Both the position numbers and the translations under genes were made by a program. DNA of 56,330 nucleotides from positions 128,001 through 184,330 of the forward strand of contig JAFKGI010000012.1 in NCBI GenBank assembly GCA_017307785.1. Direction: 5' to 3'. Positions 1 through 56,330 of this stretch are shown here, in pieces. Every line of letters begins with the position of its first letter. The stretch's first letter is position 1. Origin of the DNA: Vulcanimicrobiota bacterium. GTDB lineage: Bacteria; Vulcanimicrobiota; Xenobia; Xenobiales; JADMJV01. The notes under the pieces were generated by a model. That model had not been told where the DNA came from. It saw only the letters and a program-made list of their open reading frames with translations, and ran no database searches.

Positions 1-879
1 AGGAAGCTGACCATGTTGACGCCAGGAGCGGCGATGTCCGGCTTTACCAGACCGTCGCGCGTGGTCGGACCGCGGCTGGAGAAGAAGGCCATGGTGTCGT
101 CTTCGTGACCGGGAGTGTTCTTGTCGTCATAAGCACCGACGGTCAAGGCATCTTTGGTGATGGCCGGAGTGCCGATGGTGCGCACGCCGGGTCCGGAGTT
201 GCCGGCCGCGATGATCGGCATCAAGCCGGCCGCGATGGCGTCGTTGACGGCCTGAGCGATGACGTCGTGCTTCTCGTGCAGGTTGGCGTTGGCGCCTAAC
301 GACATGCTCAGAACTTTGATGCCCAGACGATCTTTATTGGCAATGCACCAGCGGATGCCGCGAGCGATGTTGGAGAGCGAACCGCCGCCTTCCCCGCCGA
401 GCACTTTAACGCCCACGATATTGGCTTCATAGGCCGGACCTTTGAACTTGCCGTTGGCTTTGGTGCCGTCACCGGCCACCAGGCCGGCGCAGTGGCTGCC
501 GTGACCGTTGTCGTCGTAGGCGTTCTCGACGCCGTCGCGACCGTTGCAGAAATCCTTGAACTCGATCAGGCGGTCCCCCAGGTCGGGGTGGTGTGCCACG
601 CCGGTGTCGATGACGGCTACCGTCACGCCCTTACCGGTGATGCCCATGTTCCAGCAATCCTGAACCGTCAGCACTTCCTTGATGGAGTCGATGCGGTCCG
701 CCGGACGCGGCAGTGCGTAGGCCAGGGGAGTCAGCTCCATCGGCGTGTGAATGCCGGCCTCGTAGCTCTGAATGAACACCTCATCCTTGGGCTCCTGAGC
801 GCCGCTGGGAGCGGCGTGGAGCTTCTGGGCGTTCTTGAGAGCTTGCCACTGTGGAGTCTGGTTGGCCTGAACTTGCATG
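1..879 (-). CDS. Subtilisin-like serine peptidase (S8 family), N-terminal part; 3' end runs off the window
   Basis: Reverse-strand translation starts MQVQANQTPQW with GGAGG 5 nt upstream (rc of 883-887). It contains VIDTGV (Asp box), HGSHCAG (His box) and FSSRGPTTRDGLVKPDIAAPGVN (classic S8 pre-Ser segment). The Ser box lies beyond coordinate 1. Confidence 0.8.
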
Positions 880-1054
880 GGTGCCTCCGAAAATTTATCC
901 GTCGACACCATAGCAAGACCGCAACCAAGGAAATGGGACCAGAGTGTTAACAAGACGCCACCTACCGACTTGCTCGCCGTGTAACATCGCGGCAAAACCT
1001 CTGTGACTCACGGGACCCTATACTGCCATCACATACATAGGAGGCACACCCCTC

Positions 1055-2983
1055 ATGAAGGTCCAGTCCGTAAACTACCAAGTAGCCAGCAATAAGCCGG
1101 TCGCCAGCAAGGCGCCCGCCGCCCCCAAATCCGAGTCCGCACCGGTTTCCAAAGAACCGATGGACGTTGGCACCATTGCTGAGAAGAAAGACTGGACCGT
1201 GCTGGTCTACCTGAACGGCAACAACGCCACCGCCAGCCAGGCCGTGACCACGATGCGCCAGCTCGAGTTCGTGGGCAGCAACGACAAGATGCATATGGCC
1301 GCTCAGCTGGCCCGCCCGAAAGCGCTGCTCGACAAATGGTCGCACGACTGGAGCGGTGTGCGTCGCTATGAAGTGCAGAACAACGGACAGCAGTTCAACG
1401 CGGGCGCGGTGGTCATCGACGGGCTGACCGGCTTCCTCCCCGGCAAAACCAAGGGCATCAAGTCCGAAGTGCTCCAGGACATGGGCGACGTGGACATGGG
1501 CAAGTCGCAAACGCTGGCCGAGTTCCTCGAGTGGGGAGTCACCAAATACCCCGCCAAGAACTACATGGTGGTGATGCAGGGACCTTCGGAAGGCGTCTCC
1601 GGCATGATGCACGACGTCCTCCACGACTCGCAGATGAGCGTGGCCGACCTGGGCGCCGCCTTCAAGCAAGTGCACGAGAAAACCGGCAAGAAGATCGACA
1701 TCGTGGCCCTCAACGGTTCGGCCACCAACTCCCTGGAAGTCGCCAACGAGCTCAAAGACCACGCCAAACTGCTGGTCGGCTCTCAGGATATCCAGAGCGG
1801 CCAGTCGATGCCGCTGGCGATGGTGATGAACGAAATCGCCAACGTCAGCAAAGACGGCGAGCAGAGCCCTCTGACCGTCGCCCAGTATATGTTGCTGATG
1901 AACTCGATGGCTCCGGGCGCACTTTCCATCGTCGACCTGGACAAAATCGGTCCGGCCAAAGAAGCTTGGAACGACCTGGCCAAGAATTTGATCAGCGCCG
2001 GCGTCAGCCGCGAACAGCTGCACAGCATCCTCGAGAAGACTCAGGACTTCCAGGGCGCTTCCAAGAACAGCGCCTACGGGAACAGTCGCGATGCCATCCA
2101 CTTCGCCAAGCTGGTCGGCGAGGAAGTGGCCGACGACAAGGTCAAGGCTGCCGCCGCCAAGGCCGTCGAAGCCCTGGAAGCCTCGCTGGTCGGCGATGTG
2201 GCCAACGGCAAGCGTATGGAAGAAGCCAACGGCATCTCCGTCTTCGCTCCCACCAACTACGGCTTCATGCGCCCCGATGGCACGCCGGTCCTCAAAGACT
2301 CGCTACGCGACGCCGATTACTCCAAGACCAACTTCGCCCAGGAAACCCAGTGGGACGAACTGCTCAGCGGCGCCGCCCAAGACGGCAAGCTGAACAACAC
2401 TCTGAAGAAGCTGGGAATGTCCGAGAACGGCGTGGACAAAGCGCACGGTCTCTACAACCAGCACATCGGCAAGGTCAATGCCGCCCTCGGTTTTGCCGGT
2501 ATGGCCGGTTACATGAACGGCATCCAGGCCTGGCGCGGCGCGGACGCCACCGGCTTTATGCTGCTCGGACCGCAGACGGCCGTTTACGCCGGTGTGGTCG
2601 GAGCGGGCAACGAAGCCCTGAAGGGCGTCGGCCGCATCATCAATGGCGCGACCAATCTGAAAGACGGCGGCGAAGTTGCCCAAGGCGCCATGGACGTGGC
2701 CAGCGCCGCCGCCAAAGGCGTGGCCAACCTGGGATTCATCGTGCCCGGTCTCAAGCCGTATGCGCAGACCGCCGGTATGCTGATGTTTATGTCGCCCTGG
2801 CTGCGCAACATCTACGGCGTCTACGATCAGTACAAGTCCATCAAGGACGGCGTGGAACTGGGCATCGGAGACAACAAGATGTCCACTGCCGCACAGGTGG
2901 GCGCCGCCGCCGCTCAGTATTACGGCAAGCAGAATCTCCAGGACCACGCGGAACGCAGTCTCTGGCAGAAGTTCGCCGGTTAA
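1055..2983 (+). CDS. Clostripain (C11)-like domain protein, predicted catalytically inactive
   Basis: The N-terminus DWTVLVYLNGNNATASQAV...GSNDKMH matches the C11 signature (WTxxVYxxxDNNL...GS.D.VN). The position of the C11 HGGG box reads MQGPSEG, and the FDAC box reads LNGSAT. AGGAGG precedes the ATG. Confidence 0.55.
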   Translation: MKVQSVNYQVASNKPVASKAPAAPKSESAPVSKEPMDVGTIAEKKDWTVLVYLNGNNATASQAVTTMRQLEFVGSNDKMHMAAQLARPKALLDKWSHDWSGVRRYEVQNNGQQFNAGAVVIDGLTGFLPGKTKGIKSEVLQDMGDVDMGKSQTLAEFLEWGVTKYPAKNYMVVMQGPSEGVSGMMHDVLHDSQMSVADLGAAFKQVHEKTGKKIDIVALNGSATNSLEVANELKDHAKLLVGSQDIQSGQSMPLAMVMNEIANVSKDGEQSPLTVAQYMLLMNSMAPGALSIVDLDKIGPAKEAWNDLAKNLISAGVSREQLHSILEKTQDFQGASKNSAYGNSRDAIHFAKLVGEEVADDKVKAAAAKAVEALEASLVGDVANGKRMEEANGISVFAPTNYGFMRPDGTPVLKDSLRDADYSKTNFAQETQWDELLSGAAQDGKLNNTLKKLGMSENGVDKAHGLYNQHIGKVNAALGFAGMAGYMNGIQAWRGADATGFMLLGPQTAVYAGVVGAGNEALKGVGRIINGATNLKDGGEVAQGAMDVASAAAKGVANLGFIVPGLKPYAQTAGMLMFMSPWLRNIYGVYDQYKSIKDGVELGIGDNKMSTAAQVGAAAAQYYGKQNLQDHAERSLWQKFAG

Positions 2984-2993
2984 ATTCCCGAAA

Positions 2994-3024
2994 AAGCCCG
3001 CCAAATCGGCGGGCTTTTTTTTTG
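2994..3024 (+). terminator. Rho-independent terminator downstream of the C11-like gene
   Basis: GCCCGCC-AAATC-GGCGGGC stem-loop followed by a T9 run. Confidence 0.75.
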
Positions 3025-3063
3025 AAGCAGGGTCAGGACGCCCCTTGGCCAAAGCAAATTACA

Positions 3064-3612
3064 ATGAGTTTCGGTCGTCGTTTGATTTGGCTCTCGGTCG
3101 TGGCCATGCTGATGCAGCTTGGTCTGGGTTTGGCCTGGCTCGCCACCGTGTCGCTGGCCATGGGCCAGCTTACGGCCCGCCGGCCCGAGCTTCAACAAAT
3201 CTTGGAGCAGGTGCAGAAACAGCAGTCGCTCACACCGCTCACTCCCAGCAGCAGCGACGCCGAGCGAATGCTGGAAGTCATGATGCCCATCTTCAGCCAA
3301 TTGGACTGGCCGGCCATCGCCCTCTTCTGCAGCTTTTTCTCCTTTGGAATGCTGGGATTCGCCTACGCTCGGCTGAGCGGTTCTATCGACTACCTGGGCT
3401 GTCTACCCGTGCTGGCTCTGCTCTCCGGACAGAATCCGATTACTCTGGCTCTGGCCCTGACGGGTCAAGGCGTCACCCAGGCCGCCTTCTCGCACCCCTT
3501 TGAATTGGGACTTCTGGCCTTACAACTGGTCAGCGTCTATGCCTTCGGCTTGCTCGGGCAGCGACTTTATCTGCGAAAAGCGCCTCCGGGGGCGACCGTA
3601 ACAACACGGTAA
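3064..3612 (+). CDS. Hypothetical integral membrane protein
   Basis: 182 aa with several hydrophobic helices (LIWLSVVAMLMQLGLGLAWLATVSLAM, IALFCSFFSFGMLGFAY, LALQLVSVYAFGLLG). High GC3. Confidence 0.5.
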   Translation: MSFGRRLIWLSVVAMLMQLGLGLAWLATVSLAMGQLTARRPELQQILEQVQKQQSLTPLTPSSSDAERMLEVMMPIFSQLDWPAIALFCSFFSFGMLGFAYARLSGSIDYLGCLPVLALLSGQNPITLALALTGQGVTQAAFSHPFELGLLALQLVSVYAFGLLGQRLYLRKAPPGATVTTR

Positions 3613-3671
3613 CACAGCCCGATCCGGTGTGGCCTAGACTGTCGGAAGAGAAAACTCGCAGTGAGGCCGTC

Positions 3672-4811
3672 ATGAAATTACAAAGCGCCCCCCAACCGGT
3701 GCTCCCCAAAAAGCTAGGTCAGGCTCCCAAGCCCAACGGGCCCAAGAACCCTTACGCGGCCTACGAAGAGGCGGAAAAAGACGTCGATAAGCACCGCGTG
3801 ACCTACGAAACGGCCTTCAACCTGGCTCGGGGCGCTTCTTATGTGCTCGAGGGCGGTGCCCGTATCGGTCAGACCTATCAACTCGGCAGCGCCCTGTTGG
3901 GTGCGCAGGCCGGCACACTGGCCTCCAGCGTCGGCATCGTGGGCGGCACCATCGACGTGGCACGCGGTGCCTCACTGGCGCAACAAAGCGCTATCAATCG
4001 CAATCGCACCGGAGCCGTGTTGGGCGGCCTGCAAGTCGCTCAAGGCCTGGCCACCTGGGTCAGTGCCGGCACCGCTTTTGCCGGTGGTCCTCCCATCGTT
4101 TCGGCGGTGGCCGCCGGTGGCGCCGTGGCCGCTCTGGCCGGTCGCCTGATCGTAGGCGCCCATGCCAAGCATGAAGCCAGCAAGCCGACCAAGGCGGCGA
4201 CTTTTCCGACCCAGCCGGTCAGCATCAAGTTTGACGAGAAGGCCAAGCCCAAGGGCGACGGCCGTCTGCTGGAAAACTCCTTCGCTCTGGCCAAGGCCAT
4301 CAGCGATGCAGCCAGCAACACCGGCGGTATGGCCGCCGGCTGGAACAACGTCAGCGCCCTTTTCTCGGGCAACGCTCCCACCGGTATCTGGCAGGGCCTG
4401 GGTCTGGTCGGAAGCACCTACACCATCCTGCAGAGCGCCTCGATGGTCGCCCACGCGGCCGGCAATCAACATTTCAACGACACCGCTTCGGGAACCCTCG
4501 GCCTGGTCCAGGGTGCGGCCAGCCTGGCCGTCAATATGGGCATTGGTGGTCACCTGGCTCCGGGCATCGCGGTAGGAGCCTACATCGCCAAGCAAGTCGT
4601 TCCCATGCTCAACCTCAAGAAAAAATTGGGCGCCAGCGAAGAAAGCGGCGGCGACAGCCTGATGAGCCGTCTCAAAGAGAACCTGGGCTACGCCTTCTCC
4701 GGCAAGCCCGAGATTCAGGAAAACAAGAACCTGTTTAAGTCAGTCGACGAGCCCAAAGAGGCCAAGAAAGTCGACGATAAGAAGACCGACGAAACCAATC
4801 AAAAGGATTAA
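3672..4811 (+). CDS. Hypothetical Gly/Ala-rich protein with Lys/Glu-rich C-terminal tail
   Basis: 379 aa of low-complexity G/A-rich sequence with amphipathic or TM-like stretches. It ends KEAKKVDDKKTDETNQKD. I recognise no family. Confidence 0.45.
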   Translation: MKLQSAPQPVLPKKLGQAPKPNGPKNPYAAYEEAEKDVDKHRVTYETAFNLARGASYVLEGGARIGQTYQLGSALLGAQAGTLASSVGIVGGTIDVARGASLAQQSAINRNRTGAVLGGLQVAQGLATWVSAGTAFAGGPPIVSAVAAGGAVAALAGRLIVGAHAKHEASKPTKAATFPTQPVSIKFDEKAKPKGDGRLLENSFALAKAISDAASNTGGMAAGWNNVSALFSGNAPTGIWQGLGLVGSTYTILQSASMVAHAAGNQHFNDTASGTLGLVQGAASLAVNMGIGGHLAPGIAVGAYIAKQVVPMLNLKKKLGASEESGGDSLMSRLKENLGYAFSGKPEIQENKNLFKSVDEPKEAKKVDDKKTDETNQKD

Positions 4812-4815
4812 CCCC

Positions 4816-4846
4816 GAAGGGCCCGCACAGGGCCCCTTCGCTTTTC
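4816..4846. terminator. Bidirectional hairpin between convergent genes
   Basis: GAAGGGCCC-GCACA-GGGCCCCTTC stem, then a T-run on the plus strand. It sits between the stop at 4811 (+) and the stop at 4845 (-). Confidence 0.5.
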
Positions 4847-5639
4847 AGGGCAAGCGTGCTTCGATGACGTATTCGACGATGTCCGGGGAGCCGGTCGGCA
4901 CCGGCTGCTGACCAAGCACCTCGAAGAAGCGTGGACCGGGCATCTTCCTCAGCCAGCCCAGGCTGGCATAGCGCTTACGCACGGTTTTGAGCAGAAACTC
5001 CAAAAACGCCGCCGGCAAATTCCGCTCAAACTCACGATTGATCTCGGGAGCTCCAAGACACTGCACGTGTTCGACTCGGTAACCGGCATTCTCCACCAGT
5101 AGTTTCCAGGAAACCTCGTCGTAGATGTGGTGATGCTGAAAGAAACCGTCCAAAGCTCCCGTAGCCGCCATGCCAAGTCGCGGGCTAATCCCCTGCAGGA
5201 AGCGCACGGTATTTAAGACTCGGGGCCAGCCAAAAGCGGGCACAAACATCAGCAGGCGGCTGTCCGCGTTCATGGCGTGGCGCAAATTGGTCAGAGCCTG
5301 ATGAATATTGGGAATGTGCTCCATGGAGCAATTTCCGATCACGAAGTCATACGATCCTTGGGGAACGGTTTCGCTCACGTCCGAGACCTGAAGAGAGCGA
5401 TACACTCCCGTTGCTCTAGCCAACTCGACTTCATGGCTATTTAAGTCGATTCCATCTACGGTCAGGCCCTCCACCCCTGGGAAAACCTTCCAAAAGGAGC
5501 CGTCTCCACAGCCAACGTCCAACACGCTGGCCTTCTCGGGCAAGCGAGACTGAAGAGCCACCAGTCGATTGCATTCACGAACCGCCAGCGAAACGGGAAT
5601 CTTCCGCAGCATCGCCGCGAAACTGGTCTGCACGTCCAT
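4845..5639 (-). CDS. Class I SAM-dependent methyltransferase
   Basis: VLDVGCGDG motif I. I set the start at MDVQTSF. Its ATG overlaps the stop of the upstream methyltransferase (TAATG). Confidence 0.7.
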   Translation of the reverse strand: MDVQTSFAAMLRKIPVSLAVRECNRLVALQSRLPEKASVLDVGCGDGSFWKVFPGVEGLTVDGIDLNSHEVELARATGVYRSLQVSDVSETVPQGSYDFVIGNCSMEHIPNIHQALTNLRHAMNADSRLLMFVPAFGWPRVLNTVRFLQGISPRLGMAATGALDGFFQHHHIYDEVSWKLLVENAGYRVEHVQCLGAPEINREFERNLPAAFLEFLLKTVRKRYASLGWLRKMPGPRFFEVLGQQPVPTGSPDIVEYVIEARLP

Positions 5640-6274
5640 TATCCGCCCGCTTTCCGGCCGCTGGCCACCAGCGCCAACCAGAGAAAGGTTTTCTGAACTT
5701 GAACTTGCTGTAGTCCGGCTTGCTCCAGGGTATCCTTGAGCGAATTCAGAGAAAACGGAGTGGGGTGAATGCCCTTGCGCGTAAAGCCCTGCAACCTCGC
5801 TACCAGCTCCAAAAAGGTGCGTTCGACCAGCGGCAAAATGAAGTCGCCATAGTTCGGGGTGCTCAGCTGCAATCGACCCCCAGGCCTGAGCACCCGCAGC
5901 AGTTCGCGCAGCCAACGCTGCGGGTCCAGCACGTGCTCGATCACTTCCGTTGCGAAGACGACGTCGAAGCTTGCGTCCGGGAAAGGCAGTTCAAAGGGTC
6001 CGCAAGCTTCAAACCGCGCCTGTGGGAAGCGCTGCCGACACTGACCGAGACTGCGCTCGTCGACGTCAACCCCGGTATAGCGATGACGTGGGTTGATGTG
6101 CCTTAAAATCTGAGAGAATCCGCAGCCGACATTGAGAATCTCTACAGACCTCGACTCCCCTGCTTCCTCATCGATCACCTGCAACACGTGGTTGCGAATG
6201 GGATTGTGGTAAATGGTGAAAGGGAAGACGTCCACCACGGCGAGGTTCGACTGGTAGTCAGTGCTCTTGGGCAT
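5639..6274 (-). CDS. Class I SAM-dependent methyltransferase
   Basis: ILNVGCGFS motif I, DVVFATEVIEHV, LRPGGRLQLSTPN (motif post I-III). Confidence 0.75.
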   Translation of the reverse strand: MPKSTDYQSNLAVVDVFPFTIYHNPIRNHVLQVIDEEAGESRSVEILNVGCGFSQILRHINPRHRYTGVDVDERSLGQCRQRFPQARFEACGPFELPFPDASFDVVFATEVIEHVLDPQRWLRELLRVLRPGGRLQLSTPNYGDFILPLVERTFLELVARLQGFTRKGIHPTPFSLNSLKDTLEQAGLQQVQVQKTFLWLALVASGRKAGG

Positions 6275-6291
6275 GGGTCGGGATTCCCAAA

Positions 6292-6831
6292 CTAGGTATG
6301 GAAAGCCTGCCGCAAGAGATCGTCGAAAAACTGCTCGGGAGTGGGGAGTTTGACCCTTAGAAATTTCCGCTCGCTGGCCAGGTCGGCCAGCGGCACAATC
6401 AGACCCCGGCTGTTAGAGTCGCTGCCCCGGGTGGCTACCGACTTGTAGCGGCGCTCGTCCAGCCACATACGCAACTTATCCAGAGGCATCAGCAATGCTT
6501 CCTGACCCTCGCCCAGAACGTGAGCCCACCAATCGGCGGTGCTGCTCCGAATCCCGGTAGGTTTGCCAGAGCGCGGGTTTTCGGTTTCGAAATAGGCATT
6601 ACCGGTCTGGGCTGCATGCTTGTCCCACTTCACTTCAACTCGAAAGGGATCACGCCGGCCAAATTCCGGACCAGGCACGACGGTGATGTCGAAACTTTGA
6701 CCGTCGAAACCCAGCCTGGCCGCGTGCCCTCGCAACATGAAATAGAGGGCGACTCGCAACTCATTGTAGTGTCCGGAACGAAGCTGCTGCCGGAAAGCCT
6801 CGGGGGTGTTCTGCTTCAGCGATCTGTCCAC
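6292..6831 (-). CDS. Hypothetical protein
   Basis: 179-aa ORF with high GC3. FDITVV...EVKWDK may hint at a PD-(D/E)xK-like core, but this is unverified. Confidence 0.4.
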   Translation of the reverse strand: MDRSLKQNTPEAFRQQLRSGHYNELRVALYFMLRGHAARLGFDGQSFDITVVPGPEFGRRDPFRVEVKWDKHAAQTGNAYFETENPRSGKPTGIRSSTADWWAHVLGEGQEALLMPLDKLRMWLDERRYKSVATRGSDSNSRGLIVPLADLASERKFLRVKLPTPEQFFDDLLRQAFHT

Positions 6832-7148
6832 TCGGACATTTCGCGAAAGCCCTCACGTCGACGCAGGAGACGCTTCTCGCCGTGAGTCAGCTCCGCCCAG
6901 CGAGGCATCAGACGCGATCCCTGGACCAATACCCAGTCGCCTCCGAAGTCACTGTTCAGCTTCTCGGAGAGTGCGGACTCGTGCTCGTCAGTCCAGCCGT
7001 CGGGCAACGTCTCCACCAGCAGAACATGCAGGTCCGAACGCTTTCCTTCGGCCCAACCACAGCCTTCGAGATCGAGTGCGGGACCGCGCGTTTTTCCCAC
7101 CGCCGCCTTGGTCAGGTCGGTCGATAGGCTTACTTTCCAACCACGCAC
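6816..7148 (-). CDS. Hypothetical protein
   Basis: 110-aa ORF that overlaps the downstream gene by 16 nt. No motif. Confidence 0.3.
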   Translation of the reverse strand: MRGWKVSLSTDLTKAAVGKTRGPALDLEGCGWAEGKRSDLHVLLVETLPDGWTDEHESALSEKLNSDFGGDWVLVQGSRLMPRWAELTHGEKRLLRRREGFREMSEWTDR

Positions 7149-7151
7149 GTC

Positions 7152-7367
7152 TTAGAGAGAACGCGCTTTGCTGACCTGAAAGACAGAGCCCATCATCCCA
7201 ATGGTCATCATGCCTTCATCCACGCTGCCCTCGAGTTCGAGTTTGGCACCATCTTTTTGCAGGTTGGAGGGAAGCCCCTCAAGTTGATAAGAATCGCCAT
7301 CTTTAGTCCGGAAAACCCAGGTGCCCCCTTCCAGCGCCGAGTGTTCCAGTGTTCCTTGAATCGTCAT
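7152..7367 (-). CDS. Hypothetical small protein
   Basis: 71-aa ORF in the same strand string. Confidence 0.3.
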   Translation of the reverse strand: MTIQGTLEHSALEGGTWVFRTKDGDSYQLEGLPSNLQKDGAKLELEGSVDEGMMTIGMMGSVFQVSKARSL

Positions 7368-7377
7368 CGTGAGCTCC

Positions 7378-8238
7378 TTACAGTTTCAGGTAGGGTTGAA
7401 TTTCATCGAATTTGCCCTGCTTCAAGCCGGGCACGCTGGTCAAATCATCCAGCGAGGTGAAAGCGTGAGGAGGCGGTCCCTTCCGGTAGTTGACAATCTC
7501 CAGGGCGAGCTTGGGGTCCACTCCGGGAATCGATTGCAACTGGTCGACCGTGGCACGATTGATGCTGACCTTGCTGGCGGCCGGAATTTCCGGCTTGGGG
7601 GCCGGACTCGGAGGTGGCGGCGGGGTCGCCGAACCAGCGGGCGGTCGGGAATCGACAGGAGGCGGCGGTGGCACCGTTCCGGCCGCCACAGGAGAGGGGC
7701 TCTCGGCCGGGACCACTTCCACGGGAGGAGTCAACTCAGGCAGAGGCTGGTCAGCGGGAATCTCGGGATTGTCACTCAGTTCGGGGGGGAGGTCACCCTC
7801 ACCCGTGGGTGTCTCGGACACTTCCGGAGTACCCGTAGGAGTTGGCAGAACCTGGCCAATCCGCGGAACGATCAGCTTCTCCTCGTCATGCAGCTTGGCG
7901 GCCATTTTGATTTGCAGGCGGTCTGCGTCTCCTTTGAGTCCACCCGCCGAAGCGATCGCGTCAAAGACACGACTGCCCACTCGCAGGCGATAGACGCCTG
8001 GGCGCACCACGGCTCCATCTACATCCACAAAAATGTGGTTGGATTTCGAGTGACTCTGAAGGGCGGCCATATTCGTCTGCTCATCGGGTACGACTTGAGA
8101 GCCACTGAGCCTGTAAAAGAGCAGCACCACAATCGAAAGAGCCAGAATCGCGGCCACGATGTAAGGATTGTGGTTCCGCTCTTCGGGCGGTTCTTCGTCC
8201 GGCTCCGGCAAAGGAATGGCGATGGTCTGCTGAGTCAC
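7378..8238 (-). CDS. comEA: ComEA-like DNA-binding protein (SLBB + helix-hairpin-helix)
   Basis: N-terminal TM helix, SLBB-like IFVDVDGAVVRPGVYRL...RVFDAIASAGG, a Pro-rich linker, and a C-terminal HhH INRATVDQLQSIPGVDPKLALEIVNYR. Confidence 0.8.
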   Translation of the reverse strand: MTQQTIAIPLPEPDEEPPEERNHNPYIVAAILALSIVVLLFYRLSGSQVVPDEQTNMAALQSHSKSNHIFVDVDGAVVRPGVYRLRVGSRVFDAIASAGGLKGDADRLQIKMAAKLHDEEKLIVPRIGQVLPTPTGTPEVSETPTGEGDLPPELSDNPEIPADQPLPELTPPVEVVPAESPSPVAAGTVPPPPPVDSRPPAGSATPPPPPSPAPKPEIPAASKVSINRATVDQLQSIPGVDPKLALEIVNYRKGPPPHAFTSLDDLTSVPGLKQGKFDEIQPYLKL

Positions 8239-8244
8239 TGTCGG

Positions 8245-9240
8245 CTACCTACCCCGTTGATTTTCCATGATAAAGTGGGCGACCAGATCGCGCGTAATCG
8301 CACTCATCTCCTCCGGAAAGGCGACGGCCACCGTAAAACGACCGTTCGCCTCCTCGTCGCAACGCACCACCCGAGCTTTGACTTGCAAAGGAAAATTCCA
8401 TGAGAGCACTCGGACTTCCAGTTCGCGACCCATATCGAAGCCGCGAGCCAGAGTCAAAGCCAGGCCGCCTTTACTGACGTCCCGGGTGTGGCCCGACATA
8501 GGAGGAATGCTCTTACCGGCCAGGCCGGGAATCTTCACTTCTACCGGAAGCTGCAGTTCAATGCGGAAATGCTGACGACCCCCTAAAGAATCTAGCTTCG
8601 ACTTCTCGGCCATCGACTTGAGTGGCCGCCCGACCAGGACCTGTTCAGGGTTCCCGGGTTTAACCCGGATGATGGGGCAGTCGTAGCTCACCTGGCGACG
8701 TTCGTCAAACATCACCAAGGAAAGCACTTCCTTGGGCGCAACGGGCAAGGGATCGTTCTCGCCCGGAACTCGAGCGACCCAAATGCCCTCCGCATCCGTC
8801 TTCAAAACCTTGACGTTCCAGCCGCGCGGGGTCGACGGTTGCTTCTCGGGAATCGCCCGCATGACCATGCCTGGCTGCAGCGGCTCGGGGGGCTCTTCCT
8901 GGCTGCGGCTCGGCGCGGGCGGAGGAGTGGGAGCCGGCTGCTGTTGCTGCCTGGGTGGCGGCGCAGGAGCCACCGGCGGTGGTGCCGGGGCTGCCAGCGG
9001 CGGAGTTTTGACCGGCTCGGACGGGGTTTCCATCAGGCTCATCCAGTCGTCCGAACTGGGCGGTGCCGCGGGTAGAACAGGGGGCGGAACGGGTGGAGCC
9101 ATAGCCGGCACCTTGACCATGGGAGGCGTCTCTACGGGAACGTTGACCGGAGCGGCCGGAGACTCCACAGGCTCGGGCACGACTTTAGAGACAGACTCTT
9201 CCGAGTCTGCCGGTGCCTTTTTCCGGAGCCAACCAAACAT
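8245..9240 (-). CDS. PilZ domain protein with Pro-rich N-terminal region
   Basis: RQHFRIEL (RxxxR) and DVSKGGLAL (D/NxSxGG) PilZ c-di-GMP motifs. Start chosen at MFGWLRKK (cat at 9238-9240). Confidence 0.65.
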   Translation of the reverse strand: MFGWLRKKAPADSEESVSKVVPEPVESPAAPVNVPVETPPMVKVPAMAPPVPPPVLPAAPPSSDDWMSLMETPSEPVKTPPLAAPAPPPVAPAPPPRQQQQPAPTPPPAPSRSQEEPPEPLQPGMVMRAIPEKQPSTPRGWNVKVLKTDAEGIWVARVPGENDPLPVAPKEVLSLVMFDERRQVSYDCPIIRVKPGNPEQVLVGRPLKSMAEKSKLDSLGGRQHFRIELQLPVEVKIPGLAGKSIPPMSGHTRDVSKGGLALTLARGFDMGRELEVRVLSWNFPLQVKARVVRCDEEANGRFTVAVAFPEEMSAITRDLVAHFIMENQRGR

Positions 9241-9296
9241 GCCTTTCCTCGTTTCGCCGCCCGCCCCCAAACTTCCGTTTCGGGAGGCGAATGTGT

Positions 9297-10556
9297 TCAA
9301 ATCGTTTCGATGGCCAGCGCCAGTCCGTTGCCTCCACCCAGACAGAGAGTGGCCAGGCCACGACCGCCCCCCCGCTGGCGCAAGGCGTGAATCAAGGTGA
9401 CCAGGATGCGGGCGCCGGAGCAACCGATAGGATGCCCCAGAGCGACGGCGCCTCCGTTGACGTTGACCCGAGCGGGGTCCAGGCCAAGTTCTTGAATCAC
9501 GGCCAACGCCTGCACCGAGAAGGCTTCATTGATTTCCACACAAGCAAAGTCGGACAGCTTCCATTCGGGATTGCGCTTGAGCAGACCGCGGACGCTGGGA
9601 ATGGGCGTCAGCATCACCCAGGCCGGGTCCAGACCTCCCGCGTAGCTGTCCAACACGCGTGCCAATGGCGTCAGGCCCTGCTCTCGAGCGAAATCTTCAT
9701 CCATCACCAGCAGAGCGGCGGCCGCGTCATTCACGCCCGGGGCATTGCCGGCTGTAACGGTCCCGTTCTCTTTCACGAAGGCCGGGCGCAGCTTGCCCAA
9801 AGCCTCCAAACTCGTGTCGGCACGAGGGCACTCGTCCACCTCAAAGGTATTGAACTTGCCTTTACCCGCCGGCACCTGCACGGGCGCGATCTCATCCTTG
9901 AACTTGCCGGCCGCGACCGCCGCCAAAGCCTTCTGATGACTCTGATAAGCGTATTCGTCCTGCTGCTCACGACTCAGCCCGTATTTCTGAGCCACCAACT
10001 CACCGGTGTTCCCCATGTGGAAGTCATACTTTCCGTCCCAAAGCCCGTCAGATATCATACTATCCAGCATCTGACCGTGCCCGAGCCGATAGCCCGTGCG
10101 AGCTTTCTCCAGCAAATAAGGAGCGCGGCTCATGTTTTCCATACCGCCGGCCAGCACCGCTCGCTGGTCACCGGCGCGAATGGCCTGAGAAGCCAGCGAA
10201 ACCGACTTCAAGCCGGAAGCGCACACCTTGTTGATGGTAAAGGCGGAAACGCGAGGATCCATGCCGCTTTTGATGACGACCTGGCGAGTCGGGTTCTGAC
10301 CCTGACCGGCCGCCAGCACGCAGCCAAAGATGACTTCGTCGATCAGTTCCGAGGAAAGGCCGGTGTTCTGCAAAATCTGGCGGACCACAGCGGCACCGAG
10401 TTCGGGGGCCGGCACCTCGCTCAGACTACCCTGGAACTTGCCGATGGCGGTGCGTTGGGCGGCCACGATCACGGGCCGTCCGCCTCCCGCCTTGGGACGC
10501 GGATTCACGATCGGGTCCAACTTGGGCTCCGGGAAGTTCTTATAGTCAATCGACAT
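9297..10556 (-). CDS. Acetyl-CoA C-acetyltransferase (thiolase II)
   Basis: NKVCASGL active-site Cys, [22 protein letters not shown]-terminal thiolase signatures. Confidence 0.9.
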
Positions 10557-11037
10557 GAGGTTCTACTCCAAACAACAGCTGCTGGGCTCCCACCACCTGA
10601 CCCGCGCTAACTTCGATGCGGGACAACTTGCCGGCCACCGGAGCAGCCACCTCGTTCTCCATTTTCATCGCTTCCAGCACCAGAATGACCTGTCCCGCCT
10701 CCACCTGGTCACCGACCTGGGCGGAAATCTTGACGACCACGCCGTTCATCGGGCTCTTGACCAGTCCGTCCTGGGCTCCCCCGGCGGCACCCGAGCGATT
10801 CTGGCGCACCGCCTTGACCACGTAAGGCTGGCCCTGCCACTGCAAAGTCCACTCCTGAAGAGCCGACTGGTAGACCCCGCTGTAGCGGATACACCGGCCG
10901 TCTCCGAGCAGACAGAAACCGGGACGATGGTGAACCACCTCAACCGTTTCCTCGCCCACCTTCAGCACGAACGGGGCCTGCAGTTTGTCCCACTGCAACT
11001 CGCGGTTTTCGCCTTCGATCTGGAAATTCTGACGCAT
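10546..11037 (-). CDS. Biotin carboxyl carrier protein-like (biotinyl domain)
   Basis: C-terminal [11 protein letters not shown] biotinyl-Lys motif. Start at MRQNFQIEG. The long upstream extension in the ORF track overlaps the HAD gene and is rejected. Confidence 0.7.
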
Positions 11038-11107
11038 CCGGGCGCGTTCTCGCCGCCAAACTCTTCCCCCTGCAGGTTGTTGTTTCAGGACCAGGAAACC
11101 TTGGGCT

Positions 11108-11728
11108 ATGGCAGTGCAGGCGGTGCTCTTCGACATCGGCGGAGTCCTTATCCACGCCGACCTGGAATCGTACGCGGAACGCGGAGCCCGGGTCTTCAAG
11201 TCCAACCCGGAAGCCGTACGGGCCGCCGTGCAGCCGCGGGTCCCCAGACTGGAAAAAGGCGAAATCAGTTCCGAGGACTTCTGGAAAGAAGTCGGCGAGG
11301 TGCTCTGGTCCAAAGGCCAGGGAGTCCTCCCCGACCCCCATCATTTCCGGGGCCTCTGGAAACAGCTCATGGTCGACACCCTGAAGCTCGACAACCAGGT
11401 GCTCAAACTGTGCTGGAACCTGCGCGCCAAAGTCGTGGTCGGGGCCCTCAGCAACACCATCAAGGAACACGCCGAATACCTGGCCGACCTGGGCTATTAC
11501 CAGCCCTTCCGCCCGTGTGTTCTCTCCTGCCTGGTGGGCCAACGCAAACCGGACAAGTCGATTTACCAGTACGCCGCCAAGCAGGCCGGGAAATCCATCG
11601 GAAAATGCCTGTTCGTGGACGATTCCGCCGTCAACTGTCAGGCGGCCAAAGCGGCCGGCATGAAGGTGCACCACTTCACCGGCATCTACCCCCTGGTCAC
11701 CGAGCTGTCCAAATACAAGCTGCTATAG
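11108..11728 (+). CDS. HAD-superfamily hydrolase (subfamily IA)
   Basis: Motif I LFDIGGVL, motif II SNT, motif III K in QRKPD, motif IV FVDDS. Confidence 0.8.
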   Translation: MAVQAVLFDIGGVLIHADLESYAERGARVFKSNPEAVRAAVQPRVPRLEKGEISSEDFWKEVGEVLWSKGQGVLPDPHHFRGLWKQLMVDTLKLDNQVLKLCWNLRAKVVVGALSNTIKEHAEYLADLGYYQPFRPCVLSCLVGQRKPDKSIYQYAAKQAGKSIGKCLFVDDSAVNCQAAKAAGMKVHHFTGIYPLVTELSKYKLL

Positions 11729-11983
11729 GTGAACCAGTTGGGCCTCGAGCAGCAGCTCGACCAGATCGCCGCCGGTCTTGAGTTCCAGCTTGCCGTCAAA
11801 CTGCGGAACCAGGCCGGTCTCCTTGACCTCTTCCTGTAAAGCGTAAACTACCGTCTTCTCTTTCACGGGCGTGAAGTCCGACAGCAAACCCTGGCCGAAA
11901 ACCACCAGATGGGCCTCTTCGCTGCGGGCCAGCCAGGTCGCGTCCTGAGCGCGCAAACGACGGGTTAAAATGTAATAGGTCAT
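11723..11983 (-). CDS. TusB/DsrH-like sulfur relay protein
   Basis: 86 aa. VVFGQGLL and VVYALQEEVKETGL parallel TusB LLLQDGV and KVYALNEDLIARGL. Third gene of a DsrEFH-type trio. Confidence 0.6.
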   Translation of the reverse strand: MTYYILTRRLRAQDATWLARSEEAHLVVFGQGLLSDFTPVKEKTVVYALQEEVKETGLVPQFDGKLELKTGGDLVELLLEAQLVHL

Positions 11984-11984
11984 A

Positions 11985-12332
11985 CTAAAAGCTCAAATTC
12001 AGCGACGAACCGCTGCGCACTTCCCAGAATTCGTCGCCCTCTTTGACCTGCACCGACGGATGCAACTGGTCCGCCGCCACTCCCAACGACTCGAGACTGG
12101 GCTGGTCCACCCAGAGCTCTACCCTATGGGCCTTGGCCGAAGTCAGGTAGCGCTCCACCCAACCAGGATTGCGTTCCTTCAGAGCGTGCAACACGCCCTC
12201 ATCGCACAACATCACGGTCACGGTCTGACGACGATAGGCACTGGCCAGACCGATGGCCACGCGCAGCGGCGCCACCAGACTGGGAGTGCTGGGACTAAAA
12301 TGAGACAGGGTCACCACCACCGGACGACTCAT
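11985..12332 (-). CDS. TusC/DsrF-like sulfur relay protein
   Basis: 115 aa DsrE/F-fold protein in the middle of the trio. 2-nt gap to the neighbours. Confidence 0.6.
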   Translation of the reverse strand: MSRPVVVTLSHFSPSTPSLVAPLRVAIGLASAYRRQTVTVMLCDEGVLHALKERNPGWVERYLTSAKAHRVELWVDQPSLESLGVAADQLHPSVQVKEGDEFWEVRSGSSLNLSF

Positions 12333-12691
12333 CAGAGACAGAGCACCTGGTCGGTGTGTTCCAAAAGATTAGCAAGATCCGCCGGATTGCCCATCGTAAC
12401 CCCCTCGAGCATCGATTCTTTCCCATCCACGCCGCGGCTCCGGGCGCACAACTCGTTGCACACCACCCGCACCCCACGGGCCAAAAGCGCCTGCCACCAA
12501 CTCGAGGGCGAGCCCTCTTCGGAATCCGGCAGATGCTGATTGCGCAGCAACTGGTAAACGCCTTCCTGATGAGCGTAAGCCCACACCTCGTGACCTCGGC
12601 CCAGTGAGCCGACCGCCAGATGATAAAGGGTACGCGCCCCCGGAGACTCCAGTGGAGCTTTGTTGAGAATGAAGCCGACCTTCTTGGGCAT
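12332..12691 (-). CDS. TusD/DsrE-like sulfur relay protein
   Basis: 119 aa. VCNELCARSRGV parallels TusD ICVAAALRRGV, and the Cys is conserved. Stop overlaps the TusC-like start. Confidence 0.65.
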   Translation of the reverse strand: MPKKVGFILNKAPLESPGARTLYHLAVGSLGRGHEVWAYAHQEGVYQLLRNQHLPDSEEGSPSSWWQALLARGVRVVCNELCARSRGVDGKESMLEGVTMGNPADLANLLEHTDQVLCL

Positions 12692-13941
12692 TAAACGACC
12701 GCCTTGGGAGCGTAGTGACTCTGCACGTATTCCTCGACCATATCCAGGAAGCGACTCGAGATGCTCTCGGCGTCCCCCTTCAAAGTAGCCACCTTCTGGC
12801 CATCGGCGTAAACCGGAGCGGAGGGATTCTCACCCGTGCCCGGCAGCGACAGCCCGATATTGGCGCCCTTGGCCTCGCCCGGACCGTTGACCACGCAGCC
12901 CATGACGGCCACCTTCATGGTCTCGACCCCTTCAAAACCGTTGTCTTTCCAATAACTCATGCGCTCTTTCAAGCGGGTCTCCACCTGAATGGCCAGTTCC
13001 TGGAAGAGGGTCGAAGTGGTCCGTCCGCAACCCGGACAGGCGGTGACGCGCGGCGTGAAGCTGCGCAGACCCAGATTCTGCAGAATCTCGCGGCAGATCT
13101 CCACTTCCTGGGTGCGCGGAGCACCCGGAGCCGGAGTCAACGACACGCGGATGGTGTCGCCAATGCCCTCACTCAACAAAATCCCCAAAGCAAGACTCGA
13201 AGACACCGTCCCCTTCAGGGCCATACCGGCCTCGGTCAGGCCCACGTGCAGCGCGTAACGACAACGCTTGGACAGCTCGCGGTAAACGTGCACCACTTCG
13301 TTGACTTCGCTGATCTTGGTGGACAAAATAATCTTGTTGGCCGGCTGCCCATACTCTTCGGCCATCTTGGCCGAGCGCACGGCGCTCTCCACCATCGTAT
13401 CCAGGAACACCATCTGGGCGCCGCGCGGGCTGCCCTTGGCCAGATCCTCGTCAATCAACTCCTTCAACAAAGCCTGGTCCAACGAACCGCCGTTGACACC
13501 GATGCGCACCGGCTTGCCGAATTCGACGGCCGCCTCAATCATGGTGCGGAAGTTGTTGTCGTGCTGCTCGCCCACCCCGACGTTGCCGGGATTGATGCGA
13601 TACTTGTTGAGCGCCCGAGCCATGCCCGGGTGCTTCTTTAGAAGCTTGTGACCATTGTAGTGAAAGTCGCCGATCAAGGGCACGTGGCCCCAACCGCGAC
13701 GCTCCAGCAAACGGGCAATCTCGGGAACGGCTTCGGCGTTCTCGTCATCCTTGACGGTAAAGCGGACCAGCTCCGAACCGGCTTCGGCCAGGTCAATGAT
13801 CTGCTGAACGGTGCTTTCGACGTCGGCGGTGTCCGTATTGGTCATGGACTGGACGCGTACCGGATTGGCACCGCCCATATTGATGTCACCGACTTTGACT
13901 TCGTGAGTTTTGCGCAGGCGTTCCACGTCTGCTCCTTTCAA
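12691..13941 (-). CDS. ispG: 4-hydroxy-3-methylbut-2-en-1-yl diphosphate synthase (flavodoxin)
   Basis: TACPGCGRT and [10 protein letters not shown] cluster-binding motifs, and the TIM-barrel N-domain IRVSLT. Confidence 0.95.
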
Positions 13942-14141
13942 CCGAGGGGGGTCCTAGGGGGAGACGCGAGTCCCCCCTAGATCACATTGGGTAGAGGGCT
14001 TGGAGTTTTGCTCAAGGCCCGGTTCCCTCCTGCCATACCCCGCTTTGGCGCCGAACTAACGTGTCAAGGTACGAACGCTGAGTTTGAATCGACCCACCAT
14101 GAGGTATCCCATCCCAAGAGATTCAGATTCAAGGAGTTTGC

Positions 14142-15245
14142 GTGGAAACCATCACTCAGAGCACCCCCGTCGAGAAGGACAGCCTTCCCCTCAAGCGCAT
14201 CGACCACATGGAGCTATGGGTCGGCAACGCCAAACAGGCCGCCTACTTCTACCGCTTCGCCCTCGGTATGGACCTGGTCGCCTACAGCGGCCCCGAGACC
14301 GGCGTGCGTGAGCGCGCCTCCTACGTACTCCAGCGCGACAAAGTTCGCCTGGTCCTCTCCACCCCCATCCGCAGCGACCACCCCATGGCCGAGCACATCC
14401 AGCAACACGGCGACGGCGTGCGCGCCATCGCCCTGGAAGTGGACGACGCCCGCCAGTCCTTCAAAATCACCACCGAACGGGGCGCCCAGCCGGTCCAGAC
14501 CCCGACCGAAGTAGAAGGCGTCATCACCGCCTCCATCGCCATGTATGGGGACACTCTCATCACCTTCGTGCAGCGCGGCAACTACAGCGGTGCCTTCCTG
14601 CCCGGCTACGAAGCCCGCGACCTCAAAGGCCCGGACTTCGGCATCGCCGCCATCGACCACATCGTGGGCAACGTCGAACTCGGCAAAATGAACCACTGGG
14701 TCGACTTTTTCGCCCGCGTCATGGGATTCTCTCAACTGATCCACTTCGACGACGCCGACATCTCCACCGAGTACTCCGCCCTGATGTCCAAAGTGATGCA
14801 GGACGGCACCGGCAAAATCAAGTTTCCCATCAACGAACCGGCCGACGGCCGCCGCAAATCCCAGATTGAGGAATACCTCGACTTCTACAACGGCCCCGGC
14901 GTGCAGCACATCGCTCTGCTCACCGGCGACATCATCAAGACGGTGACCGCGATGCGCGACGCCGGCATGGAGTTCCTCAAAGTGCCGGACTCCTACTACG
15001 ACGAGGCTCAGAAGCGGGTCGGCGAAGTCAAAGAAGACTTCAACGCCATTCGCCAGCTGGGCATCCTGGTCGATCGCGACGAGGAAGGTTACCTGCTTCA
15101 GATCTTCACCAAACCGGTCGAAGATCGTCCCACGGTCTTTTATGAAGTCATCCAACGGCGGGGCAGCCGCGGATTTGGCAAGGGCAACTTCAAAGCGTTG
15201 TTCGAAGCCATTGAGCGCGAGCAAGCGAAAAGGGGCAACCTCTAA
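14142..15245 (+). CDS. hppD: 4-hydroxyphenylpyruvate dioxygenase
   Basis: IDHIVGNV, FYEVIQRRGSRGFGKGNFKALFEAIEREQ C-terminal HPPD signature. GTG start with AAGGAG 5 nt upstream. Confidence 0.9.
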   Translation: METITQSTPVEKDSLPLKRIDHMELWVGNAKQAAYFYRFALGMDLVAYSGPETGVRERASYVLQRDKVRLVLSTPIRSDHPMAEHIQQHGDGVRAIALEVDDARQSFKITTERGAQPVQTPTEVEGVITASIAMYGDTLITFVQRGNYSGAFLPGYEARDLKGPDFGIAAIDHIVGNVELGKMNHWVDFFARVMGFSQLIHFDDADISTEYSALMSKVMQDGTGKIKFPINEPADGRRKSQIEEYLDFYNGPGVQHIALLTGDIIKTVTAMRDAGMEFLKVPDSYYDEAQKRVGEVKEDFNAIRQLGILVDRDEEGYLLQIFTKPVEDRPTVFYEVIQRRGSRGFGKGNFKALFEAIEREQAKRGNL

Positions 15246-15358
15246 TGACAACGCTCTTGCAACTCGACCAGAATACGCTGGAAAGCGAGCAGGAGACCCA
15301 GTCAGGGAACCGAACGCGGCACCCCATCTCGAGGTCCCGAGGCAAGGAGCGCAATGGA

Positions 15359-16339
15359 ATGTTGATGCTAGGGGAACAGTCGCAACCGACATTGGTGGGG
15401 GAAAATCTGGTCCTGTTCGCGGGGAATTCTAATCCGCGGTTATCGCAGGCCATCGCAGACTATCTGGAGATTCCCCTCGGGGCGGCTCTGGTAGGCAACT
15501 TCACCAACGGCGAAACCCGGGTGCAGATCGACGAGAACGTCCGCGGCGCGGAAGTCTTCGTGGTTCAGCCCACCTGCGGTAACGTCAACGAGACGCTGAT
15601 GGAGCTGTTGATTATGATCGACGCGCTGCATCGCTCCTCGGCCAAGACCATCACCGCCGTCATTCCCTACTACGGCTACGCCCGTCAGGAAAAGAAAACG
15701 GCCGGCCGCGAACCCATCACCGCCAAACTGGTGGCCAACCTCATCACCGTGGCCGGCGCCGACCGCGTCATCACCGTCGACCTGCACGCCGCCGCCATTC
15801 AAGGCTTCTTCGACATCCCGGTGGACAACCTGATGTCGCTGCCCATCCTGGTGGAGTACTTCCAGCGCAAGGGCTTCGACTCGAGCAACCTGGTGGTGGC
15901 CTCGCCCGACGCCGGCGGCGTGAACCGCGCCCGCCTCTTCGCCGAGCGCCTCAACGCCGGCCTGGCCATCATCTTCAAACGCCGCCCCGAACCCGACAAA
16001 GCCGAAGTCATCGACGTGGTCGGTGATGTCGAAGGCAAAATCGTGATCGTGGTGGACGACATCATCTCGACCGGCCGCACCCTCATCAAGGGCGTGGAAA
16101 CGATGCTGGCCCGCGGCGCCACCAAGTGCTACGCGGCCGCCACCCACGCCATCATGGCCAGCGAAGCCATCGACATGATCAACAACTCGCCGCTGGAAGA
16201 AGTGGTGGTCACGGACACCATTCCGCTGCCCTCCTCGACCCAGCGCGGAAAGATCACCACTCTCTCGGTGGCCTCGCTGCTCGGCGAAGCCATCCGCCGC
16301 AACTACTTCCATCTCTCGGTGTCCAAGCTCTTTTCTTGA
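15359..16339 (+). CDS. prs: Ribose-phosphate pyrophosphokinase
   Basis: LVLFAGNSNPRLSQAIADYL N-terminus, DLHAAAIQGFFDIPVD, VVDDIISTGRT PRPP-binding loop. AAGGAG 9 nt before the ATG at 15359. The ORF is open back to 15245. Confidence 0.9.
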   Translation: MLMLGEQSQPTLVGENLVLFAGNSNPRLSQAIADYLEIPLGAALVGNFTNGETRVQIDENVRGAEVFVVQPTCGNVNETLMELLIMIDALHRSSAKTITAVIPYYGYARQEKKTAGREPITAKLVANLITVAGADRVITVDLHAAAIQGFFDIPVDNLMSLPILVEYFQRKGFDSSNLVVASPDAGGVNRARLFAERLNAGLAIIFKRRPEPDKAEVIDVVGDVEGKIVIVVDDIISTGRTLIKGVETMLARGATKCYAAATHAIMASEAIDMINNSPLEEVVVTDTIPLPSSTQRGKITTLSVASLLGEAIRRNYFHLSVSKLFS

Positions 16340-16674
16340 GCTTATTCATCTATCTTTGCGCAGGCGGGGTCCTCACATTGATTTGTGGGGGCCTCGTCTC
16401 TTTGTTTGCCGGCCGCCCCGCCGGCTTCCGCGTGTGCCGCATCCTCTCGGCCATCGCCACCGGCTTTCCGCTGCTCCTGCTCATCCTGTCCTTCATCCTC
16501 CCCAACCCGGATGAAGACGGCCGCTCCCTCGGCATGATGTTCGTCTCGGCTCTGGCCATGCTGCCGGCCAGCCTCAGTTGCTGGCTGGCCACCTGGTTCA
16601 TGCGCCCCAGCCCACCCGCAGCCCAGGACCATGTCGGACTCAGTCGAGAGGTTCCTCGCGACGCGAACTCGTAG
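16336..16674 (+). CDS. Possible small membrane protein (TTG start)
   Basis: Hydrophobic 112-aa frame (LSLFIYLCAGGVLTLICGGLVSLF...) with good GC3, directly after the prs stop. Only a TTG start is available. Confidence 0.25.
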   Translation: MSLFIYLCAGGVLTLICGGLVSLFAGRPAGFRVCRILSAIATGFPLLLLILSFILPNPDEDGRSLGMMFVSALAMLPASLSCWLATWFMRPSPPAAQDHVGLSREVPRDANS

Positions 16675-16706
16675 CTACCCCTCAGCTACACTTCTAGGAG
16701 GCGCGC

Positions 16707-18263
16707 GTGTCCACTTGGCAGCAATTCACCCGGTTTTTTCTGCATTCTTCGAAACTGGGGATCAGCGTCGATCTCTCGCGCATGGGCCTGGACGATGCCT
16801 TCCTGGAGCAGATGCAGCCCAGAGCCGAGAAAGCCTGGACCGCCATCAACGAACTCGAGCGCGGTGCCATCGCCAACCCCGATGAAAACCGCATGGTCGG
16901 CCACTACTGGCTGCGCGACGCGGCCCTGGCCCCCACCGCGGAAATCCGCGCAGAAATCGAGCAGATGCTCAAAGACGTGGTCCACTTCGCCAACCAGGTA
17001 CACACCGGCGCGGTCAAACCGCCCATAAGACAACGATTTACGCGCGTCCTCTCGGTCGGCATCGGCGGTTCGGCGCTGGGACCGCAGTTCGTAGCCGAAG
17101 CCCTGGGCCAGAAAGACGACAAGATGAAACTCGTCTTCCTGGACAACACCGACCCCGACGGCTTTGACCGCATCCTCGACAGCGATCTCTCGGAAACCCT
17201 GACGGTGGTCATCTCCAAATCTGGTTCCACCCCGGAGACTCTCAACGGCATGCTGGAAGCCGCCCACGCCTACAAAAAGCAGGGACTGGACTTCGCCAAG
17301 CAGGCGGTGGCCGTCACCGGCGACGGTAGCGTCCTCTTCCAACAAGCAACCCGCGATGGCTGGCTGAGCATTTTCCCCATGTGGGACTGGGTGGGCGGAC
17401 GCACCTCCATCATGTCGGCCGTGGGCCTGGTGGGCATGGCCCTGCAGGGTCTGGACGTGCAAAAATTCCTCCAGGGCGCCGCCGACATGGACGGCTGGAC
17501 CCGCGCCAAAAACTGGCAGGACAATCCGGCCATGGCGCTGGCCCTGGCCTGGTACAAAGTGGGCGACGGCCAGGGCCACAAAGACATGGTCGTGCTCCCC
17601 TACAAAGATCGCCTGGCGCTCTTCTCGCGCTACCTGCAGCAACTGGTCATGGAATCGTTGGGCAAAGAAAAAGACCTGGACGGTAAGGTGGTCCATCAGG
17701 GCATCGCCGTCTACGGCAACAAAGGCAGCACCGACCAGCACGCCTACGTGCAGCAGTTGCGCGACGGCCTCAACAACTTCTTCGCCACCTTCGTGGTGGT
17801 CCTGAAAGACCGGAACACGGAGCCCTTCGAAGTCGAAACCGGCGTCACCGCCGGGGACTTCCTCAACGGCTTCTGGCAGGGCACGCGCCAGGCCCTGAGT
17901 GAAAACGGCCGCGCCAACGCCTGCATCACTCTGCCCGAAGTGAATGCCTATCAGGTCGGCGCCCTGATCGCCCTGTATGAGCGCACCGTCAGCCTTTACG
18001 CCCAGCTCACCAATATCAACGCCTACCACCAACCCGGTGTGGAAGCCGGCAAAAAAGCCGCCAAGACCGTATTGGAGCTGCAGAGCAAGCTGCTGGCCGC
18101 GCTGCAGACCGAGCCCGGCAGCTGGTGGAACGCCGAGACCCTGGCCCAGAAGCTCGAAGCCGACCCCGAGGCGGTCTTCCTGATGATGCGCCACCTGGCC
18201 ACCAACCGCGCCAACCTGCAGGCGCGCGGTGAAGGCCTGCAGCTGGAAATCTCCGTCCACTAA
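16707..18263 (+). CDS. pgi: Glucose-6-phosphate isomerase
   Basis: [35 protein letters not shown] signatures. Confidence 0.9.
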
Positions 18264-18745
18264 TGGAATTCGCCATTGTCTCCGACACCCATTGGCGCGA
18301 AGGCGGACCGGATTTAGATCGCCTGATCCACCGTCTCTACGGGGCCAAGTACATTCTCCACGCAGGCGACGCCGTCGACGTTTCCATCATCGAAGCCCTG
18401 GAACAAGTGGCGCCGGTGCTGGCCGTCATCGGCAACTGCTGCAACTCCAGCCTGCGCAATCGCTTCCCTCCCATGCGGGTGGACGATCTGGACGGCCTCA
18501 AAGTCGGCATGACCCACGGCCACCTCATCGATCTACGCGACGGACGCAGCATCCTCGACCAGTTCATCCCCGAGGTGAAACTGGTCATTCACGGCCACAC
18601 TCATCTGCCCCGTTGCGAAGAGCACGACGGCCGCTGGGTCTTCAACCCGGGCAGCGTCTCCGAACCCCGCCACGGCACCCCGCCCACCTACGGCTGGGCC
18701 AGCTGGGAAAACGGCGAGCTCAAACTCCAGCACAAGATGTTTTAG
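18263..18745 (+). CDS. Metallophosphoesterase (YfcE/MJ0936-like)
   Basis: IVSDTH, HAGD, GNCC, MTHGH, HGHTH metal-ligand motifs. TAATG overlap with pgi. Confidence 0.8.
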   Translation: MEFAIVSDTHWREGGPDLDRLIHRLYGAKYILHAGDAVDVSIIEALEQVAPVLAVIGNCCNSSLRNRFPPMRVDDLDGLKVGMTHGHLIDLRDGRSILDQFIPEVKLVIHGHTHLPRCEEHDGRWVFNPGSVSEPRHGTPPTYGWASWENGELKLQHKMF

Positions 18746-18999
18746 TATCGAACCCGGGTTCAGGGGAGCGAAGCGCACCGAACGCGGGTTAGAGACCAAC
18801 GGAGTCGCGCGCCTGAAAGTTTCGACCTTTTGTGGTAGCGCGCGACGGAGGCTAAACAGGCCGGGTCAAGCGCAAAGCACCGACCACAAAAGCCCAGTCG
18901 TCCACGGCCTCGCGGGCCAGCTCCCCTTCGCTGACCTCCTCCACAACGGCCACATCATCATCCTCTTCCAATACATCATCCATACCCCAAGCCTAAACG

Positions 19000-19031
19000 C
19001 AAAAACGGCGCCCCGCACGGGGCGCCGTTCC
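19000..19031 (-). terminator. Rho-independent terminator for the metalloprotease gene
   Basis: The minus strand reads GGCGCCCCG-TGC-GGGGCGCC followed by TTTTT, just 3' of the stop at 19050. Confidence 0.5.
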
Positions 19032-19049
19032 TAGCAAACCGGGACAGAA

Positions 19050-21593
19050 CTACTCGGCCTTCAAAGCCCGAGCCAGCGTCTGACTGCACTGGGCCAGATG
19101 GGCCCGCGTCTCCAGACTCAACTTGCCCTTGGCGGCTGCGTCGATCTGCGTCTTCAATTCGGCCGCCTGATAGCGCATCAAGCTCACCGCATCGCCCGGA
19201 GCTTTCGTATCCGGAGACAAGAAGGGCAACATCGACTTGATGTATTCCTTCTGCAAATCGCGACGCTGCTGGGGAACCTCGGTTCCAGCCGGAAGTTCCG
19301 ACCAAATGGCCGTCTGCAGTCCGTCATACAGCTCCGACAAGCGGAAGACCGAAGCCGAAGGATCCATCTTTTCGGGCGAATCGATGATGCGCTGGGCGAT
19401 GTCGTTGGCCAACAAACCGTTCAAGACATTGGCCTGGGTGCGCACGACCGCCGAACCCACGTGGATGTTCTGGTCGCCCCAGGTGTCAAAGCGGTCCTTG
19501 GCCAGACGGGCCACGAACTCGGGCTTGAACTTGAAGCTGTCGGGCGCAAAAAACGTCGTCAAAATCGAACCCAGCGCCGCCCGCTGCTTCTCGGCCGGAA
19601 CCGGCTCATAAGTGGCCTTGTCGGTGCCGGCCCGATCGCGGTGGATGCTGACGCCACCGATGTAGCGCGTCATAATCCGGCCCGAGCTGGCCAGCTTGTT
19701 GAGACCCGAGCTAAAAGCCCCGGTCAACTCCTGGTAGGATGCGCCCTCGGGCAACACCCGGTCCTGAGCCCGGCGCCACAGCTCGCGACCCAGCACCACC
19801 TGCTTGTCGGCAAAGGCCAACGGGTCGCTACCCAGGTCGAAGCGGTTCACCAGCGGGTCCATGCCGTCAGCGGCTTCGTCGGACTCGTAAGCCAGGGCCG
19901 GATCCTTGGTGGTCTGAGCGGCGATATCGGACAGCGTATCTTTCTCGCGGGCCGGATCGATCTGCTCGTAAGCATACTTGATGGCCAAATAATCGTATTT
20001 GCCCAAACCGGACTGCACGTACTCGCCCTGCTTCTCGCCGGGAGCGGCCAGGTTGAAGGGCTGGTAGTCCATCACCGAACTGCCCAGACCGTGCTCCGCG
20101 GTGTGAGCCGCATCCTGCAGCTGCTCGTCGTTGTTCAACAACGAGCCCTTAAAGTTGTGACGCAGACCCAGCGTGTGCCCGACCTCGTGGGTGGTTACGT
20201 TGCGCACATAAGCATTGGCCAGCTTCTGACCTTCCTCACTGTTACCGCGCACGTCCAGCAACTGCTGAGCGAACTGCGACTCCATGCCGGCGTGGTGCAT
20301 ATAACCGCACTGCTCGCCGTGCTCGTGCACGTGAGCGCTCTCGGCGGGCGGATTGTCCACCAAAAACTTCTGCGCCGAACGTCCGAACACGTCGGCCATG
20401 CGAATGTCGGCATCGAGAATCTCGCCGCTGCGTGGATCCACCTGCGACGGTCCCACCGCCGCGCCCACGTCGGAAGCGGTATACCAGCGGATGGAAGCGT
20501 GGCGCGCATCCATCGTGTCGAACTTATCGGCATCAGTCTGCTGGCGCACTTCGATGGCGTTCTTGAAACCGATCTGCTCGAAAGCCTTGTTCCATTCCAG
20601 CACGCCCTCGCGCACCGACTCGCGATATTTCTCGGGCACGTCCTTGGCGATCCAGTAAGTGATGGGCTTCTTCGGCTCAGACAGAGCCGCATCAGGATCG
20701 GCTTTCTCCAGGCGCCAGCGGTTGACGTAACGAACCTTCCCATCCGTATCGTCACCGGTGTAGTCCTTGCGAGTGGTCACGAAGTGACCGATGCGCTCGT
20801 CGGCCAGACGGGGCGTCATCGGCTCGTCCGGCAACTTGGAGAAGTTGTAGCGGAACTCGGTCAACAGGCTGCGCGAATCGGGCGTAGTGGAGGGCATGCT
20901 GCCGGTCTTGGGCGGAACCGGCGGAGCCTGAAAGTGAGCTTCCACGCCAAAGCTGGTCTGCTCATCGCAGTTGTCGGTGGCGGTGAAATGGGTGTTCTTC
21001 ACGTCCAGCCCAAAGGGCGTCTCGTAAGTGCGCGCCAGACGCATCTGATAAGCCGGAATGTCGGTGAAAAGCAGCGCGTTGGCCTCCACCACCACCGAGC
21101 CGTTGGGCCGTTTGCTGCCCACCATGGGGGCGCTGGCGATCAAGCTGTCGGAAAAGCCCTCTTTGACAAACTCGGCCTGAGGAGTGCCTTCTTCCGCGAA
21201 GTAGGTCGTGTTTTTGGCCACCAGTTGCACCTGGTTGCCGGCCAACCGGAACTCGGCCAGCTGGGAATCGCCCAGCTCCGATCCGGTCAGGTATTTCTCG
21301 CCCAGGCCCTTGGCCACGTTGGCGCTGAAAAAGAAGGGCTTCTTGAGCTGCTCGGGAGTCAGCTCCAGCCAGACTTTGTCGCCCTTCTTCAGAATCTTGA
21401 TAAAGCCGGGGATCTGTTCCGCGCCCTCGGTGGGGTCGGGAGGCTGGGCGGCTACCGCGGCTTTGGTCTCCGTGGTGCCGGCAGTGCCGGGAGTAAAGGT
21501 ATCTTTCTCGGTGGTCGTCGTCGCTTTCTCGGAAGCGGGGGGAATGAAGGCTCTGGGTTGGATGGAAGCGGAAGAAATCGACGGAACTGCCAC
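19050..21593 (-). CDS. Zinc-dependent met-zincin metalloprotease (DUF5117/DUF4953-type)
   Basis: HEVGHTLGLRHNF = HExxHxxGxxH. 847 aa. The overall layout matches the large bacterial zinc-dependent metalloprotease family. Confidence 0.75.
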   Translation of the reverse strand: MAVPSISSASIQPRAFIPPASEKATTTTEKDTFTPGTAGTTETKAAVAAQPPDPTEGAEQIPGFIKILKKGDKVWLELTPEQLKKPFFFSANVAKGLGEKYLTGSELGDSQLAEFRLAGNQVQLVAKNTTYFAEEGTPQAEFVKEGFSDSLIASAPMVGSKRPNGSVVVEANALLFTDIPAYQMRLARTYETPFGLDVKNTHFTATDNCDEQTSFGVEAHFQAPPVPPKTGSMPSTTPDSRSLLTEFRYNFSKLPDEPMTPRLADERIGHFVTTRKDYTGDDTDGKVRYVNRWRLEKADPDAALSEPKKPITYWIAKDVPEKYRESVREGVLEWNKAFEQIGFKNAIEVRQQTDADKFDTMDARHASIRWYTASDVGAAVGPSQVDPRSGEILDADIRMADVFGRSAQKFLVDNPPAESAHVHEHGEQCGYMHHAGMESQFAQQLLDVRGNSEEGQKLANAYVRNVTTHEVGHTLGLRHNFKGSLLNNDEQLQDAAHTAEHGLGSSVMDYQPFNLAAPGEKQGEYVQSGLGKYDYLAIKYAYEQIDPAREKDTLSDIAAQTTKDPALAYESDEAADGMDPLVNRFDLGSDPLAFADKQVVLGRELWRRAQDRVLPEGASYQELTGAFSSGLNKLASSGRIMTRYIGGVSIHRDRAGTDKATYEPVPAEKQRAALGSILTTFFAPDSFKFKPEFVARLAKDRFDTWGDQNIHVGSAVVRTQANVLNGLLANDIAQRIIDSPEKMDPSASVFRLSELYDGLQTAIWSELPAGTEVPQQRRDLQKEYIKSMLPFLSPDTKAPGDAVSLMRYQAAELKTQIDAAAKGKLSLETRAHLAQCSQTLARALKAE

Positions 21594-21775
21594 GGCTCTA
21601 GGTTTACCTCTGAATCGTATATTTTCCCGGGAGTTTGCTCCTCTGGGCCGATGTCAGAGTAGCCAAAAAACCTGAAAGAACCCTGAAAACAAAACTGTAA
21701 CAAGCGAGTTACCTGGTGTTCAAAACACGCAGGCCCGACTAACGCCGTCGTGCGGCCGATTTCTATACTAAAACC

Positions 21776-23188
21776 ATGCAGCTGACCTCCATTCCCAGCT
21801 TCCGGCCGCTGAAGAACTACAGCCGGGCCATGGCTCCCAACTTCGCACCCGACGTCGCTCCCAACGACACGGTCAGCCTGACCGGTCAGCCCAAAGTCAG
21901 CAAACTGCAGCAACGCCGCCTGGGAATGATGGTGGCTCTGGCCATGCTCTGCCTGCCCGCCTCCAGCGCGATGCTCCCCGTTCCCCAGGCACCCGTCCGC
22001 CACGAAATTCCAGCCGACAGTTGGGCCGCCGGCATCCCCGGTCGCGACCCGGTCGCCACTCGCCTGGAAGGCATTCAGCTCAGCCTCGAGACCGGCCACC
22101 TGACCGCCAAAGAGGCCGATGAACTGCGCCACAAATTGCAAAACCTGCCCACCAACCCGGAGAAACTGGCCCAGCGCCTGACCCGTTTTGACAGCCTCTA
22201 CGACGGTTATCGCCTGCCCAGCGATCCGCCCAGCAAGGACAAAGAGAAGAAGGAAGTCCCCGACCCGGCCATGGTCCAGCTGAACCATGAAAGCTTCCTG
22301 CTCTACGACACCAACGGCGACCGCGCCGTCACCCGCCGCGAACTGACCCGGGCCCTGACCGGCGTGCAGGACGGCCGCCTGGGAGCGACCGCCGCCGCCA
22401 TGGCCCCTCTCTTTGGCGAACTCTCGGGCAAGCTCGGCTACATCACCTGGTCGGCCCTGGACAACCCCACCCTGGCCCGTTACACGGACGTCTCGCTGCA
22501 GCGCCAGGCCAAACAGCCGGAGCTCAAGGACCTGTCTGAGGAAAGCTTCGATTCCAGCCGCATTCGTCAGCGCTTCCAGGGCAGCTGCGTGCTGCTCTCC
22601 ACCCTGATTGATCTGCCCGCCAAGCAGTTGCGCGAAATGATCACCGACAACCACGACGGCACCTTTACCGTGCACTTCCGCAACGGCAAGCAGGCCACCG
22701 TCAAAGACGTCACCGAGGCCGAACGCAGCTTTTTCTCCACCACCTTCGAAGGCGAACGTTGGCCGGCGCTCTTTGAAAAAGCCGTGGGCACGGTGCGCGC
22801 CTCGGAAGGCGTGGCCGGGGGCGACATCATCGCCGCCGGACGCACCATTCCGCCCACTGAGGCGATGGCCCTGATGACCGGACGCACCGGGGAATTCCGC
22901 CGAATTTCCGCTCTCGGCCCGTCAGGACTGCGCCAATTCCTGGTGGAAGCCCAACGCAATCACGAACCCATCATCGCCGGCATTTCAGAAACCGCCGGGA
23001 GCACGGGTCTGATCGGTCATCACGAATACGCCGTCAAAAGCTTCAACCCGTTCACCAACATGGTGACCTTGCGCAATCCTCACGGCACCGGCGTCTGGAA
23101 CCAGAGCAAACTGGACGAAAACGGCCTCTTCGAAATGCCCCTCAAGGAATTCTACAATCACTATCACAATATCACCGCCCTGAAATAA
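21776..23188 (+). CDS. Calpain-like (C2 family) cysteine peptidase with an EF-hand
   Basis: QGSCVLLSTL (Cys box, cf. calpain QGxLGDCW), GLIGHHEYAV (His box, cf. GHAYSV), VTLRNPHGTGVWN (Asn box, cf. RLRNPWG). The EF-hand loop is DTNGDRAVTRRE (DxNxDxxxxxxE). TM-like segment near the N-terminus. Confidence 0.7.
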   Translation: MQLTSIPSFRPLKNYSRAMAPNFAPDVAPNDTVSLTGQPKVSKLQQRRLGMMVALAMLCLPASSAMLPVPQAPVRHEIPADSWAAGIPGRDPVATRLEGIQLSLETGHLTAKEADELRHKLQNLPTNPEKLAQRLTRFDSLYDGYRLPSDPPSKDKEKKEVPDPAMVQLNHESFLLYDTNGDRAVTRRELTRALTGVQDGRLGATAAAMAPLFGELSGKLGYITWSALDNPTLARYTDVSLQRQAKQPELKDLSEESFDSSRIRQRFQGSCVLLSTLIDLPAKQLREMITDNHDGTFTVHFRNGKQATVKDVTEAERSFFSTTFEGERWPALFEKAVGTVRASEGVAGGDIIAAGRTIPPTEAMALMTGRTGEFRRISALGPSGLRQFLVEAQRNHEPIIAGISETAGSTGLIGHHEYAVKSFNPFTNMVTLRNPHGTGVWNQSKLDENGLFEMPLKEFYNHYHNITALK

Positions 23189-23243
23189 CCGTTGTGGGAA
23201 AAATTCCCAGACAGGCCGGCTGACGACCCCTAAGCTTGACAGT

Positions 23244-25142
23244 ATGACTGAAACAACTGTCAACACCAGCCGCAAGGTGCCCCTGGGACCGGGAACCTTG
23301 CTCGCTTTCCGAGACGGTTCCCCCGCCCCCGCCCGCACCATCGGACTGCAGGCGCGCATTCGCCTGAGCGGTCCCCTGGCCGCCGTCGAACTCCGCCACA
23401 GCTTCACCAACCCCTACCCACACGCTCTGGAATTCTGCTATCTCTTCCCCTGGAACGAAGGCGCCAGTCTGTCTCGCTTTCGCGCTCAAATCGGCACGCG
23501 CACCCTGGAAACTCTGCCGGCCGCCAGCCAGGAACTGGCGGAAAACCGCCGCCCCACCGCCCTGGCCCCCTATTTCGCCGAAGAATCCGCTCCCGTCTTC
23601 TCCGTCGGGCTAGGCCTGTTAGAACCCGGAGAAACGGTCGCCATCGAGCTTTTCTACGCCGAACTCAGTCAGGACTTTCACTTTCCCCTGGCGGGCTGCC
23701 CGCAGGCGCAACTGCAGATCCTGTTGGAAGCGCCCACCGCCTACGAGTGCAACCTGCCGGTCCGCAGACAGGTTCTGGCCAACGGCGACGTGCTGCTCGA
23801 CCCCGGCCCCGGTCCCTTCTCGCAAGATCTGGTCCTGTCGCAGCACCGCCAGCTGGTGCTGCGCCAATCGCCCCACCATTTTCTGCTGCAAACGCCCGAT
23901 CCCAACAGCACCTCCCGGGACCTGGTCCTTCTGATCGACGGCTCAGAAAACGCCACGCCCGAGCGCTTTGCCGCCGCCCAACAGCTGGCTCGCCAACAGC
24001 TAACCCAACTGGACGCCCACAGCCAGTTCGCGCTGGTGAGCTTCCATCATCAGATCGAAGGCTTCGAACTGGGCGCCTTCCAGCCCCAGAGCAAAGCGGA
24101 GGCAGCCCTGCAGTGGCTGGCCCGGCAGCGCCCCGCCGGCCGGGCCGACATGGCCGTGCTGCTCGAGCGCGTCCTCAGCTTGCCCCGCCGGGGTCCCCTG
24201 GAAGTACTGCTCATCGCCTGTGGCCCCGTCGGCAACGAACCTGAGCTCTACGCCCAGGTGTGCGCTGCCCCTCAACCACCGGTGTTTCGCACCGTCGCTC
24301 TCGGTCCCGCCAACCACGCCTTCCTGCGCCGCCTGGAAGCCGTTACCCGCCCTAATCCCTGGGTCGATCAGGGCCTGCAGGCTCAGCAGGCCAGCTGCAC
24401 CGGCATTCACACCGTGCTGGGGCGCAAATCCGGCACCGGCGGAGTCTCCTGGCAAGGCCAGCCGGCCGCTCCCAACCCCTGTGCCAACCCGGCCCTTCCG
24501 ATGCTGTGGGCCAGCCACAAAGTGGCCGAAATGCTGGACGAACTCAAGCTGGTACATGGTCCACGCGCCTCGCAACTGCGCCAGATCTCTCAGGCCCTGT
24601 GCCGCGAGTATCGGCTCATGACGGAGATCTCTCCCATGACCGTGGACGGCAAGCAACTGGCCGGGCTCGACCCCCAAAGCTGGACCCGATCCACCCCACC
24701 TCCCGTCCTCAAGCCACGGATTCGACCGGTGTTGGTAAGCGAACCTCCGCCGGTGCGGGCCGGCCTGGTTCCCCCGCAAGGCTCCACCCCTTCCCCCACC
24801 GGACTCAAAGCCAAAATCAGCCAGTCCAAAAAATACGACGCCAAACGCAAACCCAGCAAGCCCGCCCTTAAAAAGACCCATCCCGTAGCCCAGGCAAAAC
24901 GATTGCTTGCAATCGATCGGGAAGCCTGGAAAAGCGAACTGCGGGCCCTGTATCGCGACCGCCAGGCCGATCAGCTGGCCATCCTGCTGGTCCGCCTGCG
25001 CTTCCTCAGCGACCGCTCGTCCGTGCTGGCCGAAGTCTATCGAATTGGCCTGGCCTGCTACCAGGGTTTGCGCGCCGGCCACCCCAAAGCGGGAGAACGG
25101 GCCGCCCAGTGGGTGGAAAAGTTCGCCAGCCTGTTCAAATAG
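23244..25142 (+). CDS. VIT + von Willebrand factor A domain protein
   Basis: N-terminal VIT-like region. LVLLIDGSENATPERF resembles a vWA MIDAS-type start. Long Pro-rich linker and helical C-terminus. Assignment is approximate. Confidence 0.5.
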   Translation: MTETTVNTSRKVPLGPGTLLAFRDGSPAPARTIGLQARIRLSGPLAAVELRHSFTNPYPHALEFCYLFPWNEGASLSRFRAQIGTRTLETLPAASQELAENRRPTALAPYFAEESAPVFSVGLGLLEPGETVAIELFYAELSQDFHFPLAGCPQAQLQILLEAPTAYECNLPVRRQVLANGDVLLDPGPGPFSQDLVLSQHRQLVLRQSPHHFLLQTPDPNSTSRDLVLLIDGSENATPERFAAAQQLARQQLTQLDAHSQFALVSFHHQIEGFELGAFQPQSKAEAALQWLARQRPAGRADMAVLLERVLSLPRRGPLEVLLIACGPVGNEPELYAQVCAAPQPPVFRTVALGPANHAFLRRLEAVTRPNPWVDQGLQAQQASCTGIHTVLGRKSGTGGVSWQGQPAAPNPCANPALPMLWASHKVAEMLDELKLVHGPRASQLRQISQALCREYRLMTEISPMTVDGKQLAGLDPQSWTRSTPPPVLKPRIRPVLVSEPPPVRAGLVPPQGSTPSPTGLKAKISQSKKYDAKRKPSKPALKKTHPVAQAKRLLAIDREAWKSELRALYRDRQADQLAILLVRLRFLSDRSSVLAEVYRIGLACYQGLRAGHPKAGERAAQWVEKFASLFK

Positions 25143-25180
25143 CCGAAGGTTGAGGCGCCCCCCTTGGAAAAGTCTATCGT

Positions 25181-26944
25181 ATGCTATCCGGCGAAGACCA
25201 GGAGGCCCTGCGTTTCGAGAGCTACCGAGAACTGGCGCGCACCACCGCGCCCACGGTACCGGTTTACCCGGCCCTGGTAGCCGGCTGCTCGTTGGCCAGC
25301 TCCTTTGGCCGGGAACACTGGGTGGCGGTGCTGGCCCTGGTGCTGAGCACCGCCGTGGCCGGCTTGATCCGACTGCTGCTGGCCCGTCGCCTGCTGGCCC
25401 AACCCGACCCCATTCCCCTCTCCCTGATCGGCAGCTATCGACTGGCCGCCATCCTGGTCGGGCTCAGCTGGGGCCTCTTCAACGCCGCCTCTGTCTATTG
25501 GTACGGCACCGGCTGGGCCTCGCAACTGGCCATGGTGGTGACGGTAGGACTGACCGCCGGTGCCACCAGCACGCTGGCCAGCGATCTCAACCTCTTCCGG
25601 GTCTACACGGTGGTCATGCTGCTTCCCGGCAGCCTGTTGCTGGCCGCGCTGGGGGGCCGTGACGCCCTCTCCAGCCTGCCGCTCTTCGTCTTCATGATCT
25701 TCATCGGAGCCACCGGCCGCCAGCACAATCACCGCTACTGGAAATCCATTCGCAGCGAACGCTTGCTCAAGCGCCGCACCGATCAGCTGGAGGAAGCCAA
25801 CCTGGCCAAAAGCCAGTTTCTGGCCACCATGAGCCACGAAATTCGCACTCCCATGAACGCCGTCATGGGAATGACCGAGCTGCTCATGGATAGCGAACTC
25901 AAGCCGGCCCAACAAGAATGGGTCAGCGCCCTGCGCGGCGGCTCCCAGACCTTACTCTCGATTATCACCGGCATCTTGGACCTGGCCAAAATTGAGTCGG
26001 GCAAGCTGGAAATGGAGCAGCAGCCCTATGATCTGGTGGCCGGTCTGCGCGACACCGTCACCCTCTTCGAAACCGCCGCGCGCCAAAAAGGCCTGGAGCT
26101 CAAGTCAGCCTGGGAGCCCGCTCCCGTCTGGCTGCTGGGAGACAGCCTGCGCGTGCGCCAGATTCTCTCCAACCTCATCAGCAACGCCCTCAAGTTCACC
26201 CAGGAAGGCTGCATTTCGGTCGAGCTCCACTGGCCGCAACCCGACCAGGCGGAACTGCGCATTCGCGACAGCGGCGAAGGCGTGCCGGCCGAAAAACTCG
26301 ACCGCTTGTTTCAGCCCTTTTCCCAGGCCGACGCCTCCATCAGCCGGCGCTACGGAGGCACCGGCCTGGGATTGGCCATCTGCTGGCAGTTCGCCCGTCT
26401 CCTCAACGGCTGGATCTGGATGGTAAGCCGCTCCGGTCAGGCCGGTCAAACTCCCCCCGGTTGGCAGCTGCAGCCCTGTGACCAGGGCTCGTGCTTCTAT
26501 TTCCGCTGGCCGGTGCAGCGCATCGAGCCGCCCGCCGTGGAAGCGGCCCAGGGTACGCCCCTACCCCCCGGTCTGCGCATTCTGGTGGCCGAGGATAACG
26601 CAGTCAACCGTCGCGTCATCGCCACCATATTGCAGAAACTGGGCTACCAGGCTCAGCTGGTGGAGAACGGCGAGCAGGCCGTGCAGGCCTGCCGACAAGA
26701 CCCTTACGAAGTCATCTTCATGGATATCCAGATGCCGATTCTCGACGTAGTTTCCGCCACCAGGCAGCTGCGGAGCCTGGAACTGAACCCGCGACCCTGG
26801 GTGGTGGCCCTCACGGCCAACGCCTTCCGCGAAGACCGCGAGGCCAGTCTGGCCGCCGGCATGGACGATTTTCTGAGCAAGCCGGTCCGCCAGATCGATG
26901 TGGAAACCGCTCTACGCCGCTACGTAGGCACACGAGTACTCTAA
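25181..26944 (+). CDS. Hybrid sensor histidine kinase / response regulator
   Basis: Multi-TM N-terminus, H-box LATMSHEIRTPMNAV, HATPase_c (NLISNALKFT, DSGEGV, GGTGLGLAI), C-terminal receiver ILVAEDNAVNRRV...FMDIQMP...KP. Confidence 0.85.
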   Translation: MLSGEDQEALRFESYRELARTTAPTVPVYPALVAGCSLASSFGREHWVAVLALVLSTAVAGLIRLLLARRLLAQPDPIPLSLIGSYRLAAILVGLSWGLFNAASVYWYGTGWASQLAMVVTVGLTAGATSTLASDLNLFRVYTVVMLLPGSLLLAALGGRDALSSLPLFVFMIFIGATGRQHNHRYWKSIRSERLLKRRTDQLEEANLAKSQFLATMSHEIRTPMNAVMGMTELLMDSELKPAQQEWVSALRGGSQTLLSIITGILDLAKIESGKLEMEQQPYDLVAGLRDTVTLFETAARQKGLELKSAWEPAPVWLLGDSLRVRQILSNLISNALKFTQEGCISVELHWPQPDQAELRIRDSGEGVPAEKLDRLFQPFSQADASISRRYGGTGLGLAICWQFARLLNGWIWMVSRSGQAGQTPPGWQLQPCDQGSCFYFRWPVQRIEPPAVEAAQGTPLPPGLRILVAEDNAVNRRVIATILQKLGYQAQLVENGEQAVQACRQDPYEVIFMDIQMPILDVVSATRQLRSLELNPRPWVVALTANAFREDREASLAAGMDDFLSKPVRQIDVETALRRYVGTRVL

Positions 26945-27217
26945 ATAGAGGATTTACCCCCATACCCGCCCGGCCCGAAACTCGCTATAGTCTCTTTAGC
27001 GGGGACGCCGCCGCGGGTGAAAAAATTCCCTCACAGGCGTCCTCGGAAGAATTTTAACGTGAACGAAAAATCAGGCGATTTCCCTTTGGGTTCGTCTCCG
27101 GCGTGATACCCGGAGCAGCTTCACAGAGCCGTAAGGCTCATCCTCGCCGTGGGTTCTTTCTGCTCGCGCTATAAATTGTAGAAGCCTCGTCAGAGTTCTG
27201 GCGGGGCTTCGAGTTTT

Positions 27218-27640
27218 TCAGGGCAAAAGCGAACATTCCAGCCAGTAGCTCAGACAACGATGCAGCATCTGCTGCAGCTTGCGCGCATCCACCGGCTTCA
27301 GCAAATGGCCCTGGGCTCCCAGGCGAAAACTACGGACCGTATTGCTCTCTCGATGCGAGCCGCTCATCATGATCACCGGGTCCAGGCGAGTCTGCGGATG
27401 CTCCCGCAAGTGGCGCAATAACTGGTGTCCGTCCAGCCCCGGTAAACCCAGGTCGATAAAAAAAATACCCGGCGGGCGCACGCAGCTCTGGTCCAAGCTG
27501 CGCAACACATCTCCCACCCGTTTCCACTGCAGCAACGAGGCATCCGGAGCAATCGAATGCAGGGCCCGGGCAAAAGCCAGCGAGTCCGCCTCGCAATCTT
27601 CCACCAGATGGACCACCCGATTCAATTCCAGAGCCATCAT
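27218..27640 (-). CDS. Single-domain response regulator (CheY-like receiver)
   Basis: VHLVEDCEAD, FFIDLGLPGLDG, conserved KP near the C-terminus. Confidence 0.8.
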   Translation of the reverse strand: MMALELNRVVHLVEDCEADSLAFARALHSIAPDASLLQWKRVGDVLRSLDQSCVRPPGIFFIDLGLPGLDGHQLLRHLREHPQTRLDPVIMMSGSHRESNTVRSFRLGAQGHLLKPVDARKLQQMLHRCLSYWLECSLLP

Positions 27641-27727
27641 AGGATGCTATACTCTGCGCCCCCGCCTGGCAAAGTACGCCAATCCCGGGTCAGAGGAATG
27701 GCCCGCCGGCCCGAAAAAGACGCTCCT

Positions 27728-28456
27728 ATGGACTCGGAACACCATCGCTCGCTCCAGGACGTGGCCAGACTGCAGGCCCTCAAGCTCACCGGCCTGATGG
27801 ATTCTTTACCCGAAGCGTCCTATGATCGCTTCGTGCGCCTGGCCTCCCGTCTGACCGGCTCGCCCAAGGCCTTTCTCTCGCTGGTGGACGATCGCCGCCA
27901 GTTCCTCAAAGCCACCCACGGCGAAGAAAACCCGGCCCGCGAAACCCCGCTCAGCCATTCTTTCTGTCAGTATGTGGCCAGCACCGGACAACCGCTGGCC
28001 ATCGAAGACGCCCGCTTCCATCCCACCGTCAAAGACAACCCCGCCATCCAGGAAAACGAGATCATCGCCTACCTCGGTTCCCCGCTGCTGGCTCAGGGCA
28101 AATGCATCGGCTCCCTGTGCGTAACCGATAAGAACCCGCGCCGCTGGGGCTGGGCCGATCGCCAGGCCCTCAACGATCTGGCCGCCTGCGTCAACAGCGA
28201 AATCGAACTGCGCACCACCAACGCCCTGAGCCAGGGCCTGGCCGAACTACTGCCGGCCGTCGTCTATCTGAGCGACCCGACCAGCGGCGAGATTTTGTAT
28301 CGCAACGAAACCGCCCGCGACTACGACCTCACAGCCCTGAGCGACCGCGACACCCTGGAGCTGACCCATCGCGACGGAAGCCACCACCGTTTCAGCCACC
28401 ACACAGCTCCCTTTGGGGACGGCCAGCTCCTGGGCGTGGCCACCCGCCTACCGTGA
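27728..28456 (+). CDS. GAF domain protein
   Basis: FCQYVASTGQPLAIEDARFHP...IAYLGSPLL...GSLCVTDKNPRRW GAF core. Start at MDSEHH. The ORF is open further upstream. Confidence 0.65.
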   Translation: MDSEHHRSLQDVARLQALKLTGLMDSLPEASYDRFVRLASRLTGSPKAFLSLVDDRRQFLKATHGEENPARETPLSHSFCQYVASTGQPLAIEDARFHPTVKDNPAIQENEIIAYLGSPLLAQGKCIGSLCVTDKNPRRWGWADRQALNDLAACVNSEIELRTTNALSQGLAELLPAVVYLSDPTSGEILYRNETARDYDLTALSDRDTLELTHRDGSHHRFSHHTAPFGDGQLLGVATRLP

Positions 28457-29199
28457 ACGAGCCCCAAGATACGGATCTGGACGAGCTCTTCGCCAGCGCC
28501 ACGCGCATCGAGCTACGACCCGTGGTCACCCTCGATCGCCTCATCGCCCCTGGCCCTCTGCTCTGCGAAATGGCCGGAATCGCCCTGGGCCGTCTGCGCC
28601 AGGCCCTGGAACTGCGCCCTCCGCAAGAGCCCTTTCACCAGATCAGCTGGGGCGATCACACCCTGCTTTTCTACGCCGAAGACACCTTACTGCACGGCCT
28701 GGAAGTCTTCGACTTCTCGGCCCTGCGCTGGAACGGACGCTGGACCTCCGATAGCGAACTGGCCGACGACGGCCTGGCCCTGGCCCAACTGCTGGCCGAA
28801 CTCGGCCTTCCCGAACCGTTGGCCAATTTCGAACAGCGCCGACAATTTCTGGAAATCGAGCGCTCCGCCCAGGCCCACTGGCTGCAGGCCATGCCCCCTT
28901 GCCTGACCGGCCAACGCTCGCAACCCGCTCAACTGGAAGCCCTCCACAACGCCTACGGAGACGAATGCGCCAGCATCCGCGCTCTGCTTCACTGGATGGG
29001 CCAGGAAACCAGCCCCGATCCCATCCGCATGGAACTCCCCCTCGGCCTTCTGGAGCGCTTCGCCGTTGAAGACCTGGTGGCCGCCCTGCAACGGGCTGAC
29101 GCCCAGACCCTGCGTGGCGCCTGGTTCTATCTCGGCGGCCACACCCGCCTCCAATACATCCCCCGCCCCCTGCGCGAAGCCATGCGATCCGCTGTTTAA
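28453..29199 (+). CDS. Hypothetical protein, translationally coupled to the GAF gene
   Basis: GTGA start/stop overlap with the GAF gene. 248 aa, high GC3, no motif recognised. Confidence 0.4.
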   Translation: MNEPQDTDLDELFASATRIELRPVVTLDRLIAPGPLLCEMAGIALGRLRQALELRPPQEPFHQISWGDHTLLFYAEDTLLHGLEVFDFSALRWNGRWTSDSELADDGLALAQLLAELGLPEPLANFEQRRQFLEIERSAQAHWLQAMPPCLTGQRSQPAQLEALHNAYGDECASIRALLHWMGQETSPDPIRMELPLGLLERFAVEDLVAALQRADAQTLRGAWFYLGGHTRLQYIPRPLREAMRSAV

Positions 29200-29302
29200 A
29201 ACGGGTACGCCCGTCCTTTCGCCCAGGGACCCCCTTGCCACGACCGCCGTCGCCAATGGTGCTACGCTCTAGGCAGAAACTGAGCCTGAGGAGCACAAAA
29301 CC

Positions 29303-29662
29303 ATGGATAACGAACACAAGATTCCCCCCACCATTGACAATCAGTTGGAAGGAATGCGCAGCCGCCGCCCCGCCGACAGCCGCAGCGAAGACTACAACGA
29401 AGGCTCGGACGACAACGACCTCGGAATCGCCATCGATCCCATCAGCGCCGACGACGGCACCCCCGACCAGATCTCGGCCGTCGAGCAAATCCAGGCCACC
29501 TGGTCCCCCGGCGCCCCCGAAACCGCCTTCGGAGCCGTCCCTCCCGAAAACGACGACGAAGAAATCTCCGCCCAGAGCATCCGCGCCGACCGCGATCCCG
29601 AAGAGAACTTCGAAGACCCCGATCTCGACAACCTCGACGCCCACTCCAGCCTCGACCTCTAA
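29303..29662 (+). CDS. Hypothetical highly acidic protein
   Basis: 119 aa rich in Asp/Glu. GAGGAG 9 nt before the ATG. Confidence 0.45.
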   Translation: MDNEHKIPPTIDNQLEGMRSRRPADSRSEDYNEGSDDNDLGIAIDPISADDGTPDQISAVEQIQATWSPGAPETAFGAVPPENDDEEISAQSIRADRDPEENFEDPDLDNLDAHSSLDL

Positions 29663-29685
29663 AACCAGGCACCCCCGGGCGCACT

Positions 29686-30160
29686 GCCGCCACCGGTGGG
29701 CGCAATGCCGACACCGGTGAGCGCGCCGGCACCCGTAGACGCGCCGACACCGGTAGGCGCAATGCCGGCACCGGTGAGCGCGCCGATACCGGTAGGCGCA
29801 ATGCCGATACCGGTGGCGCGCCGACACCGGTGGGCGCAATGCCGACACCCGTGAGCGCGCCGACACCGGTGGGCGCAATTCCGGCACCGGTGAGCGCGCT
29901 GACACCCGTAGGCGCAATTCCGACACCCGTAGGCGCGCCGACACCCGTAGACGCGCCGATACCGATAGGCGCGCCAATACCGGTAGGCGCAATTCCGACA
30001 CCCGTAGACGCGCCGACACCGGTAGGCGCAATGCCGACACCGGTAGGCGCAATTCCGCCACCCGTAGGTGCGCCGGCACCCGTGAGCGCGCCGACACCGG
30101 TAGGCGCAATTCCGCCACCCGTAGGTGCGCCGACACCGGTAGGCGCAATTCCGCCCCCCC
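29686..30160 (+). repeat. Coding tandem repeat array (18- and 21-nt units encoding PTPVGA(I/M)-type peptides)
   Basis: More than 20 imperfect units, gcgccgacaccggtaggc / gcaat(g/t)ccgacacc(g/c)gt(g/a)agc. One unit at 29811-29820 has GG where the others have GGG. An 8-C run follows at 30153-30160. Confidence 0.85.
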
Positions 30161-30220
30161 AAGCAAGCCCCAAACCCCAAAGTAGGCCCATCCGCAAAAC
30201 CGCAGAATTCCCAGCAGGAG
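29704..30220 (+). pseudogene. PTPVGA-repeat protein segment disrupted by a frameshift
   Basis: Frame 2 reads MPTPVSAPAPVDAPTPVGAMP... from ATG 29704 and then hits TGA at 29852-29854 after the G-run shortening. The same peptide repeat continues in frame 1 from 29830 to about 30160. It is either disrupted or a homopolymer sequencing error. Confidence 0.4.
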
Positions 30221-31165
30221 ATGTTCCCCTTCTTCCAGCGCCAACCGCCCACGCCCAAAGTCATCTACCTGCGCGGCGAGCCTACCAAAACCGGCCAGGA
30301 CATCCAGGAGCAACCGCAACATCTAGGCGAAATCTTGCAATCCCTGGCCCCACCTGCCCTGCTCCTGCGCCTCCCGGAAACGATCCAGGCCGCAGCCCTC
30401 CAGGTCATCCCCTGGCTCTGGCAAGAACGCGGCTTTCACTTCCCGCCCATCACCCTCGAGCGCGCCACTCACCCCACCCTGACCGTCCTCGACCAGGGCG
30501 AAACTCCGCTCCACCTGGCCCATCCCCACTTCACCGCCACCGAGCAGGCCCAACTCCAGCTGCAGAGCGCCCTGCTCGACAACCTGCCGCGCTTCCTCAA
30601 CCGCGACTACGTGCTGACCCAGGCTCCCGACCTTGACCCCAGGCTGCTCAGTCGTCTGAGCAAGTATCTGCGCACTCTCCTCCAGGCCGGCTGGACTCTC
30701 CCCTCGCCTGACCAGTGGCACGCCCTGGCCAGCCAACCCTTCGACGAAATCGCCCGGGGCCTGGAACCAGTCCACGCCCGCATTCCCCTCCAACCCCAAG
30801 AGCGCACCGAGCTACTCTTCCAGGCCCTGATCGAAGAGCGCACCGGCCCGGCGATCTTTCAGGCCATCGAGGAATTCTGGGTAGCCAGCGGCCGCATCTT
30901 CCCGCTGCTCCAGACTACTTCCCAAAATCTCATCCGCGAACTCCTGAGGAACCCGGCCGAGGACCTGCACAACTGGGCCCGCCACACTCCCGATTTCGAA
31001 GAGCAGATCCTACAAAGCCAGCAACGACCCGCCACCACTTTGCCGCGCTTCACCCGTCTGGCCATCCTGGGCCAGGACCTCAGTTCCGAAGCGAAAATCC
31101 CCTTTGCGCAAGTGCTGGCCACCCCCGCCCAGGAAAGATGGGCCCGTCAACGCCTGGGCCCCTAA
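30221..31165 (+). CDS. Hypothetical protein (possibly the C-terminal domain of the repeat protein)
   Basis: 314 aa, non-repetitive, high GC3. The same frame stays open upstream to 30143, inside the repeat array, so a fusion via a +1 shift at the poly-C tract is possible. Confidence 0.5.
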   Translation: MFPFFQRQPPTPKVIYLRGEPTKTGQDIQEQPQHLGEILQSLAPPALLLRLPETIQAAALQVIPWLWQERGFHFPPITLERATHPTLTVLDQGETPLHLAHPHFTATEQAQLQLQSALLDNLPRFLNRDYVLTQAPDLDPRLLSRLSKYLRTLLQAGWTLPSPDQWHALASQPFDEIARGLEPVHARIPLQPQERTELLFQALIEERTGPAIFQAIEEFWVASGRIFPLLQTTSQNLIRELLRNPAEDLHNWARHTPDFEEQILQSQQRPATTLPRFTRLAILGQDLSSEAKIPFAQVLATPAQERWARQRLGP

Positions 31166-31521
31166 GCCGCGCCACCCTCAAGCCGACTCAAACGACCTTC
31201 GATCCGATCCAATCGGGAATCGGTCTCCAGGTCGCTGGTAAGCAATCCGGTCTGAACCCGGTCCAAGATCTGCATGGTCCGCTTTCTCTCGACCGACCAC
31301 AAGTCGAAAGAAGAGCGCGTCATACTGGAGAATTCGCGAAACTCTTGGCTAAGCGCTCCCGTAGCCCGCTTCATTTCAGTCAGGGCGTGCTGCATCTCGC
31401 TCAGGGCGCCCTCGACTCGTTCAATGGATTGTGTCTGAGCGGCAATCCGCTCGCTATGAAGCAGGAAGTCTTCTTCCATCTGCTGCCGAAGGATTCGGAT
31501 CTCTTCGTGGATTCTTTTCAT
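31162..31521 (-). CDS. Hypothetical coiled-coil protein
   Basis: 119 aa from MKRIHEEIRILRQQMEE..., with heptad-like periodicity. The 5' extension in the ORF track is low-complexity and rejected. Confidence 0.4.
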   Translation of the reverse strand: MKRIHEEIRILRQQMEEDFLLHSERIAAQTQSIERVEGALSEMQHALTEMKRATGALSQEFREFSSMTRSSFDLWSVERKRTMQILDRVQTGLLTSDLETDSRLDRIEGRLSRLEGGAA

Positions 31522-31614
31522 GGTTGCACCCCTTGGGTCGCAATAAGCGAAGCCTTTGTCCGCTCTCTGAAATTTCCCCACAGGCCCAAGCCCCTCCTCC
31601 CCGAAGTATCCCCC

Positions 31615-31827
31615 ATGCGCAAACTCACTCTCCTGGCGCTCAGCGCCCTGCTCTGGGTCGGATGCAGCCGGCCCATCCACTACGTGGCCAGCAAAAACAG
31701 CCAGGTTTTCCACCGCTCCAGCTGCGGCGACGTCGGCCACATCAAGCCGGAAAACCTGGAACAACTGGGCGATGACCGGGCCACCGCCGCCCGCTCCCAC
31801 CGCCCCTGCGAAGTCTGCAAGCCGTGA
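31615..31827 (+). CDS. Small lipoprotein with CxxH...CxxC motif
   Basis: Signal peptide plus lipobox LLWVGC. 70 aa. SSCGDVGH...RPCEVCKP is a putative metal-binding site. Confidence 0.45.
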   Translation: MRKLTLLALSALLWVGCSRPIHYVASKNSQVFHRSSCGDVGHIKPENLEQLGDDRATAARSHRPCEVCKP

Positions 31828-32297
31828 AAATCGCCCTGTTCCTGCTGCTGCTCACCCTCACAGCCGCCGCCCGCACTCCCGCCGAAATCGTCCAGGACGT
31901 CTTCGAATACGACTTCCAGCACGGCATGACGCAAACCCTACAAGACCGCGCTCACTGCTTCACCCCCGGTTTCCTCCAACTCTTCCGCAAAGCCCTGGCC
32001 CTGCCCACGGGCGGACCGGCTTTCGTGGACATGGACTACTTTCGCAACGGCCAGGACAGCGGCCAGGTGCTCAAAACCACGGACACCGAAGTCCATGGCA
32101 AAGAAGCCATCGTCTCGCTGAAAATCTGGCAAGGCGCCTACCGGGGCGCCCCTGCCGGCCCACAACCCAAGGCTCCAACCACCCGAGTCTTCCTGACCGA
32201 TCTGGGACAGGGCTACCAAATCTGGGATATCCGCCACTCCAAACTCTCGGCCCGCCAGGACTTCCAGACCCTGCTCAAAGGCAAGTGGCCCAAGTAA
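31824..32297 (+). CDS. Hypothetical secreted protein
   Basis: GTGA overlap with the preceding gene. N-terminal signal peptide KIALFLLLLTLTAAA. Confidence 0.5.
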   Translation: MKIALFLLLLTLTAAARTPAEIVQDVFEYDFQHGMTQTLQDRAHCFTPGFLQLFRKALALPTGGPAFVDMDYFRNGQDSGQVLKTTDTEVHGKEAIVSLKIWQGAYRGAPAGPQPKAPTTRVFLTDLGQGYQIWDIRHSKLSARQDFQTLLKGKWPK

Positions 32298-32351
32298 AGT
32301 TCAGCAAAACTTCATAATCGGCTCACCCCCCGCTCATCCCGAGCGGATACG

Positions 32352-32645
32352 GTGGGGACCGTGTTGGCGATCTTCTTAACCCTGGTGGCCGTTTCCGCTC
32401 AGACTCTGGCCAATTACGCGCTACGAGACGAACGCTTCGTCCTGGGCGTGACCCTGCTGGCCTGTCATTTCGGGCTCTGGTGCCTGGCCCTGCGCCTGGC
32501 CCCCCTCACCGTGCTCATTCCCTGGACGGCCCTCAGTCACGTCCTCAATGCCTTGCTGGCCCGCGAACTGCTGCAAGAAAAAATCGGCCGGCGACGCTGG
32601 GCCGGCACCTTGCTCATCGCCTCGGGAATCGTGCTATGCAATTGA
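32352..32645 (+). CDS. EamA-like 4-TM small transporter subunit (ArnE-like)
   Basis: 97 aa, four hydrophobic helices. LQEKIGRRRWAGTLLIASGIVL parallels ArnE [23 protein letters not shown]. Confidence 0.55.
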   Translation: MGTVLAIFLTLVAVSAQTLANYALRDERFVLGVTLLACHFGLWCLALRLAPLTVLIPWTALSHVLNALLARELLQEKIGRRRWAGTLLIASGIVLCN

Positions 32646-32980
32646 GGACCGGACTGCTACTGGCCGCGCTGGCCATTTTTCTAAGCACCGAAGGCGACAT
32701 CCAGCTGGCTCTGGCCCTGCGCAAAATGGGCAGCTTCCACCTCTTCTACGCCCCCCTGTGGTTCGCCATCTTGCTGCTGGCCGCTCACTTCGCCGTCTGG
32801 CTGCAGGTGCTCAAGCGCCTGGAACTCTCGCTGGCCGTCCCCCTCACCGCCAGCTCCTACCTGCTCAACGCCCTGCTCGCCCCCGCCCAACTCTCCGAAA
32901 CCATGGGCGTCAAAAGCCTGGCCGGCTACGCCCTGGTCACCCTGGGGGTGGTGCTGGTCGTTTCCAGCGACGATCAATAA
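32636..32980 (+). CDS. EamA-like 4-TM small transporter subunit (ArnF-like)
   Basis: 114 aa paralogue that overlaps the upstream gene by 10 nt. Same topology. Confidence 0.55.
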   Translation: MQLRTGLLLAALAIFLSTEGDIQLALALRKMGSFHLFYAPLWFAILLLAAHFAVWLQVLKRLELSLAVPLTASSYLLNALLAPAQLSETMGVKSLAGYALVTLGVVLVVSSDDQ

Positions 32981-33309
32981 CTGCCGATCACCTCAATCAG
33001 CCCCACCAGGTGGTCGTTCATCTCGTCCAAATCCTCGGCCGGAATCCACCACTCGGTGTGCTGCTCTCCGCCCACGGTCTGCACCGCGTAGCGGTCCATG
33101 AATTCTCGCCGCACGAAAAACCGCGTCACATAACCCGCCCCATCGGCCGGCACATTCCATTTCACGGTAATCTCGCGCGCATACTCCTCATTGGTCACAG
33201 GATAGAAAAACGGCTGACCCAAAAGCCGCGGCGGCCAACGCCGAAAACCCGACTGCCGAACCAGCTCCAGCTCGGCCGGACCACAAGGACGAAAGCATTC
33301 CTGATGCAT
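32974..33309 (-). CDS. Hypothetical protein
   Basis: Start chosen at MHQECF to avoid overlap with the SNF2 start. The ORF extends to 33357. Confidence 0.35.
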   Translation of the reverse strand: MHQECFRPCGPAELELVRQSGFRRWPPRLLGQPFFYPVTNEEYAREITVKWNVPADGAGYVTRFFVRREFMDRYAVQTVGGEQHTEWWIPAEDLDEMNDHLVGLIEVIGSY

Positions 33310-33345
33310 AGAGGGCAGTATAGCACTCGCGTCGACATAAAGCCT

Positions 33346-35868
33346 ATGGCGGTCCAACTCACTCCCGGCGCAACCTTACGCCTGCCCGGCGACGGCGACT
33401 GGCGCGAGCTGCTGCTGGCCCTGGCCAGCGACCGCCCCTCCGAACCGGACCTGGCCTTCTGGCGCCTCTACGCCCGCCGCTACCTGACCAGCCTGTGCCA
33501 GCTCCCCCCAGGACAACAACCACCGATCCCCCCCGAAGCCGAACGCACACAGCTCAGCCAGAACGCTCCGCCCATGGAGGGCGGCGAATACCTCTCCCCC
33601 GACTCCCTGGCCCAAATCTGGACCCAGGTCGACCACTGGGTCCAACAGCAAATCGCCCAAGAAAGCCTCGACCACTTCCTCCAGGAGCACGCCCCGCGCT
33701 GGCGGCAAGTGGGCCGCGTCTACTTCCACCTGGCCGAAAACAAAGACAACGAAGAGCGGCCCTTCGCCTTCCTGGCCACCTACACCACCGGCCTCAGCCA
33801 GGGCGGCCGCCTGCAACACGTCCCCCTGAGAAAAAGCCTGGAGACCTACGCCGGCGAACGCAACCAGCAGGCCCTCATCAAGCTCCTCTCCCCCATCCAG
33901 AGGGCCGCCGAAAGCTGCCCCTGGGTCGACGAAATGCTGCAGTCCGGCCACATCTACCAGCCCCTGGCCTGGCCCATCGAAAAAGCCTACCAACTGCTTC
34001 GCAGCGCCCCCCAACTCGAAGAAGCCGGCCTCTCCATCCTGCTCCCCGACTGGTGGAAAAAACGCCCGCGTCCACGCGTAGCCGTCACCGTCGGCCCCAC
34101 TCCCGGCTCCGCCCTGGGCGCCGACGCCCTGCTGCAATTCCAGGTGCAAATCGCATACGACCAACAGAATCTCAGCCCCCAGGAAATCCAGGATCTGCTG
34201 GCCCAACAGAACCACCTGGTGCGCCTCAAAGGCCAGTGGGTGGAAGTCGACCGCGACAAACTGCAGCAGGCCCTCGATCACTGGAAATTGCTGGAAAGCG
34301 CCGGCCCCGTCTCCTTCCACGAAGGCATGCGCATGCTGGCAGGTGCCTCCCCCAACCTCAAGGACGACCCCAACGGCAGCCAGGAACGCGAATGGGTTCA
34401 CCTGCAGGCGGCCGATAGCCTGCGTCCCCTGCTTGAAGGTTCTCGCCCGCAGGATCTCCCCCCCGATCCCAACCTCAAAGCCGAACTGCGCCCCTACCAA
34501 AAGCAAGGCGTCGACTGGTTGCTTTTCCTCAGCCGCCTGGGCCTGGGCGCCTGCCTGGCCGACGACATGGGCCTGGGCAAAACCATCCAGGTGCTGGCCA
34601 CTCTGCTGGCCCAATCACAAGGCCCCTCGCTGCTGATCGTGCCCGCCTCGCTGCTGGGCAACTGGCGAGCCGAAGCCGCCCGCTTCGCCCCCAAACTCAA
34701 GCTCTACTTCGCCCACCCCTCCGAAACCAATCAATACGAACCGCAGCAAGCCGATCTGGTCCTCACCACCTACCCCCAGATCACCCGCCAACCATGGCTG
34801 CAGCAACAGAGCTGGCACCTGCTCATCCTGGACGAAGCCCAGGCCATCAAAAACGCCGGCACCCGTCAGAGTCAGACCGTCAAAAAGCTCCAGGCCACCT
34901 CTCGCATCGCCCTCACCGGCACGCCCGTGGAAAATCGCCTGGGCGATCTCTGGTCGCTCTTTGATTTTCTCAACCCCGGCCTCTTAGGTTCGGCCAAAGT
35001 CTTCTCGGACTGGGTCAAATCGCTCAACCACCAGTTCGCCCCGCTGCGCCAGCTGGTCGCCCCCTACATTCTCAGACGCCTGAAAACCGACCGCAAAGTC
35101 ATCTCCGACCTGCCCGACAAAACGGAAACACCCGCCTATTGCGGCCTCAGCAAGCCCCAGATCAAGCTCTACGAAAAGGTGCTGCAAACCCTGGCCAAAG
35201 CTCTGGAAAGCAAAACCGGCATCGCCCGCAAAGGCCTGGTGCTGCAATCGCTCATGCAGCTCAAGCAGATTTGCAATCACCCCAGCCAGTTCACCGGCGC
35301 CAGCGATTGGCTCCCCGCCGCCAGCGGCAAATTCCAGCGTCTCGGAGAACTGTGCCGCGAATTATCCGATCGTCAGCAACCGGTGCTTATCTTTACCCAG
35401 TTTCGCGAAATCATCGAGCCCCTGCACGATTACCTCACCAACATTTACCAGCGACCCGGCCTCGTGCTCCACGGCGGAACTGCCGTATCCAAACGACAAA
35501 AACTGGTGCAGCAATTCCAGGCCCCAGACGGCCCGCCTTTCTTCCTGCTCTCCCTCAAAGCCGGCGGCACCGGCCTCAACCTGACCCGCGCTTCCCACGT
35601 CATTCATTTCGACCGCTGGTGGAACCCGGCCGTGGAAAACCAGGCCACCGACCGGGCCTTCCGCATCGGCCAAAAAAACAACGTGCAGGTGCACAAGTTC
35701 ATCTGCCGCGGCACTTTGGAAGAAAAAATCGACGCCACCATCGCCGCCAAACAGAAACTCGCCCAAGAAATTCTGAGCGGCGATCAGGAAATCAACCTCA
35801 GCGAACTCTCCAACGACGAGCTGCTGCAACTCGTCTCTCTCGACGTTCGCCAGGCCAGTCTCGCGTGA
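33346..35868 (+). CDS. SNF2-family helicase (RapA/HepA-like) with N-terminal domain of unknown function
   Basis: LADDMGLGKTIQ (motif I), LILDEAQAIKN (DEAQ box), LTGTPVENRL, helicase-C FLLSLKAGGTGLNLT, QATDRAFRIGQ. Confidence 0.9.
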   Translation: MAVQLTPGATLRLPGDGDWRELLLALASDRPSEPDLAFWRLYARRYLTSLCQLPPGQQPPIPPEAERTQLSQNAPPMEGGEYLSPDSLAQIWTQVDHWVQQQIAQESLDHFLQEHAPRWRQVGRVYFHLAENKDNEERPFAFLATYTTGLSQGGRLQHVPLRKSLETYAGERNQQALIKLLSPIQRAAESCPWVDEMLQSGHIYQPLAWPIEKAYQLLRSAPQLEEAGLSILLPDWWKKRPRPRVAVTVGPTPGSALGADALLQFQVQIAYDQQNLSPQEIQDLLAQQNHLVRLKGQWVEVDRDKLQQALDHWKLLESAGPVSFHEGMRMLAGASPNLKDDPNGSQEREWVHLQAADSLRPLLEGSRPQDLPPDPNLKAELRPYQKQGVDWLLFLSRLGLGACLADDMGLGKTIQVLATLLAQSQGPSLLIVPASLLGNWRAEAARFAPKLKLYFAHPSETNQYEPQQADLVLTTYPQITRQPWLQQQSWHLLILDEAQAIKNAGTRQSQTVKKLQATSRIALTGTPVENRLGDLWSLFDFLNPGLLGSAKVFSDWVKSLNHQFAPLRQLVAPYILRRLKTDRKVISDLPDKTETPAYCGLSKPQIKLYEKVLQTLAKALESKTGIARKGLVLQSLMQLKQICNHPSQFTGASDWLPAASGKFQRLGELCRELSDRQQPVLIFTQFREIIEPLHDYLTNIYQRPGLVLHGGTAVSKRQKLVQQFQAPDGPPFFLLSLKAGGTGLNLTRASHVIHFDRWWNPAVENQATDRAFRIGQKNNVQVHKFICRGTLEEKIDATIAAKQKLAQEILSGDQEINLSELSNDELLQLVSLDVRQASLA

Positions 35869-36575
35869 GCTTCTGGGGCTACAGCTCGGCCTCCGAGCGC
35901 CGCTCCTATGCGCGCCAGATGGCGGCCAGCCTGGAAAAGTCCGGCCGCAAGCTGGAGCCTGTCACCATCCAGGGCCTCAAAATCGCCCGCAGCTTTTGGG
36001 GCAAAGCCTGGTGCGAGCACCTGGAATCCTTCTCCGACATCTTCAACCGCCTGGAGCGCGGCCGCACCTACGCCCGCAACGGATCCGTGCTCCATCTAGC
36101 GGTCACACCGGGACAAATCGAAGCCCTGGTCAGCGGCGGCAGCTTATACGACGTGCGCATCCGCATCGACGACCTCGCCCCCACACTCTGGCAGAGCATC
36201 CAGGAAAAATGCGCCGGCCAGGTCGCCACCATGCTCGAACTACTCCAAGGACAGTTCTCCAGCCAGGTCATGAAAGTCGTCACCGACCGCCATCAGGGCC
36301 TATTTCCCCAGCCCTCCCAAATCCACCTGAAATGCAGCTGCCCCGATGGCGCCCGTATGTGCAAGCACGTGGCAGCCGTCCTCTACGGCATGGGCAACCG
36401 CCTCGATGACCAACCCGAACTGCTCTTCCGCCTGCGCGGAGTCGACCCCGCCGAACTCTTCTCCACCCATCTTCACCTGCCCCAGGCCCGCGACGCGGAA
36501 GTCCTCCCCGACGATGGACTGGCCGACCTCTTCGGTATCGAACTGCTGCTCGACCCCGAAGGCCTCAGCCCTTAA
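35865..36575 (+). CDS. SWIM zinc-finger protein
   Basis: CSCPDGARMCKHVAAVLY = CxCxnCxH SWIM motif. GTGA overlap with the SNF2 stop. Confidence 0.75.
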   Translation: MSFWGYSSASERRSYARQMAASLEKSGRKLEPVTIQGLKIARSFWGKAWCEHLESFSDIFNRLERGRTYARNGSVLHLAVTPGQIEALVSGGSLYDVRIRIDDLAPTLWQSIQEKCAGQVATMLELLQGQFSSQVMKVVTDRHQGLFPQPSQIHLKCSCPDGARMCKHVAAVLYGMGNRLDDQPELLFRLRGVDPAELFSTHLHLPQARDAEVLPDDGLADLFGIELLLDPEGLSP

Positions 36576-37050
36576 AAGCCGCCTCAATGCGCGCGTGGTC
36601 GATCTTCTGCATCGTCATCATCGCGTCCATGGCCCGCTTGGCCGCCGCCCGGTCCGGGCTGCTCATACACTCCATCAGCACCCGAGGCGTAATCTGCCAG
36701 GAAAACCCCCAGCGGTCCTTACACCAACCGCAATCGCTCTCCCGACCGCCGTTGGAGACAATCGCCTCCCAGTAACGGTCCGTCTCGGCCTGATCCTCGG
36801 TAAATACCATAAAACTCACCGACTCATTGGCCTGAAACAGAGGCCCGCCGTTCAAGCCCACAAACGACTGCCCGCACACGGTAAACTCCACCGTCAGCTC
36901 CTCGCCGGCCGGAGTCGAGGGATTGTCGCTGGCCGCATCGCTGGCCCGGCCCACCTGACTATCGGGAAAGACCGAAGCATAAAACTCGGCCGCCTTGCGC
37001 GCCTCTCCGCGGTCAAACCACAGACAGGTCGTCATCTTATTCTTGCTCAT
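36565..37050 (-). CDS. VOC/PhnB-like (3-demethylubiquinone-9 3-methyltransferase domain) family protein
   Basis: MSKNKMTTCLWFDRGEARKAAEFYASVFPDS matches the family's typical M..I.PCLWFD..AEEA..FY start. The 5' extension in the ORF track is rejected. Confidence 0.65.
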   Translation of the reverse strand: MSKNKMTTCLWFDRGEARKAAEFYASVFPDSQVGRASDAASDNPSTPAGEELTVEFTVCGQSFVGLNGGPLFQANESVSFMVFTEDQAETDRYWEAIVSNGGRESDCGWCKDRWGFSWQITPRVLMECMSSPDRAAAKRAMDAMMTMQKIDHARIEAAFKG

Positions 37051-37420
37051 CAACGCTCTCCTTTGCCACATAGCCCAGCGCCTCTCGCTCGGCAAACCAG
37101 GATTCGAACTCTCCCCGGTCCACGCTCTCGTCCCCGGGCCCGTGGAAAATGCGGGCCGGCGCGTCGTCCCGCAACTCGCTGCCCGGCTCGACTTCCTCGT
37201 CATAGGACCGAATCGGATTGTGAAAGTGCATCCGCTCCCCCTCCACCCGATTCAGCGTCAGCGAATGAAAGTCGCTCTGCCCCGCGAACCAGTGCAGGCT
37301 CAATAGCACGTCCTCGTTGCCCGCCTGCACCTGCCCCCACAACACCTGCGCATCGGCCTCGGGCACCAGCTCCGATCCCGTCACCGCCTGGTGCATCTTC
37401 AACAACTGCTGATCTCTCAT
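37037..37420 (-). CDS. Hypothetical protein
   Basis: 127-aa ORF in an operon-like string. No motif. Confidence 0.35.
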   Translation of the reverse strand: MRDQQLLKMHQAVTGSELVPEADAQVLWGQVQAGNEDVLLSLHWFAGQSDFHSLTLNRVEGERMHFHNPIRSYDEEVEPGSELRDDAPARIFHGPGDESVDRGEFESWFAEREALGYVAKESVDEQE

Positions 37421-38748
37421 TTCGCCTCCGCGCGGGACACTTCCTGAAGCGCTCGCTCCATGGTCTCCAAAATATGACTCAAAGAAGCCAGAGACGGCGT
37501 ATTGATCCAGGCCTCCAGACTGTCTACCCCGGCCTTTAGCTGCTCCAACTGCAAACCCAACCGCTCATCGCCGGGCACGGCCGCCAGCAGGCTGCGCCAG
37601 CGCTCCACCTCGGCTTCCATGCTGGCCCGATCCGACTTGCCGTCCGCATACTCCTGGGCCACCGCCTGCAGATAAGCCAGATTCGGGTTGACCCCCCCGC
37701 CCACTGCCGCCTCCGACAAATCGTGCTGCGCCTTCTCGTCCACCCGCTCCAACATACGAAACCCGCAGGCCGGACAAAACTTCTGACCGCCTTCGACGGT
37801 AGCGGCACACTTGGGACAGGCCAGCTGCCCCTGCACGTCCAGCAAGGCCAGCACTTCTTGACGCCTTTGACTCAGGTCTTCGTCGATCTCGCGAATGCCA
37901 TCCAGCGAAGCCTCCGGATCCTCCAGCAGGTTCTGCAACGCTTCCGTCAGCTCGGCAAAAAGAGCCTGCAACTCCTTGCCCTTCTCCTCCAAGAGCGCGC
38001 TATCCACCGTAGTCAAAAGCGCCGATACCCCTTGACTCAAAGAATGCAACTCGGCCAGTTTGCGCCACACGAAAGCGTGCAGCTCGGTGTCGTCCTGCGA
38101 CTGCAGCAACAAGTCCAGATGCTCCAACCAGTTGGCCGGCAGCGCCGGCCCCAGCAACTCCGCGTAGCCGTGAGCCAACCGCTGCACCTGATCCAGCTGG
38201 GCCTCGCTCTCGGATCCCGCCGCCAAACGCAGCAGCCCCTCCAAGGACTCCAGCAAAGCCTGAGCGCAACGACCCAACTCCACTTCCATCCCGGGCGTGT
38301 CGATGGCGTACTGCAAACGCCGGCGCTCGGTCTCGATGCAGTGCCAGTAAAACTCCTGGTCCCCACCGCCCATCCAGGACTCGTAGGCCCAGAACATCTG
38401 ATTGATACCGGCCAACGGAGTCGGCCCGTGGAGACGCCACACCTCTTCCTGGAACTGCTGCAGGTTCTGGGTGTGCTGACGATGCAGGCGTAAAAAGAGA
38501 CCGGCCAGCTGGGGGTCGATGGCCTGCTGCAGCTCGCTGGCCCCCTGCAAGCAGTCCTGGTATCCCTGACTCACCCGCTCTTCCAGCTCGTTCAGGTTCT
38601 CGCGCAGCTCCTCGGGCATGGCCAACAAATTGGAATGCCAGCTGGCGAAGTGCTCTTCCAGACCCTGGGAAAAGGCGGCGAAATCGGGCAAGTCGGCCTC
38701 GTTGCCGCTGGCAACGTAGGCCTCAAGACGGTCCTGGAAGGAGTTCAA
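37417..38748 (-). CDS. Hypothetical helical protein with zinc ribbon
   Basis: 443 aa, mostly predicted helical. CPKC...x12...CPAC zinc ribbon. ATGA overlap with the downstream gene. Confidence 0.45.
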   Translation of the reverse strand: MNSFQDRLEAYVASGNEADLPDFAAFSQGLEEHFASWHSNLLAMPEELRENLNELEERVSQGYQDCLQGASELQQAIDPQLAGLFLRLHRQHTQNLQQFQEEVWRLHGPTPLAGINQMFWAYESWMGGGDQEFYWHCIETERRRLQYAIDTPGMEVELGRCAQALLESLEGLLRLAAGSESEAQLDQVQRLAHGYAELLGPALPANWLEHLDLLLQSQDDTELHAFVWRKLAELHSLSQGVSALLTTVDSALLEEKGKELQALFAELTEALQNLLEDPEASLDGIREIDEDLSQRRQEVLALLDVQGQLACPKCAATVEGGQKFCPACGFRMLERVDEKAQHDLSEAAVGGGVNPNLAYLQAVAQEYADGKSDRASMEAEVERWRSLLAAVPGDERLGLQLEQLKAGVDSLEAWINTPSLASLSHILETMERALQEVSRAEAK

Positions 38749-39080
38749 CGCAGGCTTTGGTGCTTCACCGATTCTACGAACTGATCCAGACTCTGCAGAT
38801 TCTTGATGGTCTGGCGGGCCTGGCCCTCGGCCTGATTCCAGTAAACGCTGTTACCGGACTTCAACTGCTTGAAGGCTTCCTCGGTGGTGGCGGACTTGTA
38901 GCCGCCCAGTAACCCCCCCTTGGCCTGATACAGGCGACCGGCGTGGTCGAGAAACTCCAGGCTCTGCTGAGCCTTCACATCCTGAGAGCTGGGCATGGTC
39001 TGGGCACTGGCGGCGGAAGCGACTCCCCCGGCCAGACTGCAGGCCAGCAGCGTCCCCGCCACCACTCCTCTCCAGGGCAT
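38745..39080 (-). CDS. Small secreted protein
   Basis: MPWRGVVAGTLLACSLAGGVASAASAQT signal peptide, 111 aa. The rest of the 652-aa ORF in the track is a shadow of the plus-strand calpain-like gene. Confidence 0.4.
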   Translation of the reverse strand: MPWRGVVAGTLLACSLAGGVASAASAQTMPSSQDVKAQQSLEFLDHAGRLYQAKGGLLGGYKSATTEEAFKQLKSGNSVYWNQAEGQARQTIKNLQSLDQFVESVKHQSLR

Positions 39081-39362
39081 CGCAAAGCCCGACTTCTTGA
39101 CTTCCGCGGCCTCTTCGGCAAAACGCATCGGCCCATATCCGGGGCCCGTCGACTCCGAGGAAGCGCGAAAGCCGTCCTGGGGAGCCGTTTCCTGGTTTCT
39201 TTCCGGGCGCTTGACGCCACTCGGAGCGGCCCCGATCAGGGAGGAATACTGCGTGGAAATCATGCAGATAGTTTCTGCTGAAGAAAAAAGACTCCTGCCC
39301 ACTAGACGGGCTAGACTTGTGGTGGGATACAGGTAGTTGGTGATTCTTCGCCTGGAGGTTTG

Positions 39363-40931
39363 ATGTACGCTCAGTACAACTTGGGGAACCCTTCGTTCTG
39401 CGCTCCCACGCCGTTCAGCCCTGGCTTTAATCAGGGCTACGGCAACTTTGGAATGACCCAGCAGATGCTCGGCAGCCCCTACGGCATGCCGCAAGGCTGG
39501 GGTGGCATGCAAAATCAGATGCAGCAAATGATGATGATGATGCAGACCATGATGATGTTCCAGCAGATGCAAATGCAGATGCAGGGCGGCGGAATGGGCC
39601 CGGGCAACTTCTACCCGCCCATGCCCCAGCCGTATGGCCCCATCCCTCCCAACCACGGTTTCCCCCCCTTCCCTCCCCAGCCGTACAACAACCAGCCTTA
39701 CAATAACCAGCCCTACAACAATCAGCCTTACAACAACAATCCTTACGGCAACGGCCCGCAGCCCTTCCCAGGGCCGCGCCCCCAGCCGTTTCCGGCGCCC
39801 GCTCCCCCTCCCTGGAACGGACCCAAGCCCACTCCCCAGCCAGCTCCCGCCCCCAAGCCGGTCCCCAAACCCGCGCCCAAGCCGCTCAATGCTCAGCAAT
39901 GGCGCACCAGCCTCAATGGCAACCCCGGCGCCCTCAAAGCCTACAACGCCATGACCCCGGAACAGCGCGCCACCGTGGATCGCCTGGGCATGAACCATCC
40001 CGCCGAAGCCGGCGGTGCCGATGCCAACTTCCTGAAGATCATGGGCAACGGTCGCCTCACCAATCGCGACCGCCAGGGCCAGACCACGCTGCAGCACCTG
40101 GATCAGCTGGATCGCCAGAAAGTCCCCAAAGAAGTCGACAAACCCACCGCCTATCGCGAACTGGTGGCCAACATCGCCGAACCCGGCAACACCAATCAAC
40201 GCGGTCGCGGCACCTGCGCCCCCACCTCGGTGGAGTACGTGCACGTCAAGAATCAGCCTTCCGACTACGCCCGCGTGGTCACCGGACTGCTCTCGGAAAA
40301 AGGCGAAGTCCGCATGAACAACGGCGAGACCATGAAGCGCAACGCCAGCGGCCTCGGCCCCGATAACAGCGGACGCACCTCGGTGGACCGCATCTATCAG
40401 TCCAGCATGATGGACTACGCCGACGGCGACAAAATGACGTACAACAACCAGACCGACCAGCACGTCGGCGCCGACGGCAAAAACTCGCACCAGGGCATGT
40501 ACCTGAACGAAGAAGCCAAGGCTCTCAACGCCGTCACCGGCGAACGCCAGACTTCGCGCGGCGTCGACCCCAACAACACCGGCTTCATGGGCATTCGCCG
40601 CTTCACCACCGATCGCGACCTGCGCCATGAACTCAGCGAAGGCCGCAATCCCATCGTCTGCATGACCTGGGACCAGAGCCCGGGAGCGCGCGACAAAGAC
40701 CACGCTCTCACCATCACCAAGATGGATGGCGACTATGTCTACCTGCGCAACCCCTGGGGCAACGACGAAAAGGGCGGAACGAACGGACCCCCGCGTGAAG
40801 TCGTCGATCCCAATACCGGACTGGTGCGCATGAAGAAAGACGACTTCTACGCCCGCCTCACCGGCATCAACCAGCGCGAAGACGACCGCAGCTTCGCCGG
40901 CCGCTGGTGGGACCGCATCACCGGCAGCTAG
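39363..40931 (+). CDS. Calpain-like cysteine peptidase with Q/N/M-rich prion-like N-terminal domain
   Basis: GGAGG 5 nt before the ATG. N-terminal QNQMQQMMMMMQTMMMFQQMQMQMQ and four QPYNN repeats plus a Pro-rich stretch. C-domain has RGRGTCAPTS (Cys), DHALTI (His) and YLRNPWGNDE (Asn box, cf. calpain RLRNPWG). Confidence 0.65.
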   Translation: MYAQYNLGNPSFCAPTPFSPGFNQGYGNFGMTQQMLGSPYGMPQGWGGMQNQMQQMMMMMQTMMMFQQMQMQMQGGGMGPGNFYPPMPQPYGPIPPNHGFPPFPPQPYNNQPYNNQPYNNQPYNNNPYGNGPQPFPGPRPQPFPAPAPPPWNGPKPTPQPAPAPKPVPKPAPKPLNAQQWRTSLNGNPGALKAYNAMTPEQRATVDRLGMNHPAEAGGADANFLKIMGNGRLTNRDRQGQTTLQHLDQLDRQKVPKEVDKPTAYRELVANIAEPGNTNQRGRGTCAPTSVEYVHVKNQPSDYARVVTGLLSEKGEVRMNNGETMKRNASGLGPDNSGRTSVDRIYQSSMMDYADGDKMTYNNQTDQHVGADGKNSHQGMYLNEEAKALNAVTGERQTSRGVDPNNTGFMGIRRFTTDRDLRHELSEGRNPIVCMTWDQSPGARDKDHALTITKMDGDYVYLRNPWGNDEKGGTNGPPREVVDPNTGLVRMKKDDFYARLTGINQREDDRSFAGRWWDRITGS

Positions 40932-40940
40932 ACCACCGCC

Positions 40941-41372
40941 TCAAGCCTGCCGGTCGCGATCGCTTTCCGCGGCGTGGCGCCAGCCCCCGCCTGCACCGGC
41001 GCGACGCTGCAAGCGAAACTCCTTGACGATACCGGCAATCTTGTCCGGGTCCGAAAAGTTGCTGCGATGCAGACTGAACTCACACTGGCCGCACTGATAA
41101 AACTCCGACCAGCCTGTCGATCCGCCCTTAGGCAGGAAGGTGGGACAATGGCAGTTCGGGCACCGCGTCTGCCCTTGCGCAGTCTCGACCACCTTGCGCT
41201 CGATGACGGGCCGGCGCAGCGCGTTGAACATGGCCTCGAGCCTCTCCAGTCCGCCGGCAGTGACGTGCCAGGTGCCCAGGCGTTTCTCGGCCGGCACCAG
41301 CCCCTCCGCCAAAAGCGCCCTGATCAATTCGGGTCGCACTTTATAAAGTGCGGCCAGCTCTTTCAAGGTCAT
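40941..41372 (-). CDS. Hypothetical HTH-like + zinc-ribbon protein
   Basis: N-terminal MTLKELAALYKVRPELIRALLAEG looks like an excisionase or MerR-type HTH. CPNCHC...CGQCEFSLH zinc ribbon. Confidence 0.4.
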   Translation of the reverse strand: MTLKELAALYKVRPELIRALLAEGLVPAEKRLGTWHVTAGGLERLEAMFNALRRPVIERKVVETAQGQTRCPNCHCPTFLPKGGSTGWSEFYQCGQCEFSLHRSNFSDPDKIAGIVKEFRLQRRAGAGGGWRHAAESDRDRQA

Positions 41373-41421
41373 CCGCGCTACTTTGACCGCGAAAGGAGAA
41401 TTCCCCTAATACGATCCGCAC

Positions 41422-42708
41422 TCAAGGAACGACCACGCCCACCTGATCCAGACCAGAAATGCCAAACCACAGGTTGCCGTCCGGCCCCGGATTGATGCCA
41501 TAAGGCCGCGACAAAGCGGTCAGTGCTGCAGAGGTAAACTCGCTCACCACACCGGTCTGCGTGATCCGCCCCAGCCGGCCTCCCTGGTACTCGGTAAACC
41601 AGAGGTTCCCGTCCGCTCCGGCACAGATGCCGACCGGCCTCGCCGCCGCGCTGATCCCCGAGGAGAACTCCGTAATCACACCGGCCGGGGTGATCCGCCC
41701 GATGCGATTCCCGCCGAACTCGGTGAACCACAGGTTGCCGTCCGGTCCCGCGCAAATCCCTTCGGGCGCGGACCCGGCCGTAATTCCAGTCGAGAACTCT
41801 GTCACCACCCCCGCGGTGGTGATACGTCCAATGCGATTCCCGCCGAAGTCGGTGAACCACAAATTACCATCCGGACCGCTGCAAATCTGGCTGGGGAGAG
41901 CTCCTCCGCTAATTCCCGCGGAAAACTCGGTGATGACGCCGGCAGGCGTGATGCGCCCGATGCGGCCGCTATTCTGCTCGGCGAACCAGAGATTTCCATC
42001 CGGTCCCGCACAAATTCCGTAAGGACCGCTTGCAGCCGTAAGTCCCGCCGAGAACTCGGTGACTACCCCGGCCGTCGTGATCCGTCCGATGCGGTTTCCG
42101 GCAATCTCGGTGAACCACAGATTCCCATCCGGTCCGGCGCAGATGACATAGGCCTGAGCGCCGCTGGTCAGGCCGGGAAATTCGGTGACAGCGCCACTAC
42201 TGGGATTCAACCGGCCAACCCGATCTCCGCCGTTCTCGATGAACCAGAGGTTGCCGTCGGGTCCCGCGCAAACGCCGGTTGGAGCAGCCCCTGCGGAAAT
42301 ACCGGTGCTCACGGCCTGAATGGTTCCGACGGGCGGAACCACCCGCAGGTTAGAGTTCGCACTCAGCCCACCGAAAGCCGCCGTAATTGTGGCCGACACC
42401 GCCGGAATCACCTGGGTCAGAGACTGGCCCGTGGCCAGGCCGCTGTTGGAAACCACACTGGCGGCCCCCGGATTGGAAGAAGTCCAGGTCGCCAGATTGG
42501 CCACGTTCGCACTCTGACCATCGCTGCTGGTAGCGGTCGCCACAAACTGCAGGGTCTCGCCCGAATGAATGCGGGCAGAAACGGGACTGACCGCCAAACC
42601 CGTCAGGGTCGGCAACGGGACGAAGCCCCGATCTCCACTCGTGCTACTGCCGCAGCCCAGTGCGAACAGCGCCAGACTTAAAATTGTCGTACGCAATGCA
42701 GAACTCAT
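41422..42708 (-). CDS. Vgb (streptogramin B lyase)-like 7-bladed beta-propeller lipoprotein with Big_2-like N-domain
   Basis: Lipobox LALFALGCGSS. The Big_2-like segment is LTGLAVSPVSARIHSGETLQFVATATSSDGQS. Seven repeats of ICAGPDGNLWFTE....IGRIT..G...EF. Confidence 0.75.
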   Translation of the reverse strand: MSSALRTTILSLALFALGCGSSTSGDRGFVPLPTLTGLAVSPVSARIHSGETLQFVATATSSDGQSANVANLATWTSSNPGAASVVSNSGLATGQSLTQVIPAVSATITAAFGGLSANSNLRVVPPVGTIQAVSTGISAGAAPTGVCAGPDGNLWFIENGGDRVGRLNPSSGAVTEFPGLTSGAQAYVICAGPDGNLWFTEIAGNRIGRITTAGVVTEFSAGLTAASGPYGICAGPDGNLWFAEQNSGRIGRITPAGVITEFSAGISGGALPSQICSGPDGNLWFTDFGGNRIGRITTAGVVTEFSTGITAGSAPEGICAGPDGNLWFTEFGGNRIGRITPAGVITEFSSGISAAARPVGICAGADGNLWFTEYQGGRLGRITQTGVVSEFTSAALTALSRPYGINPGPDGNLWFGISGLDQVGVVVP

Positions 42709-42874
42709 AACCCGGAAGATATCGCGAGACCAGCAACCACTCCTGCTTCCGGAAACAAATCGCCAGCATCATGCCCGCCTATCCCGACGGCAGCGCCCTC
42801 CTATACCAATCCACAAGGAAAACCGCCCGTCTCTCTCGACTCATGGAGAAACCATCGCAAACGAAGGAGTTCCC

Positions 42875-44146
42875 ATGAAATCAACCCTACGATCCGGCCT
42901 GCTGACCCTGGCCTTGCTGACCCTCGGATGCGGTGGCAGCACCTCGGACAACCTGGGTGTGCAAACCCCGACCCTCGCCTCCCTGACCGTAACCCCCGCG
43001 TCGGCCCGCCTCCTTTCCGGACAGACCCTGCAATTCACGGCCACCGCCACCGCCAGCGACGGACGCAGCGGCGACGTCACCTCCCTATCCACCTGGGCCT
43101 CCTCCAACAACTCGGCCGTCACCATCGTCGGCAACACCGGCCTGGCCACCGCCCAATCCATCACCCAGGTCGTGCCCGCCCTCACCGCCACCATCACGGC
43201 CGCCTTCCAGAACCTCAACGCCAGCACCAGCCTCAGACTGATCCCGGCCACGGGCACCATCCAGCGTCTCACCACCGGCCTCACCGCCGCCGCCGGCCCC
43301 ACCTGCATCTGCACGGGCCCCGACGGCAATCTCTGGTTCACCGAAAACGGCACCAGCAGCATCGGCCGAATCAACCCGACCACCGGAGAGATCACGGAAT
43401 TTTCCGGCCTGAGCGGAGTCCGCCGGCCCAACTTCATCTGCGCCGGACCGGACGGCAACCTCTGGTTCACCATCGGCAGCATCGACCGCATTGGCCGCAT
43501 CACCCCCGCCGGCGTGATCACCGAATTCTCCACCGGCATCTCCGCCAAGTCCTACCCCTACGGCATCTGTGCCGGTCCCGACGGCAACCTCTGGTTCACC
43601 GAAATCGACACCAACCTCATCGGCCGCATTACCCCGGCCGGAGTGGTCACCGAATTTCCCGTCCCCACGGCCGGCGTCGAACCGTTCCAGATTTGCAGCG
43701 GCCCGGACGGCAACCTGTGGTTCACCGAGCATGTCGGAAATCGCATCGCCAAAATCACCACCGCCGGCGTGGTCACGGAATTCTCCGGCCTCACCGCCAA
43801 CAGTGGCCCCGACGGAATCTGCGCCGGCCCCGACGGCAACCTCTGGTTCACCGAAAGAGACCGCGACGCCATCGGCCAGATCACCACCGCCGGCGTCATC
43901 AGCGAATTTAGCGCCGGCATCACCGCCGGCGCCTTGCCCCACACCATCACCCCCGGACCCGACGGTAATTTCTGGTTTGTCGAACTGGCCGGCCGCATCG
44001 GACGCATCACCCCCGGCAGCGATGTCACCGAATTCACCGGCCCCCTCACCAACAACTCGATTCCCTTCGCCATCACCCCCGGACCCGACGGCAATCTCTG
44101 GTTCACCGAACTGGTCGGAAATTCGGTCGACGTCCTCGTCCCCTAA
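42875..44146 (+). CDS. Vgb-like beta-propeller lipoprotein (paralogue, divergently transcribed)
   Basis: AAGGAG 5 nt before the ATG. LALLTLGCGGS lipobox, Big_2-like segment, and the same GPDGNLWFTE/IGRIT repeat seven times. Confidence 0.75.
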   Translation: MKSTLRSGLLTLALLTLGCGGSTSDNLGVQTPTLASLTVTPASARLLSGQTLQFTATATASDGRSGDVTSLSTWASSNNSAVTIVGNTGLATAQSITQVVPALTATITAAFQNLNASTSLRLIPATGTIQRLTTGLTAAAGPTCICTGPDGNLWFTENGTSSIGRINPTTGEITEFSGLSGVRRPNFICAGPDGNLWFTIGSIDRIGRITPAGVITEFSTGISAKSYPYGICAGPDGNLWFTEIDTNLIGRITPAGVVTEFPVPTAGVEPFQICSGPDGNLWFTEHVGNRIAKITTAGVVTEFSGLTANSGPDGICAGPDGNLWFTERDRDAIGQITTAGVISEFSAGITAGALPHTITPGPDGNFWFVELAGRIGRITPGSDVTEFTGPLTNNSIPFAITPGPDGNLWFTELVGNSVDVLVP

Positions 44147-44249
44147 AATACAGCAGCGCAACCGCTCACCGGTAACAAGGGAACCGCTGAGCGGTTGCCC
44201 GCCCCACACCCCCAGGGGAGCCCCAACCCCCCGCCGAATCCGCATTCCC

Positions 44250-46739
44250 ATGCTGCTCGTGCAAACCGCCGACGACCTCCTCTACGTCCCCGACCGGGAC
44301 ATCGCCAGCATCATGCCCACCTACCCCGACCGCTGGCGCATCGTCCTGCAAGACGGCCGCGTCGGCCACCGCACCGGCCCCGCCCCCCAAGGTCCCTGGG
44401 TCCCCCTGCAAAACGGCTGGGTCCGCCCCGAGCATCTGAAGAAAGAAGACAACCACTGGGTTGACCCGGCCGGCTTCCGCTACCCCTACCAACCCCTCGA
44501 CATCCCCGAAGAAGAAGAACCAGCCAGTGACCTCCCGCCCGGCCTGCTCACCGTCGAAAGACGCGATAAAACCTGGTTCTGGTGCACCGACAGCGGAGAA
44601 CTCCCCTGCGAAGGCCCTCCCCAACCCCACCCGGACCTGGCCCAACTCACCCCCCATCAGCTGGTCTACCTTCCGCGCGTGCGCCGCCTGTACACCACTC
44701 CCCCGGGTCCGTGCGCCGCCCTCGAACTGGACAACGGCCGGCAACTCAAAGTCCTGGGCGGCCTCTACTTCCGCCTGGCCAACCGGCTGGGCCTGGAAAG
44801 CTTCGTCTCCCTCGACCTCAGCGTCCCCGAGACCATGTGGAAACTGCGCGACTTCCCCTACGACCTTACCAGTGCCGACCCCGACAAAATCCTAAAAGAC
44901 CTCCCCACAGAACTGGCCTTCCTACAAAACCTGCTCTGGCAAGTGGCCACCCAGAACCGAACCAATGACTACGACAAAGCCGGCTTCGCCCAGCATCCCA
45001 TGCTCAGCTCGGCCCGCCGCTGCGGCTACCATCCCACCAAAGGGCGCATCTACATGCTCCTCCATCAATTGACCGTGGAACAAGAACTCTTCACCCTGCG
45101 CCAGCTCGGCTTCCGCGAAATCAGTCCCGAGCGTCGCCTCACCGGCAGCCGCCACCCCAACGTCGTGCTGCTCGCCCCCCACCCCGAACTCCAGGCAGCC
45201 CGCAAAGCCGCCCGGGAACACGGCATCAGCCTGCTCATCACCGGCAACTCCGGGGCCATCACCCAAGAATACCTGGCCGCCGAACTCAGCGGACCCATCC
45301 AAATTCTCCGCTACAACGTCCCCGACAACGAAATCAAAACCCTGCGCAAACGCTTCGCCCAACTCGGCTTGCCCAGCGGCCCGCCGATCCTGGTCCAAAA
45401 CCTGCAAAACATCCCGTCCCACCAACCGACCGCGCTCACTCCCCAACCCTTCAGCCGCATCCCCCTCCAGGACTTCACCGGCCTCTACTACGCCGACCCC
45501 CAGGAAATCGCCGCCTGGACCCCCACTCGCCCCGAAGGCTACCGGGTCGACCTCCACAACGGCCGCATCCTCCACCACCCCGGCCCCCCGCCACCCATCC
45601 CGCCACAAAGCCCGGTCGACCCCCGCCTCCAGCTCAAGAAACACCAATGGCACCTCGATGACGGCACCCAACAGAAAACAGGGCTCGACTTCCTGGACGC
45701 CGCCGCCCAACATCCCAGCCTGGCCGGCCGCACCAAAGACCACCGCTTCAACTACAACCGCCTGCGCTCCAGCGACCCCCTGCATCTGCACCTGGACGAC
45801 GGCACCGCCCTGCCCGTTCCCCAGCGCCTGTGGCGCCATAAACTACAAACCATCCTGGGCATCGACAACCTGGCCGAACTCTCCCCCGACCCCCATTGCC
45901 GCCGCTACCTCCAACTACGCGATCTACCCTACGAAATCGTGCGCGCCAAAGCAGACAAACTTCAAGCCGACTTCCCCGACTGGACCCAGCTCATCGCCAA
46001 CATCGTCTGGCAAGTCTATTGCGAACGCTACCAATACGCAGATACCTTCCAGGGCTTCTTCTACCGCCCCCTGCAGGCCGTGCTCTACCGCGCCGGCTAC
46101 CTCACCCGCGCCCAACTCAGAAGCCCCAGCGCGGCCAAAGACAGATTCTACGCTCGCTACTGCACCCTGCTCACCCGCATGGTCCGCCACTACCGCCTCT
46201 TCCACTATCACCAGATCGGCTTCGTCGACCCCTTTCCGGCCAGCCGCATCCTGGGCGACCGCCATCCCCAGCGCATCCTGCTGGTGGAAAAAGGCGACTT
46301 GCTGGAAGAACACGCTCTGCAACTCCAAAAAGAATTCGGCCTCACCGCCCTCATCCTCAAAGGCTGCCCCTCGCTGCTGGCCACCGAATACTTCTGCAAA
46401 GCCCTGCGCGAAATCTATCAAGGCCCTGTGGAAGTCTACTACTACGGCGACTTTGACGATGCCGGCTGGGATATCGGACCCGCCTTTGTCAAGCAGTTGC
46501 TCTTCTACGGCATCCAGTGCGTCCGAATGGAACGACTGGTTCTCCCACAGATCTTCACCCCCGAAGAGCAAATGCTCTACTCCCGCCCCCTGGATGCCCA
46601 AGCCCCCCACCTGATCACCCGCCAGCAACGCTTCCTCCAAGAAAGCGGCGGCGTCCAGGGCCAGCTGCGCGGCATCCACGGCAACTGGCTGCAGCCCTAC
46701 AGCCGCCTGCGCACCCGCCTCGAGGAACTCATGCCATGA
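44250..46739 (+). CDS. Gene A: tandem-duplicated protein, N-module with degenerate TOPRIM and C-module with intact Spo11/TopoVI-A/JetD-like TOPRIM
   Basis: 829 aa. Two homologous modules of about 415 aa (LRDFPYDL...LLWQV and LRDLPYEI...IVWQV). Module 2 has RILLVEKGDLLEE, then YYYGDFDDAGWDI about 55 aa later, then ESGGVQGQLRGIHGNWLQP. Module 1 has VVLLAPHPELQAA and ILRYNVPDNEI at the same places. Confidence 0.6.
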   Translation: MLLVQTADDLLYVPDRDIASIMPTYPDRWRIVLQDGRVGHRTGPAPQGPWVPLQNGWVRPEHLKKEDNHWVDPAGFRYPYQPLDIPEEEEPASDLPPGLLTVERRDKTWFWCTDSGELPCEGPPQPHPDLAQLTPHQLVYLPRVRRLYTTPPGPCAALELDNGRQLKVLGGLYFRLANRLGLESFVSLDLSVPETMWKLRDFPYDLTSADPDKILKDLPTELAFLQNLLWQVATQNRTNDYDKAGFAQHPMLSSARRCGYHPTKGRIYMLLHQLTVEQELFTLRQLGFREISPERRLTGSRHPNVVLLAPHPELQAARKAAREHGISLLITGNSGAITQEYLAAELSGPIQILRYNVPDNEIKTLRKRFAQLGLPSGPPILVQNLQNIPSHQPTALTPQPFSRIPLQDFTGLYYADPQEIAAWTPTRPEGYRVDLHNGRILHHPGPPPPIPPQSPVDPRLQLKKHQWHLDDGTQQKTGLDFLDAAAQHPSLAGRTKDHRFNYNRLRSSDPLHLHLDDGTALPVPQRLWRHKLQTILGIDNLAELSPDPHCRRYLQLRDLPYEIVRAKADKLQADFPDWTQLIANIVWQVYCERYQYADTFQGFFYRPLQAVLYRAGYLTRAQLRSPSAAKDRFYARYCTLLTRMVRHYRLFHYHQIGFVDPFPASRILGDRHPQRILLVEKGDLLEEHALQLQKEFGLTALILKGCPSLLATEYFCKALREIYQGPVEVYYYGDFDDAGWDIGPAFVKQLLFYGIQCVRMERLVLPQIFTPEEQMLYSRPLDAQAPHLITRQQRFLQESGGVQGQLRGIHGNWLQPYSRLRTRLEELMP

Positions 46740-48022
46740 TCCAAATCCAGGACGAAAACGGCCTCAGCCTCTGGCCCGAGCAACTCATCGTTTCCATCAC
46801 CCCCGCCTACCCCAACCGCCTGTGCGTCACCTGCGCGGACGGAACCGTCGGCTACATGCCCCACCCCATCCCCCCGGACTGGCCCAGCTCCACAGAATAC
46901 CAGCCCGAGCCTCACTGGGGCCTGCTACGCACTCCCGACGCCCTGCTCTGGGACGGCAGCCAGCTCTGCCTGCAAAGCCTGGAGGAAGCCACTCAGAATC
47001 TCTTCCAGGCCGGCCGCCACCTCTGGCTCCATCCCCGCCGCATACGCCGCGTCAGCAAACAAAGCGGCGGCCTGCTGCTTCTCACCGATGAAGGCACCGA
47101 ACTCGTCATCACCCCCCACTGGAGCCAGCAAGTGCTGAAGGCCCTGCACATCCCTTACCTCCCCGACGCCCCCAGCGGACCCTTTCTGCGCGACTATCCC
47201 TTCGAACTCGCCCGCGCCTCGGCGGCCGTCCTGCGCCAACACTTCGCCGACCCCAACACCCTCATCGCCAACCTCATCTGGCAACAACTCGTCTACCACC
47301 AGAGCGGCATCCACAAGGGCTACGGCACCAGCCCCCGAGGCTTCTGGTACGTCCCCGGGGCGGCCACCCTGGCCCGCCTCGGCAGCATCAGCGCCCATCA
47401 AGCGGAAATGATCTACTACCGCCTGCTCGTCAAACTCATCGACGACGATCGCCTCTTCGGCTACCGCGACCTTGGCTTCGCGGACCCCGGCGCCGACAGT
47501 CGAGAAATCGGCACCCACCACCCCGGCATCCTTCTGGTCATCGAAAAAACCGACCTGGCCAAAACTGGTGTCGCCGCCGCCCGCCACTTCGGCCTCAGCT
47601 GGCACATCACCGGCGGAATCTCCCGCCTGTTCACCGCCGAATTCTGCGCCTACGCCCTCCAACAAGCCGGCCAACAAAGCCTGCGCACCCTCATCTTCGG
47701 CGACTACGACCCCGGCGGCCGCGTCAACGGCCGAGCCATCGTGGCCCACCTCGACCGCTTCGGCACCCCCACCCCCGCCGGCCCCGAATTCCTCATCGAC
47801 GCCTCCGCCTTCACCGAAGAAGAACTCGAACTCTTCTCCCATCCCCTCAGCCAGGACGACGAACGCGTCCAAAAATGGCTCCAAGAAACCGGCGGAATCC
47901 ACGGCCAACCCAACGGCATCCACGCCGACTGGCTTCAGCCCCCCGAACGCCTCCTCCCCCTGATCGAGGCCAAACTTAGCCTGGCAGCTCCGGCGGCGCC
48001 ACCAGCCGACTCCGCACCTTGA
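46736..48022 (+). CDS. Gene B: single-module paralogue of gene A with intact TOPRIM-like motifs
   Basis: 428 aa. ATGA overlap with gene A. GILLVIEKTDL ... LIFGDYDPGGRVNGRAI ... ETGGIHGQPNGIHADWLQP. The N-region aligns to both A modules (SITPAYPNRLCVTCADGTVGY vs SIMPTYPDRWRIVLQDGRVGH). Confidence 0.6.
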   Translation: MIQIQDENGLSLWPEQLIVSITPAYPNRLCVTCADGTVGYMPHPIPPDWPSSTEYQPEPHWGLLRTPDALLWDGSQLCLQSLEEATQNLFQAGRHLWLHPRRIRRVSKQSGGLLLLTDEGTELVITPHWSQQVLKALHIPYLPDAPSGPFLRDYPFELARASAAVLRQHFADPNTLIANLIWQQLVYHQSGIHKGYGTSPRGFWYVPGAATLARLGSISAHQAEMIYYRLLVKLIDDDRLFGYRDLGFADPGADSREIGTHHPGILLVIEKTDLAKTGVAAARHFGLSWHITGGISRLFTAEFCAYALQQAGQQSLRTLIFGDYDPGGRVNGRAIVAHLDRFGTPTPAGPEFLIDASAFTEEELELFSHPLSQDDERVQKWLQETGGIHGQPNGIHADWLQPPERLLPLIEAKLSLAAPAAPPADSAP

Positions 48023-49541
48023 CCTCCACCTCACTGCGCCGCGTCGCCCAGGCCGGAAACGGAAACGTCACCACCAGCGGCAACGGCACTTCCGGCTGAG
48101 CCACAATCATCGTCCCCGGCGCCAACAACGTCGCCCGCCGCCGCAAACTCTCGCCCAACCAGGCATACTGCTCGCGCGCCGCCTCCGCCGATTCCAAGCG
48201 GCCCACCACGCGCAGCGCCGAATTCCCCACCACCCGCTCCTCCACTTGAGAAGCCGTCTGCTCCGCCCCTACCAGCACCACTCCCAGACTACGCCCGCGT
48301 TCGGCCACATCCAACAACATCTGACGAATGGCATCGCCTCCATCGCGAGGCGCATACTTATTCAACTCGTCCACCATCAAATAGGTGGTGGGAAACCCGT
48401 CCGGCATCGACTCCCGCGCCAGAAACACCGTCTGCAGAACCGCCCCCAGCACAAAGGCCCTGGCCCGATCCGAAAGCCGATGCACATCCACCACATTCAT
48501 CTGCCCCTCAAACGGATCAAACCGCCCCTCGGCCCCGACCAATCCCGCAATCTGCGGACCCAACGCCTTCAAACGCCGCGCCAACGCCCGCCGAGTCGGC
48601 GTGGTCACATTCTCATACCACTTGCTATCGGCCTTGCCAGACTCCGCAATCAAAAACTGCACCAGCCCCGCCATATCGCTCACCGACTGCCCACCCAGCA
48701 ACAAACCAGAACCCTCGGAAACGGACGCAGCCTCACGCAAACACTCCAGCAACCGCTCCACTCCGAATTCCATCACCCCGGTCTGTTCCGTATCCGCCAG
48801 CAAATAGCGCAAAAACTCCCGTTCGGCAAACTCGCGCAACGTCCACAACGGCCGGCTCACCCCATGAAAAACAACCTCAGAAAACGGCTCGCATGGCAAC
48901 TCCAACTGCTCATAAACCGCCCGCTGCTCCGCGCTCAAGCGGGCATTCGGACGATCCAAATACAACAAATCATCGCCCTTCACATTGAACAAAATGGCCC
49001 GCGAATTTCGCCCCGCCTCGCTCTGAAACAAGCTGTAGAGCAAAAACAAAGCATAACTCGTCTTGGTGGCCACCCCGGAAATCCCGGCAATGTTCACGTG
49101 AGCCCCCTTCACCCCGGAAAGAAAGTCCACATTCGCATAGGCCGCCATCCCATTTCTCATCACCCCAACCGGAATACGCCGAGTCATCGAATCAAAGCGC
49201 ATCGCCCAATTCACATTTGCCACCGAACAACGCTTTACCGACATCCCTGGCAAGGGCGGCAAATAAACCTCCGGATACGTCCGAATCACTCTCACCAAAG
49301 CCCGATAATGCTTGCCCACCCCGATGGCATCCACCACCCCGAAATGCCCCACCCAGCCCACATTCTCTACCTTCCGCCAGGTCTCCACCACCGCCCCCAG
49401 CTCCAGCTCCTGCGGCGAACGCACCTCCACCGTAAACTCCAGCGGCGACGCCACCGGCCGCGCGGAAACAACCATCGGAAACCCTGCATCATCACTCATC
49501 CCCGCCCATTCGCCCCGCCCCCTCAGACCTCCCGCGCCCAA
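47976..49541 (-). CDS. Gene C: HerA/DUF87-like P-loop ATPase
   Basis: N-terminal barrel-like region, P-loop variant HVNIAGISGVATKTSYAL, Walker B TTYLMVDELNKYAP (cf. HerA hhhDEAHxxxP). 47-nt convergent overlap with gene B. Alternative starts at 49499 or 49475. Confidence 0.55.
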   Translation of the reverse strand: MGAGGLRGRGEWAGMSDDAGFPMVVSARPVASPLEFTVEVRSPQELELGAVVETWRKVENVGWVGHFGVVDAIGVGKHYRALVRVIRTYPEVYLPPLPGMSVKRCSVANVNWAMRFDSMTRRIPVGVMRNGMAAYANVDFLSGVKGAHVNIAGISGVATKTSYALFLLYSLFQSEAGRNSRAILFNVKGDDLLYLDRPNARLSAEQRAVYEQLELPCEPFSEVVFHGVSRPLWTLREFAEREFLRYLLADTEQTGVMEFGVERLLECLREAASVSEGSGLLLGGQSVSDMAGLVQFLIAESGKADSKWYENVTTPTRRALARRLKALGPQIAGLVGAEGRFDPFEGQMNVVDVHRLSDRARAFVLGAVLQTVFLARESMPDGFPTTYLMVDELNKYAPRDGGDAIRQMLLDVAERGRSLGVVLVGAEQTASQVEERVVGNSALRVVGRLESAEAAREQYAWLGESLRRRATLLAPGTMIVAQPEVPLPLVVTFPFPAWATRRSEVEVKVRSRLVAPPELPG

Positions 49542-49582
49542 AGCAGGGCCAAGAAACCCAATTCCCGAAAGCCAATTCCCTC

Positions 49583-52500
49583 ATGGCGGGTGGAGCAAAT
49601 TTCGGATTCCTGGAACAACACGATCCCCAGCTCATGCACCTGGCCCAGCGCGCCGAACGCTACCTGGCCGACGACCCCAACACCTGCCTCATCAAATTGC
49701 GCCAATTCGGCGAATTGCTCATCAAGCACGTAGCCGCCCAGCACCGCCTTCAGGAAGCCGAGAACTTCGCCGCCACCATCCATCTGCTCCAACGCGAAGG
49801 CGTCCACGCCAGCGTCATTCAGGGCTTCCACGACCTGCGCCGGGCCGGCAATGACGCCGTCCACGGCTTCCGCGGCGACCACCAAGAAGCACTGCTCAAA
49901 CTCAAAACCGCCCGCGCCATGGGCACCTGGTATCACCGCGTCACCAAAGACCGCAGCTTCGAACCCGGCCCCTTCGTCCCGCCCCCCAGCGACGACGAAC
50001 AACTCCAGCAACTCCAGGACCAGCTCCAACAAGCCCTGCTGGAAAAACAACGCGCCCAGAACGTCGCCGAAACCGAAGCCCAGGCCCGCGCCCAGGCCGA
50101 ACTCAAAGCCTTGCAGGCGGCCGAAGAAGCCGCCAGCTGGAAAAGCCTGGCCGAAGAAACCACCTCACCAACCCCTGTGGCCACCGTCCCCCTCGAGGAG
50201 CTCAAAACCGCCACCGCCCAACAACCCCTCGACGAAGACGAAGCCGACACGCGCATCAAAATCGACGCCCAACTGCGCGCCGCCGGCTGGCAGGTGGACA
50301 GCGTCGAGCTCCGCTACGCCAAAGGCGCCCGCCCCCAGCAAGGCAAAAGCCTGGCCATCGCCGAGTATCCCACCCCCAAAGGACCAGCCGACTACGTCCT
50401 CTTCCTGGGCCTCACCCCGGTCGCCATCGTCGAGGCCAAGCGCAAAACCAAAGACGTCTCGGCCAGCCTGGAACAAGCTCGCCGCTATGCCAAAGCCCTG
50501 CCCGACCCCATCCCCTTCCTCTTTGCCACCAACGGCCGCCCCTACCTCAGACAGCTGATCGAGAAAAGCGGCGTCTGGTTCCGCGACGAACGCCGTCCCC
50601 AAAACCGCGCCCACGCCCTCAAAGACTGGTACACCCCCAAAGGCCTGGAAGCTCTACTCGCCCAGGACCTCGACCAGGCCCACCAAAAGCTCGAAAAAGA
50701 GCCTTTCGCCTACCTGCAACTACGCGACTACCAGATCCAGGCCATCCAATCGGTGGAAGCCGCCATCGCCGAAGGCAAACAGGACATCCTGCTGGCCATG
50801 GCCACCGGCACCGGCAAAACCCGCACCGCCATCGGCCTCATCTACCGCCTGCTCAAAAGCAAACGCTTCCGCCGCATCCTCTTCCTGGTCGACCGAACCG
50901 CCCTGGGCAACCAGAGCTTCAACGCCTTCGAGCACTTCCGCCTGGAACAAAACCAGACATTCACCGAGACCTACGACGTCAAGTCCCTGGGCGACGTCAC
51001 CCCCGACGAAACCACCAAAGTCCACATCGCCACCATCCAGGCCACCATCCAACGAGCCCTGGAAAGCGACGAGGCCAACGCCCCCGTCGACCAGTACGAC
51101 TGCATCCTGGTCGACGAATGCCATCGTGGCTACAGCCTGGATCGCGAACTCACCGACAACGAGCTCACCTACAAAAACGAGCAAGACTACATCTCCCAAT
51201 ACCGCCGCGCCCTCGACCACTTCGACGCTGTGCGCATCGGCCTCACCGCCACTCCCGCCCTGCACACCACCGAAATCTTCGGCCCGCCCATCTTCCTCTA
51301 CAGCTACCGCCAGGCCGTCATCGACGGCTACCTGGTCGACCACGAACCCCCCCTGCAAATCGTCACCAAACTTGCTCAAGATGGCATGGTCTGGCCCGCC
51401 CAGTCAGAGATGCTCCTCTACAACACCCAAACCCAAATGCCAGAAACCACCTGGCTACCCGACGAAGTCAAAATCGACCTGGAAAAGTTCAACAAGACCG
51501 TCCTCACCGAGAACTTCAATCAGGCCGTCTGCCAGGAACTGGCCCGCCACATTGACCCCACCCTGCCCGGCAAAACCCTGGTCTTCTGCGCCACCGACCT
51601 GCACGCCGACATGGTCGTACGCCTGCTCAAAGAAGCCTTCGAAGACGCTCCCGAACAGGCGGTCGTCAAAATCACCGGCGCCTCCGACAAACCCAACGAA
51701 CTCATCCGCCGCTTCAAAAACGAACAATACCCCAGCGTGGCCGTCACCGTCGACCTGCTCACCACCGGCGTCGACGTCCCGCAGATCTGCCACATCGTCT
51801 TCCTGCGCCGCGTCAAAAGCCGCATTCTCTACCAACAAATGATCGGCCGCGCCACCCGCCTGTGCAAAGACTTCCTCAAAGAAAGCTTCCACATCTACGA
51901 CGCCGTCGAACTCTACAAAGACATGGACGAGTTCTCCGACATGAAGCCGGTGGTGGTCAACCCCAAAACCACCGTCGAGCAGCTGGTGCGCGAACTCACC
52001 ACCGCCCCCGAAGAGGCCCGCCACGAAGTCTTAGACCAGCTGCTCGCCAAACTCCAGCGCAAAAAACGCAGCCTCCAGGGCAACACCTTCCAAGAACTCG
52101 CCGGCCAGACCTTAGCCGACCTCATCGAGCAACTGCGCGGCCAGACCCCCGAACAAGTCGCCACCTACTTCGGCGAACGCTTCGCCCTGGTCAGCTACCT
52201 CGACACCCACAAACCCAACCCCGCCCTCTATGTCGTCTCCACCCACGAAGACGAAGTCGCCTACACCGCCCAAGGCTTCGGCCCCGGCAACCAGCCCCCG
52301 GCCGACTACTTAGAAGGCTTCGCCCACTTCATCCAACAAAACCTCAACGAAGTCGCCGCCCTCACCCTGGTCACCCAACGCCCCAGAGACCTCACCCGCG
52401 AAGACCTCCGCCAATTACGCCTCCTCCTGGATAACGCCGGCTTCTCCGAAACCCAACTCAAAGCCGCCTACCGCAGAACCACCAACCAGGACATCGCCGC

Positions 52501-52801
52501 CAGCATCATCGGATTCATCCGCCAAAAAGCCCTCGGCTCCCCCCTCATCCCCTACGAAGAACGCGTCGACAAAGCCCTCAAAAAGGTCCTCTCCACCCGC
52601 CCCTGGACCGACCCCCAACGCAAATGGCTCGACCGCATCGCCAAACAGCTCAAAAAAGAAGTCATCGTCGACCACCACGCCCTCGATCAAGGCGAATTCG
52701 CCGCCCACGGCGGCTTCCAAACCATCAACAAAAAACTCGACGGCCAGCTCGCCAACCTCCTGGCCCAGTTCCAAGACGCCATCTGGGACGACGTCGCCTG
52801 A
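49583..52801 (+). CDS. hsdR: Type I restriction enzyme R subunit with DUF4145-like N-terminal domain
   Basis: EADTRIKIDAQLRAAGW (HsdR N-motif), LLAMATGTGKTRTAI (Walker A), ILVDECHRG (DECH), helicase C-domain QMIGRATR. About 200 aa N-terminal extension: FGFLEQHDPQLMHLAQRAERYL... Confidence 0.9.
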   Translation: MAGGANFGFLEQHDPQLMHLAQRAERYLADDPNTCLIKLRQFGELLIKHVAAQHRLQEAENFAATIHLLQREGVHASVIQGFHDLRRAGNDAVHGFRGDHQEALLKLKTARAMGTWYHRVTKDRSFEPGPFVPPPSDDEQLQQLQDQLQQALLEKQRAQNVAETEAQARAQAELKALQAAEEAASWKSLAEETTSPTPVATVPLEELKTATAQQPLDEDEADTRIKIDAQLRAAGWQVDSVELRYAKGARPQQGKSLAIAEYPTPKGPADYVLFLGLTPVAIVEAKRKTKDVSASLEQARRYAKALPDPIPFLFATNGRPYLRQLIEKSGVWFRDERRPQNRAHALKDWYTPKGLEALLAQDLDQAHQKLEKEPFAYLQLRDYQIQAIQSVEAAIAEGKQDILLAMATGTGKTRTAIGLIYRLLKSKRFRRILFLVDRTALGNQSFNAFEHFRLEQNQTFTETYDVKSLGDVTPDETTKVHIATIQATIQRALESDEANAPVDQYDCILVDECHRGYSLDRELTDNELTYKNEQDYISQYRRALDHFDAVRIGLTATPALHTTEIFGPPIFLYSYRQAVIDGYLVDHEPPLQIVTKLAQDGMVWPAQSEMLLYNTQTQMPETTWLPDEVKIDLEKFNKTVLTENFNQAVCQELARHIDPTLPGKTLVFCATDLHADMVVRLLKEAFEDAPEQAVVKITGASDKPNELIRRFKNEQYPSVAVTVDLLTTGVDVPQICHIVFLRRVKSRILYQQMIGRATRLCKDFLKESFHIYDAVELYKDMDEFSDMKPVVVNPKTTVEQLVRELTTAPEEARHEVLDQLLAKLQRKKRSLQGNTFQELAGQTLADLIEQLRGQTPEQVATYFGERFALVSYLDTHKPNPALYVVSTHEDEVAYTAQGFGPGNQPPADYLEGFAHFIQQNLNEVAALTLVTQRPRDLTREDLRQLRLLLDNAGFSETQLKAAYRRTTNQDIAASIIGFIRQKALGSPLIPYEERVDKALKKVLSTRPWTDPQRKWLDRIAKQLKKEVIVDHHALDQGEFAAHGGFQTINKKLDGQLANLLAQFQDAIWDDVA

Positions 52802-52886
52802 GGAGGCTCGACTCGTCAAAAGAGATTGTCTACACAATGTGTAGACAATCTTAGCGGGTAAGCCCCTACAACTTCGACTGGTCCAA

Positions 52887-53258
52887 TTAAGCCGAGGCCC
52901 CGCGATTCTTTCTGGGGAGACCGGTGAACTTCTTCAGCAACGAAGGTTCTTCCAAAAACTCCAGAATTCGCGCAGCCGAGCGCGACGGATTTCGAAGCCC
53001 CTGCTCCCAACTACTGACCGCGTCCGTCGACACCCCCACCACTCGAGCAAGAAACGCCTGACTGTAACCCAGCTGCTCGCGCAGCTGCCGAACGCCCGCT
53101 GCACCATAAACCTTTGGAGGATCAGGCACTTCGACTTCTCGCGTTTTCAGGCTGATCTTGCCCTGCTCGAAAGCCAGAACCTCCTCGAGCCCCTGCAGAA
53201 TCTCGCTAGCAACGCTAGAGCGTTTTTTCATCGTGACCACTCCTTCTTTTGACTTCAA
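52887..53258 (-). CDS. HigA-like antitoxin (XRE-family HTH)
   Basis: LREQLGYSQAFLARVVGVSTDAVSSWEQGLRNPS helix-turn-helix. Lies downstream of and overlapping the toxin gene. Region GC is lower than the surroundings. Confidence 0.7.
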   Translation of the reverse strand: MKSKEGVVTMKKRSSVASEILQGLEEVLAFEQGKISLKTREVEVPDPPKVYGAAGVRQLREQLGYSQAFLARVVGVSTDAVSSWEQGLRNPSRSAARILEFLEEPSLLKKFTGLPRKNRGASA

Positions 53259-53583
53259 GTTGTATCGCTTCCGCCAGAGAACGAAAGGCCTTTTTGTCGT
53301 CTGAACTCAGGTCGTCGCATTCATCCTTACTGTAGAGCGTGAGGAGATAGATTCTTTTAGCCGCAACAATCGGCAGATAGACGATGCGCAAACCGCTGCG
53401 CTTACCTTTGCCCCTGGCGCTCTCCGCCCATCGAATCTTGCGTATGCCACCACACCCCGGGATAACGACTCCAACCTCCGGATTCCTGACCAGCTCCTCC
53501 TGAAACCTGGCAAACTCGTCATCTCGCGACATCAGCTTGAGAAGCTTCTGCGTAAAGATGCGAGTTTCTACAAAAAGATACAC
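53215..53583 (-). CDS. HigB-like (RelE/ParE superfamily) toxin
   Basis: GKGKRSGLRIVYLPIVAAKRIYLLTLYSKDECDDLSSDDKKAF matches the GKsGGyRvIY...IYLLxIYxKxExxDLs killer-protein motif. The toxin-first gene order is HigBA-like. Confidence 0.65.
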   Translation of the reverse strand: MYLFVETRIFTQKLLKLMSRDDEFARFQEELVRNPEVGVVIPGCGGIRKIRWAESARGKGKRSGLRIVYLPIVAAKRIYLLTLYSKDECDDLSSDDKKAFRSLAEAIQLEVKRRSGHDEKTL

Positions 53584-53896
53584 CCCGAACTATACGACAA
53601 AGTCGCACAGATTGCCTACCGTCCCTGTAATATCCGGACTGCCCGGATCGTCTAAGAAAATGAGAAAACTACAAACGGAGGCGATCGTGAGACCACGCGT
53701 TGGACTAAATAGAGCGATAGCAAACACTTCCCCAGAGGAAGCTGAGCAGAGATTGGCGGCCAGGGGCCTCGATCTCGAACAATACCGCGCCGAGTCCCGC
53801 TCTCACGCCCGTACGAGGGCCGGCGGATTTGCTGGCGCGTCTTGCTGTGCAGCCTCCCCTTGCAGGACTAAGCCCGCCAACGCGAATCCCCGCCCT

Positions 53897-55303
53897 ATGT
53901 CACTCGTCGCCCCAACCCAAGACATCGTCGCCAAACTCTGGAACCTCTGTCACGTCCTGCGCGACGACGGCATCACCTACCACGAATACGTCACCGAGCT
54001 CACCTACCTGCTCTTCCTCAAAATGGCCCAGGAGACCAAAAAAGAAGACCAGTTGCCGCCCCACTACCGCTGGGCCGACCTCGCCTCCAAAGACGGCATC
54101 GAACAGCTCGACTTCTACCGCGCCATGCTCCTCCACCTCGGCACCGACTCCGAGTCCCCCCGCGTGCGCGCCATCTTTGCCAACGCCAACAGCGCCCTGC
54201 GCGCCCCCAAAAACCTCAAAACCCTCACCGACAGCATCAACAGCCTCGACTGGTACAGCGCCCGCAGCGAAGGCCTCGGCGACCTCTACGAAGGCCTGCT
54301 CGAGAAGAACGCCAACGAAACCAAATCCGGCGCCGGCCAATACTTCACCCCAAGACCCCTCATCGACACCATCGTCCACCTCATGGATCCCCAACCCGGC
54401 GAACTCATCCAGGACCCCGCCTCCGGCACCGGCGGCTTCCTCATTGCCGCCAACCGCCACATCCGCGAAAAAACCGACGACCTCTTCGAACTCAAAGAAG
54501 ACCAACAATACTTCCAGCGCAACCGCGCCATCTACGGCATGGAACTCGTCCCCGACGTCCAACGCCTCGCCCTCATGAACCTCATGCTCCACGACCTCGA
54601 CTCCGACATCACCCTCGGAGACGCCCTCAGCCCCGACGGAGCCAACCTCCCCAAAGCCGACCTCATCCTCACCAACCCACCCTTCGGCTCCAAAAAAGGC
54701 GGCGGCCTCCCCACCCGCGACGATTTTACCTATCCCACCTCCAACAAACAATTAGCCTTCCTCCAGCACATCTACCGAGGACTAAAACCCGGAGGCCGCG
54801 CCGCCGTCGTCCTCCCCGACAACGTCCTCTTCGAAGGCAACGTCGGCGCCAAAATCCGCGCCGACCTCATGGAAAAAACCAACCTCCACACCATCCTCCG
54901 ACTCCCCACCGGCATCTTCTACGCCCAAGGAGTCAAAACCAACGTCCTCTTCTTCACCCAAGGAACCCCCACCACCACCACCTGGATCTACGACCTCCGA
55001 ACCAACATCCCCCAATTCGGCAAACGCACCCCCCTCACCCGAGGCCACTTCGCCGACTTTGAAACCGCCTACCACAACCGCACCGATCAAGGAGAAACCG
55101 GCCGCCTCCGCCCCTACACCCGCGACCAGATCCGCGACCGCGGCGAAAACCTCGACATCACCTGGCTCCGCGACGAAAACGCCGACCACGCCGACGACCT
55201 CGGCGAACCCGCCGAGATTGCCGCCGAGATCATGTCGAATCTCCGGACCGCAATGGAAGAAATGGAAGCGCTGATGGAAGCTCTTGAGGGTGGCAAAAGT
55301 TAA
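53897..55303 (+). CDS. hsdM: Type I restriction-modification N6-adenine DNA methyltransferase subunit
   Basis: N-terminus IVAKLWNLCHVLRDDGITYHEYVTELTYLLFLKM parallels EcoKI HsdM. FTPRPLIDTIV (motif I region), LILTNPPFG (NPPF, motif IV). The upstream extension in the ORF track is rejected. Confidence 0.9.
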   Translation: MSLVAPTQDIVAKLWNLCHVLRDDGITYHEYVTELTYLLFLKMAQETKKEDQLPPHYRWADLASKDGIEQLDFYRAMLLHLGTDSESPRVRAIFANANSALRAPKNLKTLTDSINSLDWYSARSEGLGDLYEGLLEKNANETKSGAGQYFTPRPLIDTIVHLMDPQPGELIQDPASGTGGFLIAANRHIREKTDDLFELKEDQQYFQRNRAIYGMELVPDVQRLALMNLMLHDLDSDITLGDALSPDGANLPKADLILTNPPFGSKKGGGLPTRDDFTYPTSNKQLAFLQHIYRGLKPGGRAAVVLPDNVLFEGNVGAKIRADLMEKTNLHTILRLPTGIFYAQGVKTNVLFFTQGTPTTTTWIYDLRTNIPQFGKRTPLTRGHFADFETAYHNRTDQGETGRLRPYTRDQIRDRGENLDITWLRDENADHADDLGEPAEIAAEIMSNLRTAMEEMEALMEALEGGKS

Positions 55304-56330
55304 TGGATGCAACGGAGAGCCTGCATGAGAGCATCCAACAAAACCTTGGCCAAGATTTGCCTCCAATCCCCAAACACTGGTCGTGGGCGACGGCAGACCA
55401 AGTATGTCTCAACAAAATTTCCTCGGGGGGGACTCCAACCGGTCGGATGACGCAGGACGGACAGGTTCCATTCCTCAAAGTCTATAATCTGACGTTTACT
55501 GGAGAATTGGACTTCACTCGAGAGCCCACATTCATCGACTTTGAAACCCACGAAAAGGTCTTAAAAAAGTCCCGTCTATTGCCTGGCGACGTCCTGATGA
55601 ATATTGTTGGCCCCCCCTTGGGCAAAGTCTCTATCGTTCCCGACGACTATCCAGAGTGGAACATGAACCAGGCCATCGTGTTCTTCCGGACCTCTCACCT
55701 CTATTCGAACAAACTGCTCTGTCTTTGGCTCAGAGGCGAGTTTGCGAAGAAGTTCTTTGGCCAGGAAGCAAAAGCTACCGCCGGGCAGTACAATGTTCGA
55801 ACTTCCAAATGCCGGCAGCTACCGATTCCGGTCCCGCCAGCGGACGAGCAACGCCGCATCGTCGCCCGCATCGAAGAACTCACCGCTCGCAGCAAAACCG
55901 CCAAACAAGCCCTCCAAGCCATCCCCCCCCTCCTGGAAAAATTCCGCCAATCCGTCCTGGCCGCTGCCTTCCGCGGCGACTTGACCGCCGACTGGAGGTT
56001 GAAGAACGTAGGCACCCCCTCTGCGGATACATTTCTTGCTGGGGTTCGGGAAGAGCTTGCAAGGAACCGGCTCGATAAATCTCAGGCAAAACGTAGCAAC
56101 GATGATCGGCAATTGTTGGGACCAGCAGGCTCTCCAGCACTGCCAACTGGATGGGCATGGGCCAAGCTGGAAGACATTACGTATAATCTTGACGGGCGCA
56201 GGATCCCGTTGGTAGCTAGCGAGCGCGCGAAGCGCCGCGGTCCTTATCCCTACTACGGAGCATCGGGTGTCATTGATGGACTAAATGACTTCATCTTCGA
56301 AGGTCCGCATCTACTTGTAGCAGAGGATGG
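55303..56330 (+). CDS. hsdS: Type I restriction-modification specificity subunit, 3' end beyond window
   Basis: TAATG overlap with hsdM. Target-recognition domain followed by the conserved central coiled-coil PVPPADEQRRIVARIEELTARSKTAKQALQ, then a second TRD starting PALPTGWAWAKLEDI. Confidence 0.85.
   Translation, partial: MDATESLHESIQQNLGQDLPPIPKHWSWATADQVCLNKISSGGTPTGRMTQDGQVPFLKVYNLTFTGELDFTREPTFIDFETHEKVLKKSRLLPGDVLMNIVGPPLGKVSIVPDDYPEWNMNQAIVFFRTSHLYSNKLLCLWLRGEFAKKFFGQEAKATAGQYNVRTSKCRQLPIPVPPADEQRRIVARIEELTARSKTAKQALQAIPPLLEKFRQSVLAAAFRGDLTADWRLKNVGTPSADTFLAGVREELARNRLDKSQAKRSNDDRQLLGPAGSPALPTGWAWAKLEDITYNLDGRRIPLVASERAKRRGPYPYYGASGVIDGLNDFIFEGPHLLVAED

Follow-up and report, generated by a model that had tools for sequence, protein, structure and literature searches.

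HerA rings recur as the motor in DNA repair and in several anti-phage complexes whose structures were solved recently, and Toprim proteins of the Top6A/Spo11 type act as the blade in topoisomerase VI, in Wadjet and in the formation of meiotic breaks. The closest solved relative of the ATPase described here is HerA from Deinococcus radiodurans (drHerA), a weak Mg-ATPase that works better with Mn2+ and whose ATP hydrolysis is stimulated about 70-fold by NurA plus dsDNA (PMC9960219). In its crystal structure, the ADP beta-phosphate is contacted by Lys175 and the Mg2+ ion by Thr176; mutation of K175 has been reported to impair ATPase activity and resection, and Walker B mutants are dead (PMC9960219). 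An arginine finger and a Gln sensor-1 mark the HerA/FtsK clade as a whole (PMC10853773). Among the Toprim proteins, JetD/MksG lack a catalytic tyrosine in the CAP-equivalent domain (PMC10123090). [quoted passage not shown]

The locus under study comprises three adjacent genes, denoted A, B and C (Table 1), in a 56,330-nucleotide stretch of DNA from a Vulcanimicrobiota bacterium, referred to as the window. The mechanical open reading frame of gene C (47976..49541, minus strand) extends to a TTG at 49541; according to gene calling and to a database protein of identical sequence (P0001, 499 aa), the start lies at the ATG at 49475. Assignment of its product as HerA-like, as put forward in the original prediction, is borne out by a match to drHerA (PDB 7f6d, 7wrw and 7wrx) at E = 7e-91 and by an AlphaFold model (pLDDT 89; beta-rich residues 1–115 followed by an alpha/beta core) that superimposes on 7wrw_A with TM 0.90. 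In a Foldseek search with this model 7wrw_A ranked best (E 5e-52, TM 0.90), followed by the archaeal HerA structures 4d2i and 9x1l and by HerA proteins of defence systems. Pfam and NCBIfam returned no match for A, B or C, and PADLOC gave weak matches only (mad8, E 8e-11; HerA, E 7e-6; JetD, marginal at E 0.03), its HerA models matching C at E 7e-6 and 0.004 over the C-terminal part only. A literature search on the MADS component mad8 yielded nothing usable, and no defence system is recognised at A-B-C by Pfam, NCBIfam or PADLOC.

Table 1. Features of the A-B-C locus and its flank (positions in the window)
Feature	Coordinates	Strand	Remarks
Gene A, 829 aa	44250..46739	+	Two B modules in tandem, from a duplication; 4-nt overlap with the start of B
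Gene B, 428 aa	46736..48022	+	LytTR-like N-terminal beta domain, helical CAP-like domain, Toprim domain
47-nt overlap of convergent genes C and B at their 3' ends	47976..48022		C tail ...RLVAPPELPG; B tail ...AAPAAPPADSAP
Gene C, HerA-family ATPase, 499 aa	47976..49475	-	ATG 49475; gene calls and identical database protein P0001
AERGRSLGVVLVGAEQTAS, HerA/FtsK-type arginine finger region and sensor glutamine	48249..48305	-	R395 and Q406 invariant
Walker B YLMVDELNKYAP, gene C residues 365-376	48348..48383	-	D369/E370 = drHerA D487/E488
FNVKGDDL, end of strand beta2, catalytic acid	48966..48989	-	D169 = drHerA D220; alignment to 7f6d_B; PMC9960219
Deviant Walker A GISGVATKTS, gene C residues 131-140	49056..49085	-	K138/T139 = drHerA K175/T176
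HsdR, type I restriction enzyme R subunit	49583..52801	+	NCBIfam PRK11448, 1421 bits; Pfam ResIII, EcoEI_R_C
RelE-like toxin and HTH_3/MqsA-like antitoxin pair	52887..53532	-	Between hsdR and hsdM
HsdM methyltransferase	53897..55303	+	Neighbour gene

Gene C belongs to a short (~490 aa) HerA paralogue clade, found mainly in Eremiobacterota, that occurs without the usual NurA partner. A tblastn search of the 56-kb window with a bacterial NurA (L009_310, a query verified by its match to 7f6d_H at E 6e-24) detected no NurA, and the immediate neighbours of C are A/B on one side and HsdR, divergent across a 107-bp gap, on the other. Further downstream, hsdS follows hsdM and runs off the window. Relatives of C with 553 aa sit in NurA-HerA-Mre11-Rad50 operons, and for relatives at about 40% identity a NurA gene lies no more than 6 kb away; in locus L011, a canonical NurA and a second HerA are encoded 4 kb from the short-clade copy. 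Canonical HerA has the NurA nuclease in its operon, and the short clade has probably lost it. Other short-clade loci carry AIPR, DUF4411, an AAA-plus-S8-peptidase pair, or an integrase. A scan of JGI metagenomes for C returned mostly NurA-linked distant relatives, along with three short contigs of close relatives that are uninformative on partners.

The neighbouring genes A and B encode a Top6A-like family. In B, the CAP-like domain carries R201-x3-Y205 and the Toprim domain E270-K271 and D323-x-D325-P-x-G. These positions are strongly retained across the family (Y205 in 159/166 sequences, R201 in 140/166, E270 in 171/175, D323 in 168/168 and D325 in 167/168), which thus holds the Toprim acidic residues, Glu plus DxD motif, of the Top6A/Spo11 type. 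In A, the N-terminal module has decayed (Q replaces Y, PH replaces EK, and DxD is missing), while the C-terminal module keeps Y, EK and DxD. The AlphaFold model of B matches Top6A, Spo11 and MksG; Pfam TP6A_N and Toprim gave no match in B. When a 120-sequence Top6A alignment was used, hhalign returned a weak signal (probability 8.9%, E 0.0037) with R201/Y205, E270 and D323/D325 of B in register with R102/Y106, E202 and D254/D256 of Top6A, the R201-x3-Y205 motif being paired with LREMYY; against a two-sequence Top6A/Spo11 template nothing was found. The putative equivalence of the B tyrosine to Top6A Y106 is accordingly drawn from motif register together with the modelled fold. No Top6B/GHKL ATPase gene adjoins A or B in the window or the related loci examined, and the genes flanking A and B gave no Pfam matches to SMC or kleisin proteins (JetABC/MksBEF). 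Phage relatives of B, considered in view of Mini-A, were not recovered either: tblastn found no match in 50,697 phage records, and Foldseek against BFVD gave LytTR domains only and no Toprim-level match.

Genes of the B family adjoin a short-clade HerA in six loci, namely the window, L011, L012, L017, L021 and L007. The arrangements vary, B and C being convergent, divergent, or co-directional with either order. In L012, L021 and L007 the two genes are co-directional with a gap of at most about 20 nt or a 4-nt overlap, a spacing typical of co-translated partners. Both families are rare; B amounts to 38 clusters among 5.8 billion proteins, and a scan of GTDB genomes for B returned 6 loci only. 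The linkage is facultative, as about half of the B-family loci examined are without HerA (L015, L041, the P0131 locus, L019, L016/L020 and L023), and some short-clade HerA genes stand alone (L005, L014). In L016 the place of HerA is taken by a STAND-like/AAA_16 ATPase and a ParA-like ATPase, with B-like genes on either side. The 476-aa neighbour of these B-like genes was considered as a HerA candidate and rejected, being AAA_16/STAND-like; the 842-aa neighbour in L005 was likewise tested as an A homologue and is not one.

Taken with the protein families involved, this neighbourhood suggests that an active HerA translocase works with a Top6A-like partner that cleaves DNA, perhaps in defence, a reading to which we assign about even weight. 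A and B together would form the DNA-binding and DNA-cleaving part by way of their LytTR-like, CAP-like and Toprim domains, and the HerA ring would supply ATP-driven threading of DNA. Such an assembly would be analogous to HerA with NurA, to the SMC motor with JetD in Wadjet, and to Top6B with Top6A. Because the module adjoins a type I restriction-modification operon and a toxin-antitoxin pair, restriction of foreign DNA would be its likeliest role. We infer the physical interaction of A/B with C, the cleavage of DNA and the defence role, whereas family membership, conservation of the motif and of the catalytic residues, the absence of NurA and the recurring C-B neighbourhood are observed. The more specific proposal that A/B are tyrosine transesterases akin to Top6A/Spo11, their ATP-driven partner being a HerA hexamer in place of a GHKL Top6B subunit or an SMC complex, is a speculative one that we hold to be unlikely.

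The alternative that survives best is that C is a stand-alone DNA translocase, a mobile-element or repair paralogue, and that its adjacency to A/B reflects co-residence in variable islands. C would then pump or resect DNA alone or with a distant partner, for instance in the transfer of integrative and conjugative elements (ICE) in the manner of the FtsK-like TraB, or in the “transjugation” of Thermus HepA, mutants of which are defective in DNA donation and competence (PMC5448004). This view draws on L005/L006, where no B homologue is present and the ATPase has a tyrosine integrase on one side and, on the other, an RPA replication gene together with an HTH_17 excisionase-like gene. The placement in L005 between an integrase and an RPA-type replication gene fits a DNA-pumping role on a mobile element equally well. 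The solitary ATPase of L014 and the existence of A-B pairs without C point the same way. Conversely, six independent C-B adjacencies in differing orientations between two rare families, three of them with the close co-directional spacing described above, speak against co-residence. Moreover, the window region is chromosomal, and neither an integrase, nor plasmid genes, nor (by tRNA scan) a tRNA gene is present in the window. On balance we regard the stand-alone reading as possible but somewhat doubtful, and retain the coupled HerA/Top6A-like machine as the preferred interpretation.

The convergent 3' ends of C and B do overlap by 47 nt, as had been noted originally, the stop codon of C occupying 47976-47978 and that of B 48020-48022. 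As the overlap is real, no intergenic terminator can exist. It had further been suggested that antisense or collision effects may couple expression; as a regulatory device, the overlap would couple, or mutually limit, expression of the ATPase and of A/B through antisense pairing or polymerase collision. In line with this reading, a terminator and promoter scan around the overlap gave counts no higher than in shuffled sequence, so that no terminator-like site rises above chance level; the same convergent topology recurs in L011 with a 53-nt overlap (protein identity 61-75%); and the strand bias at third codon positions in C agrees with the local DNA strand, indicating that its orientation is old. 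Against it, the overlap in L011 has no sequence relationship to that in the window, and the same families are co-directional or divergent in L012, L021, L017 and L007, hence the convergent overlap is no requirement of the system. The overlap covers only the weakly or non-conserved C-terminal tails of the two proteins: most B homologues stop 2-6 residues past the conserved core, and the overlapped codons belong to the non-conserved extension of B and the loosely conserved tail of C, and 14-15 extra codons before a stop would be unremarkable at roughly 62% GC. The overlap is thus probably incidental, having arisen as B extended into the antisense of the C tail, and a regulatory function appears improbable.

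The last property singled out in the original prediction was the P-loop. At the Walker A position gene C indeed reads GISGVATKTS, and a regular-expression search found no canonical [AG]xxxxGK[ST] anywhere in the protein, nor does a GK[ST] occur elsewhere in it; Walker B, YLMVDELNKYAP, is canonical for HerA, also as predicted. The deviation, however, had been described as a P-loop one residue short, while the loop is in fact one residue longer (GxxGxATKT versus GxxGxGKT). From either glycine, the lysine sits one position beyond the GxxxxGK[ST] or GxxGxGK[ST] spacing. The AlphaFold model shows strand 126-130, a loop of 7 rather than 6 residues (131-137) and a helix starting at K138, which places the motif at the P-loop. 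The profile of the C family aligns to other solved HerA proteins from Walker B onward only, and the P-loop was placed through drHerA together with the modelled secondary structure: GISGVATKTS aligns with the drHerA P-loop, and K138/T139 correspond to K175/T176. Chance and a reading-frame artefact are excluded, as G[IVM]SG[VI]ATKT is found in 119/120 top homologues of the gene C protein and a 30-sequence alignment reaching down to 45% identity shows no variation at G131, S133, G134, A136, T137, K138 and T139. The same alignment shows F163, N164, V165, K166 and D169 to be invariant, as well as R395 and Q406 within ERGRSLG...GAEQTAS; on the clade criterion cited above, the latter two may serve as arginine finger and sensor. 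This invariance of the catalytic residues across the family indicates selection for catalysis.

Judged from these alignments, the P-loop of gene C is a family signature and not a lesion, GxSGxATKT being the apparent ancestral, family-wide Walker A of the lineage, in which Lys and Thr would still reach the beta-phosphate and the metal ion. The gene C product is best read as a hexamer of the Deinococcus drHerA type that translocates dsDNA and is catalytically competent. The earlier suggestion of a regulatory pseudo-ATPase, in which the deviant loop would abolish or strongly alter hydrolysis and C would act as a nucleotide-sensing scaffold, could appeal to the misfit with [AG]xxxxGK[ST], to the AlphaFold confidence of the C core being lowest at residues 131-140 (block pLDDT 74) and to the reports of drHerA and Thermus HepA as weak stand-alone ATPases, but it is unsupported and highly improbable, since drHerA, with the identical motif, binds ADP through K175/T176 and hydrolyses ATP (PMC9960219), and since Lys, Thr, the catalytic Asp, the Walker B DE, the Arg finger and the sensor Gln are invariant family-wide. 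Altered nucleotide handling by the C loop is possible but unproven, and the Mg/Mn behaviour of drHerA is not tied to the loop in the literature.

By itself the P-loop is of little importance: the family ordinarily carries this Walker A, and its ADP-bound structure has been determined before. It is nonetheless worth recording that GxSGxATKT is the Walker A of bacterial HerA; motif-based annotation and Pfam miss such proteins entirely, in keeping with the lack of Pfam and NCBIfam matches here. If the tyrosine-transesterase proposal is correct, the locus would encode a previously undescribed “HerA-Top6A” DNA-cleaving or topology-changing machine in bacterial defence islands, and it might answer what stand-alone Top6A-like proteins such as Mini-A work with. 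A pairing of HerA with a Top6A-type protein in which the catalytic tyrosine is apparently retained would be a new motor-blade combination, and would offer a tractable bacterial system to address how an ATPase licenses a Spo11-like active site.

In comparison with known systems, C is homologous to drHerA (7WRW, 7WRX, 7F6D) over its full length at about 35% identity: its N- and C-terminal parts both align (E 7e-91), the C family profile aligns over positions 4-491, and the HAS-barrel plus RecA-like fold is shared (TM 0.90). The GISGVATKTS P-loop, the Walker B DELNKYAP, ERGRSLG and the C-terminal PFPAWATRR are identical in both proteins, while C is about 120 residues shorter, with sequence missing from the HAS barrel, from the helical-bundle insert and from the region that follows the P-loop helix. 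Unlike the bacterial NurA-HerA end-resection complex, which is encoded in a repair operon, C has no nurA, mre11 or rad50 nearby, and HerA of the short clade is found in variable or defence-type contexts. SIR2-HerA and DUF4297-HerA resemble the present locus in combining a HerA hexamer with the product of an adjacent effector gene in a defence island, and their fold is similar to that of C (Foldseek E about 1e-18 to 1e-19, TM about 0.6). Identity to C is merely 12-14%, however, with sequence similarity limited to the C-terminal half, and neither a Sir2 nor a DUF4297 effector is present beside C. With Top6A/Spo11, B shares the Toprim Glu and DxDPxG and, putatively, R-x3-Y, and the spacing from Glu to DxD is nearly the same as in M. 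mazei Top6A (53 residues in B versus 52); the spacing from Tyr to the Toprim Glu differs (65 residues in B versus 96 in Top6A), B has an extra N-terminal LytTR-like region, and gene A differs as a fused dead-plus-live double module. [quoted passage not shown] Finally, relative to Wadjet/MksBEFG, the B family conserves a tyrosine absent from JetD/MksG, and where the motor of Wadjet is an SMC complex, the adjacent motor gene here encodes a HerA ring.

The start of gene C, the HerA-like ATPase gene, is placed at ATG 49475 by gene callers and by an identical public-assembly protein (P0001, 499 aa), within a mechanical open reading frame of 47976..49541 (-). The HerA family comprises two size classes, ~553-570 aa versus ~485-520 aa, and C belongs to the shorter. 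Members of the longer class are found in classical operons. At locus L009, a 310-aa gene, HerA, Metallophos (Mre11/SbcD-like) and SbcC/Rad50-like genes follow one another, and the 310-aa protein matches NurA of Deinococcus radiodurans (drNurA, 7f6d_H) with E 6e-24. Metagenomic relatives of ~40% identity likewise have NurA ≤6 kb away. The annotated members of the ~485-520-aa (short) clade are all Eremiobacteraeota or Vulcanimicrobiota, and no NurA was detectable within the 56-kb window. Locus L011 shows that the short clade is a paralogue rather than the organism's sole HerA: its short-clade copy lies only 4 kb from a canonical NurA and another HerA (40% identity). There, a single contig (1..1418 and 5471..8557) bears the NurA-HerA pair as well as the short-clade HerA, whose gene converges on a B homologue, and an AAA-plus-S8-peptidase gene pair lies between the NurA-HerA pair and the short-clade gene.

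Features of the window, gene arrangements at related loci, and matches and conserved residues of B
Feature	Position	Strand	Detail
Gene A	44250..46739	+	829 aa
Gene B	46736..48022	+	428 aa
Deviant Walker A of C, GISGVATKTS, residues 131-140	49056..49085	-	C translation
Walker B of C, YLMVDELNKYAP, residues 365-376		-	C translation
Type I restriction enzyme R subunit (hsdR), PRK11448	starts 49583	+	1421 bits; 107-bp divergent gap from C
Type I restriction-modification operon	49583..56330
RelE-like toxin and HTH_3/MqsA-like antitoxin	52887..53532	-
Vgb-lyase-like beta-propeller gene	41422..42708	-
Its paralogue	42875..44146	+
SNF2-family helicase with DUF3670, near zinc-ribbon protein	32548..35868; 37417..38748	+; -
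Window C/B			convergent, 47-nt overlap
L011			convergent, coding ends overlapping by 53 nt; 75% and 61% protein identity to the window
L012			co-directional; B upstream of C, 8 nt between them
L021			co-directional; B upstream of C, ~20 nt between them
L017			C and A-B divergently oriented
L007			C, then 226-aa homologue of B N-terminal half, 4-nt overlap
B match: Topoisomerase VI subunit A			2zbk_A; 11.5; 232
B match: Topoisomerase VI subunit A			1d3y_B; 11.4; 210
B match: MksG nuclease of Wadjet-type system			8b7f_B; 10.5; 166
B match: Spo11			8uru_A; 9.3; 214
B match, N-terminal part: LytTR DNA-binding domain			3d6w_B; 7.5; 82
B R201			conserved 140/166
B Y205			conserved 159/166
B E270			conserved 171/175
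B K271			conserved 171/175
B D323			conserved 168/168
B D325			conserved 167/168

The neighbouring genes A and B overlap by 4 nt and gave zero matches in Pfam and NCBIfam searches. In both, a LytTR-like N-terminal domain is joined to a core of CAP plus Toprim that resembles Top6A/Spo11/MksG, with R-x3-Y, E-K and DxDPxG as conserved motifs (residue counts in the table are drawn from 182 family members). A is the B module duplicated in tandem, a dead-plus-live double module: Y, EK and DxD are all kept in the C-terminal copy and gone from the N-terminal one. The family is rare: 38 relatives of B, mostly Eremiobacterota, were found at 90% clustering among 5.8 billion proteins, and an exhaustive profile search returned 686 clusters at the 50% level. 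M. mazei Top6A carries its catalytic tyrosine at Y106, with R102 four residues upstream, and Toprim residues E202, D254 and D256 (PMC13040014). Profile-profile comparison of the B family with 120 archaeal Top6A sequences gave a weak alignment (probability 8.9%, E 0.0037), in which the R/Y of LREMYY is matched with R201/Y205, the Toprim Glu with E270 and DxD with D323/D325, in collinear order throughout; Glu and DxD are 53 residues apart in B, against 52 in Top6A. Whereas JetD and MksG have a CAP-equivalent domain without the tyrosine (PMC10123090), the B family keeps Y205 and seems to retain a catalytic tyrosine of the Top6A/Spo11 type.

B-family genes adjoin a short-clade HerA in six loci and in varied arrangements. 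As both families are rare, six independent adjacencies are hard to put down to chance. A-B pairs also occur without HerA (L015, L041 and the locus of database protein P0131), as do B-like genes (L019, L023, L016/L020), and short-clade HerA stands alone in L005, between integrase and RPA/HTH_17 genes, and in L014. The partnership is facultative, not obligatory, as in many modular nuclease-NTPase systems. At L016 (7001..13092), STAND-like (AAA_16) and ParA-like ATPase genes lie between two B-like Top6A-type genes, suggesting that HerA is not the only ATPase with which the Top6A-like module can pair; Ser/Thr kinase genes are located upstream of this cluster. What is new here is a HerA paralogue without NurA, recurrently beside a rare Top6A/Spo11-like family.

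In the restriction-modification operon divergent from C, hsdR (N-terminal DUF4145, C-terminal EcoEI_R_C) is followed by the inserted RelE-like/HTH pair and then by HsdM and HsdS. Other short-clade loci carry AIPR, DUF4411, AAA-plus-S8-peptidase pair or transposase genes. The remainder of the window is ordinary chromosome (PGI, PRPP synthetase and histidine kinase among its genes), and neither a tRNA gene nor an integrase was found in it. The restriction and toxin neighbours, the clade loci and the chromosomal setting lead us to favour C with A/B as a chromosomal defence-island module, in which DNA threading would fall to the HerA ring, and DNA binding and cutting to A/B. That C is instead a mobile-element or repair-related translocase, with A/B merely co-resident, we regard as the less likely alternative. 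The window also encodes an SNF2-family helicase near a zinc-ribbon protein.

Plus-strand genes of 42000..56330 show third-position GC skews of -0.57 to -0.77 and AT skews of +0.26 to +0.7. Minus-strand C, read on its own coding strand, gives mirror-image values (GC +0.64, AT -0.67), so the extreme bias tracks the DNA strand, not transcription. As the bias of C agrees with its local strand, the arrangement is old. Cumulative GC skew falls monotonically across the whole window. The Vgb-lyase-like gene has a third-position GC skew of -0.04 versus the ~+0.6 expected, which suggests recent inversion or acquisition; a paralogue is also present.

The stop codons (C, 47976-47978; B, 48020-48022) confirm the convergent coding overlap noted in the original prediction. 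B's conserved core reaches ~L414 (nt 47977). Most homologues terminate 2-6 residues past it; in both convergent loci B extends 14-16 non-conserved residues beyond the core. The final 15 residues of C lie past the conserved PFPAWATRRSEVE, with a loose P-E-L-P-like motif common to its closest relatives. In these tails (47979..48041 (-) and homologues P0002-P0010) the motif is proline-rich (for example APPELP, GPELP, PPPEQP and GPERP) and could serve for docking. The window and L011 overlaps are unrelated in sequence, terminator-like signals around the overlap did not exceed chance, and C and B-family genes are not convergent at the other four loci. An antisense effect may be exerted; still, the poorly conserved tails, unrelated sequences and non-convergent loci make the overlap look like read-through into the partner's tail in stop-poor, GC-rich DNA.

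The non-canonical P-loop of C was also borne out, as a pattern search found no [AG]xxxxGK[ST] anywhere in the protein. Of 8,000 candidates scored in a word-indexed protein search with C, 7,878 reached E ≤ 0.001; among the best 120 of these, G[IVM]SG[VI]ATKT occurs in 119 and a canonical Walker A, anywhere in the protein, in only three. Across 30 aligned sequences, with identities as low as 45%, G131, S133, G134, A136, T137, K138 and T139 are invariant, as are Walker B D369/E370, ERGRSLG with R395, and sensor Gln406. D169, the acid ending beta2, is invariant as well and corresponds to D220 of D. radiodurans HerA (drHerA). These elements argue for C being an active enzyme. The AlphaFold model (pLDDT 89) shows a strand (126-130), a seven-residue loop (131-137) and a helix from K138 which, together with the drHerA match, place GISGVATKTS at the P-loop. 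The loop had been described as one residue short; instead it exceeds GxxGxGK[ST] by one residue, Ala-Thr replacing the Gly before Lys. The suggested regulatory pseudo-ATPase is not supported, as the motif is a family signature, Walker B, D169, R395 and Gln406 are invariant, and ADP-bound drHerA carries the same stretch.

The sole strong match of C among solved structures is drHerA (7f6d, 7wrw, 7wrx; E 7e-91), which is also the best structural match of the model (TM 0.90). C is shorter by ~120 residues, spread over three drHerA insertions, yet NISGISGVATKTSYALFLL is identical in both, and counting along the alignment sets the motif Lys and Thr on drHerA K175 and T176. In drHerA, Walker A occupies the stretch between beta1 and alpha1, with K175 pairing with the beta-phosphate of ADP and T176 coordinating Mg2+; ATPase and resection activity are lost on mutation of K175 or of D487/E488, and as a Mg-ATPase the enzyme is weak, performing better with Mn2+, DNA and NurA (PMC9960219, describing 7WRW and 7WRX). 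The odd P-loop is thus an ordinary hallmark of bacterial HerA, seen already in a solved ADP complex. Among systems of the "HerA ring plus effector" kind, C with A/B represents a variation, moderately interesting as it stands and highly so if tyrosine chemistry and physical coupling of C with A/B are confirmed.

Follow-up and report, generated by a model that had tools for sequence, protein, structure and literature searches.

A probable EcoKI-type restriction-modification locus with a HigBA2-type cassette in the hsdR-hsdM interval of a Candidatus Eremiobacterota MAG

Defence and toxin-antitoxin genes embedded in type I restriction-modification (R-M) loci are already documented (PMC12255303; 10.1101/2024.01.29.577857), and embedded genes are frequent in such loci, a pattern described as 'guilt-by-embedding' (bioRxiv 10.1101/2024.01.29.577857). 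A toxin-antitoxin module, DarTG2, lies within the type I R-M genes of the RRDM island of EPEC at a proposed hotspot of recombination that takes up defence cargo (PMC12255303). Briefly, DarTG2 is located between hsdS and hsdR and reads in their direction, it is controlled by the repressor RptR, and its toxin is a DNA ADP-ribosyltransferase. The locus described here likewise has a toxin-antitoxin module between type I R-M genes, whereas its pair separates hsdR from hsdM and is encoded on the opposite strand, the toxin would by homology be an mRNase, and no RptR-like regulator was seen at the locus.

The EcoKI locus of E. coli K-12 resembles the present one in its gene order (hsdR-hsdM-hsdS), in the domain series of HsdR and in the overlap of hsdM with hsdS. 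In EcoKI, hsdR is transcribed separately from hsdMS. The gap between hsdR and hsdM is 200 bp long and empty in EcoKI, while here it extends over 1.1 kb and contains a toxin-antitoxin cassette. The closest described counterpart of the cassette is HigBA2 of Vibrio cholerae (PDB 5JA8, 5JA9, 5JAA, 5J9I), which is chromosomally encoded, whereas the pair here is embedded in an hsd locus. In the V. cholerae toxin, residues R51, R64, Y82 and K84 are critical for activity (PMC5416850).

We assign a probability of about 0.85 to the reading that the locus is an intact, ordinary EcoKI-type (type IA) R-M system in a Candidatus Eremiobacterota MAG, with a mobile HigBA2 cassette in the gap between hsdR and hsdM. 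The window is the whole stretch of 56,330 nucleotides that was analysed, and the coordinates of the features at its end are collected in Table 1.

Table 1. Features of the hsd locus and of the cassette between hsdR and hsdM, in window coordinates
Feature	Coordinates	Strand	Basis
hsdR, type IA (EcoKI-family) restriction subunit, 1072 aa	49583..52801	+	NF008521, BLASTP, Pfam, motifs
HEPN (DUF4145) domain at the N-terminus of HsdR, roughly residues 1-125, including R86/R87-N90-H94	49583..49957	+	
Gln/Ala/Glu-rich predicted coiled-coil linker from HEPN to nuclease domain	49985..50227	+	EcoKI HsdR alignment; PADLOC PDC-M16A
Variable cargo segment, unrelated DNA instead in relatives	52802..53857	.	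L004 homology breakpoints
Perfect 29-bp palindrome between convergent hsdR and higA	52823..52851	.	Inverted repeat I1, RNA folding
higA2-like antitoxin, 114 aa, N-terminal toxin-binding segment and C-terminal HTH	52887..53231	-	HigA-2, Pfam HTH_3, phrog_2104
higB2-like toxin, 122 aa, RelE-fold, ribosome-dependent mRNase family (PF06296)	53215..53583	-	Profile match to HigB-2
Predicted higBA promoter (-35 TAGGCA, -10 TATAGT)	53589..53618	-	Promoter scan, conservation with L006
hsdM, N6-adenine methyltransferase subunit, 468 aa	53897..55303	+	Pfam, EcoKI identity, PADLOC
hsdS specificity subunit, cut off by window end	55303..56330	+	Pfam Methylase_S; PADLOC Specificity_I E 1.3e-54

The hsd genes and their family

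All features listed in a sequence-only reading of this DNA, which had called a type I R-M locus, were present at or near the coordinates that it gave, and the type I call was upheld by the profile match of HsdR and by the alignments of HsdR and HsdM to EcoKI. HsdR passed the curated equivalog cutoff of the NCBIfam model NF008521 along its full length (1421 bits, cutoff 729), with residues 5-1070 covering profile positions 4-1121 of 1123, and was 41% identical by BLASTP to E. coli K-12 EcoKI HsdR from end to end (residues 1-1072 against 1-1170). Its Pfam domains were found in the order DUF4145, HSDR_N, ResIII, Helicase_C and EcoEI_R_C, and its catalytic motifs, read in the translation, are intact: ADY...VEAKR (D...EAK), AMATGTGKT, DECH and QMIGRATR cover the PD-(D/E)xK nuclease together with SF2 motifs I, II and VI. 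Differences from EcoKI HsdR include a coiled coil shorter by about 65 residues and the lack of two insertions that the EcoKI nuclease domain has.

HsdM matched Pfam N6_Mtase (E 1.1e-75) and HsdM_N, was 52% identical to EcoKI HsdM over its full length, and has intact AdoMet and NPPF motifs in its translation (DPASGTGGF and TNPPFG). The true start of hsdM is the ATG at 53897, and its stop codon is overlapped by the hsdS ATG as TAATG, as had been noted earlier. The full hsdS product, 480 aa long, was read from the 100% identical contig L001 and contains two Methylase_S stretches, corresponding to two target-recognition domains. Family IA is classically defined by genetic complementation of EcoKI subunits or by antibodies that cross-react with them. 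By analogy with this family, HsdM and HsdS would methylate a bipartite target, while HsdR, as a PD-(D/E)xK nuclease and SF2 translocase, would cut unmethylated DNA.

Assignment to a MADS (methylation-associated defence system), for which best matches to the mad2, mad5 and mad8 models define membership, was rejected as HsdM scored 688 bits against PADLOC MTase_I versus 220 bits against mad2, and 104 bits against the NCBIfam MAD2 model with its cutoff of 720. The mad8 model was matched only by a neighbouring HerA-like gene (E 9e-11).

The N-terminal domain of HsdR

The sequence-only reading had described about 200 extra N-terminal residues of DUF4145 type ahead of the EADTRIKID motif, which lies at about residues 219-227. 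The domain type was correct, as Pfam PF13643 matched residues 23-101 with 28.1 bits against a gathering cutoff of 23.1, while the residues turned out not to be extra: HsdR aligns from residue 1 with EcoKI HsdR including DUF4145 and the coiled coil, and thus with an ordinary HsdR N-terminus. EcoKI HsdR itself matched DUF4145 at residues 30-107, and the coiled-coil linker aligned to a longer corresponding segment of that protein. The N-domain is all-alpha as expected of a HEPN fold, and the HEPN Rx4-6H motif is present in the string LRRAGNDAVH, where R87-x6-H94 fits; H94 was invariant and R86 and N90 were at least 90% conserved among 41 sequences. The PADLOC model PDC-M16A matched residues 5-182.

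DUF4145 is known as a fusion to a restriction endonuclease and SF2 helicase and is also found on Abi-type and other defence proteins (PMC3710099), while in RAZR it is a catalytic RNase domain (PMC13017515). The occurrences in Abi-type and other defence proteins and in RAZR could favour a lineage-specific, Abi-like acquisition that gave this HsdR an unusual additional function, as the sequence-only reading had implied, but we consider this extremely improbable. The residue-for-residue alignment with the N-terminus of the E. coli K-12 enzyme stands against it, as does the NF008521 profile, which covers the domain from position 4. Homologues of the N-domain numbered at least 120; the 120 listed were all short proteins, any source name they had was generic or read 'type I restriction enzyme R subunit', and the two examined on long contigs were N-terminal fragments of transposon-disrupted hsdR genes. 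EcoKI-family enzymes in general have the domain, and the idea of a lineage-specific HsdR feature is refuted. Judged from these alignments and profiles, a HEPN (DUF4145) domain followed by a predicted coiled coil is the normal HsdR architecture of the EcoKI family.

The HsdR domain shares its Pfam family and HEPN fold with RAZR, PD-T7-4 and other DUF4145 HEPN proteins, and the spacing from arginine to histidine is equal in RAZR (R146/H154) and HsdR (R86/H94, as R86-x7-H94). The RAZR domain, however, belongs to a stand-alone effector with a zinc finger that is activated by phage ring proteins, whereas here the domain is the N-terminal part of HsdR, a DNA translocase-nuclease. No publication was found that reports RNase activity for an HsdR.

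The HigBA2 cassette and the hsdR-hsdM slot

The opposite-strand pair had been described as a HigB/HigA-like RelE/ParE-family toxin with an XRE-HTH antitoxin, and clear homologues, including proteins of solved structure, were found for both ORFs. A profile built from the toxin and three homologues matched HigB-2 in the PDB (5JA9, 5JA8) over its full length (residues 2-107, E 2.7e-33), and toxin residues R51, R66, Y84 and K86, all four invariant in alignment A1, are the equivalents of the critical VcHigB2 residues. The single toxin sequence scored 23.5 bits against Pfam PF06296, below the gathering cutoff of 27, while precomputed annotation assigns PF06296 to two homologues that are 65% and 50% identical; the comparison with HigB-2 is the decisive one. 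None of the NCBIfam models searched with the toxin matched. The antitoxin ORF extends over 52887-53258 on the minus strand, and translation probably begins at the ATG at 53231, which has an AAGGAG ribosome-binding site upstream, for a product of 114 aa. This product matched V. cholerae HigA-2 (PDB 5J9I) at residues 8-95 (E 7.7e-6) and Pfam HTH_3 at residues 56-97 (E 1.2e-10), while NCBIfam models for NadS, MqsA-type and other HTH proteins were all below their cutoffs. Both families are also found in phages, with matches to phrog_5869 for the toxin (E 5e-27) and phrog_2104 for the antitoxin (E 1.8e-17). The TIGR02683 and TIGR02684 models that had been suggested for the pair matched neither ORF, and its family is instead HigBA2/PF06296.

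By homology, the minus-strand genes are identified as a HigBA2-type type II toxin-antitoxin module. The toxin gene comes first and overlaps the antitoxin gene (53583-53215, then 53231-52887), an inverted, overlapping order that is shared with V. cholerae HigBA2, as are the Gly/Lys-rich beta2-beta3 loop of the toxin and the layout of the antitoxin, whose toxin-binding segment is N-terminal and whose HTH is C-terminal. Compared with the V. cholerae module, the toxin here has a slightly longer loop and a slightly longer C-terminal tail, and its GTG start follows directly after the -10 element. We infer the toxicity, autoregulation and biological role of the pair: HigB2 would be a ribosome-dependent mRNA endonuclease, and HigA2 would neutralise it via the N-terminal segment and repress the operon via the C-terminal HTH.

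The promoter scan returned one hit against 0.3 expected. A candidate operator for HigA2, the palindrome CGAC-AAA-GTCG at 53595-53605, lies inside this predicted higBA promoter, and the GTG start of higB lies only 5 nt past the -10 element, which suggests a leaderless-like higBA mRNA. At the other end of the cassette, the 29-bp palindrome has 14-nt arms that are 100% complementary and is unique in the window; the RNA of its two strands was predicted to fold with -24.9 and -30.9 kcal/mol (z-scores of -4.5 and -6.3), and CUUUU follows it on the minus strand. It is likely a terminator hairpin.

A GC dip at 52.8-53.9 kb had been taken as a sign of later insertion, and the dip is real. With a GC content of 0.552, the interval 52802-53896 ranks among the lowest 0.5% of 1095-bp windows, whose mean is 0.619 (sd 0.024), and the global minimum of 0.540 was located at 52651-53745. 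Both here and in the closest relative, L004, the interval lacks the extreme strand (third-position) bias of hsdR and hsdM. Only hsdS is comparably low in GC, and strand bias is absent from it as well.

Comparison with relatives likewise bore out the insertion. The hsdR stop codon (52801) is the last point of homology with L004 (89-91% nucleotide identity) before it sets in again at 53858, about 39-40 nt upstream of the hsdM ATG, and three unrelated plus-strand genes occupy the slot in that genome. The slot of L008 contains a PemK/MazF-like pair and that of L009 a PLD-like gene. Four relatives had four different cargos in the slot and higBA was in none of them, although with only four informative relatives found the frequency of exchange is anecdotal. 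The cassette is mobile, and a copy with a conserved promoter is present in another Vulcanimicrobiota MAG (L006), where the identity is 65% for the toxin protein and 68% at the DNA level, the promoter palindrome reads ACGAC-GCT-GTCGT and the 29-bp palindrome is absent. A resolvase and a group II intron RT neighbour that independent copy, which has no hsd genes around it.

It is very improbable that the hsd locus had the pair ancestrally, that the relatives have since lost or replaced it, and that the GC dip reflects only small AT-richer genes and intergenic DNA. Lower GC is common in small genes and intergenic regions, and hsdS is equally low. The unlike cargos of the four relatives, the copy beside a resolvase and the phage occurrence of both families argue against an ancestral pair, as does the composition of four-fold degenerate sites on the plus strand, which in the cassette is C 0.38 and G 0.26 versus C 0.66 and G 0.17 in the neighbouring minus-strand HerA-like gene.

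Later insertion is therefore the reading we retain. The proposal of an insertion into the R-M operon held in so far as the cassette lies between hsdR and hsdM, while no gene is interrupted, the breakpoints being at the hsdR stop and about 40 nt before hsdM. As hsdR and hsdMS are separate units in EcoKI, the slot would be an inter-unit gap rather than the interior of an operon. In this lineage the interval behaves as an exchangeable cargo slot, with the conserved flanking genes possibly acting as recombination arms, and here it holds a mobile HigBA2-type cassette that carries a promoter and candidate operator of its own and is transcribed in the direction of hsdR.

Relation of the cassette to restriction

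A divergent intergenic region of 313 bp (53584-53896), part of the cassette, contains both the higBA promoter and the hsdM start, and the consensus promoter scan detected no independent promoter for hsdM. The expression of hsdMS could for this reason rely on sequences of the cassette, in itself a degree of coupling. That HigBA2 is functionally wired into the R-M system is nevertheless unlikely, whether HigA2 were to act like a C protein on the divergent hsdMS promoter, or HigB2 were a guard firing on a block of restriction or a collapse of host transcription, comparable to PrrC in EcoprrI. PrrC occurs embedded in type I R-M loci and almost nowhere else (10.1101/2024.01.29.577857), which would favour such wiring, as would a weak match of the antitoxin to the PADLOC 'Control_protein' model (E 0.004) and the nature of the four slot cargos, three of which are antisense to hsd and two of which are toxin-antitoxin pairs. 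Against it, the same cassette with its promoter and palindrome exists in L006 away from hsd genes, the CGAC-N3-GTCG palindrome occurs once only in the intergenic region and at the higB promoter, and relatives run the same hsdM under wholly different upstream cargo.

A broader proposal is that the hsdR-hsdM junction of the Eremiobacterota EcoKI-type clade serves specifically as a docking site that is reloaded again and again with abortive or toxin modules functionally tied to restriction, and this we regard as decidedly unlikely. Under it, for instance, hsdMS could be transcribed from promoters of the cassette, with the antitoxin co-regulating methylation in this way, or inhibition of restriction could trigger HigB2. 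If it were true, such a site, combined with a HEPN domain on HsdR that is conserved and looks catalytic, would give type IA enzymes two layers, one acting on DNA and one on RNA.

We favour a cassette that would be an autonomous addiction module or abortive back-up, also stabilising the hsd island, with no mechanistic coupling to the restriction enzyme. The type IA loci of E. coli have no need of such a partner, and the hsdR-hsdM gap was one contiguous, empty piece in 929 of the 938 E. coli genomes having the junction.

Type IA hsd genes and the HsdR N-terminus

The locus was read, with a probability of roughly 0.85, as an intact EcoKI-type (type IA) restriction-modification (R-M) system carrying a mobile HigBA2 cassette in the interval between hsdR and hsdM, referred to here as the slot. 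The ORF placements of the sequence-only reading were confirmed in the window translations, as was its TAATG overlap of the hsdM stop and the hsdS ATG. Full-length hsdS was obtained from L001, a Logan contig from SRR13325153 that is 100% identical to the window and extends past its end, and with this contig included the three hsd genes were intact and contained their catalytic motifs.

Features of the hsd locus and the embedded toxin-antitoxin cassette, in window coordinates
Feature	Position	Strand	Remarks
hsdR	49583-52801	+	1072 aa; Pfam DUF4145 at residues 23-101 (28.1 bits, cutoff 23.1), then HSDR_N, ResIII, Helicase_C, EcoEI_R_C
Perfect 29-bp palindrome	52823-52851		between convergent hsdR and higA
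higA2-like antitoxin (HTH ORF)	52887-53258, likely start ATG 53231	-	114 aa; AAGGAG site upstream
higB2-like toxin	53215-53583	-	122 aa
Predicted higBA promoter	53589-53618	-	contains CGACAAAGTCG
hsdM	ATG 53897, end 55303	+	upstream TTG of the longest ORF is not the start
hsdS	ATG at 55303, runs off window end	+	480 aa in L001

HsdR matched the NCBIfam model NF008521 ('type I restriction-modification system endonuclease') with 1421 bits (cutoff 729) over profile positions 4-1121, and was 41% identical from first to last residue to EcoKI HsdR of the E. coli K-12 hsd region, while HsdM was 52% identical to EcoKI HsdM. Judged from its sequence, HsdR is a canonical type IA subunit. Matches to mad2, mad5 and mad8 prompted consideration of a MADS system, which was rejected because the type I models scored far higher.

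The N-terminus of HsdR is a DUF4145 domain as proposed, scoring above the Pfam cutoff, and the approximately 200 residues that had been described as extra are not extra, as they aligned with EcoKI HsdR from residue 1. The alignment spanned the N-terminal block (NFGFLE.../NFEFLK..., DDPNT.LIK.R.FGE and FH.LRR.GN.AVH) as well as the Gln/Ala/Glu-rich coiled coil on the N-terminal side of the nuclease motif, and EcoKI HsdR has its own, weaker DUF4145 match (residues 30-107, 19.9 bits). The full-length model match and alignment, together with DUF4145 in EcoKI itself, therefore indicate the standard architecture of the textbook enzyme. This result is mainly a clean negative, in that the seemingly unusual extension belongs to the normal N-terminal make-up of the most thoroughly studied type I enzyme.

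DUF4145 has been assigned to the HEPN superfamily and noted to occur fused with restriction endonuclease and SF2 helicase modules (Anantharaman et al. 2013, PMC3710099); the HsdR N-domain is a HEPN domain. A PDB sequence search with the HsdR N-terminus returned no significant match, and a fold search was needed in its place. In the domain alignment H94 was invariant while R86, G89 and N90 were at least 90% conserved, and R86 and H94 lie exactly as far apart as the catalytic pair R146/H154 of RAZR, a protein in which DUF4145 was recently found to be important for cleaving RNA and for defence (PMC13017515). No function has been reported in the literature for the DUF4145 domain of any HsdR. The strong conservation of an R/N/H motif in an EcoKI-type HsdR domain without an assigned function raises a question about this classic enzyme that can be tested directly. 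The homologues listed for the N-domain were short proteins throughout. A stand-alone DUF4145 family was considered and rejected, as the two homologues on long contigs were N-terminal hsdR fragments cut by an IS or a Tn7/Mu-like transposon.

The HigBA2 pair and its predicted regulatory elements

The minus-strand HigB/HigA-like pair that had been proposed between hsdR and hsdM is present, with clear homologues in HigB-2 and HigA-2. Neither of the models suggested for it (TIGR02683 and TIGR02684) was matched; the toxin was unmatched by the NCBIfam toxin models, these two included, and as a single sequence scored 23.5 bits against Pfam PF06296, under the cutoff of 27. A profile built from the toxin together with three homologues aligned over its full length with V. 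cholerae HigB-2 (PDB 5JA9, 5JA8, 5MJE) at an E value of 2.7e-33. Substitution of R51, R64, Y82 or K84 in VcHigB2 cuts activity 170- to 3000-fold (PMC5416850), and these residues correspond to R51, R66, Y84 and K86 of the window toxin, which were invariant among its homologues. The antitoxin matched HigA-2 (5J9I) over residues 8-95, a stretch that takes in the toxin-binding segment at the N-terminus and the HTH at the C-terminus, and the two genes overlap with the toxin first, the same order as in higBA loci. By sequence, the pair is assigned to HigBA2; both genes are intact and the residues important for toxin activity are kept. Among phage protein families, the toxin matched phrog_5869 (E 5e-27) and the antitoxin phrog_2104 (E 1.8e-17).

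The predicted -10 element (TATAGT) lies only 5 nt upstream of the conserved higB GTG start and a Shine-Dalgarno sequence is missing (window 53583-53594), an arrangement also found in L006, a contig from another Vulcanimicrobiota MAG with an independent higBA2 copy. This suggests that the toxin mRNA may be leaderless and GUG-initiated. The 29-bp palindrome probably terminates the convergent hsdR and higA transcripts; a role as an operator or repeated element was rejected, as it occurs once in the window and is missing from L006. The best terminal inverted-repeat pair (I4, 52841-52856 with 53604-53619; 16 nt, 81% complementary) was rejected as a transposon end because a rough estimate gives a few pairs of this quality per 1.2 kb by chance and because it was not conserved in L006.

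Slot content in relatives and the place of the cassette

The lower GC content claimed between hsdR and hsdM was real and above noise. The 1095-bp interval has a GC content of 0.552 vs a mean of 0.619 (sd 0.024) for windows of the same size, placing it in the lowest 0.5%, and the minimum of the entire 56 kb for 1095-bp windows sits over the cassette, with only hsdS comparable. Later insertion of the cassette, as first proposed, was borne out by this composition and by the slot content of relatives. Scans of genomes and metagenomes with HsdR yielded only five relatives, too few for statistics. In the nearest genome, L004 ('Bacterium SZAS-1'), hsdR and hsdM were 89-91% identical to the window at the nucleotide level, and homology ended at the hsdR stop codon and restarted approximately 40 nt upstream of the hsdM ATG, the L004 slot being 2.5 kb long, unrelated in sequence and occupied by three ORFs on the plus strand (422, 189 and 219 aa, the second with a winged helix). 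The metagenome contig L008 (HsdR 72% and HsdM 90% protein identity) had in its slot (3691-4250) a minus-strand PemK/MazF-like toxin (21.9 bits, just under the Pfam cutoff) and, upstream of it, an 82-aa partner, and L009 (HsdR C-terminus 87% identical) had a minus-strand PLD-like gene directly past the hsdR stop. L008:4323-4441 was a 119-bp, 91% identical duplicate of part of hsdR on the same contig, the coiled-coil region at 672-790, and resembles a scar left by recombination. The cassette was inserted later, into a hypervariable slot with different cargo in every informative relative, whereas the E. coli gap of 200 bp is fixed and empty, being uninterrupted in 929 of the 938 genomes possessing the junction. 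The relatives' unannotated cargos are therefore reasonable defence candidates.

By 'guilt-by-embedding', this candidate status would extend to the three co-oriented and almost unannotated L004 slot genes. In this region (L004:11227-13755) the 422-aa protein had weak PADLOC matches to nitrilase-associated DRT and LmuA models, the 189-aa winged-helix protein had weak Csa3-like matches and the 219-aa protein had none.

Type I R-M loci are already known to harbour embedded toxin-antitoxin and defence genes. In EPEC, DarTG2 sits between hsdS and hsdR, a site put forward as a recombination hotspot (PMC12255303). PrrC is embedded in type I R-M loci in almost all cases, and a catalogue of genes embedded in BREX, DISARM or type I R-M loci runs to thousands (10.1101/2024.01.29.577857). 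Descriptions of a HigBA2 pair at a type IA hsdR-hsdM junction or of a lineage with comparable slot turnover were not found in the literature; both are variations on a known theme, and the window locus is a modest positive as one more example of 'guilt-by-embedding'.

From their families, HsdM and HsdS would methylate while HsdR would translocate and cut, and HigB2 would cleave mRNA on the ribosome unless neutralised by HigA2, which would also repress the higBA promoter. A regulatory or guard link between the cassette and hsdMS is possible, because the entire hsdM upstream region is part of the cassette and a consensus promoter scan found no separate hsdM promoter. Such a link is disfavoured because the cassette exists elsewhere without hsd genes and relatives run hsdM with other cargo. 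The second higBA2 copy (65% toxin protein and 68% DNA identity) keeps the promoter, the GTG start and a small palindrome ((A/G)CGAC-N3-GTCGT). Its neighbours are a serine recombinase and a group II intron RT, and it lies at a great distance from any hsd gene. The cassette would most likely act on its own as an addiction or abortive module and, in addition, stabilise the island.

Decay of related EcoKI-type hsdR genes was seen in several forms (L011:7001-14516, L012:7001-10229 and L005:3641-9086). One was split by a DDE transposase, and between hsdM and hsdS of its locus lie small ORFs that include an NTP_transf_2 (MNT)-like one; another was interrupted by a Tn7/Mu-like transposase accompanied by an AAA_22 ATPase; and the internally deleted hsdR of L005 was followed by an ORF resembling a polymorphic-toxin C-terminus and two tandem orf428-like genes.

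Strand-specific composition

Third-position bias was extreme in hsdR and hsdM (GC3 skew -0.63 and -0.77; AT3 skew +0.70 and +0.66, respectively) and was mirrored in the minus-strand HerA-like neighbour, so the bias tracks the DNA strand and not codon preference. At four-fold degenerate sites, read on the plus strand, C and G were 0.79 and 0.13 in the 42.8-55.3 kb block for its five plus-strand genes and 0.66 and 0.17 in its minus-strand HerA-like gene. The bias was absent from higBA and hsdS (C 0.38, G 0.22-0.26); elsewhere in the window the values were C 0.59/G 0.26 for plus-strand and C 0.38/G 0.39 for minus-strand genes. In L004, hsdR and hsdM were likewise biased while cargo, hsdS and flanks were not. 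By composition, the cassette and hsdS are therefore more recent arrivals on an older backbone, which supports later insertion independently of the slot comparison.

The asymmetry looks like the outcome of single-strand-specific deamination, with C to T and A to G changes confined to one strand. Replication-strand skew as the full cause was rejected, since the L004 flanks were unbiased and L011, an unrelated EcoKI-type locus, showed the opposite extreme (hsdM GC3 skew +0.77). Biased regions comprised window 42800-55300, L004:8001-15186, L009:1-636 and L011:8356-12699. The edge of the strongly biased block in the window falls between two divergent paralogues with 66-70% nucleotide identity, 41422-42708 (-) and 42875-44146 (+), which encode Vgb_lyase-family beta-propellers with an N-terminal Big_2 domain.

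At the other side of the locus, a protein encoded upstream is identical to NCBI 'hypothetical protein J0I12_13035' of a Candidatus Eremiobacteraeota MAG. Downstream of hsdS and past the window end, L001:17102-19872 encodes a 294-aa protein that matches HNH weakly, the 5' end of its gene overlapping the hsdS 3' end, and a 567-aa minus-strand protein without a family match. Both genes have a very low GC content (0.49-0.50) and no strand bias, and are therefore probably further foreign cargo.
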